A stretch of 64,000 bases of DNA from Balanoglossus misakiensis (lineage: Eukaryota > Animalia > Hemichordata): contig CM082587.2 of the NCBI GenBank assembly GCA_040954595.2, forward strand, positions 5,258,206 to 5,322,205. Direction: 5' to 3'. The notes beneath the pieces are model-generated. The model was given only the letters and a program-made list of their open reading frames with translations. It ran no database searches and was not told the DNA's origin. A program made the translations under genes and the position numbers. This document shows positions 1 to 64,000 of the stretch, piece by piece; the first letter of the stretch is position 1, and each line of letters opens with the position of its first letter.

Positions 1-3000
1 TCATGGTAAAAAAATATAATGTAGTGGTATCCCCTTGAAGTTAACGCACATAAAGTCTTCTCGAAATGATTGGGTGTAACACTATCACCAAGGAAGGGCT
101 GCTTGTGTTTACTAGCACTTCCCCCACCTTGACTTGAACCTTGCCCCAATCACTTGAAATCATTGTCTGCGATTGACTTCAAGGGGACACACTACAACAT
201 TATGTTGCTCCAGATACGGGTGTGCGCATTTATGTTCTCGTATGAAAATCCAACATGGCTCAGCTGGAGGGGGACTCGGTTATGCGCGAGAATGCACGGC
301 CAGATTCTAAGCCCAGGTCGTCTTGTACTTGGAAGGTTTGTTTTAAATTTGTGTTGGTACGACGTGACCCGAAGTCGCCAGGGCCAGCATGTCCACATTT
401 TGACGACTGTCTCCGCAAACTGGAGGTTAAACCAGGGATGGCTCCACTGGAGTAATTAAAGTCTCACTCCGACGGACATTGATGAATGCTCTCTGAGGTC
501 ACCCAAGTATCTATATCAAGCTTGCTAGTTTTGCCCCTTTTTGTTTATCTCACCAAGACTTGGGAGAGGCACTCAAGAGATATACAAGCTAATATAACTC
601 CCGGTTTTCTTGCCATCTCATTGTTTGGTCAAATAAACGTCTCTCTCTCTTCCCCCAAACAACCAACTCAAAACAGGATACTAAAATGGTAACCAAGGTA
701 ACCTAGTTGAGGTCACGCATACCATGGTCGTTCTCCAACACCACAACATCCGAATCGAGGAATTAAGGTACATGTAGTATGCGCCTCCGGAACAAATTTT
801 GAGACGATGGATTTTTAAATTTCACCATGTCTGTTCACAACTACGACGACAAACATAACTCAGCACCTGACGCTCAGTGGGTCAAGTGGCCAGCAGTACG
901 TGGTCATAAAATTTGATTGATTACGTTTGGCCTGACCTGATCGCCATATCACTGAGATATTCGGCCTACAAAAAAGCCGGTATCTTTACACGTATTCTGC
1001 ACACAAACTGAGTACACAAATTTTAAGTGATGTGCCAAGATAAAAGTGATGAAAGGGAGATATCTACACCAAGTTGCACAACTTGCTTGCAGAATCTCTA
1101 GACTATGATTAATTTTTTTACTTACGAAAAAGCGCCATGCTGGTCAACATTATACATGAAGATCATCTCATGATCTGATAATCTTGCGTCCCTCAATAAA
1201 AAAATAGTAGGCAAACTACTGTGTAAGTGGTTTTATAATTACCCTATACACCTATGTCAGTATACTGCTAGGAATGATGTCATAAATCTATGCAACCAGG
1301 TACATGTACCAGTTTACTGAGAGTACATGTAAATTACCCATCTCTGTGGCTGGTGCATTCAACGCTGTGGGGTGTCTGATGGTCATATGAAAGAATGAAT
1401 GGCCACAACACTGGACCATCCCAGGAGGTGTGTTATTATTGTACTCCGTTCAACTGACAGTGGATAGAGTTAGGCATACAAATTAAAACTTCGGAGTGAG
1501 TTTCCTAAATAATTATATATACAGAAAGTTTGGTGAATGATGTCATACCATGAGCGCTGTAAAACTCTATTTTCAACTCTAAATCAGGCCATCTGAAAGT
1601 TGTCTGTCGCAGTGCCTGTATACTTTACTCCGGGAACTGTTTATCGAGAGCCTTTTCCTACTCTATTGGCGCATTTTCATTTAAACTACATCACAAAGGA
1701 CTTTTGTCCCCCCTTTTATACAGCCACGACTCGATTCCAGATTGTTGGCAGTGTTACCCGAAATGAGGAGACTACAGCTGGTCTTTTGGGAGAATGAATG
1801 GGGGCCAGCCATTACATGTCATTAAAGAGCTGAATAGCAGAACAGTGTGTGTGGTTGTTCCGAGAGTGGACCTTGTTTATTGCCCGGTCGTGAGATTACA
1901 TGTATCTCTAAAGTGGTTGATAACACTGTTATCCTGGTCGAGTAATGATCACAGGCGAAGGTTCGGACAGGAATGAAAGACCTCAAAGTCAAACGCTGCT
2001 CTGCTAGTGCTACACAAATCACAAGCACTACTACCACTGCTCACAACTTACACGTGTCAATCACTACGGTACATAAACACACCAAAAATGTTGACACAGA
2101 TTATTGCAAATACTTCAGAATAGTCTGCAGTTGTTGGCCCCAAGCCACGTAACATCTCTGACCCAAACTGCACAAGTTAACCTATTGATTAAGGGGGTCA
2201 TTCAAAGGTCAGATTCAATGACACGTTTTGTGTGTGGGGTTTTATTCGATATGTTTGACGAACTCAGTCAAGCAGAACAGGTAACCCCTTGTTTGTTTTG
2301 ATTTTTTTTGAAAAAAAGCAACGCAAAACAAACTGGCGCCTGCTTGCGGGTTAAACCGCAAACGGTAAGACAATAACTCCCTCTTATGACCATTTCGCCC
2401 TCTGGCTCTGTCAGCGTCACCTTCTCTTTTTGAACACCAATACTTCGAGGGGTCCGATTCCGGCGCGTACACTGTCGGTAAATAAAGAGGTACTTCACCT
2501 TCTGAGAGCTGAAGTGGCATCTTTTGTCCGTTTCCTGAAATGACACCCTCGTGAATGCGACTCGAGTTACGTGAACATCACGGTACCCTGTGGCCAGAAA
2601 AACACCAGACACAAATGCCGTGGTATAGCAACACTTTCAAAATCAACAAGCTCGCATTGGCATTTCGCGGTGGACATTCCACTTATATAACAGCATACGT
2701 AGAGGTTATTTTACACAGTTGGTATTCATTCATTTTTTTTTAAGTCATGGTATTTCTTAGGTAGCTATGGTGACAGGGATAGGCAGCACCATAATGAAAA
2801 TAGAGAAACAGTACATAAAGTGTGATAATCATCATTAATTGAAACGTCCTTTTGGGTCATGTCAAACTGGAAGTAATTTATACAGTGCATGAATCATTTT
2901 TAACACTCTAAATATGTGTTGAGGTGAAGTACAAGGGCCGCTGTTGCTAAACGTTATCTATGAACTAAAGGTAGGCCTCCTCTTGCATTCCATTTTATCT

Positions 3001-6000
3001 TTAGTCTGTCAAGCCCACACCCATATAGTAAATCAACCTGAACTGTCTGGCCATCTGCACCGCGGAGTGAAATGGTATATTTGAGCACTCTCTAACGTTT
3101 GTCTAGATTGACCTTTGATCTCCAGGTGACCTATGACCTATGGCGTGCAGGGGCTGCGATTTCCGACTCGCAAATTTCTTCCACTCTTAAGTGACTCATC
3201 CCCTTATTCAACCTGTGGGTATACCCCTCATTTAACTATCAATGCCCGGCATTCCTGGCTGTGTTTTATTACTGGTGGTCAAACAGGTTACAGCGAAACA
3301 CACCCCGTCTCACCTGTTCGCCAGAGGAATTGTACGAGACGACGAGACGTGTGGCTGCCAGACAGACTGAACGCACACAATGGGTGCACAATATTACCAA
3401 GCGACTCCAATATGCTCAATGTTATACACATGTACTCAGAGACTGCACTCATTGTTGCCAACTGTGTACTCTAAATGTCAGTTGTTTTCTGCGAAGGGTC
3501 GGAAACTCTCCTTATACCAGTCTGACTAACTTTTCCTGCAGACAGAATCTCTCCTGTTCATTTTCTTTATTACTCTGAACTCCACCGTCCCCCAACCTTC
3601 AGAGCATCAGCGATAACTGCATACCAGTAGCTGACCTATTCTGTCAATGTACACGATCGCAGCTAGGGATCTGTTTACAGAGTCGGGCCACACCAGCATT
3701 CCAAGGATGACCCGAAAAGACACACAGACCACATCGCTCCTCTTTCAGGTCGCACTACGCCCGAGTTTCCACGTTTAGGAACTGATAGTCATGGCTTGAC
3801 TACGAACAGTCTGAAGGGAAATTGTCATCTTACATGTAACCCTTACCTTACTGAAACAGCGACTACATTTCACAGGCCACTCATTTGCATAATTGTGTAA
3901 CAATTTCATCCAGTTCTATCTAGTCCGTTTTAATTTTATGACAGATATCTCTAGGCTCCTCAAAGTTGGGTTCAGCTCATACATGTACATGTACACGTCC
4001 ACGCCCAGATCTCTCATTCATCCATACATTGCCATTTTTTGTGTGAATAAATATTGTCTGCTTATGTAATGAATCCGTATCAAGTTGATATATAAAGAGC
4101 AAGATTACTACCAATCATGAACAGTTAGAGATAAGAGCAATGTTGTATGATACTCAATCTCTTCATATCTCGGAGCAAACAGCGGAATATCTAATCATCA
4201 TGTTCAATTAGAGAATAGAGATCTGAACTGTACTCATTGGACTGGCAGGTTAAGTGTACGTGGTGAATTATCCACACAGCAAACAAGCAAATAACCTGTA
4301 TGGGGTTCATACAGGGACCATTAACTGAAACGTCTCAGGTCAAATACTGGCATAAATTATTATGTGCGAACGGTTTAAGAGGTCCTGAAACGTCTCAGAT
4401 TGTAGACGGCTTTATTGAAGTATATACATCCAGTTTGATTTTGTTTCTTTGAATCTTTGTAACAGTAGTATACTAGTACCACAGCAAGATATACGATGTA
4501 CAGGTGGGAACAAAACACCTTTATGAGCTCATAAACTGTCAGTTCTGTTTGTTCAGGACTGCACAGTAATGAACATGTGCAATTGTAATTGAACTATTGA
4601 TAGATGCAGGAAAGCCCTATTGATCAATTTCATGTACATGTATGCAAGAAAGCAATAAGGCTCCCCCCCCCTATTTCCAGTGTCATAAGCCTTCCCCTAA
4701 ACCACCATCAGCATATCAGCCAAGCACTAATCGCTTGAGACGTTGACAGGTGTTAATACAAGCACCTTTCCCATCAAAAGAAAAGCACCATTATTCTCAG
4801 GGTCCCCCCAGCTTGGCTTTGGCACAGCCCCGGGGCAACAGGGGTCAAAGGGCTCCCCTGTCTTAAGTCAACTTAGCGTTCTTCATTGATGGTATTTTAA
4901 GCATTCAAAATGCCACTGCAGATGGACAGTTAAGCGCCTAATCTTATCATTGTGTTTCTCCTCATTAACAAGGCAATTATGCCCTTTCCGAGAACACTGT
5001 ATTGTCTCCACTGTCAAGGGTTGTGTTGGCTACTGGCCGGCCCGCTACAGTTACAACTTGCCCCTTTTATGCCTGGGAGTCCAATTAATTAATTGAGTGC
5101 GACTGAGTCTTTTCCTGTTCACAGCAAGTGTAGGGGAAGATGGACGAGTCGTTTGGGAAGAGATGAACTCTTAAAAATCCGTTTCTGAAGTGTGATACTG
5201 ATAATTACCATTCCATCACATTATACATGAATAATGGATGTCTCCTAACTATGCAGAGTTTCAAAACACTCACTTAAAGCAGCATCTTGGCCAACTGTGC
5301 CACGCATTTCAACTCTCCAGGGCACATAGCGTCTACGTCCCTACATGTAATTGGCACCATTTCTTTGTTTTCACTATTTGCAAAATACTAACCGTAGGCA
5401 CAGACATGGGTACTTCAACATGGCCATTTTTTTATGCTGTAAACCCTCTAAAGGATAAAACTGATATCAGAAAGTCTTGCATCAAAGTTAGTGTGCCATT
5501 CTCGAAGTTGATTTACTTCCCGTACTGCAAGACTATAATTACTGCGGAGTTTCCTCCGCCGACAGCCAGCTTCGCTAGTTCTCAGATGGCAGTGATTTAC
5601 ATACCACAAATGTGTACATGTACATGTTTTGTAGCCATATAGCTGGTGAAGCCTGTGAACTCATTGCCATAAATAACTCTGATCAGAACTCGAGTTTTAC
5701 CCTTTCATTTACCATAAAATACATGTATATATATAGATAAATATAACATATATATGTAACTCTTCTGCTTCACCCAAACGGTACGCCCTAGCACCAACGA
5801 TTTCTACAGCAAAGGCGGAATCTGTATGTCAACACCATGAAGACCCTATGTTTAACCATAAGGTCGAGCCGGAATCTGCCAGTTGGGTCAATGGCCACAT
5901 TTGCAGGGTCAAATTACTGTCTTCCTTGGAGGTCTCGGTTCCAATCCTCCAGCCGGTTTACGTGGAGATTTAAGTATTAACTAGTACTGGTGGTCGGAAC

Positions 6001-9000
6001 ATAAGTTCTAGCCTGTAGCTGAATCGATTCGGTGGATCCACTTATGGCCACCATGGAAAATTTAGCTATATTATCAAGCTGATGTCAACGCTGTGGTTCC
6101 TTTGTAATTACAGCATGCAAATTGCGTTTCAGATTGACTGAATCCGATTGTAACCAGCGCCAATGCGCGGGGGTATCAATCGCCACCCCTGCTTTGTCGG
6201 AAGCTACATCAACACTCTAATCTGAACAGGTCCAACGACAAGGGGGGTCATTGTGTTTCAACCGCAGTTTGTGTTCTCTCCCAATCACGGGCGATGAAAG
6301 CTTAGCATTGACCTCTGGAAGATAAACCTGTCGGAATGCCCCCGCACACAAAGGGGGGCGACCCCACGCCCCCAGGAATTTCCAGCGGAAGCCGCAACTG
6401 TCCACACACGCAGCCAGAGCTGCCCGTCACCGCTCGAGGAAGCCCAGCAGACTGTCCGCCGCGCAGAAAAGTGACAGGCCAAAATTGAAATCCAAAGAGG
6501 AGAACTTCCGGCTCCTCTCACTGGAGTAAAGGTCGGGTGTTTTGAAGTGTGGCTGGTCTGCTGTCTGAGGTTGCTTGGAATTCAAGTCTGCCACTGCCAG
6601 CCTCGACTGTCGACAGCCACTTGTGTTGTTGGGGGCTTTTATCCTGATGCAAAAATCAGTGCAGTTTAACTGGCTGTGACATGTCTGAACTGCCTCTCAC
6701 GGTGTTCAGTATGAACACCCAGACTGGAAATTTTTAATGTTAAATATAAGAGAATATATCCTCGAGACGACTGATAATGTTCTCATCCAGTAATGAAATT
6801 AATGTTAATGTCTGCCTGGAAGAGGCATAAAACTCAAATGGTCCTTTATGTTATTAAAGGTGCTAATATATCTGACTGACATTAATTCTCAACTGTGACT
6901 CTGACATTTATTGAGAACATCACCCACTGACGGCTAGTGGTGGCCACTTCAGAACTTGTCTGTCAGCCAGCAATACAACCAGACTGAAGTACTACTGGTC
7001 TACATAGCCATGAATGTGGATCAAGTGAGTGGCATAATCCCACAAGTGCAGGCCAATCGCACTGATTTCCACAACGAGATTGGCCGGGCAAAGATAAAAG
7101 TGTACCGTACCATCTGCAAGGGCAAGCAGTTTCTTTACACTATACACAAGTCCAGAGTTTACAACATAAATCACTGTGCTAAACTGGTGCCCAGTTTCCT
7201 ACGCTAACCACTATATATAAACCACTCCCTAACCTCAAAGGGCAGGGGTTGTTTGAAGTTGAACCCAACAGCTTGACAGCGCAAAAAAAATCTAACACCG
7301 ATAAAAAAGGCTGATATTCTACAATCAGCAAACTTTTCCTCTGATAAATTGACCAAGGATTGCCATAGTAACAGTTGTCATGGCAGCATTACCCTCATCC
7401 AAACATGCACTCATGGAATAGGCTCTGCCCTTTTCTGTGCTCAATGTCCAACATTCTTTGAACGTATAAAGTTTCCCTGATTGTAAATTATGCTTTGTTT
7501 TACTTCAAACCAAGATGGTTAACTGTGGCCGGATCCTACATGTAGATCTGTAAATGCCCATAACCTGAACAGGACTATAAATTCTCAACCTGATGTTGAC
7601 CTTCCCGAAAGACAGAAGAGTATACAGTTGCATATGGACAGACAGAGAGTGTCGATGACTGGAACTATGGCATGCTGGGAGGTCTTGGGGCCAATGGGGG
7701 CTAGGAGTTTGTGGTTCAATCGCAAGAAAACATGGTTCAGAGCTTGACTACACTGTACATGTTTGTACACTGCACTATGAAAAAGAGAGTTACTAGGTCA
7801 AATTTCAGTTTCCCACTATAATATATGAAGCGTCACTAATTAATTGTTGAAGGTAATTAAGTAACTTGACACTTCTATTAGTATCTATTAGCATGCAAAG
7901 TGAAACAATCAACAGCATTTGGTCTTTCGTATACATATGTAGTGAGCGAGCATTCAAACAGTTAGGTCAGCCCTGACATAATGTCTTTTGGATCCAATCA
8001 CAGACTACGGACCAGTACCGTAGTACACACCACATGAACTGTACAAGAAGCCTGTATGTACAATTCTCACGTACCTGTGACAGTGTATTTTGCTAAGGTT
8101 AGACAACAGACACCTGCCATGGACTAACTCAGTCCTCTCTGTTCGAAATCTGGACTGGTGTACACCCATGGGAACCCTGACTTGGGCGCCCAATCACATC
8201 AGCCTCCCGGCACCAACAAATAAACTCTGGCCATCGTCTACCAAGGCAAACCCTGCCAGGCAGATAATGCAATTACACCGTCTAATTTGCTTCCATTATC
8301 TGGCATGTTGTCGCATTCACCAACTTTTTTTTTCATTTTCTCAGAATAGGCAATCTTGCTGCTGCTCAATTCGCGTTTACTGACCGCATGGCTGATATAC
8401 GACGACAGTTGACTGTCAGTTTGACCCCTGGGCCGCTTGCAAGACACCGGGAGAGCGTGCATACTTCACTGGAGACATTATTCCTGTCGCATGTCTAAAA
8501 TACGCGTCATTGTCTTCCCCATGTCTGATCTAGTTCGCCCCACACACTAAACTCTGCCCTAAATTTGACTCTCTGTTGTTTCACTTTTAACTTTCTTCCC
8601 TGTCTGTTGACTCTACTCAAATGGTGAAAGACTTCTCTATAAATCTTTTCAAATTACGGGTGCTTCTCCATTCTTGGGATGAACGGCCATGGAGCTACCA
8701 ACAGTAAAAGACATGTCTATAAATCTCCCTTTTCAATTTCTGGGCTAGGTAAACCCACACCAGGTTCAAAAGAGCCAACAAATAAAAGAACCCAACTTTG
8801 AAATCTCATCAACACTATATACGCTGATGGGTGATGATATCTAAGACTTAGAATCTCACCGGTTGCTTGGTCAGTCCCATGTGTTTGCAAGTTATTTTTA
8901 GCTGCACAAAGGAACAAAAAAACTTCCTTTAACTATTATACAACTGAACTTTACAAAGATTCAATGTGAAATGCTAATCGAGTTGAGTCGAGAAGCCCAC

Positions 9001-12000
9001 TGTATGATAACGATGCATAAAGTCATCTGCTTTTTCCTCCTCCTAATTTCACTATCAGATTCTATTGCGGGGCTTCACTGCAGATTAATGAATCTGGAAA
9101 ACTTCACTGCAGGGTGACGATGTGCATTAATATATCATCTTTAACTCTTGAGATAATATGCGCGGCACTGTAACTGGAGTTAATGAAGTGGAACCCTGTA
9201 TGCAGTTAACACTGGCAAGGACAACACAAGGGGCAATTTATGTAAACAGACTGCGATGTTGGGCATGCAGGCATATTTACTCCCAGGCGAACAAGGCTGA
9301 ACTGGGAACGGCCACAACATCGGAACTGCGAGCACCATCGGGGCTGGATGGACCAGGGCCCAACCCACTAAAGTCAATGCCATGTCTGATTTTGAAAACC
9401 AAAGGGATAGGCCCCTTCCCCGATTTTTAGAAAAGTTCTTTTGTCTCCCGACTGAAAACACAGGAACTGGACGAAGACGTTCCACGTGCACCCATGCTTC
9501 TTCCCACCTTATACACACAACATACATCCAGGAATTCCTGTTAAATTGGTGGTTTGCCTCTAACCCTCTTCCTGTCCAGGGTGTTACAGGCCACCTTAAA
9601 ACAAGGACTTTAGGTATTGAGTCTATGTTCACTTTAGCCTATTTTGGATATCTTGGCATGGCACTCTATAGAGGTCCAAACTTTCCATAGAAAATGATGG
9701 GTTTGGACTGAACCATGGTTGATGAAAGGGTTAAAACTGTTGAACGGAGTGGTGGGGACTCTGGACAATGTAGGTCAGTGCTGTACAAGGGAGGACCGAA
9801 ACGGTTCAGCAGCGAAGGGATCGAGCACGGGCTGTCAAAAGAAAACAAAACGCTCGCACGGAACCGAATAAGAAAGCTATTGTGAAGTGTACAGTAGATT
9901 CCTGTCAGTGTCAACCTAAGTCTTGATTTTACCCAGCTTTAGTCCGAATGACTGACTGAGTGACGAGGGAAAGGTTGGCGAGCTTAAAACTAAACATCCC
10001 CGGACAATAGAGTGCGGGATCACTGATCCCATGCCGACAACAATGGGAAGAGTGACAACGTGAATGGGACATCAGACATCCCATTCCTGTGTGTTCGGAT
10101 CAATTCAGGTGGCCTCATTTCCTCTGTGAAGGGATCAGCAGCACGGACAGGTTGACCGCTGCCACAAAACACAGACCATATAAATATCCATCAGTAAAAT
10201 CGATTCACACACTCTACAATAAACGCCACCCTTTTTGCCTGCAAAGCTGTGCACCAACCTGGGGATATTTGCTGAGCAACTGGCATTACATCACCAACTA
10301 ACTTGCCCAGTTTTATTGTAAATCTAAAAGTTCCCCTCTTTTAATCAAGGTTGAATTTTCCTTTGTGCTGGGCAAACATTCACCACCAACAGCAAACACG
10401 CCCGCCAGATTCAGCAAGGGCTGGCTGACCGGACCAACTCCCATGGTAAATTTATGGGGCCCATTCACCAAGCAGTGAATTTTTATACCCCAGCTACTGA
10501 GGCCTCTCGGTCCACCAACAGAGGAAGCAGGGTTTCACTGCATTTGACAGAAACGATACTGTTGTCAGTTGCAAATCTCCTGTGAATGAAAACAACCCAG
10601 TCTTATTAACTCACTGTGTGTTGTTGTGTCTGCCACAACACAGTGAAATACAACCACTGTCTGTTTTAGCTACTCAATGGCGGAGGCTGAGATCTTTTCT
10701 TTTTCTTGACAAGTAAACTGAGAACTTGAGTTCTGGCTTGTTAACTTTCAGTGCACACAAACTCACTTTCTTGAATTTATGGTTTACCAACAAATCTGGA
10801 CGTGACCTGACGGCCTTATTGCCATCACTGACTGAATTGCCTGAAGTTTATACTTGAAGGACCTTGGAGGAAACCGGGTGTGGTTGGGACATTGATAAAA
10901 TAGGATGTGGTGTCTAGAAGTTATCAGTTTTTTTGGGGGGGAACGCTCAGTGTAAACCTGCTTAGTAACAAAATAAATTGAAACTAAGGAAAATTATTTC
11001 TTAGCACCTCCTTCTAAATGTGCGGAAATTTTTCTGCATCATTAACATTCAGGCTCCACCTAATCATGGCAAACATTTATGACACTTTTTTTACAACTAA
11101 TAAAACTGAATTGGCCTGACCATAAACCAAAGCTACGAACTACGGCCTGGTACATTCCTGACTGTGTGTATTTTTGTGAGAGGAGATTGAAGACTGCCCC
11201 TTTTGACCTCTTTTCTAAAAGTGGGGAGGTGGTGTCCAAATCAAGTTCATTGGTAATCCATGTTTAAATATCCCTACTAATGAATGTTAATTGACCCTTG
11301 ATGCATATATTTACACCTTGGTGTTGTGTAAATATGTTGTGTAACCTTTCATGAACCATCAAAACAATATGAGGAGAGTTACCAGAGTTTCAAAGTTTCA
11401 AGGAAATCTACGCTTCTTTTATTTGTAATGGCAGAGCCCCTTGAAAAAAAATCTATGGCCAGAGAATTTTGGTAGTCCACTGTCCAGGGGCCACCTCCCT
11501 CCCCCACCAAAGTTGCCTCTTACCAAAACAAACATAACCAGTTACTTGTTGGACCTTCGACTGAACAAATACTTTTAACCCCAAGAGTTTGAACAGCGGA
11601 TTAGCAGGGGAATAGGCGTATGTCAAAACTGATCAAATTATCGGCCTTGTGCTCCAGCCTGCCTGGTGAGAAGTATGCTGCTAGTGCTACTGATTCGAGA
11701 TTCAGTGGTCTTCTGGGTTTGTACTTCAACAATGTTCTCGGCTGTACACTGCAGTAGGGGGACAAAGGTTTTTATAACTCGCACAATGATGTGATCAGCT
11801 ATTGAACCATTGAAAGAGCATCGGATTTATTGTGTGGCGCTCAGCTGTTTATGGGATCTGGTGCAGAACAGGTCTATGGCGATTAATAAAGCTACTTTTG
11901 GGGCGATCGCCTTCGCCGAAACGTCGGATATTGGCACGTCCAACCACAAGGGATGGTTTGCAGTTGCACATCTCAACAGCAACGCCTCAACTTGAGAAAT

Positions 12001-12229
12001 CGACAACCAGTTGACCAATCGGCTTGGTGATATGAACACACAGTAAGAGTTGATCGGATCGGAAGTTTGGAACCTTGACAAAAAGTTTAACATGAAACCG
12101 CTCCCGAATCACACAGTTGCAAAACAGTGACTAAATGTTGTATAACCTGCTTTTAGAACTAGAGGAAAACACCGATCTTTAATTCCGGATTTCTTTGCGA
12201 TAAAGATTCCGAGAGGAGACCAAACTTAC
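1..12229 (-). other. LAMC1: Large first intron of laminin gamma-1 (>12.2 kb, not closed in the window)
   Basis: Begins at the exon-1 donor. No frame continuing the laminin N-terminal domain (expected K-x-F-D-I-T-Y) was recognised in 1-12229, and the ORFs there look random. Confidence 0.75.
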
Positions 12230-12680
12230 CAAGTGGTAGTGTCAAGTTGACCATATGCGGGTACTGGATGTCTCTCAACATCGTTTCGCTCTGCCACCAG
12301 GTCGGATCAAAGTCACTGTGAAAGTCTGTCATAAACTCTGGCGGGTGCCTGTGACCCGCCCGATCATCGTTGCATTCATGGCAGGACTTGGTAACATTGG
12401 TCACTCCGGTCTGATGGCAGTAATAATCGGGCCGATTCCTGAGGCCACAAGTGTTGGTCGAGCGGATCTTCACACTGTAGGCTGCGTTCACGAACTCGGC
12501 GATGCATCGCTGCGGTCTTCCCTGTTGGTCGTAGCATGCACTTCGACTCATGGGCTGGGCTATACTACACTGGACCAACAATGCAAAAAGTGATAGTCTA
12601 GCTAGGGAAAGAACGGTCGGGAAGGAAACCTTCGCAAAGTTATGTGACCTACTGCCAGCCATAGTCCTTCTCGCCGCCAT
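12230..12680 (-). CDS. LAMC1: Laminin subunit gamma-1, first coding exon (signal peptide + start of laminin N-terminal domain); gene continues left beyond the window
   Basis: Translation MAARRTMAG...LSLFALLVQCSIA (signal peptide), CYDQQGRPQRCIAEFVNAA, TNTCG, YCHQTGVTNVTKSCHEC, TWWQSETM, QYPHMVNLTLPLG closely follows laminin gamma (TGVTxVTKSC and WWQSxTM distinguish it from netrin). Phase-1 GTAAG donor at 12229-12225. The start codon could instead be the Met six codons downstream. Confidence 0.92.
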
Positions 12681-13055
12681 TCTCCAAAGTTGACAGCAAT
12701 GGTAGAAGTTTGGCGCTGGGCATTCTGGGTCAAAAGGCGTCACCTCGGACTATTCCAAACTTTCTCACAGGGTGAGTCAGGGCCGGGCTGCAGAGGGCTC
12801 GGAATATTATTTGTTGCTGCAGATTTGACGATTAAAATACGATTCTGCTGTTGTATCTGGACATTGGCAAGATGTGTTTTATTTCTCGCAACAAATCTAA
12901 CGCATTGGAGACCATTATCCTAGTATGTGTCATGTTTTTACAAGCTGCATAGACATACTTTGCAGTCATAACCTCATACTCTTCAATTCCAATGGTTACT
13001 GCTGTTTTGAACAGAAAATACCAAAATGACAACTTATGTATCTTTTTGCAAATAA

Positions 13056-13061
13056 TTTATT
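13056..13061 (-). terminator. Putative DHX9 polyadenylation signal AATAAA
   Basis: TTTATT on plus about 200 nt past the DHX9 stop codon; a second copy lies at 12878-12883. Confidence 0.5.
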
Positions 13062-13254
13062 GTCACATTTAAGTTCACCAAGCACAACATTTCAAAGAAA
13101 TACATGACAGTTGAAAGCTGACACTGTTTGATTGAATATATCATCTGTTCAAAACATGGAAAAACAAAACTTGTCTGACGCACTAAGATTTGCTCACTGG
13201 GAACAATTCAGAGATCACACCAATCCCAAAGTGTTGCTACCCACCCACAGTTCT

Positions 13255-16200
13255 TCAGTAACCCCCACCTCTGCCATAGCCACCACCCCTGCCTCTAAAT
13301 CCACCCCCACCCCCTTGGTACCCATACCCACCACCCCCTCTGTAACCACCACCCCCTCTGTACCCTCCTCCATTGCCACCCCTGAAACCTCCCCCGCCCC
13401 CTCGGTAGCCACCGCCTCCTCCATATCCACCTCCACCAAATCTTGGTCTGTTGCCTAGGTAACCGCCACCTCCATAACCTCCCGGTGATGAAAATCTTGG
13501 ACGTTGAGCTGATGGGGGACCAAACCTGGAATGGCAACAAAAAGTACAAATCAATGCTAATTGCATTTCTTCCAGTCCAGATTTACATAGTTCACCCAAA
13601 CATATCTGAAGGCTTCAATAAGATGCTGTGTGCAAGAAATGGTATTCCCCCAGAACTCACCCTGACGGTCCACCCTCCTTGACACCGGAAGGCGCGTTCT
13701 CAACGCCGAATTTGCCAGCGTTGGGTCTGGACAGCATTTTGATGGCAGTGATCAATTTGTCCTCTTCGTCGGCGGGGGCGTCGACGCTCTCCGGGTCGCT
13801 GGAGATCTTGATGATCAGTCTCTCTATCGCAGGACGCAGTGCTACAATCTTGGCCGCTGTCTGGTGCGGCATGTTCAGATTGATCCTGTGAACAGAGGGT
13901 TTGGACATTGACAACTGATCATCAACAATACTTGGCTGTTTTTTTTTTTCAAATCTGGTCACAAAGACACCACCTGGCACTTTGAAGGCACTGACAGTTG
14001 GAACACAAAGCAGCTGGCAAAACGCTGGAAGACAGGGATGTGCCCCTGGGGACAGAGCTAGACTTACCAGTCGTCCAACTTGATGATGCCATTACTGGAG
14101 TCCACAGCCCTCGCTCCGAACAACAACAACTGCAGCGGTGACACCATGGTCATCTGTTTGGCCGAGACTGCACGCGTACGCAACTGAAACCGAAACCAGA
14201 CAACAATCATTAATGGGGAGACGTTCTTGAATGTGGGGGAAATCCTAGTGTCAAGCATGCATTCTTATCATAATGTAACTTTGAAGTCTTCATTTTCTGT
14301 TGATTTGTTCAGATTGATACCAACAGTGATGCCAGAAGTGTAAGGCAAGCAGCCTACAGACAAGTCTAGTATTCCAGACAAGTCTAGTATGTCCAGTGGG
14401 ATTTTCCTTCATAAGCCAAACACTAATCCTCCCCAAGCACCCCAGTGGCATTCTAGACGTACCTTCTCGCCGAACACGAAGAACGGCGACGGGAAATTCT
14501 GATCTCGGTTGCTGCAGTTGACGGAGTGCTTGTGGATCAGGGCGGCTTTGCCTTCCGTGGTCAGAATTTTCCGCTTCTCCTTGTGGTAGCAGACGTTGGG
14601 ATAGAGGCCCATCACCAGCAGAGTGATGATCACGTCCAGCTTGGCGTCGGGACCCGTGAAGTTGAAGATCTGGGGCGCAACACAGTCTGGAAGGGGAGGC
14701 AGAAAAAGAGACGTAGTGATCAGTTGGCTAGTTTGTAACACACCTTATCTGCAGACAGTTTTCTCAACACTATATCCACTTCCTCCCTCAGTGCAAGAAT
14801 TTTATTTTCACGCAAATGTTCACCATCATATAACACTTTTAAACACCATACCTTCTGGGAAATCAGAGCTGACAAGAATGTCTTTCAACTGATTCTGAAA
14901 AAAAATGAAAAAGAAGTGATTTACTAATAACATAAGTCTCATTTCGCTCCTGCAAATAAATCCAGGGTTACGAAGGCTCGTTCTTCCCCAAGACTTACTT
15001 TGGCTTCAGCTGTCATTCTCAGTGTTGGCATTGAGAGGGACTTGGAATCACAGAATCTGCTCTCGCTGTCCTCACCATATGATCTGTACATGAATAAAAG
15101 CACCGATAGTTTCACCGATAGTTTCAGGTAATTTGAAAACTTCCACAGCACTGATATATGAAAGACAGATTTTCTGGTACCAGAGGTGCCTTTAATAGAC
15201 AGGTTTCACTGTAGTTTAAATCACAACAATGACATTCTCCTCAATACATGTACTCCTCCCCTTAGTGGAGTGCGCACGAAAACTCAACCTACCTGGCTTC
15301 TTCCCATGCTTGGTGGGCATTCAACATGGCCACGTGGTCGCTGTAACGGGTGCCAGCATACTGCCGGTGGACCCAGTTCAGGCGTTTGGTGTCGGTGACA
15401 AACGGCTCCGGGAAGCAGGTGCTGGCCGCGATGGTGCAGACAGCATCGGCGAGACTGTGCAGAGAGATGCAGATATTCTTGTCAGTATTGGTTATTACTG
15501 TTCTGGGAGGGGGAGGGGAGCGGGCTAAGATTGGCCAAAAGACCGTGTAGGTAGTTCAGACAATGACCACTCCATGCAATACTTACTAGAACTGGCAAGA
15601 CAACACAATAGTCTTGCCTAGGCGTGGCTCGATCGGCAACTTGGCCAAGATGCGACCTAGGGGAGTCAGCTCATCGTTGCTATCTAAGGCATTCATTTCT
15701 GAAAAATAAAAATATATTTGTGAGTTGGCAGTGATATATTTGTGAGTTGGCAGTGACACACCCACATACACGCACACACACGCCACAGAAAATCCTAGAA
15801 GTCGCTTTACCTCGCAGTAAGACTTCTGCTTCAATGACAGCATCGATGGGAGGCGGTTCAATCGCCTTGGACAGGAACGGTCCAATTCCACCGAGGCGCA
15901 GCAACTTGATGGCGAGAGACAACTCGTGCAGCGGTGTACGCAAGATCTCCGGCGTGGAGTGTGTGTCCAGTCTGTGGAGACAGATGATGTTCACAAGGGT
16001 CGTTTAGATTTTTGGTTGTACACCAACAATTCAGTTCATTAATAATGAATGGAATTATTCTTACAAATTTTGGTTGTCACCAAATATACACTGAAATCAT
16101 TTCGCTGTACTGACTCAAACCGTCTTCTGATTTGGCAGTGTATCATAACAAAGAGCCACGTTCAAAGCAACATCACAAAGACATACTCACTTTGCAAATC

Positions 16201-17545
16201 TGGCCCTGCTGCAGAGATGAAAACTGAAGCCTGGCCTCACTCTTCCAGCACGGCCTCGTCTCTGTTCCAAGTTGGTTTTGGACGCCCACACGGTGGCGTA
16301 GTTCGTCATGTTGTTGTGCGATGTGAACAGTTTCATCTTTGCCCTTAAAAAGGAGAAACACACATCAATTCTCACAACCTTAAATAGCTGTGTGCTCCCT
16401 AGGCCAGTGATACAAATGTGGTCTGCAGAATTTCAACAGGGCAGCATTCTACCGTGTAGGAAAGCGTATGCATATATACTCACTTGCAAGAATCAATGAC
16501 AAAGACCACATCATTGATGGTGATACTCGTCTCTGCAATGTTGGTGGACAGGATGATCTGTGGAAAGAGACAAGTTACTTATCAGGTCCCAAATCACAGC
16601 AGCCAAAGTCATGCTGTTTTATATACACATGTACATGTACTATTTCCAGCAGAAACTAAAATGTACTCAGAGAGTATTTCTGCCCTTGACTGCGTGACTA
16701 TTTCCTACTACGACTGACCTCAATGCTGCCCCCCCCCCCCCTTCCCAATACCCACCTTTGTGACTCCATCAGGTACAGGCTCAAACACCCTGTGTTGGTC
16801 TTCTCTGGGTATTTGAGAATGCAGTGGTAAAATAGCATAGTTTCGACCTCCTGAAATACAAATAGTATAACGGAAGGATTCAATTTGTTGTGGTGATGGT
16901 GGCTGCTGTTTGTGATTTGACAGTTGCTGGGTTGAGAAAAAAAAAACTGACCAAACTCCGGATGGTCCTGCAGATGCCTCATCAGAGCAAAGATGAGATT
17001 CCAACCAGGCAGAAACACCAGAACTGCACCAGGGACGCCCAGCGACTTGATGTACTTCAGCAGTGCCTGCAACAGCGAGTAAAATATGACAGATGAAGAA
17101 AACGAGACATTTAAAAAAAAATCAAGACAAGGAAATTTCAACTGATAAACTAGCGGGGAGTTTGTTGAAGACTTCATCATTGGTAAATTTTTGGGGTGAA
17201 TTTTTAATAAGGGAATATAAACAGGAAACATACGCCAATTTCAGAAAGTTATTTACCTCGATAAGTTCAAATGACATTTCTTTTTCACTCATATTTGCCA
17301 TGGCAGCTTTGGTAGCAGGGCTATAGTCTCCACTGATCACTTTGTTCAGGTTCTCCTGTATTGGAAAAATATCACAGAGCAAATTCAGGAAAAATTATCA
17401 AAATTAACAAACAAATGTCTGTATATCCACAGGTATGTGTATGCTAGTATGTGTGCCCCAATGCATCAGTGGTCTTGTCTGTTCTACCCAGAATGAATGA
17501 ATGAATGAATGAATGAATGAATGAATGAATGAATGAATGAATGAA

Positions 17546-17644
<99 letters not shown>

Positions 17645-20600
17645 ATGAATGAATGAATGAATGACAGAATAGAATGTTGTCAAGACAACAGGTACTTACG
17701 TCATCATCATCTGGTGTCTCCTCTTCATCTCTGTCTTTCCTCTTGCGACTGTCCGGCGGTGGTACAAACCCCACCATCTGAATGGAATCTTCCAGATAGT
17801 ACTCTGAAAGAACAGGTACAGGTCAACAAGGATTACAATATTTATATTTGTGTAAAGATTTGATACCGGTAGTTTGAATGCAGCTGTCTCCAATAGCACT
17901 CATGCAGTAACAATTTTTCTAATACCATACCTTGTACTGGGTGGGTTCTACCATGGACCTCCACGACGGGACAGTTACCGAAGTATTCCGAGAACATGGT
18001 TGTGTCGATAGTGGCCGACATCAGGACGATCCTCATGTCCGGAAAGGCACGCACCATGTCGCGCAGCACAACCAAAAGGAAGTCAGTCTACATGTAGGGA
18101 AAGGGTGCAGTCTCACATCATATATTTTCACTCATATGTTTTCATTGTGAAATCACACATGTAGTATAGTCAGTGCAAAGAAAATAATCCCAGTGCAAAA
18201 ATGCAACTGTATCGGGATATCCATTCAACTCCTGAATTGCGGTTCATGTTACTTACATTGATGTCTCTTTCATGGATTTCGTCCACAATAACGTGAGAAA
18301 TCCCACGCAACCCTGCTTCCAGCTTACGTAAAAGCGTACCTGAAATCCAAGTAAATTTGTTTGATTTTAGTAATTTCACAAGATTACCTGTTGCTATGAT
18401 ACTATAGGGCCACACTGTACTCTATCAAAGTTATACAATCACCTCTATGGTAATTAATTAACCAAGTCTTGTGCGATCATCATCTCGCACAGACAGAAAA
18501 CACCACTGATAAATTACAACCACACAACATACCTACAGTACAGAACAACATGGCACCCAAGGCCCTGGGCAATGCCGACTCAAATCGCACCGAGTAGCCA
18601 ACACTGATGCCAAGCTGTTCGCCACGTTCAAAGGCAACTCTCTCTGCAACGGACACTGCACTGATACGCCTTGGCTGTCGAGGAAATTCCATGAGAAAAA
18701 TAGATTGTTCAGTAGGAGTGTACATGTCATTGTACAAAACATGTAAATACTAGAAGAGGATAACATTATACATATGCCCCTTTAACCCATTTGACACTGA
18801 GAAAGAGATGTCGGATATTTACCTGTGTGACAATTATATTGCAGTGTGCTCCCTGGCCCATGTGGATCAGCTCATCAAGAATAAACTGCGGAACCTACAT
18901 ATGAATCAAAACACAAGAGCTTTTAGACTGAGATAGAATGCACTGTAAGTTGGTTTAAAAGTGTTTGTTGCAGTCCTAATTACCAGAGTTGGCTACTACA
19001 TAGAGGTGGCCACTAACACAGGTTTGACATATATAGTGTCATGTTCATTTAATGACCCCACCACAACCTGATATGATTGTATTGTCGGAATAACAGAAAA
19101 CGTAAATGCCATTTTTGCATCTGTGTTCTAATACAAACAGAACGATTATATTTCTGATTTCATTACCTGTGTGGTTTTACCGCATCCAGTCGCACCCCTG
19201 ATGATGATGACCGAGTTGTTGTGCACGGCGTCCAGGATGACTCGCTCAGAATCCTTGACTGGTAAAGCTGCTCGCTCTTGCAACATCTGTGGAGGAAAGA
19301 GCGCGGAGACAATATTCAAACTTTCATTCATTATTCAAAATCTTCGGGGCACCTGTGTACAAGTACAGACCAATCACTGCGTGCAGAGTCACTCGGAGAG
19401 TAACAGACAAGCCAACTCACCTTTTGAAGATCTTGATCGTTATCTTTCTGATGATTGATGGATCGTAGCAGATCTTTGCTGATGTCTTCCAGTGATGCCT
19501 GAGGGGAGAGAAAGTGCACAGGATTGGAGACGATAACCTGGGGGGAGATAAATAAAACATACATGCATCCATACATCCTTACATACATACATACATCCAT
19601 CCATACATACAGACGCAACCGATCCCATAAGGTCACACTGGTAAATACATGTATGCCTATACAAATGGTACCTAAAATCATGTTTCTGCAAAATCAAGGG
19701 CAACTCGGAATACTCACATACGCCAGTGGTCCCTCGTCAATATTGCAGCTGGTCCAGGGATTCCAGTTCTGCTGGGGCGGAGACCAGGGCACAACGCCCG
19801 GACCGCTCACCGGATGAGACTCCTGGAATCTCTCCTGCCTTCCCAGAACAATGGACGTGCCGCTGTTGGATTGTTCTTCCTGATGGGAAAAGTGCAACCA
19901 ATAACAGGTGAATATGTCTACACGGACAGAATTGCTGCGTGTTTGAGATTTTAACATTGAGAAATCATGTAGAGTTTGATCTATTCTCATGACCTGCAAA
20001 CTGCCAGTTCTTGCAAGTTCTTCTCTTTTTTTGTGTGCCCAACTTCCCGTGACATGGAGATTAATCAGCTCTGAAGTGAAAGAACAGTCAGAACACGTTT
20101 TTTACCTCTTTCACCTCTGAGTTTTCAGGTACTGGCTGGATTCCATAGGCCTCCAACACTTGGGAGAGCCTGCCTTCAAGTTCTGGGTTGACGCCAACGT
20201 TGTAAGGGGCAAGCTGAAAGACAAAATGGATTAAAAGTTCAACCATCACATTCCTTCAAAAAGTTGTAGGCAAACCCACAGAAATGCAAACACTGGGAAA
20301 CAGGTCCAAACTACAAAGTTGGAGTCAATGAAGAACACACCTCATCCACCTCTTTCTTCTGTTTCGGTCCGCCGTACGCTTCAACGACACCAAGATGATA
20401 CAGCTGCCTGACCAACGACAGGGCACAGGCTTGCGAGGCAATTTTCTTGTTAGAGCCATGCTCTCGGCCGTACACATCTGCAAATAAAAGAGAAAAAACA
20501 AAACTTGACTGATGCATAAGTTTGATATCACCTCAAAACTATCCACAGTAAGTAACCACCAAAAACACTTGTCAAAAATAAAAATATCGGCACTCACTTC

Positions 20601-21739
20601 TTTTGAGCTGTTTCACAAAGATTGTCATCTCAGCCACAAAACTCCTGTAAATACAATTGATTGTAAGTTATAAGGCATGCATGGTCAATGCACAACAGCA
20701 TAATTACATGGCTTAAACAACAGATTTTACCAACCTGCACTGTATCGAAGGTGCCATACTGCTATGCTGCACTTTTCATGAAGACAATACACACACGTCT
20801 TGTAGTCAGTCTCTCCTGTCACAACCTTGGTGTGTTACCTTCAAGTGGTAAAATGACATCAAAAATAACTCATTTTTTTTTTTTTTCGTTCATTCCATTC
20901 CTGTTGCCTGAAAAAGTCTGTTGTGCGACATTCCCAGGCAACTCAAGTTTGAAGTCAAGGTCATTCCAATAGAAATTTCACTGAAATTATTATGTGTCAA
21001 TTTTTAGCATAGTTATCGTGTACACTGCAACTTCAATCAAACAAGCCTGTTTCAGTTTTTCAGTTTTGAATTCAACTCCCACAATTCTAGACTGGAGTGA
21101 TTCCTGATGTCATTTCCTGTTTCGTAGTCTGAAACGTAACACACCAAGCCGACAGCAAGTTTCGTCGACTGGCTCCTGTTGAATTCTCAGACACAGCACT
21201 TCGGTCTGACCCACCCAACAGACAGCCAGACAGAATTGTGGTATTGGCGCACGAAGCCGGGGTTCGTACACGCAAAGAAGTTCGAAATTCCAGCATTCTG
21301 AGACACGTTTTTACAGTGACTTTCCATGCACAGGTCAAAAATCTATATTTTCCACAAATGCTGGATTTCTTGTATTCATGAAAAGTGCAGCATATTCTGT
21401 CAGAAGCCGAATGGTGCATGCATTATGTGTGGACCAATCAGCTTCTTCCGAGTCTCTGTGAGAATCGGTACCTAGGATCTTTTCATACAGAAAAGAAAAT
21501 AGGTACAAACTGAGGCACTTCGGGACAAAGAACGAGTCTTGACGACAGCTGTGATGTACGACAGCTGTAGCTCTTTACTGGCGTGTACTGTGTTACCTAT
21601 TATGATCAGGTCCTACTGTGGTGTACTTGTAGTCGGCATTGACCCGATTTGTCTGCATGAATTGATGAAGCCGCGATTTGGCATTATCAAATGTCCAGTT
21701 TCCGTGGAGACCAGCATTCAGATCAACACTCTCACTCTG

Positions 21740-21776
<37 letters not shown>

Positions 21777-23019
21777 AAATAAATAATTAAATAAATAAAG
21801 CCAAAAGTTACAGCTAATGTCCCTTTAATGCCTGGCGTTTTCCTTATGTTGCGTACAAGTACATTTACTGGGTTGGGAAACTCCCACACTCCCCATATAT
21901 TAATGCACTGTTTGTGATCGGAAAGCATTTTACCTCCTCAAACTTTTTCTTATCGCCAACAGCGTCAAAATACTTCTGTCTGAAATCAGCGTGACCCCCT
22001 CCGGGCTGGTTCGGATCAAACAGTGAAGGGATAGTGGTACTGGGCTGTGGTGTCCCACCAGATAAACCTAGGGTGTTTTAAGCAAAAGCACAATTTTAAT
22101 GAAGTTAGTACATTCCACTAGTAGTCCTGCATCCTCAACACTATGCACTCACAAACCCTTCGTTGATGTGGTCTGGAATCTCCTCCTGTAGTACACTGCG
22201 ACCTTGCTAATCAACACTGCCAAATAGACTTGCTTGAAATAAGAGATAACTCAATTTGAAAGCCTGAATGTTCATTGGTTATCTATACTCTTGGGTCTTA
22301 AACAGGAAGACCCGAAACAAACAGGTATATCCAGACGATGCATGTGTACGTGTATTCACACTCACCTTCCACAACATGCGGAGGTGGGGCAACTCCGGGA
22401 GGGAGCTCAGTACCCCCTCCTCCTCCATCACCACCACCACCTCCTCCTCCTCCACCATCAGTCTGTACATCCCCTCCTCCCAATCCAAGAGGAGCCATCT
22501 GCGAGAAAATAAAATTATTATGACATAAAGTTGTATTATGGCATTCTTTCCCAGGTAAATATATGTTGCAAAATTTGGAGTTGACCTCATGATGGCGCTG
22601 TTCACACTCACCCCAGTCTGGGGCACCTCTGCCGCCTGCACATTGCCTGTTCTTACAAGGTAGTTAACAAAGTCCCTGGCCGCGTTTGCCTGTGCATCTT
22701 TCTTACTTGTGGAGTTACCGACACCTATGTAGTCGAAGCCTTCAACTCTGACCTGTGAAGTATGAAGTAAACATTGATTTTTATGAGGTCCGTGAGAATG
22801 CTTATCATAATCATGACCTCTTGTGTGAAAATCGTGGTTGTGTATTAAGAGAATATCATACTTTCTACACATTCATTTCGACAGCAAGTAAAGGCCTGAT
22901 TTTCTTACTTCGCACATGAACCGCTGGCGGTGTTTAGAACCCGCTGTCTTGAATTCATAGTTTGGTACAACTTTCCTCTTCCCACAGTAGGAATACAGGA
23001 AGTTCTTGATTTCTGCCAT
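13255..23019 (-). CDS. DHX9: ATP-dependent RNA helicase A (DHX9/maleless), 30 coding exons, about 1267 aa
   Basis: Exons: 22909-23019, 22612-22752, 22366-22498, 21934-22067, 21597-21736, 20598-20644, 20341-20477, 20106-20213, 19718-19879, 19421-19498, 19167-19286, 18823-18894, 18533-18674, 18257-18339, 17931-18087, 17700-17803, 17257-17355, 16952-17066, 16756-16850, 16484-16557, 16191-16343, 15811-15971, 15587-15698, 15293-15454, 14999-15083, 14852-14894, 14463-14686, 14068-14183, 13661-13885, 13255-13525; all GT-AG and phase-compatible. Motifs: dsRBD1 (KNFLY...[18 protein letters not shown]), dsRBD2 ([10 protein letters not shown]...[23 protein letters not shown]), [43 protein letters not shown]-terminal RGG/GY tail. 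Confidence 0.97.
15711..15754. repeat. Tandem duplication of a 22-bp unit (ATATATTTGTGAGTTGGCAGTG x2) in a DHX9 intron
   Basis: Direct repeat seen in the sequence. Confidence 0.8.
17491..17663. repeat. Compound microsatellite (GAAT)n(AAAT)n(GAAT)n
   Basis: Seen directly, inside a DHX9 intron. Confidence 0.97.
20763..21394 (-). promoter_or_regulatory. Nested inverted-repeat (dsRNA) element in the DHX9 intron
   Basis: Exact reverse-complement pairs: 20763-20782/21375-21394 (20 bp), 20826-20838/21136-21148 (13 bp), 20851-20861/21105-21115 (11 bp), 20903-20910/20935-20942 (8 bp), 21289-21297/21357-21365 (9 bp). All are mutually compatible (nested). Confidence 0.8.
20839..20907 (-). other. Candidate 69-nt poison (premature stop) cassette exon in DHX9
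   Basis: Acceptor gactttttcag| and donor AAG|gtaaca. In the phase-2 frame it reads [15 protein letters not shown] (TGA). It lies in the largest DHX9 intron. Confidence 0.6.
21741..21797. repeat. (AAAT)n microsatellite forming the polypyrimidine tract of a DHX9 acceptor
   Basis: Seen directly. Confidence 0.9.
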
Positions 23020-23085
23020 TGCACCTTTAATTTTTAGAAGAAACGGGTATTTTAAATTAACTTTAAATAGGGATACATACACAAC

Positions 23086-23166
23086 CACAGGCTCTGGAAT
23101 ACCACTAACCTAGGGGGCCCGATTAAACACCGGGCCCCCCAGGTACGTGGTATTCCAGAGCCTGTG
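23086..23166. repeat. 81-bp near-perfect hairpin (MITE-like) just upstream of the first DHX9 coding exon
   Basis: CACAGGCTCTGGAATACCAC (23086-23105) is the exact reverse complement of 23147-23166; inner arms ACCT-GGGGGCCCG / CGGGCCCCC-AGGT. Confidence 0.8.
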
Positions 23167-23364
23167 CATTGATCATACACAAGTATCGTTTCCATGGATT
23201 TTTGTTTACATCACGTTACTTCCATGTCACGTGATCGCGGACATGTTGATCGGACATTGTTGTAAATTACACAACCAACTGCTTTGCTTGTTTTTTGAAA
23301 GGCAAGGGTCAAAACAGGCTTTGTCGAGACCGTGTAGCTATGCAAAGACTATCGGTAAATGAAA

Positions 23365-23380
23365 CAAAATGGCGACTTCC
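23365..23380. promoter_or_regulatory. YY1-like motif (CAAAATGGCG) with adjacent ETS core (ACTTCC) in the probable DHX9 promoter/5' region
   Basis: Motif match about 350 bp upstream of the DHX9 ATG, between the divergent DHX9 and sialyltransferase genes. Confidence 0.4.
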
Positions 23381-24422
23381 ATGAAAACGACATCGCGTCT
23401 GGTGCGGCATGTAAAATAAACGGAATACGGATGTCTGCATTTTTCTATCCACTCAAACTTGCTCGATTCTCTGCATTATTACAGGCGAGTTTGCATAAAA
23501 GCCTCTTGCCTTCAGCTTGTCAAAGATAGAGGCACACTTACCCAGATCGGATGGACTGAAACCAGCTGCGTGTACTTCCGGGTGGACGTACGTAAAAGAA
23601 AGCGAAATGCTGTTACGACTCGTGGTGGCGCTGTACACACAATAATTCCTCGCACATCGTGTATGTTCTCACAGAACAAACCCGATTTAACGTTGTTAAA
23701 ATAAATTCTGAAATGGCATCATGTATATGTGTAAATACTCAACTAATGGGGACTATATATATTTGACATTGAGTCTCCGATATGACAGCCAGATATGACA
23801 GGAGACTGGTGAAAAATCATAATGGCACAATGAAATTTACAAATCGGTCAAACTTGATATCGACAGCTGTATCGACAGCCTGTCGAGTAGGCCCTAATTC
23901 TCTCCATCTGAAGGAAGATAATAAAGAATTCTAATGTTTCAACTTTATATTTATACAGAAAAAAATGTCAGTATACATTGCTAACCTATATAAGAAAAAC
24001 ATATCACCGAGGTTTATTCACACCCGTGTTAATTCAGCAAACACTTTTTGTGATGGAAATCAAATCAACTAGTGATAGTGAGGCGTCCCCCCTGAAAATA
24101 ATTTCCAGCTACATCAGTCGGGGGGAATCGCGACCGCTGTTTTTAAAATTCGAGGACCTTTGATCCTAACCGAAGGGGTCAGCCGTTTCACTTTCTCTGC
24201 ATTGGTGACTTGCCAACTTACTGACCGTGAGAGTTAGTGCAGCCCTACGTCACCGGTTACGTAACCCAGTCAGGGCTGCATGCATGCATGACCGAATCAT
24301 TCGCACGGAGGCGCTGGGAGGCGGTGATATCGATTAACCGGCGTAGGCTAACACACACACACACACAAGCCGAGGCGTCCCAGCACATCAACGGACGGCG
24401 AGCGGTGTCAGACAACTCGGCG

Positions 24423-27400
24423 ATGTGTTGGTCGAGAATCCCCTCTCTCTCGTACCGTTACCTGTTCCGACCCGCCACCATGAAACAACTGCTGGTGATG
24501 TTTTCCGTCATCCTTCTTACCTATACGCTCATACTTATTCGGTTCACACCCAGAGTAGTGACGTGCAACTGTGAAGCAACCGTTTGGTGAGTATACTTCA
24601 AATTGTGTTGTTTCTGGGAAATCCCTCGCCAACGACCAATTGTTTTAGTCTATATTTTTGTCGCCCTTCACTTTGCTTTATTAGCTTGTTTTCAACCGAG
24701 ACGCGACAAGCACCATTGATGGTTGAAAGCATACGCGTAAAGTCATTGTGTGTAAATAGCTGAAGAAACACGACCGTCTACATAGCTCCCACCACCACAA
24801 CCGCCAACAATAATGAATTCATACCATTGTCTTCTCCGTTTTCGGCTATTGTCATCTATACTACACCCCTCACCTCTATTCAAAACGTCATGTTGGATCG
24901 ATCACACACTGACGACCTCACACACTTGTTTCAAGTTGCTAGGCAAACAGAACGCGGACATTCTGCGTCGGTTGAAATAAAACAAGAGCGTGCTCGTGTT
25001 TAAAATTACATTAATTAAAATGCAGGATACGGTTCCTGGGCAAGACCGAACGTGCCGAGGCAAACCCAACGTCGCCTGGCGTCTGAATGCGGAAACGATC
25101 CTACATTATGCCAATGTGACCACCAGAGGATGCACCTACAAATGCAAACACTGACTGAGAATTAAAAAACATTACTGCAAATGTACACAACAAATTATTA
25201 AGGCATTCGAAGCAGTTGCCTCCCCTCGCTCCCTGCCTCTCTCTCTCTCTCCCCCCTCCCTCCACCCATCCATTCATCATAAGAGGAGTACGCGTACTTC
25301 CTGCAAAGCTCAAAAATAGTTTTCCCATTCCCTGAACAGAAGACACTTCCAAAAGAATATTGGGAAAATAATCGTCATTCGAGGAACACCGAGTCACTTT
25401 TCTCACCACATCGATATTGTGAGTATTTGCTGAATATATGTACAGAGAACATGTATGATACACAAATCAGTTATCTCTCTTATACCCGTGGAAAGAATCA
25501 AGATTGATTCAACCATTGTATAAATTCTGTTCGCGGGTGTACGTATTTGCACATGATAATCTTCGCATATCAGGAAAGGGTTTAGCAGACGAACTTGCTG
25601 CCACACCCACTACGCACACAAGTAGACGGCATAAAATAAACAAGACACACTCTTAGATATAACTTTCTCCCTGTCTTAGGATTACTCACGTGAAACAAAG
25701 GAGACATGGGTGAGAGAATTGAACATGCTGACTTTTTTTCAACAGTTGCAAGCAAACGCTATTTATTATAATAACTTTAACAGCAAAGGTTTGTCTGGAA
25801 AGGCTTTCATTTGCATCGACTAGTTGCAGTATTACCCGAGGCCTTACCAATGTACTTGCTTGTAAAAAACCAATGGCGTTTTGAGACTGCAGGCAGGTGG
25901 CACGATGACGTCATCAATTGCGTTTGGTCGGGCGTGAAATGAAGTTGCAAATGTGATAACCAAACAGCCTGAGCATACCGTGGCACAGGCTAGCTTGTCG
26001 CCAATTACACAAAGCGACCAGAAAACGTTGGTAATTATGACTGGCCCCTTTGTAATGCTGAGGCTCTGCTGTCACTGTTTGCATATTGGCGATTGCGAGA
26101 TTTACACGCCTGTATTCATCATTGCACCGTTATTGGTATACGTTGTAGCTACAAGCGTTTAGCGAATTCCCACCCGACCCTTTAGCCAGTAAACAAACCA
26201 CAGGACATCGTAGCAGAAAAAGGAGTTTGCTATAAAAAGAATCGTTTTTTTTCTCGCAACATAAGTCACATGACTCACACCACCATTCTCATACTCGATG
26301 AATTATTTAAAAAAAATATTAATATTAAATTATGTCTCGCTGTGGTTTCGGCTTTTGTTACTGGTTGGGGAAAGAATAGATCATGATAGGCCGTTATAAC
26401 TAGCAGAACGATAAAAACGTCTCAGAGTATAAACCCTGAGTTGTCACGTTCATTTCTTCTAGGTCAGGAAATGACCAGAGGATAGCCAAGAGTGTTTTCT
26501 TCAAAGACATCGAAGAACCGGCGAAGAAAGCCAACGGAAACGGTGATGGGGAGGAACTCGACGACAACGGGGAAAACGACGGAGAAGGCAGCGTCGAAGA
26601 TGAAATAGAGGCCGACGAAGCAGGTCTGGAGGAGACGATAGCACCCGACAACAATATTACGAAGTATAATTACAGGTAAAGTTTCAGATCCATTGCCGGA
26701 AATGTCGACCGTGTTGTCCATATTCGAATAGATTTAATTTACAAATGCGATACCAATTTATTACGTCACCGTCACTAGAGAGAGAGAGAGGGTGGGGGGG
26801 GGGCGAGCGAGCAAGGGAAAGCTCAGTGACAATTAATCACCAAAACTTACGGATGCTAATTTCTGGCTCGGAGCCCTTGATGGTTGCCAAGGTGATCAAA
26901 CTCTGAAAAATCAGCCATCGCCGACGTGATGTGGTCTTACGCAACCGTTGAGACGACGCCGAGAGCAATCCTCTACCACCTTGTCGCATTCAAATACCAC
27001 CTTTGAAGCAAACGATCGATCGACACTTCACGACAGTTTTTTTTTTCTTTTCAAAACAACCAACGGGCGTTTTCAAGTAACTATGCCTGTGTGCAATTCA
27101 CCCAGATGTTAGTAGTGCAACACCAACACAGTACATACACATTATGCTATAGTCTTTTTACCGCGAATACTGTTGTTTTCTCATTTCGAGGAGGAATAAA
27201 GGAACAACAACAACTGAGAAATGTCTATTTTCACTTTCAGTCAATTCCTAAACGAAACACAGAACTTAAGAATGTACATAGAATATCTGAAAGTGAACGA
27301 CTTCTACGCGCCGTGGGAATTCAACCGGTCGGCGACTGGCGCTTTGAGGTAAACTGTTTTGTTTTGTCGTTGTTGTTGTTTGTTTGTTTGTTTTGGAGAG

Positions 27401-29283
27401 GGGTACTGGAGGGTGTCTGTTCCAGTGTAGCCTCTAGTGGCGAGGGTACTGAACTCACCGTGGTGATGGGGAGTTGAATTTTGCTCGCGGTACTTTGGTG
27501 GGGAATCGTACGTGGATCCCTGATATAATACTAACGCGTGAGCAGTTGGATTTTAATGACAATTTCTTTCTTCTTTAGGCGGATGATAGTCCGTAGGGCA
27601 AATGTGCCCGAAGATTTGTTTTTCACCCAGAATAATACAAAAGTGGGCTATCACTATGGATACACAAATGCATTCTGGACAAAGTTTAAAATCGCTCAAA
27701 ATATGTTCGATTCATTTCCCAAGGTAAGGAACATCGGTTGAATAGGACACAGAACCCCGATAGGCCCCCTTCATTCACTCACACTTTCAGTGAGCGACCC
27801 AGTTTCTCCATATAAAAATTCTCACCAGCCAAAGACTTCAAAACAGGGCGGCCTTCGAAATAGCACAATCCATTTTCTGAACAGAACGTGTTTTATTTCC
27901 AGGAAATCCCGGAAAGCTTTAGGAATCTGCGAAAATGTAGTGTCGTTGGGCCGAACACAATCCTCAAAAGTACAAGCTGTGGTAAGCAGATCGACAGATC
28001 GGACTTCGTATTCAGGTACAGTGGAACTTATATCATGTGTATATTTTTTCAAATCTTTAGATGGTGTGTCGCGTAGTATATTTCTGTGACGTGGAGTGGT
28101 TTATATCGGTGTGGTGTTTAGGGTATATGAAATGTTCAGTCAAGTAGGGGTATTTTTGTTAAAATATATCTGCGGCGTGACAATTTATGCGTATACTTGC
28201 GCCAGGTCATTATGCTCGCCACAGTGTAACAGGGGGACCATGAATGTGTTAATTACGAGATGGCACCCGACCAGATTTGTGTCTCGTGATGTGACGCGCT
28301 AAACCGTATTTTCAAAATTTGTCCTTCCAGGTATAACTTCAATTACCCCGGACGATACGTCTCTGACATCGGTCGTAAACACAGCCTCACCGTCATAGGA
28401 CCCAGTATTATAAAATCTTGGTAAGAAAATACAACTCTTCAATAGCAAAGTCAAAACTTACATTGTATTATTGTGTTTCCGACATGCAGGTTGCCATGTG
28501 ACTTTGGGGGGGGGGGGGGGGTTGGCGGAATTTCCTGAAATGGTTGCACAACAAAAATGGCCTATTTTCTCTCAACCCCGTATGTTTCTGCTTTGCCATA
28601 ATTCTTTACGAGCATATGACTGACTTTTTTTTCTCGCCTGTTTTGTCACCGCCCAGGTTTCAAGGACTCGTTGAATTAAAAGATCGATTGAACTACATAC
28701 GAAACGTGACGGCGCTGGGAGGGTATTTGGCCATCCCCATGACAACTTCCGGAATGGCTACGCTTGGAATGAAAGCAAAACGTCTGATGAGAAACGAAAC
28801 CTTGATATTCAACCCACAGACATACCGGGCGTTCAAGACAATTTTAACAGAACGATATAACCATTCGAGGCAACTGTCCACAGGTAACAATCCGAATAGT
28901 TCATATAATACGAACGTCAGCATTATATGGAGAAAAGTGTAATATGTTGATCTTTAATTTATTAGACTAGTAACTGCAATGCGCGGATACTAAACAGCTC
29001 GAACAATGAACAACCACCTGTTATGGAAGCCTCCAAGAGCTCATTTTCTGCAATGCTTTTGTTTTTCTTCGCAGGGATGTTTACATCGATGGTGGCGCTT
29101 TCACTTTGCAGAGAAGTGCATCTATACGGCGTCTGGCCCTATCGAAATGACTACAAAGGAGTCCCCGTACCATTCTACTTCTCGGAAGAAACTCGCACCG
29201 GTTACAACGTCGGCGAATACAAAATCCTCCGCGAGCTCCACGAGCATGGGGGTTTGCGGTTGCACCTTGGGCCATGTACGTGA
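24423..29283 (+). CDS. ST8Sia-like (GT29 alpha-2,8-sialyltransferase family) paralog 1, 8 exons, about 422 aa, degenerate catalytic motifs
   Basis: Exons 24423-24586, 26463-26675, 27241-27348, 27579-27723, 27903-28015, 28331-28420, 28657-28883, 29075-29283. Type II anchor LLVMFSVILLTYTLILI; L-motif CSVVGPNTILKSTSCGKQIDRSDFVFRYN; S-motif LSTGMFTSMVALSLCREVHLYGVWPY; ST8-type C-terminus LRLHLGPC. Confidence 0.88.
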
Positions 29284-30282
29284 CGTCACGTGAAGTCATC
29301 ATCTGACGTTTCTCCACAGAGGCAACACAATTGACGGTTCCGAGCGAAAGCCTTCGTTTGGCTGGTGGCCACAGTCGCTTGCAGATACCGGGTGTAAAAC
29401 GGGTAGACTCGCATTGTGACAGTCCCCGCAATGACAAAATTAAACCATTGCATCATTTGCACTGGTACGCGTAGTTTTCATCACGGAGCCGAGTTTATAT
29501 ATTCTCCGTAACACGCCACCGTTACTGCCATCCAGGTTTTAACCGGTGACCCAAGAAAGAAAATCAATTGACATTAGAAATAAACTTATTGGAAAATTCA
29601 GCAGGAACTGTGGAAGGACATATTCTCGTCTATGTTCTAGTAGACCGGAGAGGGGGGATTCACAATCTCCTGGTTTCACCCCCCCCCCCCACTGAGCGAT
29701 AAGCGAAATAAATATTATTGTAATAACATTAAAATCGTTTTCTTGGTTTGTGTGTATGCATTACAATTCTGTTCTCCTTTTTAAAATGATACAGAGGAAA
29801 TACATTCACGACAAAACACTTGCGCCTCGATCATTTCAGTTGTTTGCGCAGCTAGAAGAGATCTCTAAGGCGAGAACCATTTGATTTCGGGGTGGGGTAA
29901 ACGAATTTGGCACGTCAGCAATTCAAACAAACTGGATAGTAGGAAAGCGTGCCCTCTTTACTCCTTTTCTGTCCATGTCTGGTTACCTGGCGGTGACCGG
30001 CGCCAGCCAGCGGTAGCATTGGGGCAGGGGACTGTCAACTACCGTCCTTTGAACGCATTGTGACTGTTGTTCGAGGTGTTGCCAACCTTGAAAGATTGTT
30101 TCTTGTTGCCAGGTGACAGGTGCGCCCTCCTTGTTGTCGTCACTGGGCCAATTATCTCCCTTCAAAGCGTGAGAGATGGTTACGTAACGGCGGGACAAAG
30201 GGAAAGTGCAATACGTTACGTGCGGCTAATGATCGGCACAGCATACCGCGGCGACATTGGCGTTGAATCAATCGTCCCTACT

Positions 30283-33200
30283 ATGGCGATTCCGTGTCTG
30301 CGAACCTTGGGTTCGCCGGCAGTCGCTCGTTTGCCGCTCATTATCTCGACCAAACAGACTCTCGTCATATTCTGCTTCTGCCTCCTCGTCTACGTCGGCG
30401 TTGTACTGCAGTACGAACACACACAGTCGGTCCACTGTGAATGCTGGGATCGCAACAAGAGGCTACAGGGCTGGTAAGTCGGAGAGCTTCTTTTTATTGG
30501 TTCACCTTTTTCCCCCACTGATTTAATTGCCGCGCGCGACGAGATTTACGAGCGAGGTGTGTTCCTCACTGGCAACAGACAGGAGGAGCTTGGCCAACAT
30601 GACCCCGCCTAACGTTTCTCGTTATTACGGTCGTCTTGACAGAATATAAAACAAACAAGATAGTGGGATGACCGAAAATATGTAAATTACTGCATTCGCC
30701 TGTATTTGCGCTGCTAATACAGTGAAATTTAACGGAACATATCGAAACGAGACCGCATACTTTCCGGTGGTCTGCGCGCCCGTAAACACGAGAAACAATT
30801 ACAGGCGAGGAGGCTACCGGTGATAGAAGGGAGAACTTGGTGAGGACGACCTTTTAGTTAGGAGAGCGGTCCAAGTACGCCGGCTCGGACAGTCCTTGAA
30901 ATTCACGCCCTGTATCGCGAGCAAAAGGCCCGCTGGTGATATTTTCGAGTACGAACGATCCTCGTAAGTCCAAACTCGCATCGGTTCATAATTCCGACGG
31001 TGAATTTGGTGTCAGTGAATTTTCTTTGAAGCTAACAGCAGTGTGAGGCCAACGGAGCCGACCTTCGGTAGAAGTTTTGTGACTTACACAACAATTACGT
31101 ATACACTCTTCCATTTGACACCGTTCATTCCCGGGGCTATATTTCGGTCACCTGCTGTCTGAACGTTTCACAAACTCTCTCGACGTTTATCAGTCATACA
31201 CAATAACCACGACAACGCCCGATCGTAAACAAAAACGTCACAGACAACGTTAGGCAGGTAAATATTACCGGCCAAGCAAATTGAACAAACATGGACTACA
31301 AGGATTACAGAAATCATCGATTAACTCTGGCATGAATGTACAGCGCGGCTGTGCATGAATGCGCCCTTTCAAGACGATTTGTAAGTGGTCATTTTCCAGA
31401 TGTAAAAACCTAAGAAGAGCATTCTCTCTCTCTCTCTCTCTCTCCCTGAACATGTTTCGCAAATGACTTTTTTAAACAGACTAGTATTTAGTGGGGGTGA
31501 AAAACAAACGTCAAGACGACTCTTTAATAAATCTGCTGAGAGGGTGGCCAAGCACGCCTTCGTACAGTGTCTTCCAGGCCCATACCCATACCCTAATACA
31601 ACAGGTACAGTACTAGTCAGCTCCACGGCACGGTTTCATTGACGTGCCACGAATCAAAATTAATAAGGTAATTAGTATAATACAATGAATATTAAATTGG
31701 CATGGCAACTCCTTTGTCACGTTTCAATCTTTCGGATTAATCGCCAATACGTTTGGATTTCTCAAATTCTTACTCGGGGGAGAAAATTATTACCGATCAA
31801 AATAAAAAAATATCACCAAACGTAATTAGTCTAAGACTGAATGCACGCCCGTGTCGGTAAGGTGAAGAGTCGTTGATATTGCCGCATCCGCAGTCAGCCA
31901 TGATCCTTTCTATTAATATTATCCACTAACTGCGAGATTAAATACGGTCTATAATTTAATTTGGAGCTACGCACTGGTTAATCAGATTCAAGGCCTGTTG
32001 GATACAGTGGCCGTTTATGACGTGTGCCAGAAAGACTCGGACCGTTTCAAATATAATATCCAGTCACAATGATTGCGATGCAATCGTACTGATTATTTTA
32101 CAACCGTAAAGAGTCACAAAATCGTGTGGAAACGTTCTTTTTCATTCAAAATGAATGACCCTGAACGTGGTCGCCAACGGAAACATCGTGCAGTTTGTGG
32201 CCAGTCAATTGTGACTGCTAATTAATCAACGGTAGCTTTAATTAAATGTATACGGTCACCTAGGGAAATTTAACCACTGTTACCATGGAAATTTCAAATG
32301 CAGTATGACCACTTGCAGATTTTTAGTATGTGGCACACGCGAAAAAAGTGCGCCACCACTTTTGGCCATACATATAGGCTTATGTAAATTAGAGTTGGCC
32401 GTGTACCTTTAACGGCCAATTTTGTGTTGCGCGAGAAGCAATTAAATAAAACAGTAAATGACAGCAACAATCTGTGCCCTCTAATACGGTCTCTTCACCC
32501 TGACATGGGGTCGGGTGTACGGACAAAGTCCCTCCATTACCGCACAAAGGGAATTGTGGACAATGGCAGTTTGCTGTCATGTTGAATGAATGAAGGCTGG
32601 GTTTTTCGTTGTGTGTGTCACACTACATGCATTTTGTCCGATCACTCTTGCCGATTCCCACTACAGCGGAATTGTTACGTATACACTGCCTGGGGGTAAA
32701 TTGAAAGTTCTAATATTCAGATATCCAGACATCCAGCTGTGACTCCATTACAACGAGTAATCGATCACGTGATTACTGGTCGAAATGTACTGAGAAAAAG
32801 CAAGCCCTGAAATTGAATGAGTAGCAAATAAAAAAAAAAACTCGATCGGTGCTCAAAGTATACCCCTTTAACGACATTCCCTATGTTAGGGGAGGGAGAG
32901 GGGGAGAGTGCTGTTTTCCTCCAAAAGTGACGTTTTCAATTCACATTGATAAACCAAATTGATCGTGTCAACATCGATTGCTAATGGATTCTAATGGACT
33001 CATGGGCGAACGCGTGAAGTGGGACTGAAGCAAATACACGTCCCTCCATTCATGCAGTACGTATTTTATGTAACTGTGTTTGTTGAGGCTTTTTCTCAAC
33101 CATCCAGGATCATCCCACACACCGTGCTCTCGGCCCAACCCGATAGTTGCATCTATTTGCTATATGTTTCAATATCTTATAACCCAACAGAAATCTCCGT

Positions 33201-36200
33201 GCACGGAGAATTAACGGTGTGACAAAAACTCTCTATTGGCCGAAACTGCCGAAAAAGAAAACACTATTAACTAATACAGTTAAAATGAAATTGGAGTTTT
33301 GCTTAGGCCTATGTTATATTGAAGGGCGCCCTTTTGTTTTGTGACGGAGGTAACTGAGGAGCGTTATATTTATCCGGTGACAGTGTGTGACTGGGGTTGA
33401 ACGCGGAGATTTGTCTGAGTACAACTCAAGAGGACAAATTAATTAACTTTGATAATAGAGAATAGGTCTGGGTGTTTCAATATAAATAGATCATAAAACT
33501 AAATGGCATGTCTTGTCATGTCATGCACAAAAGATGGCTGCTTGTCCATTATTTGAATGCACCATGCTGTCTTTATAATACCAGTCAAGGTTTGTGTTCA
33601 ACGAACGTGCGTTTATTTTGAACGATTTTAGCATTGTTCATGTTGGATGGTTGCTTACAGGAGCTGTCAAATATCGAAAAGCCATGAAACACAATAAACG
33701 TATTGGTGACCCACGTGAAACAACTGTAAAATCAACCCCATGAGCATGCCTATGGCTGACGGAAAACGAATCGAGGTTCGGTCTTCTTTCTGAACGAGGG
33801 GGGGGGATACATTTGTTGCCGCACGTTTATTAGTTGTGTAACAGTGCACTAAGTGACAGGTTGGTCTTTAGAACCTGAACTCGCAGCATTTCCCAGGATG
33901 CACCTGTCGCCGTTAGAGGACGTCCATTCATCCTGGGGGCTGTTAAATTGATTGAGTCGTTAGGCTTGGCAGTAAACAACAACATGCTGTCGACATGTAT
34001 CGTTACCCGGCCCTCACACACAGATCTATGAAACGCATATACACTACTTCTACATGTCTCGGAGAGCAATGAAGCACCAGAAACACAACGGGCCCCGCCC
34101 TTAAAAGCAATCGCCACACCTTGTTAACGCTTGCGAAAATCAAGGAGTTCTCGCGCGGAAGTGTTTGACGTTATTACGTGTTCAAACAGTTACACAGAAA
34201 GACAAAACAAAACTGGGCTTTGCTGATAACGTTCACAGAAGAGAAAGTATCGATCCGTTGTTGTTTATCTTGACTGAAAGAAAAATCGACCCCCACAGCA
34301 AATTTCGTAGACTTGACAGCTGGAGGTCAATGGCCACATACGCAAAAAAGAACACCAGTCATGTCCCTGATCGGATAACAAACGGTAACCGTGCCAATGA
34401 CGTCCAATACTTCACTGTAGTGGCCGTACACGTCCTTTGCCAATCGGATACATTTGCAAGAATTTAAGTATTGGTAAATGGTGCCGTCTTCACCTTGATG
34501 ACAAGCGCAATGGCATATCTAATCGATATGTTATCTTCCATTATGTTGACCCAATGACCGTATTATTCTGCCGACCTCTGCTAATGACAACTCACTATTT
34601 GATTTGCTTGTCAGGATACCCGGCAGTGGGAATTCGACAGAAGAAGAAAGACAACGGTTAGCGGATTTTGAACGGTTGAAACAGACGTACAACACTCTTA
34701 CGCAGCCTTGGGAATTCAATGCAAATAGAAGCGCAGAGATCATGTAAGTATTCATCTCTGACGTCATGCAGGGAATCGCTGACAAATGATACCAGAACAG
34801 AGTGTTGAGTGGCTATGATTAATCCTGGGATATTAGACGTGAGGCATCGTTTCCAAGGGGCAATAACAACGGTTGCCATGGAAGCGTTACACTTGCCGCC
34901 GATTTCCAGGAAGTCATAGCGGGATGCTGTATTATAACTGATGCAGATGATTCAACTTTTGCAAGAATATAATTCATATTTGCATCACTTTCGTGCGTCG
35001 ATGCGTTGCGTGAGGCTAACATTTTGTCGTTTTCATTGCAGACATAAGTTAATAAACTCAACACATTCAGAAAGATATTTATTTCTCACGCAAGATACAA
35101 CTCGCATCGGTGACTTGAGACGATACACGCGAGAAGAGTCCATGAGTTTTGTCATTTCAGAAGATTTACATCGGCATTTGCCTAAGGTGAGTCATCGTAA
35201 ATATTTTTCAAATAACCGCTGGTGCATCTCTGGCTCACCAAATGCAATTTACCTTCTTATTTTTTACCTGATGCATCGTTTTATCTTTCAGACAAGGCCG
35301 ATCAACTTCTCCAGAGTCAAGAAATGCAGCATAGTGGGGAATGGGGGGATTTTGAAGAATAGCCATTGCGGCACAAATATAGACAAATCAGATCTGATAT
35401 TCAGGTAAGAATCTCGATCATCACGCGACAAATATTTGAACTAAAGTCACGTGTTTGCCGCGGCCCCTTTTTCGGGACAATAATGAAGAGAGTTAACTTC
35501 TGGTCCCATAGGTGTGCTTTTGAACACGCGGCATTGGTTTCCATGGTTACTTTATTCAGCTCGTGTATGCTGAAAGTATTCACCGTTATAAGCTCATAAT
35601 CATGCCGCTACCTGTGATTGCGATAAATGCTACCTACAGGCATGTGTGGTAATTGTCCTTTCTTTGTATATACACACAGGTGCAACCTGCAAGAATTAAA
35701 AGCATATGCGGTGGACGCCGGGCGTCTCAGCCATTTCGCCACAATGAATCATGGGATCGTTTGGAACAGGTATGGCGAATGTTGATATGGGGAAGGAAGG
35801 AAACCGGTTAAGTTGGAAGCATTACTGGCCCTTTGTTTTGTTGTTGTTTTTTTGTTACGGGATTAACGGTAGAACCAATACGACGAACACTTTATCAGGA
35901 ACCACATGCACATGTAGTTCAGGGAAATTATCCGTCCACGAAACAATACTGGGATTAACCGTAAATGCAGCGTTATGCAAGTGAGAACGAAGAAAGGGGA
36001 ATGTATTGTTGAAATGCGATGGACCCAGAATGTCAATACACAAAGCGAGGCCACCATAAGGGTCGTTCACTGTTATATTAGCCTGTGGTGAATCTATTCA
36101 TCGGTTTTCACTTTGATAACGGAGATAATTCTCTTGGAGTGGCGATGGGGCCTAGGAATTGAACAGAAACCATTGGCCGCCATTTTGTGAGATTTATGTG

Positions 36201-37094
36201 TACATTTATTTATTAATTGTACGGGTGCACATGTCGTGTTCATACCACGAGTGAAAAACTGAGCACTACTGCTACTTCGAATGCATCTACCGTCAACTTC
36301 CGGTAGCTTTGACGCCATGTTGCACTTTAGTCAGGAAGTGACGTATTTTAGGCAAGTTGTCGTATAACCTCGTCCCCGTTCGTCCCACCCATTTTCTCCC
36401 AGGTATAACCGGTTAACAGCGAAAGCAGACATAAAAAGATTTATCGCCGACGTGACGGAGTTCAGCGGCATCATTGCCATCCCTGTCGGGGGACCCAGGT
36501 CGATCACCATGGGCATCAGAGCCATGAAAGTTATGAACAGCAACAAGCGAGTCAAGTTCGTGTTCTTCAACCCCGAGCATTTCCTCTCACACCGAGCGTT
36601 CTGGAGTCAAAACATCACAAGCATCATGTCGACAGGTGAGAACGTTCGCACCTCTACTGTGGATTTCACTGGTGCAGTTTCACTGACTTAGGAAGGGACA
36701 GAAATTACAGGTGGTGTGTTGAAAAACACCGACCCCTCTGTAATTTCTGTCCGGTCCCTTAGCAGGGTAAAACACCGGGTCTTCTGAGACTGTGGTTTGG
36801 CGGGTACCTAATTAAAGCAGCGACCCACAAAGAGATACAAGTAAATTGATGTACTGTCTTTTTTCTCCACTAGGCATGTACCTCACGAGTTTAGCCATGA
36901 CGCTCTGCGACGAAATTCACCTCTATGGTTTCTGGCCGTTTGCGTACGACGTCAACGGCAGACCCATCCCCTTCCACTACACCGAAGACATTGATGCCAG
37001 CAGAGTGACGCACGACATGCCGGAAGAATTCAAACAGCTCATAGACTTGCACTTGCAAGGAGTCATAAAAATACACGTCGGGCCGTGCAGATAA
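30283..37094 (+). CDS. ST8Sia-like sialyltransferase paralog 2, at least 7 exons, about 373 aa
   Basis: Exons 30283-30473, 34615-34743, 35042-35186, 35292-35404, 35680-35769, 36403-36635, 36874-37094; extra stem exons in the 4 kb first intron are possible. TM LVIFCFCLLVYVGVVL; L-motif [30 protein letters not shown]; S-motif [25 protein letters not shown]; motif III FHY; VS HDMPEE; C-terminus IKIHVGPC. Confidence 0.92.
36690..36760. repeat. Short hairpin element (MITE remnant) in the last intron of paralog 2
   Basis: GGACAGAAATTACAG ... CTGTAATTTCTGTCC 15-bp inverted repeat, with inner GGTG-TGTT / AAAA-CACC arms. Confidence 0.6.
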
Positions 37095-37757
37095 CACATT
37101 TTCCCTTTACAAAATGGACAAATAAGAACACGTTTGCGGACAGTGGTTTGGACGTGCATGCCATGCCGGGGACGAGGATGGACGCCATCTTTGTTACTTG
37201 CTCGATGGCTCGGATTTATCAACACGTGGAACGATATGAGATGGTTCGTGCGCTTTGAGTGGGAAAACAAATCAACGCAATCAAGACTTTTAAACGTGCG
37301 ATGACAATCTTACTGGAGCTCGAACCCTCATGTGGGAAGTTTCCAAGTGCATGCACTGTAATGTAATGGAAGTGGTGCTTCTGCTAGTAAAAGGTATCCA
37401 CAATGACACCGGGTTCGTGCGAATGCGCACGTGCGTGCAGGCGTCGCATGGAGCGCCACCAGAGGACGCCAGGCCGGGTTTAAAACCCAGACACGGATAC
37501 TTAACTTCGTCTCTGAAACCGAACTGCTTCTACGTGTGATTTGTCGAGTCTGTGACTTTAAAGTTATACGACAGAGTACCCATAGCGACAGACTGCATTC
37601 CATAAAAAATACTTGACAATCGACAGCTTGATAAAGACTTCGCTATTTTATTTGTACAGACAGAGCTATTTTCTTGTTTCTACCTCAGATCATATTTAAT
37701 AGATTGGTGAATACATTACTTTCGCATCGAAACATTGCAAGATTTATTTTAATCACT

Positions 37758-37817
37758 GATTGATTGATTGATTGATTGACTGATTGATTGGTTGGTGAGT
37801 TGGTTGGTTGGTTGGTT
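37758..37817. repeat. (GATT)n/(GGTT)n microsatellite
   Basis: Seen directly. Confidence 0.85.
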
Positions 37818-39129
37818 ATCGTATATGATAATCATGGATACTCAATGATATTTTATAATATACTATTATATAAGTATTAGCCGTAGGTTTTTTTGTTTCT
37901 CACTATTACTGTTCATTGTATGAACTGCTCTTTCTGTATGCCATGGAAGACCGCCGACTGCATGTAGACAAGCCCTCTTTATGTGAAAGGAACATTGTTC
38001 GTGTTCAGTGGCAAAATGAATCCAGTTCCTGTGATGAATTCGGCAACAATGTCGACTCGACACAGCGGGGATGCTCTAAAGCTGATTTTCCAAGACATAT
38101 AACTGCAGCTGACGTGTAGAAGAACAGTCCGTAGTAAACCGCCAAAAGTTATGCCTAATGGCGATTTCAAATAAGGCAAAGTACTTAATTACTTTATGAC
38201 AAATCAGCAAAAAATGGCGCCCCTGTGCCGCTATGATTCATGGGAAGCAATCGCCATCTTGATTAGCCTCGTCATTGTGAAACGCCATTGCATTTTCCTT
38301 GTATTTTGGTCAAAATACGTCAAGATCACACTGCCTGGGTTTGTGATGTAAACAACGTCATTGTGAACTTCAGAGAGAGAGAAAAAAATCTCGGTAAATT
38401 TTACCACACCAATCAGTCACATTTTCGTGGTAAATTTCACCAAAGTGACAATCGATTTTTAATGAGTCACAAACCTGATTAGTGTAGACGGTTCAAAATA
38501 TAGTCATGTTGAAGCGTATTATTAGCGTATGGTGTATGTAGTTGTTTCAGGAACCGACATTTTTTTTACAAGTTTAGTATTTATTGAACGGTAAATAAAG
38601 TGATATCGAATTTGTTATTAAAAGAAGATGATTACAACATAGTTGTTTCATTTACTATAGATAAACATGGGGGGAGGGCGGGAGGGACGGTTGGTTGGTT
38701 GGTGGGTCATTTCCACATTCATCATTCATGCTGGTTACAACTCAGACATAACAATGCATGCACTTTGATACATTTAATTTCACTTTATTGCAAAACTGAC
38801 ATTCATTAAACATTTCACAAAATACCCAAGGTATTACGCAAGTGGGCAGAGGGGGAATGGTCAATGGCTCTGACTTGGAACCACGGTCACTCCACACAGT
38901 GACCGTGTTGGAACAAAGACATGTATGACGGATGCAGAAGAACAAGCAATGTTCTCAAATGGGAAACATTGTGTTGTTTAAAATTGACCCACCTTCGTTT
39001 ATCCTATTCAACCACAGATCATACTGTACGTGTACTGCATTACGTAAGATAAACCCTTTCACACACGGCTTTATTCATATTCAAATCACAAGAAAACAAG
39101 ATGGCGGCGGAACAGGCAAAGTGGTTGCG

Positions 39130-42100
39130 ATGACATGCAAATCTCGCCCATGCCGTTGTCGGAGATTTCGCAGCGTTTGTCGTGGACATTTGAACAAAGT
39201 TGTCGCTTTCATTGTACTGTTTTCTTGCGCAGTGCTTGTGAGGGAATATGTATGGCGAATTCGCACCAATGGACAAGGCCAGCAACTGAATCCAAGGTGA
39301 GCTCGCCAAGTGCGATCCATCGTTTATTCTGTCCATGTTATTTCAGTGAAAACCATTTCAGGACGGCAATACGGAAGGCCGGGCCGGGTACCGGCGGAAA
39401 CGATACAGTTCCGGATCTTTCGACCAGAATCATTGCCGCGGTATCCAGTCGTGGGTCCTGGGGGCGCAAGTGTCATACCCCTGGAGAAAAGACTCACAAA
39501 CAAACAGTTTATATTGTTTAATGTAGGCCTGTGAACTCATCAATTGATTTTCACTGTGTTCAACTCAAATCCATTTACAATAATCGAAATGCTGGATTTC
39601 CTGGCTCTGCTAAATTGCTTTTACCTTGTAAATTGTTTTTAATTAACTGGGGTGAATTGACATAAAATCGAAAATCGATATTATTTCTCCTACTAGTACT
39701 ATACAGTGTCAACCTCTTACTGTACCCACAATGCAATTTTTGTAATGTGAAGCGACCTTCTAGCACGATTTAAAAACCAAGAAATGGAACAGCGTTAGGG
39801 GGGAGGGGAGGGGCAAAAGCACCTCCTCGTTACAGCGTATGACTGCGGGCAATTACCTTTTTGCGTTTAGAAACAAAATAGCCAACGGTGCATAGTGCGG
39901 ATTAACGCGTTCATACATAATGGTATTTGCTATTTCCAAACATCTGCGCCAGATTGGTTGTTTGGATAAACCCTTTTCCTTTGCTTGTTTCAAATGACAA
40001 TTGCGTGTTCAATGTTTATCCATTACAGGACCCTTACACTCTTGAGAAAGGTGGCATTTACGTGCAAACGGTCATGGTGTTTTCCCCTTTGAAGTGATGG
40101 GCCCGAGGAAATTTCCTGCACTCAAACTAATGAAAGGTTTAACATAGGGAACGCATATCAGTCAACACAAAGCAGATCTTGTACACTCACATGGCACGTT
40201 GACTATTTTAAATCGCATCGTAATCACTTTCCTATCTGCTATCCACAATTTTTTTCTCGTCAAAATCGTCCATTTTTTTCTCATCAAAATCGTCCACCCC
40301 ACAGAAATCAAATGGTCTACCCCTTATACCAGTTGTCCTCTTCCTTCGTCGACAGGGAACGTGGTATCGCGGAATCTCGGACGGAGAATGCGGAATCACA
40401 CGAGACTTCCAGTCTAATGACCGACCACCTGTCAGCACTAAAGGGAATTTACAGAACTCTCTCAAAACCCTGGCGACCCAATAAAGCAGCTTCGAACAGC
40501 TTGAGGTTGGTTTTCTCATCTTCCAGCAATTTTTTTGAAAGTTTCTTGATCCCGGGGAGTGGATGGTTCTCAGTGATAACAATCTCCATAAAATGACGAG
40601 CGAAAAGCTGGACAATTTCAGCGAAATGCCGTCTGATTTCGCCTTCTCTCTCGACAGGAGGGCGCTTCAAACTCACCTGACCCCAGCCAGACGCATATTT
40701 CTTACCAAAGAGACAGCTCACATCGGCGCTACACGGCGGTTCCCTAGGAAACCGACTGAGACATTTACAATAAACAAAAATCTGTATAAACACCTGATAC
40801 AGGTAAGGGGATGTCGTGACGGTTTCGCAATGTAAATGATAGATTTTGTATATTTTTGTCGTCGGTTCTGTTTTGTTGGTGTGTGTAACCTTATGAATTT
40901 TCCTTGAAGAGAGGGCGTCCCTGTTCTCCAGTATTTAACTGTCAAACATGTTCACTTGCAGCTCGGCGAAACAACTTTCGTTTACTGATATCTAACGTAG
41001 AGGGTGCAGGGTGCATGTACTGTGGAGATATTTCAAGAGCGATCTTTATCGTGCAAAATTAGTCAGTGTAGTCTATGTTTGTCACATTGACTTATATATT
41101 AAGCTTTCTGCGGCAGTCTCCTATGCAGTTTAAACAGGTTTGAACCAGTTATAAGCCCGGAGTTATCATTCCGTTTTTCTTCTGGTGGTCAAGACTACGT
41201 TGGCGTGGTATTAGAGCCATTTCTTTCATGTGTACTTGTACCCAGGCAGACCAGCTGATTTAAATCAGATTGACCATTCGCTCAACTTCCACGTGCATAT
41301 CCAATTGCAGGAAAATCCGCTCAATCTGAATGGCTATCAGAAATGCCACGTGGTTGGCAATTCAGGAATTCTGGTCGACAGCCGATGTGGAGAGGAAATA
41401 GACCACGCCGACTTCGTCTTTAGGTGAGAGATGTAATTACAATTTCCTGGAATTTTGATTGCATTGTAAAATGTCTTTAATGCATGGCGCAATGGTGTAC
41501 AGAGAACGACTCTATTAATAGTGCTGTTAATTTCTGATAAAAATAGCCGTTCAATGTTGGCTGAAGTATATTAGTGTGTATTTTTCAGGTGTAATTTACA
41601 ACCTCTTCGGCAGTTTTCTGAAGATGCTGGAATTCGGAGTAATTTGAGTACTCTAAATCCGAGCGTGATCTGGGTCAGGTATGTCAAAATTGCAAAAAAA
41701 TTGAGGAAATGGTGCAGAGTCGCCATTTTATGAACTCATCGGTCGGAAACAAAGAGTTGTAATTTTACTGATTATATGAACTTTATAATAAATCAATGGT
41801 CGTTTTTTCAAAGGTATCAGAGACTGGAAAATGCGAAGGAAAAGGAACGTTTTACAAGCATCGCTTCCGAACATTCTGGACTGGTTGCCGTGCCGACGGG
41901 CGGAGCATCCGGACTGAAATGGTCTCTGGCAGCAATGGATGCACTTAGAAGGGCGCCACTCGCGCCGGAAGTTGTGTTGATTGACCCAGACCATATATTA
42001 TCCGTGAGGGAGTTCTGGAAAAAGAACATCACTGGAACAGCTACAACTGGTAAGAACCTCGGAAACTGATGGTGGCATTTCAAGTTAATTTATTCATGAC

Positions 42101-42451
42101 TAGTGTCGTCTGCCGCATATATTTCCTTTAAATGGTCGTTGTTCATACCGTATTCGGTTCACGAAAACGCCATTTTCATCCCATCGTTTTCATTCTCGTT
42201 CTCATCGTTTTCATCCTCATCGCTGTATTTTAGGCATGTACTTGACGACAGTAGCTCTGCTTTTATGCGAAGAAGTTCATTTATACGGATTTTGGCCATT
42301 TTCTTACAACCACGAGGGACGACACATTCCCTTCCACTACACACAGGACTTGCAGAAATCAAGTGTTAATCATCACATGCCGGAAGAATTTAACTTGTTG
42401 GTGAACCTTCACAAAGATGGACTCCTTAAAATTCATATCGGTCCATGCTGA
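39130..42451 (+). CDS. ST8Sia-like sialyltransferase paralog 3, 7 exons, about 389 aa
   Basis: Exons 39130-39296, 40305-40505, 40658-40802, 41311-41423, 41589-41678, 41814-42049, 42234-42451. TM VVAFIVLFSCAVLV; L-motif [30 protein letters not shown]; DAG...LNPS; S-motif [44 protein letters not shown]. Confidence 0.93.
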
Positions 42452-42830
42452 CCGGAAAATAACGTTTCTGTGTAGGCCAGAGCGTTACTGACCGATCGTC
42501 AAATTTATTATTCATCGATGTACACGATTTTGCCGTCCAAACGGTACCTGTACACCGACATTCAAAGCATTCGTACAATCTTTTAAACATTCTGCTAAGG
42601 ATTTAATGCGATGTGTTTGGGGCCGAGTCCTGCTAGATACTCATATTTTGCTAGAAATATTTAAATGGCAAATTTGCCACTAAATGCGAAAGAAACAGAC
42701 TGGGGTCATCTCAAGGAACCTGTATACCGAATATCAAAGTTACATGACATATGGTGTCATTCTGGGATAATATACATTGACGTTTAGATTATCTCAAAGG
42801 TACAATCGCCGTGGAACGTACCGTGCCCTC

Positions 42831-44996
42831 TTAAAATGCACAATGTGTATGAGTTTTGTGGTTTTTGTCGCCCGACCACGGACCTAAATTCTCAATGCCC
42901 CCTTCCTCGGAACACAAGGAATTCCACTTGGCGTAAGCTTCTTTGCAAGTCTTGTCGCATTCCCAGGGGACCTGGAAGTCCACCGCGGACCCTCGGTAAT
43001 GATAAGATCTCGATGAGTGACAACCTCCAGCAAGCTCATTTACCTGCCATGAAAGTACGATTTTAATTAATTTTACATTTAATAGCACAGCACGACTTCT
43101 GGCCTCTACACAGCTTCTTAGGGTCGGTTTACAATGGAAAGTCAGTATCTATATTTGTATTTGTCAAGACGTCAGACGTCACTTGAGCTTATGAACCTGT
43201 TCATTATTTCCATAATCTCCTACACTTGTGATGAAGACTAAAAACTTTCTCTAAACCCTTAAGATCTATTACTATTCCGATTGTGATATTTATGCAAATC
43301 TTAATTATTTTGTAAAACCTAAATTATCAAATATGGTTGGCTTAAACAAAACCTACCGTCACTTTTCCAACTTCGTCAGCAACCCTTTTGACATATTTCA
43401 ATACTTTAACATCCAAACAAACATACCCTCCTGGAGCAGAGACCTTACAACCACTTGAAATATAACAAGAAAACAATCGCACCATATTATTAATACAATG
43501 TTATAATGTTCTTGTCAAAGTGTAATAATGAAAGATATTTTTACCAAGAGAAAATCGTGTCTCAGTGTATTTATGCAGACCATATAGCAGTACTAATAAG
43601 GAATTACGCGATTAACAGGCCATTAACCACTGTTTTTCACCCACAATGCAATTATTAGAATGTGATTTGACCCCTACCACGATGTAAAACCCATTTAAAG
43701 AAAGTAGGAATTGTTTCCCCGCGAAGACGGAACGTCTCTTAACCAAAATTTAACACGGGTTCGTTAGCTATTAACAAAATCGCATGAACAGTCATGAGGT
43801 CCCTTCAAATCAAACTACTGACCCCATACTAGTGATTTATAAAATCCTCCATCAAGAATACTTACGCGTATGATGATCTTTTTGCTTTTCCGCCATAACA
43901 AGTGTCATTGATATTCTGCAATGGTTCCGCTCCATCCTTATTTCCGGAAGTATGGTCGTGCCAGGATATGTTGCCATGATCACGAATCTGACAAGCTAGT
44001 TTACTCACTTCCTGTCCACATTCTGCAAAGACAGATACAGTACGTACGTCGTCCGTGTCAAAAGTATTGAAGTTCGCTGCTAGTGCTGCTGGTGCCTAAT
44101 CTGTATCTGACGAGTGTAGGTCCCGCTTTCACGAAACTTACCGGTAATACACTGCAAAAGCAGCCCCAGTTTCCTTCTACATTGTACCATGTATAGGTAA
44201 TTGCACGCGTAATGTTGCGTTACGCTTGGTATCACCACACTTGGATGGATGGATGGATGGATGTGTTTTTGAGCGTTTGTGTTGATGGGCTGAGTGTGGG
44301 GTGGATCGAGGGGGGATGGATGAATGCATGGATCAACTTTGGAGAGTATGTCTGTTGTTGTCGTCTTCGTTATTGTTGTTGTGGTTCAATTTCGACAAGC
44401 AATGCTAAAGAAGTACCATGTTTTACCGTCGAATGCGCAATGTGTGTATCCATCCTGACTGTTATCTGGGCCCGTATTTTCAACTGCGCCTTCCTCGCCG
44501 CAGATCCTTTTCCACTCAGTGTGTGCATTATCACTAGGTACTTCTAAATCGACGGCAGTTCCCCTGTGGTGTCTGGATGAGTTCGAATGACAAGTGCCCA
44601 CCAGACTCTTGACCTACATCACCGGGATAATATTTATGTCAGTTGTGGAGTTATTTTCAGTTGGCAATGTGCTAGCGAAGATCAATTTGAAATCTAAAAT
44701 CTCCAAACGAAGGAAAGGAATGGCCCAAGTTACCTTTACTGGCCCAATCTCCTTGGCGATCTTCTGGATATATCTCAACGCACTCTTCTGAAGACACACA
44801 TAACAACTCGGCGTAACCTTCTGATCGCACGAACAACTAAAAAGACAGACATACGCAAGTTCTAATTCTGATTGGTATGTCGAATATTTTGGTAAATTGC
44901 CTATGTACGTCCAAACTACGCATGTACCTTATATTGATCAACAATTCCTCTGTAAATTGAGGAGTAGATTAGAAGACATTGTTTTTACAGTCTTTA

Positions 44997-45093
<97 letters not shown>

Positions 45094-48000
45094 TGTCCTA
45101 GTCATAAATGAAACAGATACTAGTAATGCAAAAAGTGCATGAGTGCACGAGAGTCAAGCATAAAGTCGATCATAGAGATGAATAGCAAAGAAAATCTTCG
45201 CGCTGAAGTTAATAGCAACTAACGCTGGTTTCTTGGCTTGTCCACCATCGCAGGTGTCTCTGATATTTGACTGTGCATCAGTACCGTTTGAAGAACTATT
45301 AGTTGATAGCGTAATATTTTTGGACTTCAATATCTCACATGCCAGTTTCCTCACTTCAAGGCCACAGTCTGTATAGAAGGTAATAAAACAATGAAACAGC
45401 AATGTAAGGGTACATTAGATACGACAGTTCGTTGACACATGTCTGGGCGTGAAGACTAGATTGTATTTCTCACAGAAGCTGGGAGAGTATCCCCGAGATA
45501 TATAAAAGAGCACAATGGATGACACATTGATATGACGTCACTTACGACAATTAGGATATCCTGTGCAGCACACCACATTAGAATCCTGCCCGGAACACTT
45601 TCCATCGACGTACGACATGTTTGGACAGCAGTCAGCGACAACACATCGACCACCTTCAGCTTCGCAGGAGTATTCTTGAAATGAAACTGGGAAAACAAAG
45701 GGATGTTATCGTCTGTCAGTTAGTGCTCTCTGTTACTCCCGAGGAGAAAATATAAGAGTCTTTTAATACATTTTAAATATACGAAAAGATTCAACTCACG
45801 GCATTTCACTGGGAGACTCTGGCAGCACTTTACATTAGGCCCCTGCGTTGGACACTTTCCACGCACGTAGTTATTATCGGCACAGCAACTCCTCACAGTG
45901 CATCGACCCCCGATGGCTGCACAATTATCCTCTTGATAAGGACCTAGATGAAAGAACATGTTTTGTCACATTCAGTGGACATGGTTGTGTGTCTAGCCAA
46001 ATACAGATACGAATACCAGTCACGTGGCCAACTCGGGTAGATCATGTCACAAAGAGAGGTGTTCCCCCCCCCCCCACACAAAAAAACAAACAAAACATTT
46101 TCAAATTCACACCGTCACACATTTGCATTGTTACTCTCTTAATAACCGAGAAGACTTTATTACTCTCGGCCGATCTGCAGACAAATCCCACATACCTTCA
46201 CTGTAGCTGTTCGATTTAAGACAGCATTTGACATCGCCCGGTAGATTTGGACATTTGTTTGGTACGAAGTTACCACCCGAACAGTCACTGGTATATTTAC
46301 ATTCTCCACCTATAGCTTTACACGCTTCCCTGTTGGGTGCTTAAAGTATTTAATAAACGTGTTAGTAAACATATTTTAGGAAGTTTACTTTTGATTATAT
46401 TATACCAGTATATTGATGGTGTAAATCACGCTATTTGATTGGTCGAGACACGACACGTGACCGTGATATATTAGCCATATACCACAGTCATATATCATAG
46501 TTAAAGAAAATGCCTTTTTAAAATGTTTTATGCAAAGTTTCAATATACTGGCATAATATAATAGCAATAAAACACCCCCAGCCATGGTATACCACTCGAT
46601 TTTGACCAGTTCAACTCCATATACGCACTCGCTATCGCTCGTGCGTATATGTCGTGAACTGGTCAAAATCTCGTGATATACCATGGCTGGGGGTGTTTTA
46701 TTGCTTAAATTAAACATGTCTTGAGATACGATAAAAACCGAATCATCCGCACTTATACTTATAGAGCTGTGAAAGTGAAAGAGACGGTATAGGTATAGCT
46801 TTTTAAATGGCTGGCTTTTTTAATCGTATGCAATTATCCGCGAATGAATGTTATACATTGTGAATTCAGCATGTAAAGTTGATATTGGTTGAGCAAAGTA
46901 AAGGTCTGATGATATGATAAATAAACTCACGTTCTTCCTGTGGGGGGCTCACGGCAAGTTGGTTGCTGGATAGAGCATCTGAAACTACCTCGCCGCCCTT
47001 TGAAATGGCCGAATTTTCCGGCGAGGGAAATTTCATCGCGAGACATCTCCCAACTTCATTGTTGAACAAATCGAGGACTCTCACGTCGAAAACGTGCACG
47101 TGGGTCCTTATTCTCGTATCGCCATATTCCTTCGCCATATCGTAACCATAAATATTTGCAATGACGTACATCACCAGTGCATTGAAGAAAGCTTGAGCCT
47201 GGATGCTGCCTACAAGGTGTAGAGTGGAATACTCTTGAAGTGGGTTGTATTGCTACTCAACTTCCGGGTATATGACTTGCATTGGAATAGAGGTCAAGGG
47301 TGAATATTACCCCCGGCAGTCATAATTATCATGGTATACTATTTCCTCAAATGTTATATCGCAACACGGACTATTGCTCCGTAGATCAACCCCTTTTCTA
47401 GTATTTTCGTGAAATAAAGGAGGCATCAATAAATGGATCTTGTCAGACTCTGACAAGTCTTTCCAAATTAATCGGAAATTGCGGACACCGTTACAAAGAA
47501 ACGATATGTTCTTGTCATCATGAAAATTGTCGCATGATGTGGTCGTCGTCTTTGCACGGTTGCGTTGAGTTTTGGCCAGGTGACATATATATATATATAT
47601 AGGGCGCAATTCATGGCCTACCAGAGACCCAAGTCTTGCACCTAACTTCTCAGCGAATCAGATTACTGGTGTCAGATCAAACATATTATAATCATGTCTT
47701 ATTTTACCTGTTTCGCCGAACTTTTCCTTAGTAACAAATTCGCAGTCAACGATAATTGTATTCAGATCCGCCCTTGGGTTCACCACAGCGAACAGTACAT
47801 CTCTGCTCCCATATGGATCAAAATGGAAAGACTGGTACAAGTCTTCTTCGCTTGGACGTGTCCTGGGCATGCGCAATGCATCTAAAACCACATAAAATAC
47901 GCTAAACGTACTTTTTCAAGGCATGCGACTTTTAAATCACAATATTTTAGAGAGTGTAGAACGTAGTTGACGCATGGATGGATGTCTGTCTGTTCGCTTT

Positions 48001-49043
48001 TACTGTACATGTTATACTATCTCGTGATCTCGAGAAAGTATCTCGTGATCACTATGATATCTCGCGATAGTATCTCGAGATCTCGAGGTATTTTTTTTCG
48101 CTTTGCAAATTGCCCCTTACATGGAGGTTCATACCATACTAAAATGTTTAGTAGAAATTTCAATCGTACCGCAAGCATTTTGACGTTTGTGCCTTTCGCT
48201 TTGCGAGTCTTCCACATCGGTCAAGTCCTTTCCTGATGAATATGCAACCTGGACAGAAGTGTTCAAGAGGAAGTGAACGTAAAACCGACTATGATGTAAA
48301 GCAAATACACACTGTCACAAAGGCAGTTCGTGATCTAAGCCACAATTATGGTGAATTATGAAAAGTGTTATGTTTGACAGGGGTCTTGAAAGCTTTTGTA
48401 CTTGGTACTCGGGAAACTAATGTTGTAAAGGTCTACTCGCAGTGCGGTCACTCAAGTTTATAATACAAATATTCGCTTATCAGTACAAACACTGGGAGTA
48501 CGAACAACCAATTGAACAAACTACATGGGTAAACAAAAGGTAAATATGTACAGAGAATTCAGTCGCTTTTTCGTGTGTTTTTTTTTCCATAAGCTCCGCT
48601 GTCAGTGACGCGAAACCTATCAGAAATGCCGACTGTCCGTCGTCCGCCCTACGTACGCCACCAATTGACTTCTTCTCTGAAAACTGCTTGCCCGAGTACT
48701 TTGCAATTTCTTATGATGGTTCCCAGAGGTTTGTTAAAACTGTGATGAAATAAGCATATTCGTATTTTTGGAGCAAGTTTTGCTGTTTAGTGGAAAAATG
48801 TTCTTCTCTGACACGATGCAAAAGTGAACGTTCGCGGTGACAGTTTCAGCTGGTCTTACCTCGCACGACTAGGTCAACACCAGCAACGGAAGTGGTTCGG
48901 TGTTTCCACAGAAATACAACACGGACGTCGTTTCAAGACATTCGCAGTCTGGACTATATAAAATGAAGCGAAGTTTTGACCTCAGAACTTACCTTGACCA
49001 GGAGGATACATGCGATTAAGACAGTTGAGCTGGACAGCTTCAT
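42831..49043 (-). CDS. Secreted protein: signal peptide, RHKR pro-site, three Cys-rich repeats, two tandem Zn D-Ala-D-Ala carboxypeptidase-like (peptidase M15/LAS fold) domains; 11 exons, about 486 aa
   Basis: Exons 48993-49043 (MKLSSSTVLIACILLVK), 48170-48248 (VAYS...RHKRQNAC), 46196-46339, 45800-45943, 45546-45686 (each CxxxGGxC...C...KC.....VxCC), 45224-45368, 44734-44836, 44427-44613 (domain 1: SRHHRGTAVD...YTHCAF), 43866-44022, 43357-43453, 42831-43043 (domain 2: AKRSSY..APGGYVCLD..AGGCHSSRSYHYRGSAVD...HTHCAF). All junctions are GT-AG and phase-compatible, giving 1461 nt open. Confidence 0.82.
45001..45093. repeat. (CAT)n microsatellite, about 31 units
   Basis: Seen directly, intronic. 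Confidence 0.97.
46563..46705. mobile_element. Fully palindromic MITE-like element, about 143 bp
   Basis: AGCAATAAAACACCCCCAGCCATGGTATA at the left is the exact reverse complement of the right end. Inner arms GATTTTGACCAGTTCA / TGAACTGGTCAAAATC and CATATACGCAC / GTGCGTATATG; AT-rich flanks. Confidence 0.8.
46866..47891 (-). pseudogene. Intron-nested, intronless decayed reading frame with a DUF6973 / Wnt-core-like C-terminal motif
   Basis: ORFs 47658-47891, 47307-47609 and 46866-47174 share one frame, broken by stops at 47658, 47307 and 47253. The C-terminal part reads QAQAFFNALVMYVIANIYGYDMAKEYGDT...VLDLFNNEVGRCLA. Confidence 0.55.
48014..48090. repeat. Short palindromic minisatellite of TATCTCGnGA units
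   Basis: Repeated tatctcgtga / tctcgaga / tatctcgcga units; the whole block is self-complementary. Confidence 0.6.
48585..48812 (+). mobile_element. Fragment of a non-autonomous interspersed repeat (HINE/DINE-1-like)
   Basis: T-run start, (CGTC)-like tract, then TTCTTCTCTGAAAACTGCTTG...TTTGCAATTT subrepeats resembling those at 63050-63250. Confidence 0.45.
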
Positions 49044-50969
49044 TGTTTCGACCGACAAGGGGAATGTGGCGGGTTCAAGCAACGACAGTCTGCTGATCTG
49101 CAGACACCGTTAGGCCGTCGTCAAGGAAGTTATCCTCAAACATTGAGCTCAGGTGATTTTTTAAAGTCTTCCTGGTGCGATGTACTGTAAGATCCGGGGT
49201 TGACCTGAGATAGCCTTTGCTTACAACATAACAATAGGATATTGATTTACCTTCACAAAATACACGGTGTCGTGAGTTTGTTTGACGTGGAATCATTCAA
49301 CGGCGACAGCAGTCGTTATGGTAACCGGCACGGCCACTCTTCAAGAAAGATTAAATGCATTTACAATGTACTTCAAAGTACCTCTGCACCTTTCACGATC
49401 ATGCGTCAGTTGAATAGGTTTACAACTGCATGCACCCGTCTGGTCGGATGTCGGCGGGGGTCGAACCGGAGGTTCGAGTTATTGCTTCGTCCATCTTACA
49501 CTGTACACCGCAAAATCCCGTGAAATTGTCCTTATTTGTGATTGTAGTGATACATGTTATTGTAGTAATACTTAGAGATCAGAAACTAATGCACATAATT
49601 GGTAATATTTTCTGAAATCCCTGCAGAAACACAAAGGGCCCAATATCTGAAAGCAGTGCAGTTTTATAGAAGTCTGGATGTTAACGCTGGTAATGATAAA
49701 GGAAAATAGTATACTGTCTCAATAAGAGTGCACTTGGAACACTACATTTGTTGAATATATTAATAGCTTTATTGTCTTATCTTTAATAAATAATCACCAT
49801 TTCGGTTTTTGGAAGTTCCTGTCTTTTCGAGGGGTTAAATAAATAATATAAAATGTACAATAAATCATGTGGGAAAAAATCTGTATATAAATTATCTCGC
49901 TGAAAAGTTTACAAGTAAAAGTTGATAATAAATCTTAAATATACCAACAATTAAACAAAGCCGAAAATTCAATTATTTAAACTTAGTATCCGACAAAAGT
50001 TTCGAGGTATATACATTCGCACACCAAAATTCCCAGGTAAATAGTGGATCCAGAAATATACATGAAAGCGCTGTATATTGTGAAACACTGCTACCTACAT
50101 TGGTAGCTATAAAATACCCCGAGGGTCTCTATAGGCATTTAAAATGACAACTTTGACGATAATTCCTAAAAGATCTAATATAAGATAATATGAACTGAAT
50201 GTATGTATGTATATACACATTGATACATAGTTGATGTTTAAGTTCTTATTATAATACGAATGTTGTCTAGGAAACCAAAGTGATGCACAATGCAACCACT
50301 GGCTACAGGAGTACATGCATACTGTACTGGATGATTTAATACACGTATATTCCTTTGAAACTACCACGCATTTCTGTAATATTCATAGAAGACATACAGC
50401 TTCTAAAATCCCAGAACGTTGTTTTACCAAGGCCAACTGGCAGTTGCTCCAATTAGTATTCTGGTATAAATTGTACTTCACTTTTCTTTAATTCTGCTGT
50501 ACTCATCACTTGGAATGTTTGACTGTCCTATCCTAACGTCAGCTGCTTCAAACTGCTACAAATACGTCGAATTTCTTTCCACTTGACATAAAACTCTTAC
50601 ACCAAAGTTTAAACGTGACGAGACAAAGATTAAAAAATATATTAATAAACACAAATGTACTGTATACTTTGTAAACTATTGGAATAAATATGAGTTCGTA
50701 TTGCGTTTGTAAATACAAATATTTTGGAATGGTACTGTATGAACAAAAAGTATTTTCATGTTTTGCATAATTAGACAGAAAAGTATTGTCAATGGAATAT
50801 TGCGCACTGGAAAAAAGATATATTTAGAAAATGGATCGTATCATGAAATATTTGTTGCCCAAATACTGGATGTCCGCGAGGACTAATAGGTTACTATTGG
50901 GTTAAAATATTGGGTTAATACCGATTGTGCTTTAAATCCCATCACTTCATGACACAGAGTATTGGCCTT

Positions 50970-53900
50970 TTATAATTCATCTTCTTCGTAGTCAGCAAAT
51001 GCCAGATCGACAGGTTTACTCGGGCCATTTCGGAAGATACCGGGTCTGATCGGAAGGGCCACGTCTTCTGCATGCTTGACGACGCTCTCCACGTTCTTGA
51101 GGAATTCTGTTCCAAACTGGCCTTCGTCTTCGGGGGCGTTCTCGTCGACGGATTTGTGGATGTTGGACACGGTCTTGGACAGATTGCCCATGTTCTCGAA
51201 CATGTCGTTTTTGAAGCCGGCCACCTCTTGCTTCAGCTGTAACATGTACGTTTCCTGTGCAGAATTTTCCTCTTCGTCGCCCTTTTTGTCGAATATGTAT
51301 CGCTTGACCAGCTCCTTCATCAATGTCTGTTTAGTTAGAAATTGAGACAATTTAGAACATTAGAACATGCAGTGTGTCTGTTTTATACCACAAGTTTACA
51401 TATTGATGACTGATGGAAAGCAATTGTGACTTATATCATTGTACTGACATAATATTTATATTGGATAACTTACCTTGTATTCCTGATCCTTTATTTCCAC
51501 TTTCAAGTTCTTTTTCTGTTCACGAAATTAAAAGAATAAAGCAAAATGAATTCCTGACCATTCATACGCAAATGGCTAGAATAAAAACTGTCTTGAATGG
51601 CATTGCTTTCTTGAATTCAGACATCAACATATTTATTTGATGCGGAAATGTAATTACATGCATTTTTGTACTGTGATCATTTGTGTCATCTTGTCACATG
51701 GCCGATCGAACGGGAATGTTGTATACATATTTGCAATCAGTAAGCATCTCACTCTTCATTAGCCGTCCAGATTTTATAGATGTGATATTACAAATCTTGT
51801 CTATGTTCATATGATGAATGGCTACACTCACTCGGTTTCTCGCCTTCTTTCCTTTCAACATTTTCGACGAGCAGAATTCTTGAATCGTTCCATAAGAAGG
51901 TATCAAGTTGAAGGGAGGCGACAGCGAGGAAGATTCCTCGTAGTAACTCATCCACAACGTCGATCTCGCAAACTTCCACTGGATATCAGAATCGTCCTGA
52001 GGAGAAATGTGCATGAGTTATTTTTGTTTTAATCCGTGGGGGAGCTGTTGAACTTAGATCCCAAACGTATTTTTGGAAAGGGGGAATAAGATGTTATGCA
52101 ATAATACTCATTAAACATTAATCACTCCCGTGTATGTCATGAATTACTGGAGAGACTATTTTTGTACCGATGTCTGTCTGCATATCTGCATTTTACTCGG
52201 TACGTCGAGATATATGATTTACACACATATTTATTCCATTTAACATAAATGCAAGTGACCATATTTACGACCCATCCCCGGAAAGAATTTCGTGACGCAT
52301 TGCACACACGAGCATCGTAACCGACCATAACTCTTCACTGGGCAAGCACAAATATGCGGCAATTTGCAGTGCCTATTGGGTTTAAATTGATGAATAACGC
52401 ACAAGGCAATTCGGTATTCCGTTAAAAACTGAGTCAGAAACCAGGAAGTCGACTAACCTGAAGTGTACCATTTATTAAGTACATGGCTAAAAGCAGTAAT
52501 GGCTATAAAATAGTCCCGTCCAGTCCACCTCGCTAATATAGTTCGGGACACTAAACTCAAACATTACCGATTCCATTCATTACGGGACAGACGTGTGGGG
52601 GGAATGGGGAACACGGTCATAATTTGCAAATAAAAACATGTTTCGAAAGAGGGCCACATTTCACAGACAACGACAGTCGAGAGACCCCCCCCCCCCCGGC
52701 GATTCCCTCCGACCCATTTCCCATTGTAGCAACTGAATCCCTCCGCCTACCTCAATCCTCGTGTATGTGTTGCTCATCATCGCAATCAAGATGTTCAGCA
52801 GGGCCACGATGGCAATCAGCTGGTACAGCGCAAAGAGGAAGTAACCGAAGAGCTCCGTCACCCAGTGGTTGAGGATGGTGATCTCCAGCGTTTCTATGGG
52901 AGTCATGCCGAACAGAGACCAAAACAGGCTCATGAGAGCCGCCTGGAAACTGAGGTGAGGGAAAACACTGACGTTAACAACACAACACATTAATTTGCAT
53001 GTCTGCTATAGATTTCGTCTGACACCTGTCTGTGCACCACCTGCACGTGGACATTCCCTTCTTTGTTATGTTAACCTGATGTTGTTATGTAAACAACAGG
53101 CTGAAGAAGGTATTACTATGCCATCTGACACAATTGAGTGTTCCAGGTGCACGTTTGTACTTGCTGTGCTGGAATTACTTTTCAGACGGCGAAATACTAG
53201 ACTTACTCTTTGTACGGAATCTTACACCTGGGTTCTCCATGGCTGATGCAATCGTATAACAGGTCCGCCGTGTAGAAATTGTACAGTTCGCTCATTCCAA
53301 CGGAAAACGCCACAAGGATCAAGCTGAAGAGAACGAGGAACTTGACAATGTCGCCTCCCATTCTCCCAAACGAGATCTGCATGGGTCCTATCTGCAAGTG
53401 CACGACGGTCATGCGCGCCACGCCCAGGAAGCTGAACACCTTCGCGATGGCAATGAAGCCCGTCCCAATCAGTATAGGATGCGTGGCTGACAGCGAGGAC
53501 ATTGTTGTCTGGTTCCTGCTGACGTAAGGAGTCCCGGCAGTGCCCTGTTTGGCACTGCCACCGATCTTGACCCTAGCTGGCGCCCTTTTCGCTCTGTGTC
53601 CTGCCGAACCCGTACCTGTGGCGTACTCGTCTCCCCGGAAGTTGGGCAGCACCTCTCCGAGCTGATTTTGAATCCGGGTTTCCTCTTGTTGAAGCTCCTC
53701 TAGTCTGCTGAGAAGCCCCTGAACGGTTTCTGGAGTTCCATCGTACACCACACTGACATTGATGGCCTTGCTAGTTTCCAGCGGGTGATATACAGTAACG
53801 GAGGGGGACATCATAATAGAATCGTTCTGTATCACAGCATGCTCCAATTCTATTTTTGGCTCCAAAGCTGTCTGTAGGACAAAACAGACACAAGATAAGA

Positions 53901-56900
53901 CAGTTTGACGCTATATGCAAGACATGAATGTACAATTCAAGGTCTCAATATCTGAGCTTTCGTATCAGTGGCAACAAATCGACTGCACGATTCTTTTCCC
54001 GCTAAATCTCTTACCTGCCAGATGACGTATAATCGACAAAGAAGCCATGCCCAGTACAGCGCCAGTGTTATAATGTCGAATGCCTTCCCTTCCATGTTTT
54101 CTGTGAACATCGCAACCCCTTTGTTGACAACCAGGCTTACTTCCTTCCACGTCATCGCTGTTGAACATTCGCAAAAGAAAAGACAATAAATGACATTCAG
54201 AGCTACTAATGTTAGGCTCTAGTGCCCACGTGTTGCGTGTTCACCTGCCAAGCTGTTTGATCGACTTGCAAGATAAATTTTGACCAAAGGCACATTTTAA
54301 TGAATGAAAAAATCGGTGCAACTGACCTAGCAAGAACAGCACGATTAGCCATTCCCACACAGACAGCGTGACGTTAACTCCAGCAACATCATCGTCTGCG
54401 TCGTCCTCCCTAACTTCCGAGTTGCTGAACGTCACGAAGTGGGCCACCAGCAGAGCCAGGAAGGTGAGCTGGGAGGCGGCGTGGCACAGGTACCTGACGT
54501 AGGGCGTGTTGAGATACGCCCCCGGCCGAATCTTGCGCGACACGACGTAGCTGGCGCTGACCAGCGGGAAGCACAGCATCACGAGCATGGAGAGGAGCAG
54601 TCTCCTGGTCGATGCCATGCGCCGCCAGCTTTCAAGGCCGTGGTACCACCTCTCCACCAGGCTTTGCTGGCAGTGTGGGTGGGCCACGAACTGGAAAAGG
54701 AACGATGAAAATCAGGTTTTCACAAATGATGTGGACTACAGAAACAAGGATGGTCGACATCTTTAAATTATGCAAATTAGCTAATGATAAATGGCAACAT
54801 TTGTCTACAGCTTGTATAAAACATTTGAGTCTTCTTACAAGCCTGGCACTCAGTTCACCAGATTAGCAACGGTCAGTATGGTCAAAGGTATCAGTACATT
54901 TAATAGTAAAAAAATATATGGGTGACACCCAACACGTACATGCACGTACCACACCCTCCAATATTTGCCTTTTAAAACGCAAATACTAAAATCCAATTAT
55001 TTTTGAACATTAAGTAATAAACTCAATTTCCTCGCTAATTGGTAAATTATTCTATACCATCCGGTGCGTTGTGTACCAATTTGCCGCCGGAAGACAGAGT
55101 TAGTTTATTTGTCCTGCCAAGTGATGCGAATTTAATGTCACCTTATCCGGGCAATCGTGCATGTATGTTATTTTCCAAGGTTAGTTTGACACGGTGCCCG
55201 CGGTACATCCGTCATCCTCTGAGGCTCCACGTTATGACCCTTTCAACCGTGGAACGACGGGTTTCCAATGCTGCTTGACGCGTTTGCGAGGTTTTGGAAG
55301 GTGCACGTACGAGCCCCCAACTCTGCATACATAGGCATAGCCACGTTTTCCACAAACGTACCCAGTTTCTCTAGTTCGAGTCAGTACTGTACAACATGTA
55401 TTTTCACGAACCGATGAAGGTTATGAAAAGTTAGCGACAGTTGGTGTTTTAATGAGTCAATAATGGGTTCTATCTTAGTAATGACACGGTCATTATCGGC
55501 GTGATATTTGAGACAGAAATCATTTATTAAAGAGTGCGATGGCCACATCTAACAGGAAAAGACGAAAACCAAAAATACAGGGGACGTGAAAATTGCGAGA
55601 TCGCATTTTACCGTAACTTCATGTGAATTAGCCTAAATCCGATTTCTGAAGCTATTTAGACACGAAAAAGTAAGTAAGGCCAATCCGAACCAGACTTCGC
55701 ATGCTCTCGCTATACTCTATTAGTACAATGACCCATCAAACATCATGATTTTTCAACTCTAAATATATCTAGTTTTATTTATTGCAATTTATTTCGTTAA
55801 TTACTGCTCTCAGGCTTTTTGATACATTAAGGCGCCATAAGCAAAAGCATGGCACCAATATATGTGAAGACTGGCAAGGGTAAACAACATACATGTCCAT
55901 TGGATGTACACCTTCTGTTTGTATTAACGATTAACTTAATAGAAAGGTCCAGCTGTCGTGGAAATATTACCAGCATATAAAAACAATAGTAGAACTAGTT
56001 ATTTTCGATCTGCCTAGCCTAGCAGTGCGCACACTCGTGATTTCTAAATTTAGGACATCATTTCTATTTCTCATACTATACTGGTTGCTTCATCTCAGAT
56101 CATTGCACCGAACATCTGAGACCTTCCAAAAGTGCACGGATAATATGCGTCGCTCACCGAAACTTGATTGTGAATGATCGCTGTCAAAGGGACACTTTCC
56201 TATAATTATGGAAATTTTAAACCACAAAACATTCCAACCGGTACCGACCGGCTCACTCTGTGGAAGCCAGGTGGTCAGTTCAGTTAGACGCAGATGTCGT
56301 CTGCGTACATGTAAATTCTCGAGATTTTTGTTCACGCAATCCCCGTATCTCGAAAGCCAACTAAAGTACGTGTGACTTGGCGTGTTGTCTACTCCACACC
56401 CACGGGGCGAACATCTATACATGCACCCATTCAGTTTGTCGCCAACAGGTGTACTAGTAATACCCGCGTCATTTTTAATGTATAGACGTTGATGATGTTT
56501 ATCTGGCTGGCGGGAATTGCCATAGTCACCCAGAATGCAAGGCGGGTGACGGTCGGTCGACGCTGCCTTCCGAGCGAACTGGGTGCAAGATCGAATGACG
56601 CTTGCTTTCAAACCTGCAAGATGCAACCCCAGTCCTGCTGACTACAGCAAGGAACATGAAACTTTTATTAGAAGTTAATGATGCTGTCGCTGGGAACGAC
56701 GTTCACAGTACTGCTGTCATACATTCTGATAGTAACCCCGCCCCAGGCCTTTCTGATGCCCTTAAACTTTTTTCTATTGAGCACTTGTTTTCGCGAATCG
56801 TGCGGATAAACATAGGCGTATGCGATTCTTGAAACAAAAACATGTGAACAAAAAATTAAAATGCGGGAGTATACTGTTTATATTCATCACTGGTGATCAC

Positions 56901-59900
56901 GACGATCTATTTTTAGAAATACTGGTACATGTATATGTTTTTTTTAATAAATATTCAACGCTTTGCCGTGCATGCTGAATGTAAATGCTGTTCACAGCGC
57001 CAGAGATAATTGGACGTCCTCTTGGAATAATAATTATTACTATTTCGTGCGCGTCCATACGTGCATTGAAGAGCCGTATCCCAAAGTGACTCACCGAATG
57101 ACTGTGATAAATCGTGCACTTGTGGCCGTAATCCTCAGATGAGCTCCCTCGACTATAAAGAAACCCACACTGCCCCGTAAATCTTTCCCATTGCTGAGTG
57201 CGGAAAGCTTATAAATCTCCATCTTCAATTTGTTTTGATAAACCACCGCGCGACGCTGTCCTTTTTTTTCAGCGGGAGCGACATGTGGCTGCATGCCGAT
57301 TTTTGAAAAATCGAACAGATGTTTTTTTTTTTCACTCTCTCGCATTGTCCAAACGTTTCACAATGGCTTTCTGAGTCGATAATTAATTGTCAATGAAAAT
57401 GGAATGTTGACAAATGGAACAGCCAATAAAACTGTGTCAAAAGAGACTGAACATGAGATATTTTTACTACCGCTGAACAGACGACAATATTCGAACATAT
57501 TCAGAGCTATGGCGGAAAGGGGGTTGTTAAAGACACCATATTGAAGAGAATTCCTTGGTGTGACCTCAACGATCTGTTATTAAGGAAGAGCGCCTGTAAC
57601 TTTTGATAAATGTTTTAGTACCGTCGTTCTGTGTATCAACAATGTACTGGTCTACACTATAAATGCACGATGAAATATAGTGTTGTCAATTGAATCCAGT
57701 CTCGGGCATAAATTCCAATTTTAGAAACAATGATGACGACTTATTATATAGGCTGGCTACGTCGACTTGTTGAAGACAGGATATTTCAATTCCTTTCGAG
57801 GCAAATGTTACATGATGTCACATCCGGTTTCCCTTGCATTCGATTTTAAAGAAACAGAACTGCCCACGCCGACACTTTTACAGAACAACACATTTTGAGC
57901 GGAAATAATAAAAAAAAAGGTTTTTAATATACTTTCAAACCCGACCTCGATGTAAATTAAGGCAGTACACGCAATATTTGTTTCACATTTTCAACAAACT
58001 ATATCCGGAAGCTCACCTGTTTCTGGTCGTATTTAATGGCCGCCTTCACTTTGAAAGGCTCTTTGAAGTTCCCGCGGAAGCTGTCGTTCGACCACTCTTT
58101 CAGGTCGTGCGTCAGAACGATGTTCTGCTCTTTGGAGTTGCGCACGTAGTCCAGCAGCTCGGCGGCGAACTCCTCGCAGCTCTCGGCCATGTGCGTGTAC
58201 TGGGCGCGGAATTCGAAGTCGGTCTCGCTGAGCCTCTTCATCTTTCTGCTCAGTTTGAACGCCGCCTCCAGCGGGTCCTCGTTGGTCAAGCAGATGCAGG
58301 CCACGGCGGTGAGGGCCCTGAAGACGTTGATCCTGCCCACTGAATGCTCCAGCGTAAACTCCTCCGTCGCAAAACGGCAGAGATCCGGGTCCTTGATGGT
58401 GGCCCCGTGCTCAAGAAGTGTTTTCAGAATGTCGAATTGGTTGCGTTGGGCTGCCAGCACTGCCGGAGTCATATCAGGATGAAAATCGCCATTCAGAGAG
58501 TGACAATACAAGCCAGCCTGAAAACAAAGAGTTTTTCATTATAATGTCCCATAGTTTTGAACTAGAAGCTTCGTTTTATTTATTGAATGATGGCGGAAAA
58601 ACTGGTACCACATGGATCGTTAAATGGGACATATTTTTCAAAGTAAAGTCAATTTACCGTTTATGATGAATTTACAATGCGTCAACGTTTTCACACGAAG
58701 CGATTATAAAATGAGCAGACGGCAGATATTAAACGACCGCCAATGGACACAAAAACCCCGGGGAACTAAGATCGTAAAACCTGTCTCTTTAGAGTTTGGA
58801 ACTTTTTCCAATCGATATGTCTCTAATAATTATCTCGTTGAGGAAGAAGCCGGAACAAACCGCCTTTTTATCGTCTCAAAGAAAGGCATACCGACACCCA
58901 TCACCTGTTTTCCTGGCCGACAAACATATCAACATATTGAACGTGAAAACTTTTATGTTTTTCATCGCATGGACTGGTTTCCTGCTATTTGAAGAGAACG
59001 GTGGTTTAAGCATCTTTAGGCAGAGTCGACTGAAGCAGATTTTCATATTGATTTCTGTGTTATATTTTTTTTCATAAAAATCAACCCTCGATATACCACA
59101 CGCGAGCTGAATTCGAAATTGCTTCATACCTTGCGCCAGGAATGACAGAGTCGTGACAACACTATAATGACTTTCAATGCCGCTACTTCAAAACGTTTTG
59201 TGCATGCTATATATAGAGAGACTAACAGGCCTATACAAGTGTTTGACCGGAAATTCCATTTTGATCATTGACACATTCTTTGCCGCATCGACAAACGTGT
59301 CGTCTTTATTCTACTCAAAATACAACAGATTCAAGCTGTGGGCGGTTGAAAACAAAGGACATGCTTGTCCTCAATTTCCCCCACAAAGCCTGCCGCGGTG
59401 TAATCGCTTTTCGAAAAAAATGTCGTAAAATTTTCATTGTCCTGACTTACTCGCGGAAATATCGGTATTTCTGATGAATTAAAACAATTTTACATTTACC
59501 CATTTCAAGCCTGTTGAGTTTAAATATGCAAATAAGTACCACTGCGTCCCTGAAAATTTGTTACCATTTGTTTCCTATTGGCTAATAGGCTACCGTGAGA
59601 TTAATACGTCACACGCGATCATCATGATGATTGACATTATTATATTAATTTCCGATTCGAGACAAACACCACAAATGAAACATATGTTTTGACGACAGCG
59701 TAAGAAAAAAAATCTACAAAGTCAGAATTTCACAAACAGCTCGGTGTTATCATATAAGCGTTTCTCTGCGCGATGGGGGAATTTGATGGTTTTATAGTCT
59801 TGATAATATGGTTGAAGAGCGTGTCGAAAAGTTTCCCTTTACAAGCGGCGCAAGATGATAATGCACGCCATTTTTATTGTAAGGGATGTCAAAATCTGAT

Positions 59901-61686
59901 CGGGACAAACAAGCCGAAGATTTGACAACCTTTCGCGTATCTGAAATCTGTCTCCAAGGCCCACTCGAACGTCAGGCGTGTCTCTTGTTACCCATGAATC
60001 ATTGCAAGCGGCCATTTTCTTCCGTTCTGAGCAGCGCAATCCGTTTTCATTGTACACTAAAACGGCGTGTATGAATTATTCTGTTTATTACAGTTATGTA
60101 AAATGTTTTATGTGAGAATAAATCATTAATGTCTCGGTTATCCTCAGTTTCATCGCTCTAATGCGTCCCTGTGGAATAACAGTGGGGAATATTTTGACTT
60201 ACCGGAAGCTCTTTTCTGGAATCAAGGGTTTTGCATATAGCCGTGACAGCTGGCAAAGACTGGGCGTTGACCGCTCGCAGAAGGATGTCTCCCAGCACAA
60301 CTCTCTTGTTGTCCAGAACAAGATCCATCATTTCTGTTTTAAAAAACAAACAAACCAAAACAATGTAATATTATACATATTATACGCATAGGGAACTAAA
60401 CAGCACGATCCAACGGGGGGGGGGGGGGGGGGGGAGGGTGATCTCTTTGAGTCTGGTGTCAAGAATTCAAGACTATTTAATTGCTATACTTTTGAGTCTC
60501 AATGAGGTTTCCATGATTTGCAAAGATTCCATTCAACAAAAATTGACAGTAGGAATAAAATTATTTCATGTCTCTCAGATAAAATGTCGCTGTTGACGAA
60601 CGTGTTGGAACAATTCTCCGGCGAATCCTTCGGCGATGGCACGAAAATTCAGCCTAGTGTACGTGCGCGTCCGAGATGTATATTTTAACAGGGGTTTATC
60701 TGCACTGTTGCAAACTGACACCTTCGCCCATTGTTTCATTTCACAGCTGGAACATGATTTGGAGAATTTACTGGTTTAGAGTCAACATCCGCATACATCA
60801 AATGTTTACGCATGCGTATTGTGGGCGACACTTCAGCTTTCATGGAACAGTTCAGTCATCTTTTTATCCCGAGTAGCATTCGTTTCCAGGTGCGTGAAAC
60901 AGAAGATGTCGTGTGGTTATTTTTAATACATGTTAAGTCAACAGATGGCATTTAATAGAAGATTCATCAGTCATGCCTATACCGGGGATTGGGCATTATA
61001 AATTGTCTACTAAATTTATATCGTTTGTCTTGTTCGCGACGTGCATGTTGGGAGTATGGTCCTCTTTTTGTGATTTTGTTGCGTTTCTGCGTGGTTTTAT
61101 TTAGTAATTTTTAATTTCACTGTTGGGCTGTGTCTCCCTCCATGAAGTCTTGGTCGCCTTCCTTTATAGACCAGAATAGTCCATAGAATCCCCGTAGAAA
61201 GGTGTACGGGTATGTGCCGCCAAGGCGGGCCACACTTTTCACGAAAGAATCCTAAACATGCGTCGACTTTTCACCCGAAAAAATTCTAAGCATGGATCAA
61301 TAACATAGGAAATGTTCCATTCTAAAACAGAAAAACGACAATTAATGATCTAAAATACTCAAATTTTGACTACAAATCTCCAACGACGGGTTAGGTTTTG
61401 AGGTATACCTGTGTTGACATTTTCAAATTGGGTCGCACGTGACCCCCGTATGAGTATAGTGGGTGTACCCCCCCCCCCTCCAAGGTATAACGGTTTCCCA
61501 GCAGGGATACTCACCGATGCTGCGACTGTCTAAAGCCAGCATCAGGGCTGTCTTTCCTTCCTCGTCGCGACAGTTGACATCGAAAAGGTCTGCGTGGTCG
61601 AGGACGAGCAGCATCGCCTTCTTTTCTCCCTTCTCGGCGGCCGAAAGATACATCTCCTCGAGCATACGCCTTGCTTCTGCCGCCAT
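50970..61686 (-). CDS. TRPC-family (short transient receptor potential)-like cation channel, 10 exons, about 912 aa
   Basis: Exons 61515-61686, 60203-60333, 58017-58517, 54327-54690, 54015-54157, 53207-53871, 52751-52949, 51832-51996, 51474-51515, 50970-51326. Motifs: ankyrin ([40 protein letters not shown]), [34 protein letters not shown], pore [23 protein letters not shown] box [10 protein letters not shown], and a C-terminal coiled coil. Confidence 0.92.
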
Positions 61687-62088
61687 GACTGCCTTTTTTG
61701 TTCAGACAAAACTCTTACGTATTGGTATTGGTACTGTATATACTATATGGACGCACATGGGCGCAGCGCGCGTGTAGTGTGTCAGCTAACTCGAATGTCG
61801 ATGGGCGGGGTATATTTATACCGATGTCCTAATTTACATAACAATGTTTTAAGGACATGACAATTTAAGCTCATGCGGCAGTTTCATGTTTTACAGTGAA
61901 GCGAAGTAAATATTCTCGCTTGTCGCATTGATATTAATCCTGCCTACTCGGCTGCGCAGATGGAAATTTATTTTCCTGAATTAACGGGAATTGAGGAGGT
62001 CGTTGGCACTGCACTAAACTGTCAATTGGGACCTATGTTATTCCGATCGCGATTAAGTCAAGTGCACTCGGTCACGTAGGACTGAAAA

Positions 62089-62276
62089 ACATACATACAT
62101 ACATACATACATACATACATACATACATACATACATACATACATACATACATACATACATACATACATGCATGCATGCATGCATGCATGCATGCATGCAT
62201 ACATGCATACATACATGCATACATACATACATACATACATACATACATACATACATACATACATACATACATACAT

Positions 62277-62330
<54 letters not shown>
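62089..62330. repeat. Compound microsatellite (CATA)n(CATG)n(CATA)n(CAGA)n
   Basis: Seen directly. Confidence 0.97.
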
Positions 62331-62786
62331 GTCGTTCTCGAGCTCAGAACAGCGCACTCAAGCTCTTCAGATTGCATCACTCGGTACCGTTCCAACAAGG
62401 TACAGGACAAATGACCTATTCATTCTTTGAACGTTTACCAGGCTTATACATACTAGTAGTCTGCCGCTGGCAGCAGGACAAGGAGCATTGGCGCTGCGCT
62501 CCGTCCAACCGCTAGTGGCGCACGAGGTCTGGAAATCGATATTAATCGAAATATAACAGCTTTGAGGGCGGAATGCTCACATTCAAGACAATGTCCCAAT
62601 TTAGATTTCAACTTTGGACTTTAGATAGAATGCAATTAACTCAGAATAGCTGTGATTCAACAATGTTATTCATTTGTTGAGTTCCTTTGTCTGCTGTGAT
62701 TACAGGTGTGGTTAGTTACAAGCTGTGTTTTTGGGTTTTACAGAACTATTTTCGTATCATGTGTGTGTCTGTGCCTGCTGGCGTTG

Positions 62787-62950
62787 AGTTGCGTTGCGTT
62801 GTGTTATGTTGTGTTGTGTTGTGTTGTGTTGCGTTGCGTTGCGTTGCGTTGCGTTGCGTTGCGTTGCGTTGTGTTGTGTTGTGTTGTGTTGCGTTGTGTT
62901 GTGTTGTGTTGTGCTGTGTTGTGTTGTGTTGTGTTGTGCTGTGTTGTGCT
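62787..62950. repeat. Pentanucleotide microsatellite (GTTGT/GTTGC)n
   Basis: Seen directly. Confidence 0.97.
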
Positions 62951-63420
62951 GAAAATTAGTATGCAGGTTTCTAGGGGTGACAAAGTAAAGTTTGTTCAAA
63001 TTATGGTGAAATTAGCATATGAGTATTTGTGTCATTTTGAATTATAAAATCTTCTCTGAAACTGTTTGTCCGATGTCTCTGAAATTTGGTATGGAAATCC
63101 TAGAGGTGACCTAAGTCAGATTTGTTCAAATTGTGGCAGAATCTACTATAGTGTATTTTGGGGCAATTGCCTTTTTGGTCAAAATATTCTCAGAATCCAT
63201 TTGTCCGATTCCCTTGCAATTTGGTATGCAGATCTATAGGGGTGATCTAAGTGACAGTTGTTCAAATAATAACATAATGCTGTACTGTATTATTACGAAA
63301 AAAATTATTATTAAAAAGTCTTCAAAAATTATCACAAAATGCATGTGTTCTTAAATTTTTGTGTGAAGGTCCCTGGGTTTATCTATGTCAAATTCTGAAA
63401 TTGTGACGAAATTTGAGTTA
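62950..63420 (+). mobile_element. Non-autonomous repeat with about four internal subrepeats of roughly 120-130 bp (HINE/DINE-1-like)
   Basis: Recurrent unit TTCTCTGAAAC..TTGTCCGAT...AATTTGGTATG...CTAGGGGTGA..TAAGT....TTGTTCAAATT at about 62950, 63050, 63190 and 63320, following a microsatellite. Confidence 0.55.
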
Positions 63421-64000
63421 CTGTACAGCATCGCAAAATATCGCTATTGAGAAATTTCTGTTCAAATCCAACGTATTATTATTATTATTTAAATTGACAT
63501 GTGAATCCCTCTCTAAGCGAAATTTCCATAGCTATGCTAATGAATATTTTAAAATAGGATATAGGATATTTTCAGCCCCAGAATGGTTCATTTTGACCTA
63601 AATAACCATAGTAGCGACATTTTCATTTCAATCCAAGCTACTTTTGATGGAAATTTGGAGAAAAAAACGTACTTTTAATCCCAAAATAGTTGCCATAGAA
63701 ACACAAGTCCTCAAAACGGACATCATTTCGATCTTTTTGTGCCAAGATACTCCTATTGTGAAATTTTCGTGGAAATCGGACCTTTTATTATAAAATTGTT
63801 ATTTTATTTAACTCTGTACATTTATTTAATTAGGCCCTATTTAATTATTAATAACAACAACAATGCACGGACTTTGGGAAGGGTCACTTCTTTCCGTGAA
63901 TTACATGTAGCATAGAGAGGGTCACTATTGTTCACGATTGCAAACGAACATCCATCAGCCCTCCCCTCAGTATTAATTCTGTCCAGCCCCTAAATGTAAA

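What the first reader, a model, noticed from the sequence alone, without database searches (positions are those of the whole stretch)
20645..21596. Candidate dsRNA-gated poison-exon switch in DHX9: an RNA helicase that may sense its own activity
Seen in sequence: this 952-nt intron is about three times longer than any other DHX9 coding-region intron (next largest 344 nt). It holds a 69-nt candidate exon (20839-20907, minus) with an in-frame TGA; a one-base error in the A-run would still give a stop or frameshift. Its 3' splice site sits in a local hairpin (RNA GUUGCCUG-GGAA-U-GUC...GAC-U-UUUU-CAGGCAAC). Its 5' splice site and its stop codon pair long-range with 21136-21148 (13 bp exact) and 21095-21115 (11 bp exact plus extension). 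The whole domain is closed by a 20-bp exact helix (20763-20782/21375-21394; 24 of 25 with extension). Two helices extend through GGAA:UUUU, which gives G-U wobbles on the DHX9 transcript but A-C mismatches on the other strand, arguing for selection on RNA structure. Established knowledge, from recall: DHX9 binds and unwinds intronic dsRNA, and human DHX9 has an NMD-inducing exon 6A. The flanking exons here (ending GPDHNR; 47-nt SFVAEM exon) appear to correspond to human exons 6 and 7. Inference: excess DHX9 remodels the structure, exposes the splice sites and triggers NMD, an ancient structure-based feedback loop.
Basis: partly seen in the sequence, partly recalled or inferred. Interest (0 to 1): 0.9.

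Follow-up and report, generated by a model that had tools for sequence, protein, structure and literature searches.

The report
RNA-clamped self-destruct exon in DHX9
An intron of the RNA-unwinding gene DHX9 is predicted to fold into four helices that would hide a stop-codon exon, in the same intron as a known human self-destruct exon and with similar clamps in worm-like relatives; it is likely an old brake on DHX9 that the enzyme may itself release, but splicing of the exon and self-control are untested.

Summary
Observation confirmed: a 952-nt DHX9 intron (next largest 344) with four predicted helices; fold z -5.4 against -1.0 to +1.4 in 13 control windows. None of 42 allelic variants falls in the 152 helix bases. 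A published primer puts human poison exon 6A in this same intron. In 16 annelid-like loci, helices 638-2911 nt apart stay 90-93% paired, with modest covariation, over the acceptor of a candidate stop/frameshift exon. 25 of 26 short DHX9 isoform models (amphioxus, sharks, molluscs, crayfish) start right after this intron.

Correction: the exon limits are unresolved. All three exon readings are poison.

No RNA run was available. DHX9 self-sensing is untested (about 50%); the plant DEAD element is the proven precedent. The scan noted similar DHX9 introns before on other DNA (octopus and others). New variant of a known kind.

The parts
13255..23019 (-). DHX9 (RNA helicase A) coding region, 31 exons, 1275 aa
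   Evidence: 64% identical to Branchiostoma DHX9
21597..21736 (-). Exon ending GPDHN-R (phase 2), counterpart of human exon 6
20645..21596 (-). 952-nt structured intron
20598..20644 (-). 47-nt exon SFVAEM, counterpart of human exon 7
21370..21394 (-). Helix H1, 5' arm (closing helix)
   Evidence: lies in a 76-nt contig shared by both alleles, 21348-21423
20763..20787 (-). Helix H1, 3' arm (inside exon models B and C)
21136..21148 (-). Helix H2, 5' arm
20826..20838 (-). Helix H2, 3' arm, starting at the AAG|GTAACA site (donor of model A, exon start of model B)
21095..21116 (-). Helix H3, 5' arm
20850..20871 (-). Helix H3, 3' arm: stop codon of models A and C, likely branch point and pyrimidine tract of model B
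20903..20942 (-). Local hairpin H4 over the acceptor at 20908
21284..21369 (-). Side helix H5 (21357-21369/21284-21297); arms free of allelic variants while the loop is variable
20839..20907 (-).
20735..20838 (-). Candidate poison exon, model B, 104 nt, stop in the first full codon, donor CAG|GTTGGT outside the closing helix; my weight about 0.4
20735..20907 (-). Candidate poison exon, model C (A plus B), 173 nt; my weight about 0.2
20749..21059 (.). 311-nt core with no listed allelic difference (0 to about 2.6 hidden sites allowed by contig depth)

Best explanation
The intron holds a candidate stop-codon exon whose splice signals are predicted to be clamped by nested long-range RNA helices, in the intron that carries human DHX9 poison exon 6A; it likely acts as a negative-feedback switch in which abundant active DHX9 would open the clamp, so that the exon is included and the mRNA would go to nonsense-mediated decay. 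Shown by calls: the helices can form and exceed chance, they avoid allelic variation, the intron position equals that of human 6A, and annelid-like loci keep paired helices over an acceptor followed by a conserved free donor. Inferred: exon use in this species and its limits (B 20838-20735 slightly ahead of A 20907-20839 and C 20907-20735), decay by NMD, and DHX9 as the opener. Recalled, not tested: DHX9 binds duplex RNA through its dsRBDs and unwinds 3' to 5' from a single-stranded 3' tail. That would strip the 3' arms in the order H1, H2, H3 and free the exon body, then the AG, then the branch point. An included exon ends the protein in the middle of dsRBD2, with 24 introns downstream. I put the structure-gated poison exon at about 0.8, and DHX9 as its opener at about 0.6 given that.
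For: Structure beyond chance. Allelic constraint: 0 of 42 variants in 152 helix nt (P about 7e-4 if sites were independent); 0 in the 60 nt of 5' arms that sit in variable flanks (P 0.016); flanks differ at up to 19 of 114 nt. Human 6A is in the same intron: the junction primer reads through GPDHN-R into 6A (residue match). The intron is at the same phase-2 position in 56 of 67 parsed loci. Annelid-like group A, 16 loci with both arms: 223 of 240 and 229 of 256 cells paired against 20-52% when slid, spacing 638-2911 nt. On an 11-row alignment the long-range pairs show 12 both-side changes (3 of 2000 shuffles reach it), and G-U cells outnumber A-C cells 91 to 27. The exon ends at a conserved donor and is stop or frameshift in 15 of 15 loci for both possible acceptors. 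L057 against L068: 5 both-side changes, 3 one-side, 1 break in 29 pairs. 25 of 26 short isoform models start at this junction, 3 of them with a foreign N-terminus joined at R/S. Precedent: plant DEAD element (bioRxiv 10.64898/2026.01.23.701338, abstract and section 14).
Against: No junction read and no experiment link DHX9 to the element. In the human papers read (PMC4741636, PMC7072589, passages) 6A is controlled by polymerase speed and by hnRNPM, SRSF3 and other factors; 'autoregul' and 'feedback' occur 0 times in both main texts. The window intron has no significant sequence similarity to any relative (best E 0.07), so homology of architecture rests on position and order; the 9-nt and 19-nt-offset match to L057 is post hoc. 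Covariation in group A is modest: no single helix except Z stands out, and related sequences inflate shuffle tests. No clear pattern in L001, L027, L037, L044, L055 or L056; L058 hides a donor instead; the ranking has no null control. The intron is absent in 10 loci. All internal splice sites score weak on a 30-intron matrix (acceptors 1.7-3.0 against a median of about 9.9). Allelic data come from one individual with collapsed contigs. 15 of 15 poison is not itself unlikely for random 40-100-nt exons.
Confidence: 0.5

Rival explanations
1. Same structure-gated poison exon, but the input is not DHX9: transcription speed or general splicing factors decide whether the clamp closes before the acceptor is recognised.
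For: Human 6A responds to slowed polymerase II, UV, etoposide and DRB (PMC4741636 passages) and to hnRNPM, SRSF3, SRSF1 and FUS knockdown (PMC7072589 passages). Long-range pairing during transcription is naturally speed-sensitive (inference).
Against: It does not explain why a duplex clamp recurs in the gene of a duplex-binding helicase in separate lineages with different sequences. It does not exclude DHX9 input.
Confidence: 0.28
2. The duplexes are ADAR substrates, and A-to-I editing of the branch point or acceptor region gates the exon.
For: In group A one position of helix Y is an A opposite C in 11 of 16 loci, in a UA context; ADAR preference for such sites is recalled.
Against: The mismatches in the window helices are U-C, G-G, C-U and U-U, with no A-C. 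The exact helices are only 11-20 bp.
Confidence: 0.07
3. The structure controls retention of the whole intron, two-step (recursive) removal through the AAG|GTAACA site, or an intronic start site, rather than a cassette exon.
For: The internal site repeats the first 8 intron bases of the real donor (family D13). L066 also has an AG|GT site with an immediate stop. The 22 models that start at the first Met of exon 7 fit any frame-breaking upstream event.
Against: Group A conserves a donor-like CAG|GTGCGT downstream of the helices. L057, L068, L052 and group A exons do not start with GT. Predicted truncated proteins P0161, P0177 and P0183 continue after GPDHN with residues that GT read-through cannot give.
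Confidence: 0.11
4. Chance folding or a decayed inverted-repeat transposon with no function.
For: The window has other 36-51-bp inverted repeats.
Against: Arms are single-copy in the window. Only 8 and 7 contigs lie on the intron at 80% likeness in two whole runs, at about diploid depth in X1. The helices avoid allelic variation. Relatives keep paired helices in the same intron.
Confidence: 0.04

Closest known systems
Human DHX9 poison exon 6A (Fidaleo 2015 PMC4741636, 12 of 27 passages; Palombo 2020 PMC7072589, 12 of 20 passages and the whole supplement)
   Same: Same gene, same intron after GPDHN-R, premature stop, weak splice sites; human donor AAG|GTCAGT resembles model A's AAG|GTAACA, and both exons start purine-rich.
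   Different: The passages seen describe no RNA structure, no autoregulation and no invertebrate counterpart.
Plant DEAD element in DRH1/RH14 and RH46 (PMC12218528, passages; bioRxiv 10.64898/2026.01.23.701338, abstract and section 14)
   Same: A helix hides an alternative 3' splice site in an RNA-helicase pre-mRNA; opening gives non-coding variants; feedback is shown there and depends on an RGG tail, which this DHX9 also has.
   Different: A single ~20-bp local hairpin and an alternative acceptor in a plant DEAD-box helicase, against several nested helices 0.3-3 kb apart around a cassette exon in an animal DExH helicase with dsRBDs. No shared ancestry is implied.
Poison-exon autoregulation of RNA-binding proteins (PMC6547761, search listing only); BRD2/BRD3 structure-controlled poison exons (recalled; also named in earlier scan notes)
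   Same: Unproductive splicing coupled to decay; for BRD2/3, complementary regions around the exon.
   Different: There the sensor is a sequence-specific binding site, or the host protein is not a helicase.

Membership tests
DHX9 exon 6A-type poison exon | Lies in the intron after GPDHN-R (exon 6/7) | tested here: met
DHX9 exon 6A-type poison exon | Premature stop far upstream of later exon junctions | tested here: met
   all three models carry an in-frame stop; 24 introns follow
DHX9 exon 6A-type poison exon | Spliced into mRNA | tested here: inconclusive
   no RNA run for this species; indirect support from isoform models of relatives
DHX9 exon 6A-type poison exon | Stabilised by loss of UPF1 | not testable with these tools
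   shown for human only
DHX9 exon 6A-type poison exon | Sequence homology to human 6A | tested here: inconclusive
   only primer-length pieces of 6A were seen; compared by eye, no convincing match
Plant DEAD-type helicase sensor | Host gene is an RNA helicase | tested here: met
   DHX9; DExH, not DEAD-box
Plant DEAD-type helicase sensor | [quoted passage not shown] | tested here: inconclusive
   predicted pairing covers both candidate acceptor regions; their use is not shown
Plant DEAD-type helicase sensor | Covariation supports the helix | tested here: inconclusive
   modest in annelid-like relatives; only allelic constraint for the window; R-scape not run
Plant DEAD-type helicase sensor | Single local ~20-bp hairpin in DRH1/RH46 of land plants | tested here: not met
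   nested long-range multi-helix domain in an animal DHX9; works-like, not a member
Plant DEAD-type helicase sensor | Splicing responds to the host helicase's own activity | not testable with these tools
   needs a minigene or knockdown
Inverted-repeat transposon (MITE) | Arms recur at high copy in the genome | tested here: not met
Rfam families | Match at gathering score | tested here: not met
   0 hits in the window and in L057, L014, L052

The most novel reading that the evidence does not exclude
A helicase-activity sensor as old as bilaterian animals: DHX9 has kept, for over 500 million years and with almost complete sequence turnover, a multi-helix RNA clamp on the poison exon that splits its own dsRBD2, and human exon 6A is the same switch. 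DHX9 inhibitors would then raise DHX9 mRNA by keeping the clamp shut, and oligonucleotides that open it would silence the gene.
Probability: 0.35. Interest if true: 0.88.

Novelty: new variant of a known kind. Interest (0 to 1): 0.72.

Why it matters
DHX9 clears duplex RNA and R-loops and is a cancer drug target (Ewing sarcoma, PMC7072589; wider roles recalled). Its poison exon is known only as a human stress and splicing-factor readout. A conserved RNA clamp would give animals the helicase-sensing feedback so far shown in plants, and would make DHX9 dosage control directly testable with existing human exon 6A assays. It would also show that a regulatory RNA architecture can persist across phyla without alignable sequence.

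Tried and rejected
No RNA holder was listed, which says nothing about expression; runs X1-X3 are DNA contigs of one sample, and X3 laid nothing. The first protein search used the RGG tail and found nothing. BLAST of the window intron against the relatives' introns gave no significant hit. A profile search for truncated proteins carrying any window exon peptide found none: of 157 proteins sorted, 84 fit intron read-through, 19 end at R, 14 are canonical, 17 were sorted as foreign and 23 lack the motif; this does not settle the exon limits. The 30-intron splice matrix cannot separate models A, B and C. The strand z-score does not favour the transcript strand. A search for a clinical variant name to fix human exon numbering found 0 papers; the primer served instead. 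PMC9924231 (8 passages) is irrelevant. The bacterial promoter scan is irrelevant. No consensus fold of the group A alignment was obtained, so pair counts rest on helices named from one member (L010), which favours them over slid controls. Look-ups of earlier scan notes by place and by sequence were empty.

Full report
Gene and intron. The finding lies in DHX9 on the minus strand. I built 31 coding exons giving an open frame of 1275 aa. The intron 21596-20645 is 952 nt; the next are 344 and 279. It is phase 2 and splits dsRBD2 after GPDHN-R. The protein is 64% identical to Branchiostoma DHX9 and is its sister on a FastTree tree (0.977). No hemichordate or echinoderm reference was in the set, so I can say only that it is likely an invertebrate deuterostome.

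Structure. None of 2000 dinucleotide shuffles gave a 20-bp stem or three stems of 11 or more. The domain folds at z -5.4, while 13 control windows gave -1.0 to +1.4. The arms are single-copy in the window, and two whole DNA runs lay only 8 and 7 contigs on the intron at 80% likeness, which argues against a high-copy repeat. Rfam has no match.

Allelic constraint. Runs X1 and X2 come from one heterozygous sample and may be the source of the window, so they give a second allele, not a second population. They list 35 substitutions and 7 indel events in the intron; two differences near a contig end were not listed. None falls in the 152 nt of H1-H4 (P about 7e-4 if independent). None falls in the 60 nt of the three 5' arms, which sit among variable sequence (P 0.016). 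20749-21059 has none, while 21234-21347 has 19 substitutions and 3 indels. Contigs collapse alleles, but contig depth allows only 0 to about 2.6 hidden sites in the 738-nt contig.

Same intron as human exon 6A. The exon 6A forward primer in the supplement of PMC7072589 reads through the codons for GPDHN-R into the exon, and the human residues match. I read passages of PMC4741636 and PMC7072589: 6A carries a stop, is stabilised by UPF1 loss, rises with slow polymerase, and is repressed by hnRNPM and SRSF3. Neither main text contains 'autoregul' or 'feedback'.

Relatives. A metagenome scan returned 73 animal loci. Of 67 parsed, 56 have GT at the same position, 10 lack the intron and 1 is unclear. 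None aligns to the window intron. A cluster of 31 loci (group A, annelid-like on the tree) conserves two blocks that pair at long range. In 16 loci with both arms (partial loci and near-duplicates left out), helix X is paired in 223 of 240 cells and helix Y in 229 of 256, against 20-52% when slid, over 638-2911 nt. On an 11-row alignment the 48 long-range pairs show 12 both-side changes, reached by 3 of 2000 shuffles. Single helices are mostly not significant, and G-U cells outnumber A-C cells 91 to 27. The 3' arms cover two AG sites; 40-103 nt after them lies a conserved donor outside the helices. The exon is stop or frameshift in 15 of 15 loci tested with either acceptor. L057, L068, L052 and L045/L063 show the same order with unrelated or distantly related sequence, though L068's contig ends before a donor; L057 and L068 differ by 5 both-side changes and 1 break in 29 pairs. 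Of 18 loci folded, six show no clear pattern (L001, L027, L037, L044, L055, L056), L066 and L070 are ambiguous, and the arthropod-like L058 hides a donor. That ranking has no null control.

Indirect evidence of use. In ten protein clusters I checked 26 named isoforms of 1031-1129 aa (partial entries and other lengths left out). 25 begin at this junction: 22 at the first Met of the next exon and 3 with a foreign N-terminus joined at R/S. They come from amphioxus, sharks, bivalves, gastropods and a crayfish. Such models are normally built on RNA-seq and report the longest frame after a premature stop (established practice, recalled). Retention or an intronic start would look the same for the 22.

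Exon limits. For it: a purine-rich start and an AAG|GT donor like human 6A, a donor as good as that of exon 6, and an invariant stretch reaching 150 nt upstream of its acceptor. Model B (20838-20735) treats H3 as the cover of a branch point and pyrimidine tract. H3 shares 8 of 13 pairs with the L057 helix, the other five positions stay paired, and the AG follows at the same 19-nt offset in the window, L057 and L068. Its donor at 20734 lies outside the closing helix as in relatives, and its first full codon is a stop. Against B: an AAG acceptor (1 of 30 in this gene), a weak donor, and a post hoc comparison. Model C joins both. Matrix scores do not separate them. I weigh B 0.4, A 0.3, C 0.2. 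All are poison, so the functional reading does not depend on the choice.

Mechanism. Default folding would hide the exon and give full-length DHX9. Opening the 3' arms would expose it, truncate the protein within dsRBD2 and trigger decay. That DHX9 is the opener is an inference from its substrate preference (recalled), from the recurrence of clamps in this gene, and from the plant DEAD element, where exactly this loop is shown for DRH1. Polymerase speed or splicing factors as the only input is the main rival.

Novelty. Seven searches of the held library (listings only, apart from the papers named) showed no paper on RNA structure, autoregulation or invertebrate conservation at DHX9 exon 6A. 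Most subscription journals are not held and preprint supplements are closed, so the element could sit in an unseen table of conserved structures. The scan itself noted similar DHX9 introns in other genomes; these are unchecked notes, read after my own comparison, and they pointed me to the plant papers. Verdict: a real, constrained structure; a new variant of structure-gated unproductive splicing; self-sensing open.

Noticed in passing
window 23086-23166: 36-bp hairpin (92% complementary, 9-nt loop) just upstream of the DHX9 start codon at 23019; could be a small mobile element or a leader structure.
   Followed up: no
window 46383-46705: Overlapping inverted repeats of 51 and 34 bp, MITE-like.
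   Followed up: no
window 21247-21271: Side hairpin in the variable loop: three allelic C-to-U changes all keep pairing as G-U on the transcript strand; all are at CpG, so weak evidence.
   Followed up: partly
window 21527-21549: The second allele replaces 21 bases by 123 other letters near the intron's 5' end.
   Followed up: no
window 20829-20838 and 21587-21596: The internal AAG|GTAACA site repeats the first 8 bases of the true donor, as a recursive or dual splice site would; L066 intron position 555 is similar.
   Followed up: partly
L006, L012, L020, L021, L026, L030, L032, L038, L069, L073: The intron is absent in these loci (most are arthropod-like by best protein match), so any switch was lost or replaced there.
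   Followed up: no
L001, L058 (intron after GPDH): In these compact arthropod-like genes the gap holding this intron is by far the longest seen (about 700-800 nt against 46-164); L058 has a 53-nt candidate exon with a strong acceptor and a helix-covered donor.
   Followed up: partly
group A, e.g. L010:591-800: Two conserved local hairpins follow the 5' arms (152 of 154 and 136 of 143 cells paired) with no splice site; possible protein-loading sites.
   Followed up: partly
window 17490-17660: A long (ATTT/ATTC)n microsatellite accounts for the 344-nt second-largest intron.
   Followed up: no

What the first reader, a model, noticed from the sequence alone, without database searches (positions are those of the whole stretch)
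42831..49043. Intron-containing animal gene for a secreted, bacterial-type double Zn DD-peptidase with Cys-rich repeats
Seen in sequence: signal peptide, dibasic RHKR site, three exon-encoded Cys-rich modules and two tandem domains with S-x-H-x6-D...H. Established: this is the LAS/M15A zinc signature of bacterial D-Ala-D-Ala peptidases (for example Streptomyces albus G, SRHMYGHAAD...HxH), which shares its fold with Hedgehog-N; animals make no peptidoglycan. From recall, the AKRSSY..APGGxVxLD...ELAGGxHS segment resembles bacterial proteins. Inference: a horizontally acquired, fully domesticated (10 introns) antibacterial or bacterivory enzyme whose Cys repeats bind cell wall. The ORF track shows only fragments, so annotation could easily miss it.
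Basis: partly seen in the sequence, partly recalled or inferred. Interest (0 to 1): 0.75.

Follow-up and report, generated by a model that had tools for sequence, protein, structure and literature searches.

The report
Wnt-fold domain fused to cell-wall peptidases
A 13-exon marine-invertebrate gene is predicted to encode a secreted protein that joins a worn-down bacterial-type Wnt-fold domain, three defensin-like repeats and two bacterial-type zinc peptidase domains (only the second with an intact active site), likely used to bind and cut bacterial cell walls.

Summary
The gene model holds: 13 exons, 12 GT-AG introns (not 10), 637 aa, no stop. It has a signal peptide, an RHKR site, three Cys repeats and two LAS/M15A-like zinc domains. 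The domain belongs to an uncharacterised subfamily close to the Streptomyces albus G DD-peptidase and to Hedgehog-N. Only copy 2 keeps every family residue; copy 1 keeps the zinc ligands but lacks both extra histidines, so it is not a double active enzyme. Single-domain relatives occur in hemichordates, echinoderms, molluscs, one protist and many bacteria, so any transfer is old. The repeat-plus-M15 design is published (rusticalin). Exon 4 encodes the core of a Min-Wnt (lipocone) domain: 21.7 bits against at most 5.6 in 5000 shuffles, with best fold matches the effector BteO and WNT8A. Its conserved pocket His, His and Glu are replaced. None of 222 relatives held has this fusion or the doubling. 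Likely role: a secreted antibacterial or bacterivory protein. Expression and activity are untested.

The parts
48993..49043 (-). Exon 1 (aa 1-17): signal peptide core
   Evidence: gtaagt donor; hydropathy; cleavage site inferred, no SignalP run
48170..48248 (-). Exon 2 (aa 18-43): end of signal peptide, acidic pro-piece, RHKR furin-type site (aa 36-39)
   Evidence: furin consensus recalled
47708..47881 (-). Exon 3 (aa 44-101): N-terminal part of the Wnt-fold region, probably including helix 1
   Evidence: no Pfam hit; helix-1 assignment is by eye only
46931..47209 (-). Exon 4 (aa 102-194): Min-Wnt/lipocone helices H2-H5. Q107/F110/N111 replace D/R/H, R134/I135 replace H/E; D148, N151, N152 and G155 are kept
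   Evidence: (DUF6973 E=0.031)
46196..46339 (-). Exon 5 (aa 195-242): Cys-rich beta-defensin-like repeat 1
45800..45943 (-). Exon 6 (aa 243-290): Cys-rich repeat 2
45546..45686 (-). Exon 7 (aa 291-337): Cys-rich repeat 3
   Evidence: Defensin_beta E=0.0094, under the cut-off
45224..45368 (-). Exon 8 (aa 338-385): M15-like copy 1, N-terminal part; the family's RSSY motif is lost
44734..44836 (-). Exon 9 (aa 386-420): M15-like copy 1, middle
44427..44613 (-). Exon 10 (aa 421-482): M15-like copy 1 zinc site H435/D442/H478 kept; Q473 and Y476 replace the two conserved histidines (degenerate)
43866..44022 (-). Exon 11 (aa 483-534): M15-like copy 2, N-terminal part with RSSY
43357..43453 (-). Exon 12 (aa 535-567): M15-like copy 2, middle
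42831..43043 (-). Exon 13 (aa 568-637, stop): M15-like copy 2 with the full set H576, H582, D589, H629, H632, H634

Best explanation
An intron-containing invertebrate gene, likely from a hemichordate or close relative, is predicted to make a secreted, likely furin-matured protein whose second zinc domain likely cuts peptidoglycan stem peptides, while its degenerate first zinc domain, three defensin-like repeats and degenerate Wnt-fold domain likely serve for binding or stabilising rather than catalysis. Shown: the exon structure, the domain identities and the residue states. Inferred, step by step: (1) secretion, and cleavage after RHKR. (2) Zn is held by H582/D589/H634; H629 acts as general base; H576 helps hold the substrate, as proposed for Shh H135. 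(3) The substrate is a bacterial cell-wall peptide, and the role is defence or digestion of food bacteria. (4) The repeat-plus-M15 core is an old acquisition from bacteria shared with molluscs; this lineage later duplicated the three-exon peptidase unit and added a Min-Wnt module as a phase 1-1 exon pair. (5) The Min-Wnt pocket now binds an envelope lipid or protein without catalysis.
For: Open 637-aa frame over 12 canonical introns, among ordinary animal genes. All four core His/Asp positions are invariant in 117 of 117 family domains. Copy 2 has these and the two further histidines; copy 1 has Q and Y there. Several gastropod members carry Glu at the H629 position, which fits a general base. 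The family profile aligns to 1LBU over the zinc motif and the GPG..H..HxH tail. Top folds are 1LBU and Hedgehog-N, with tick carboxypeptidase inhibitor weakly for the repeats. Bacterial relatives are fused to PG_binding_1 (18 of 58) or chitosanase (2 of 58); 24 of 42 named-genome loci carry a crude PG-binding motif. These repeats accompany cell-wall hydrolase domains in 63 of 124 annotated proteins (PMC7379824). Min-Wnt: profile of 53 independent Min-Wnts gives 21.7 bits, and 0 of 5000 shuffles reach it (max 5.6); HHalign 91%; the only PDB sequence hits are Wnt-5a, E=0.55; fold ranks 1 and 2 of 48,161 are BteO (Z 9.3, rmsd 3.4, 87 aligned) and WNT8A (Z 7.9, rmsd 3.4, 85 aligned). BteO acts non-enzymatically by binding OmpA C-terminal domains through this groove (PMC12541434, passages). 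The two copies are sisters, support 0.90.
Against: No activity is shown for any member of this subfamily in the papers found. All Pfam M15 scores are under the curated cut-offs. The SxxR arginine that I recall for DD-carboxypeptidases is absent, so the bond cut is unknown. Copy 2 has small insertions near its last histidines and a longer branch than most ambulacrarian members (0.52), so it may be drifting. The Min-Wnt model was built on an alignment of Min-Wnts, so the fold match is partly circular; Z 9.3 and 7.9 are under the ~13 that the tool advises for helical bundles, and Foldseek found no match at E<=0.001. BteO's interface residues include the R, H, H and E that this domain has lost, so it may not bind what BteO binds. 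Exons 3-4 could be skipped without a frameshift. The full-length protein was not folded. The eukaryote-type clade has support of only 0.62 and includes Telonema.
Confidence: 0.6

Rival explanations
1. A non-catalytic pattern-recognition or opsonin-like protein: all modules, copy 2 included, bind bacterial envelope components but cut nothing, much as rusticalin itself lacks part of its active site.
For: Two of the three enzyme-derived domains are degenerate. [quoted passage not shown] Some family members have lost histidines (P0014, P0022).
Against: Copy 2 keeps every invariant residue, as do most named animal homologues.
Confidence: 0.2
2. A host-directed signal or matrix protein: the degenerate Wnt-fold and the degenerate Hedgehog-fold domain act as ligands on animal cells, repeating the enzyme-to-ligand path of Wnt and Hedgehog.
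For: Loss of pocket residues parallels metazoan Wnt (PMC12419801). Helix 3 resembles Wnt-5a. The M15 subfamily has a His six residues before the first zinc His, like Shh H135/H141, and Hedgehog-N ties with 1LBU as best fold.
Against: The domain has none of the Cys hairpins or the lipidated-Ser loop described for metazoan Wnt and keeps the Min-Wnt Asp and helix 5. No HH_signal Pfam hit was reported for the domains. The fusion is seen once. The Cys repeats mark antibacterial enzymes.
Confidence: 0.08
3. The gene model overjoins: exons 3-4 are a skipped or decaying Min-Wnt insertion in a phase-1 intron, and the main product is signal peptide, three repeats and two M15 domains.
For: Exon 2 ends in phase 1 and exon 5 begins in phase 1. 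No other protein with the fusion was found. The domain has lost its conserved pocket residues.
Against: Both exons have canonical splice sites and are stop-free in the needed frame; the chance at intron composition is 0.026 and 0.003. Their GC is 0.47-0.49 against 0.34-0.40 in the flanking introns. The residues that build the fold are kept.
Confidence: 0.12
4. On origin only: the M15 subfamily is not an animal-specific transfer. It entered eukaryotes earlier or several times and was widely lost.
For: A repeat-plus-M15 member occurs in the protist Telonema subtile. Backbone support is weak: 0.62 for all eukaryote-type sequences, 0.75 for the 31-sequence clade of ambulacrarians and molluscs.
Against: The domain is far more diverse in bacteria (99 of 137 kept sequences are not of the eukaryote type), and eukaryote-type sequences fall in one nested group. 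Among the 20 representatives looked up, no fungus, plant, vertebrate or ecdysozoan was named (8 were unnamed).
Confidence: 0.35

Closest known systems
Rusticalin-like proteins (tunicates, amphioxus, coral, Trichoplax; PMC6339383, PMC7379824)
   Same: Signal peptide, beta-defensin/tick-carboxypeptidase-inhibitor-like Cys repeats, C-terminal M15 domain of proposed bacterial origin, two introns inside the peptidase domain.
   Different: Their peptidase was matched to phage A500 L-Ala-D-Glu peptidase, and 6 of 7 metazoan M15 rows in the survey table are Peptidase_M15_4. This family is nearer 1LBU (Z 8.1 against 5.7 for 2VO9). Here there are three repeats, two M15 copies and a Min-Wnt domain. Sequences were not compared directly.
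Streptomyces albus G Zn D-Ala-D-Ala carboxypeptidase (M15A, PDB 1LBU)
   Same: Hx6D zinc motif and the G..E.LGPG..H..HxH tail; same fold; bacterial members of the subfamily also carry PG-binding domains.
   Different: Shorter loop before the first His, with an invariant His and no SxxR; an extra N-terminal part with an RSSY motif; below the Pfam M15_3 cut-off; specificity unknown.
Min-Wnt / DUF6973 lipocone toxins, including B. fragilis BteO and the reported Saccoglossus Min-Wnts (PMC12419801, PMC12541434)
   Same: Compact H2-H5 helical core, D-x-x-NN-x-x-G motif, helix 5; best fold match.
   Different: H2 Arg/His and H3 His/Glu are replaced. The paper describes animal Min-Wnts as catalytically intact and mainly standalone; this one is degenerate and fused to peptidoglycan-peptidase-type domains.
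Hedgehog N-terminal domain
   Same: LAS fold (Z 8.2); pattern H-x5-H-x6-D ... HxH.
   Different: 16-24% identity in the structural matches; no Hint domain; no HH_signal Pfam hit; His rather than Glu at the base position.
Unstudied ambulacrarian and molluscan single-domain homologues (e.g. Ptychodera P0001; Patella and Littorina proteins labelled 'lysozyme')
   Same: Same peptidase subfamily, 55% identity to copy 2; Cys repeats.
   Different: One M15 domain and no Min-Wnt in any of the 214 proteins with the domain.

Membership tests
LAS / peptidase M15 (Hedgehog/DD-peptidase fold) | H-x6-D zinc motif | tested here: met
   H435/D442 and H582/D589
LAS / peptidase M15 (Hedgehog/DD-peptidase fold) | H-x-H motif, copy 2 | tested here: met
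   H632-T-H634
LAS / peptidase M15 (Hedgehog/DD-peptidase fold) | H-x-H motif, copy 1 | tested here: not met
   Y476-T-H478, and Q473 for the His found in 114 of 117 family domains
LAS / peptidase M15 (Hedgehog/DD-peptidase fold) | Fold | tested here: met
   Model of homologue P0001 (pLDDT 76): Hedgehog-N Z 8.2, 1LBU Z 8.1, VldE Z 8.0. The window's own domains were not folded.
M15A D-Ala-D-Ala carboxypeptidase | Pfam Peptidase_M15_3 above cut-off | tested here: not met
   16.5 bits for exon 13 and at most 22.6 for homologues, cut-off 23.2
M15A D-Ala-D-Ala carboxypeptidase | Substrate-binding Arg in an SxxR motif (recalled) | tested here: inconclusive
M15A D-Ala-D-Ala carboxypeptidase | Hydrolysis of D-Ala-D-Ala termini | not testable with these tools
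   needs an assay
Rusticalin-like proteins | Signal peptide plus Cys repeats Cx6Cx6-7Cx8Cx7CC | tested here: inconclusive
   Repeats read Cx6Cx5Cx8-9Cx7CC, one residue short in the second gap
Rusticalin-like proteins | C-terminal domain nearest to A500 L-Ala-D-Glu peptidase / Peptidase_M15_4 | tested here: not met
   2VO9 Z 5.7 against 1LBU Z 8.1; M15_4 E=0.07-0.09, weaker than M15_3
Rusticalin-like proteins | Shared intron positions in the peptidase domain | not testable with these tools
Min-Wnt (lipocone, SAW clade) | Compact helical core H2-H4 plus fifth helix, without metazoan Wnt Cys hairpins | tested here: met
   Profile alignment over aa 108-192; four helices, pLDDT 93.9; BteO and WNT8A rank 1 and 2. 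The model was guided by a Min-Wnt alignment.
Min-Wnt (lipocone, SAW clade) | Helix H1 | tested here: inconclusive
   Exon 3 does not align with confidence and was not folded
Min-Wnt (lipocone, SAW clade) | Pocket His (H2) and Glu (H3) | tested here: not met
   N111 (or Gln in the alternative register) and I135
Min-Wnt (lipocone, SAW clade) | H4 Asp, downstream polar residue and capping Gly | tested here: met
   D148, N151, N152 and G155 are invariant in all 31 rows
Min-Wnt (lipocone, SAW clade) | Pfam DUF6973 above cut-off | tested here: not met
   14.3 bits, E=0.031, cut-off 27
Metazoan Wnt | Cys-rich hairpins and lipidated serine loop | tested here: not met
   Only 3 Cys in aa 40-194; H2 runs straight into H3
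Hedgehog | HH_signal match and Hint domain | tested here: not met
   No HH_signal or Hint hit for the exons or homologues

The most novel reading that the evidence does not exclude
This is an independent animal domestication of a bacterial Min-Wnt toxin that has lost its pocket residues, as true Wnt did, and has been shuffled into one secreted protein with an active and an inactivated Hedgehog-fold peptidase. It would be a living intermediate in which the bacterial ancestors of both the Wnt and the Hedgehog fold are turning from weapons into binding or signalling modules, with the Wnt-fold part engaging a lipid or a host receptor.
Probability: 0.15. Interest if true: 0.85.

Novelty: new variant of a known kind. 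Interest (0 to 1): 0.62.

Why it matters
Animals are known to use lysozymes, amidases and rusticalin-type M15 proteins against bacterial walls. This work points to a further, apparently unstudied M15A-like subfamily spread through echinoderms, hemichordates and molluscs, with some members labelled 'lysozyme' in the databases. The fusion puts a degenerate bacterial-type Wnt fold and a degenerate Hedgehog fold into one secreted animal protein. That gives a direct bench test of the proposal that Wnt arose by inactivation of a Min-Wnt toxin that kept its pocket: what does such a pocket bind once its conserved residues are gone?

Tried and rejected
No whole genome is held, so paralogues, standalone Min-Wnts and the species were not checked. 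RNA search: no RNA holder was listed. A word-based search with exon 4 among longer proteins gave 64 candidates and none at E<=1, which is weak evidence. Foldseek on the 92-aa helical model gave no match at E<=0.001. Exon 13 alone against PDB sequences gave one spurious antibody hit. The ESM Atlas search with exon 4 did not complete; with the homologue's peptidase domain it gave bacterial clusters at TM 0.84-0.87. The first exon-5 acceptor that I tried broke the frame and was replaced by 46339. A truncated metazoan Wnt was considered because of the Wnt-5a hit and rejected (no Cys hairpins; Min-Wnt H4 Asp and H5 present). Contamination was rejected: 12 spliceosomal introns and animal neighbours. 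A phage vector found no support: 1 weak locus from 299 pattern matches in viral contigs. DUF6973 was in 0 of 5 bacterial genomes that carry the M15 domain. The IQ-TREE run with an AU test returned nothing, so only FastTree trees exist. Hit H1 lay on the opposite strand of annotated phage genes and was dropped. L050 is a split gene and was left out of the profiles. No earlier scan finding matched. Literature searches listed no paper on this subfamily or this fusion; subscription papers are not covered. The lipocone paper's Figure 5 source data 2 could not be read and may list such architectures.
Full report
Gene model. Reading the minus strand and joining exons by coordinates gives 13 exons from ATG 49043 to TAA 42831: 1914 nt, 637 aa, no internal stop, and all 12 introns GT-AG. 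Twelve of 13 exons are richer in GC than or similar to their introns (0.41-0.52 against 0.33-0.46). The gene lies among ordinary animal genes: netrin-like, DHX9-like, a sialyltransferase cluster and a TRPC-like channel (names recalled from the translations). It is therefore not bacterial contamination. No transcript was seen, so splicing is inferred.

Anatomy. In order: signal peptide; acidic pro-piece ending in RHKR (aa 36-39); a ~150-aa domain (exons 3-4); three Cys repeats, each on a phase 1-1 exon; two peptidase-like domains of three exons each, with identical intron phases 1|2|0. The duplication therefore came after intron gain. The two copies are sisters in both trees (0.875; 0.90).

The peptidase domain. 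Exon 13 finds hemichordate and sea-cucumber proteins at 53-57% identity; the window's own protein was not among the 6 candidates. A profile finds 81 proteins: hemichordates and four echinoderm classes first, then 58 non-animal rows, mostly bacterial where named, at about 31-49% identity to the Ptychodera query. Of these 58, 18 carry PG_binding_1 and 2 a chitosanase. The full HMMER search gives 1232 representatives at E<=0.001 and lists 150. Of 20 Cys-rich or otherwise animal-like ones that I looked up, 11 are molluscan, 1 is from the protist Telonema and 8 are unnamed. The only PDB sequence hit is 1LBU, E=0.0025. A model of the Ptychodera homologue (pLDDT 76) matches Hedgehog-N (Z 8.2, rmsd 4.3, 121 aligned), 1LBU (Z 8.1, rmsd 3.6, 108 aligned) and VldE (Z 8.0), with Ply500 at 5.7. 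Foldseek ranks 1LBU first, none at E<=0.001. All Pfam M15 scores stay under the cut-offs. This is an uncharacterised M15A-like subfamily.

Which copy works. In 21 animal-type and 96 other domains, the residues matching H576, H582, D589 and H634 are invariant; H629 is kept in 114 of 117 and H632 in 116 of 117. By the alignment these last two match 1LBU H192 and H195; their catalytic roles are recalled. Several gastropod members have Glu at the H629 position, as fits a general base. Shh uses E177 for that role and H135 to hold substrate in the proposed model (PMC4102407, passages). Copy 2 has the full set. Copy 1 keeps the zinc ligands but has Q473 and Y476, and has also lost the invariant Ser, Tyr and Asn positions. 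It is likely a zinc-binding pseudo-peptidase, although D474 might stand in as a base.

The missed domain. Exon 4 gave a weak DUF6973 hit (E=0.031). A tblastn of plasmids returned one record at E=1: the C-terminal tip of a Paracoccus LysM protein followed by a BamE-like gene. This is the Min-Wnt toxin and immunity layout described in PMC12419801 (section 30); the tip scores DUF6973 at 3.5e-24. A profile of 8 other bacterial Min-Wnts ranks the exon-4 frame first among 893 window ORFs. A profile of 53 aligns helices H2-H5 over aa 108-192 at 21.7 bits, against a maximum of 5.6 in 5000 shuffles. HHalign gives 91%, E=9e-7 (that alignment included the Paracoccus tip). Independently, the only PDB sequences that exon 4 finds at E<=10 are two Wnt-5a entries (E=0.55). 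Folded with 30 viral-contig Min-Wnts, exon 4 gives four helices at pLDDT 93.9, and the best two of 48,161 chains are BteO (Z 9.3) and WNT8A (Z 7.9). That model is alignment-guided, the Z-scores are modest for a helical bundle, and Foldseek found nothing; the sequence tests carry the weight. The domain lacks the hairpins of metazoan Wnt and keeps the Min-Wnt H4 motif, but the H2 Asp/Arg/His and the H3 His/Glu are replaced. The lipocone paper reports Min-Wnts in Saccoglossus, rotifers and fungi as catalytically active and mainly standalone. Among the 222 proteins held, 214 have the peptidase domain, none has two copies and none has a Min-Wnt hit better than E=3.3. These are top hits only, not the whole family.

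Mechanism. The most likely reading (0.6) is a secreted protein against bacteria, for defence or for digesting food bacteria. Copy 2 would cut a peptidoglycan peptide bond by the zinc-water mechanism. The bond is unknown, since the SxxR arginine that I recall for DD-carboxypeptidases is missing. Copy 1, the repeats and the Wnt-fold domain would bind or stabilise. The repeats may instead be a stabilising pro-part, as shown for placozoan lysozyme (PMC12855814, passages). BteO shows that this fold can act without catalysis by gripping OmpA C-terminal domains, but through Arg, His, His and Glu residues that are lost here (PMC12541434, passages). The target of the animal domain is therefore open.

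Origin. In a FastTree tree of 137 of 254 domains (143 columns; near-identical sequences removed; rooted on a Streptomyces sequence without test), all 38 eukaryote-type sequences plus one unnamed one form a nested clade with support 0.62. Ambulacrarian and molluscan sequences group at 0.75, and the window falls in a 14-member ambulacrarian group at 0.94. 'Eukaryote-type' was assigned by name where there was one and by Cys content or repeats otherwise. A bacterial origin is likely, but it predates the mollusc-deuterostome split or happened more than once, and no donor is resolved.

Comparison and novelty. Secreted Cys-repeat plus M15 proteins of proposed bacterial origin are published as rusticalin-like proteins (PMC6339383, parts 1-4 of 7 read; supplements not held). 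The repeat is a known partner of cell-wall hydrolases (PMC7379824, parts 1-2 of 5 and table rows). The present peptidase looks like a different M15 subfamily, but rusticalin sequences were not compared directly. The LAS definition is from PMC6027127 (parts 1-2 of 4). PMC12419801 was seen as outline, sections 5, 7, 30 and 31, and passages; its architecture supplement was unreadable and may bear on the novelty claim. Eight searches listed no paper on this subfamily or fusion.

Verdict. A real gene and a new variant of a known kind. Interest 0.62.

Noticed in passing
window 28500-42450 (+): Tandem cluster of at least three sialyltransferase-like genes (similar terminal exons at 28966-29280, 36816-37091 and 42104-42448), ending tail-to-tail about 380 bp from this gene's stop (family name recalled).
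   Followed up: no
window 12162-12749 (-), ~13250-22900 (-), ~50900-61700 (-): Netrin-like, DHX9-like helicase and TRPC-like channel exons (names recalled from the translations).
   Followed up: no
window 40093-40934: Overlapping long frames; the minus-strand one reads like a fragment of a reverse-transcriptase retroelement (recalled).
   Followed up: no
window ~45000-45095 and ~46560-46710: A (CAT)n microsatellite in intron 8, and a roughly 150-bp inverted repeat, MITE-like, in intron 4 (seen).
   Followed up: no
L054 (P0002): Intronless, transcript-like contig with signal peptide, one Cys repeat and the peptidase domain; its linker after RSSY is of the short bacterial type, yet it groups with ambulacrarians.
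   Followed up: partly
P0090, P0170 clusters: Patella and Littorina members are named 'lysozyme 3' and 'lysozyme 1-like' but carry this M15A-like domain; several gastropod members have Glu in place of the putative base His.
   Followed up: partly
PDB 9uu0 (BteO): BteO matches the Min-Wnt profile at E=9e-08, yet its paper holds neither 'Wnt' nor 'DUF6973'. It appears to be a solved, functionally tested Min-Wnt, reported as non-enzymatic, which bears on the predicted lipid-cleaving activity of the family.
   Followed up: partly
L067-L138: 72 viral-contig loci encode Min-Wnt-like domains.
   Followed up: partly
P0015, P0016, P0177, P0220, P0151: The same peptidase domain is fused to other N-terminal modules in animals: somatomedin-B-like in Acanthaster (weak) and other unidentified domains in molluscs.
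   Followed up: no
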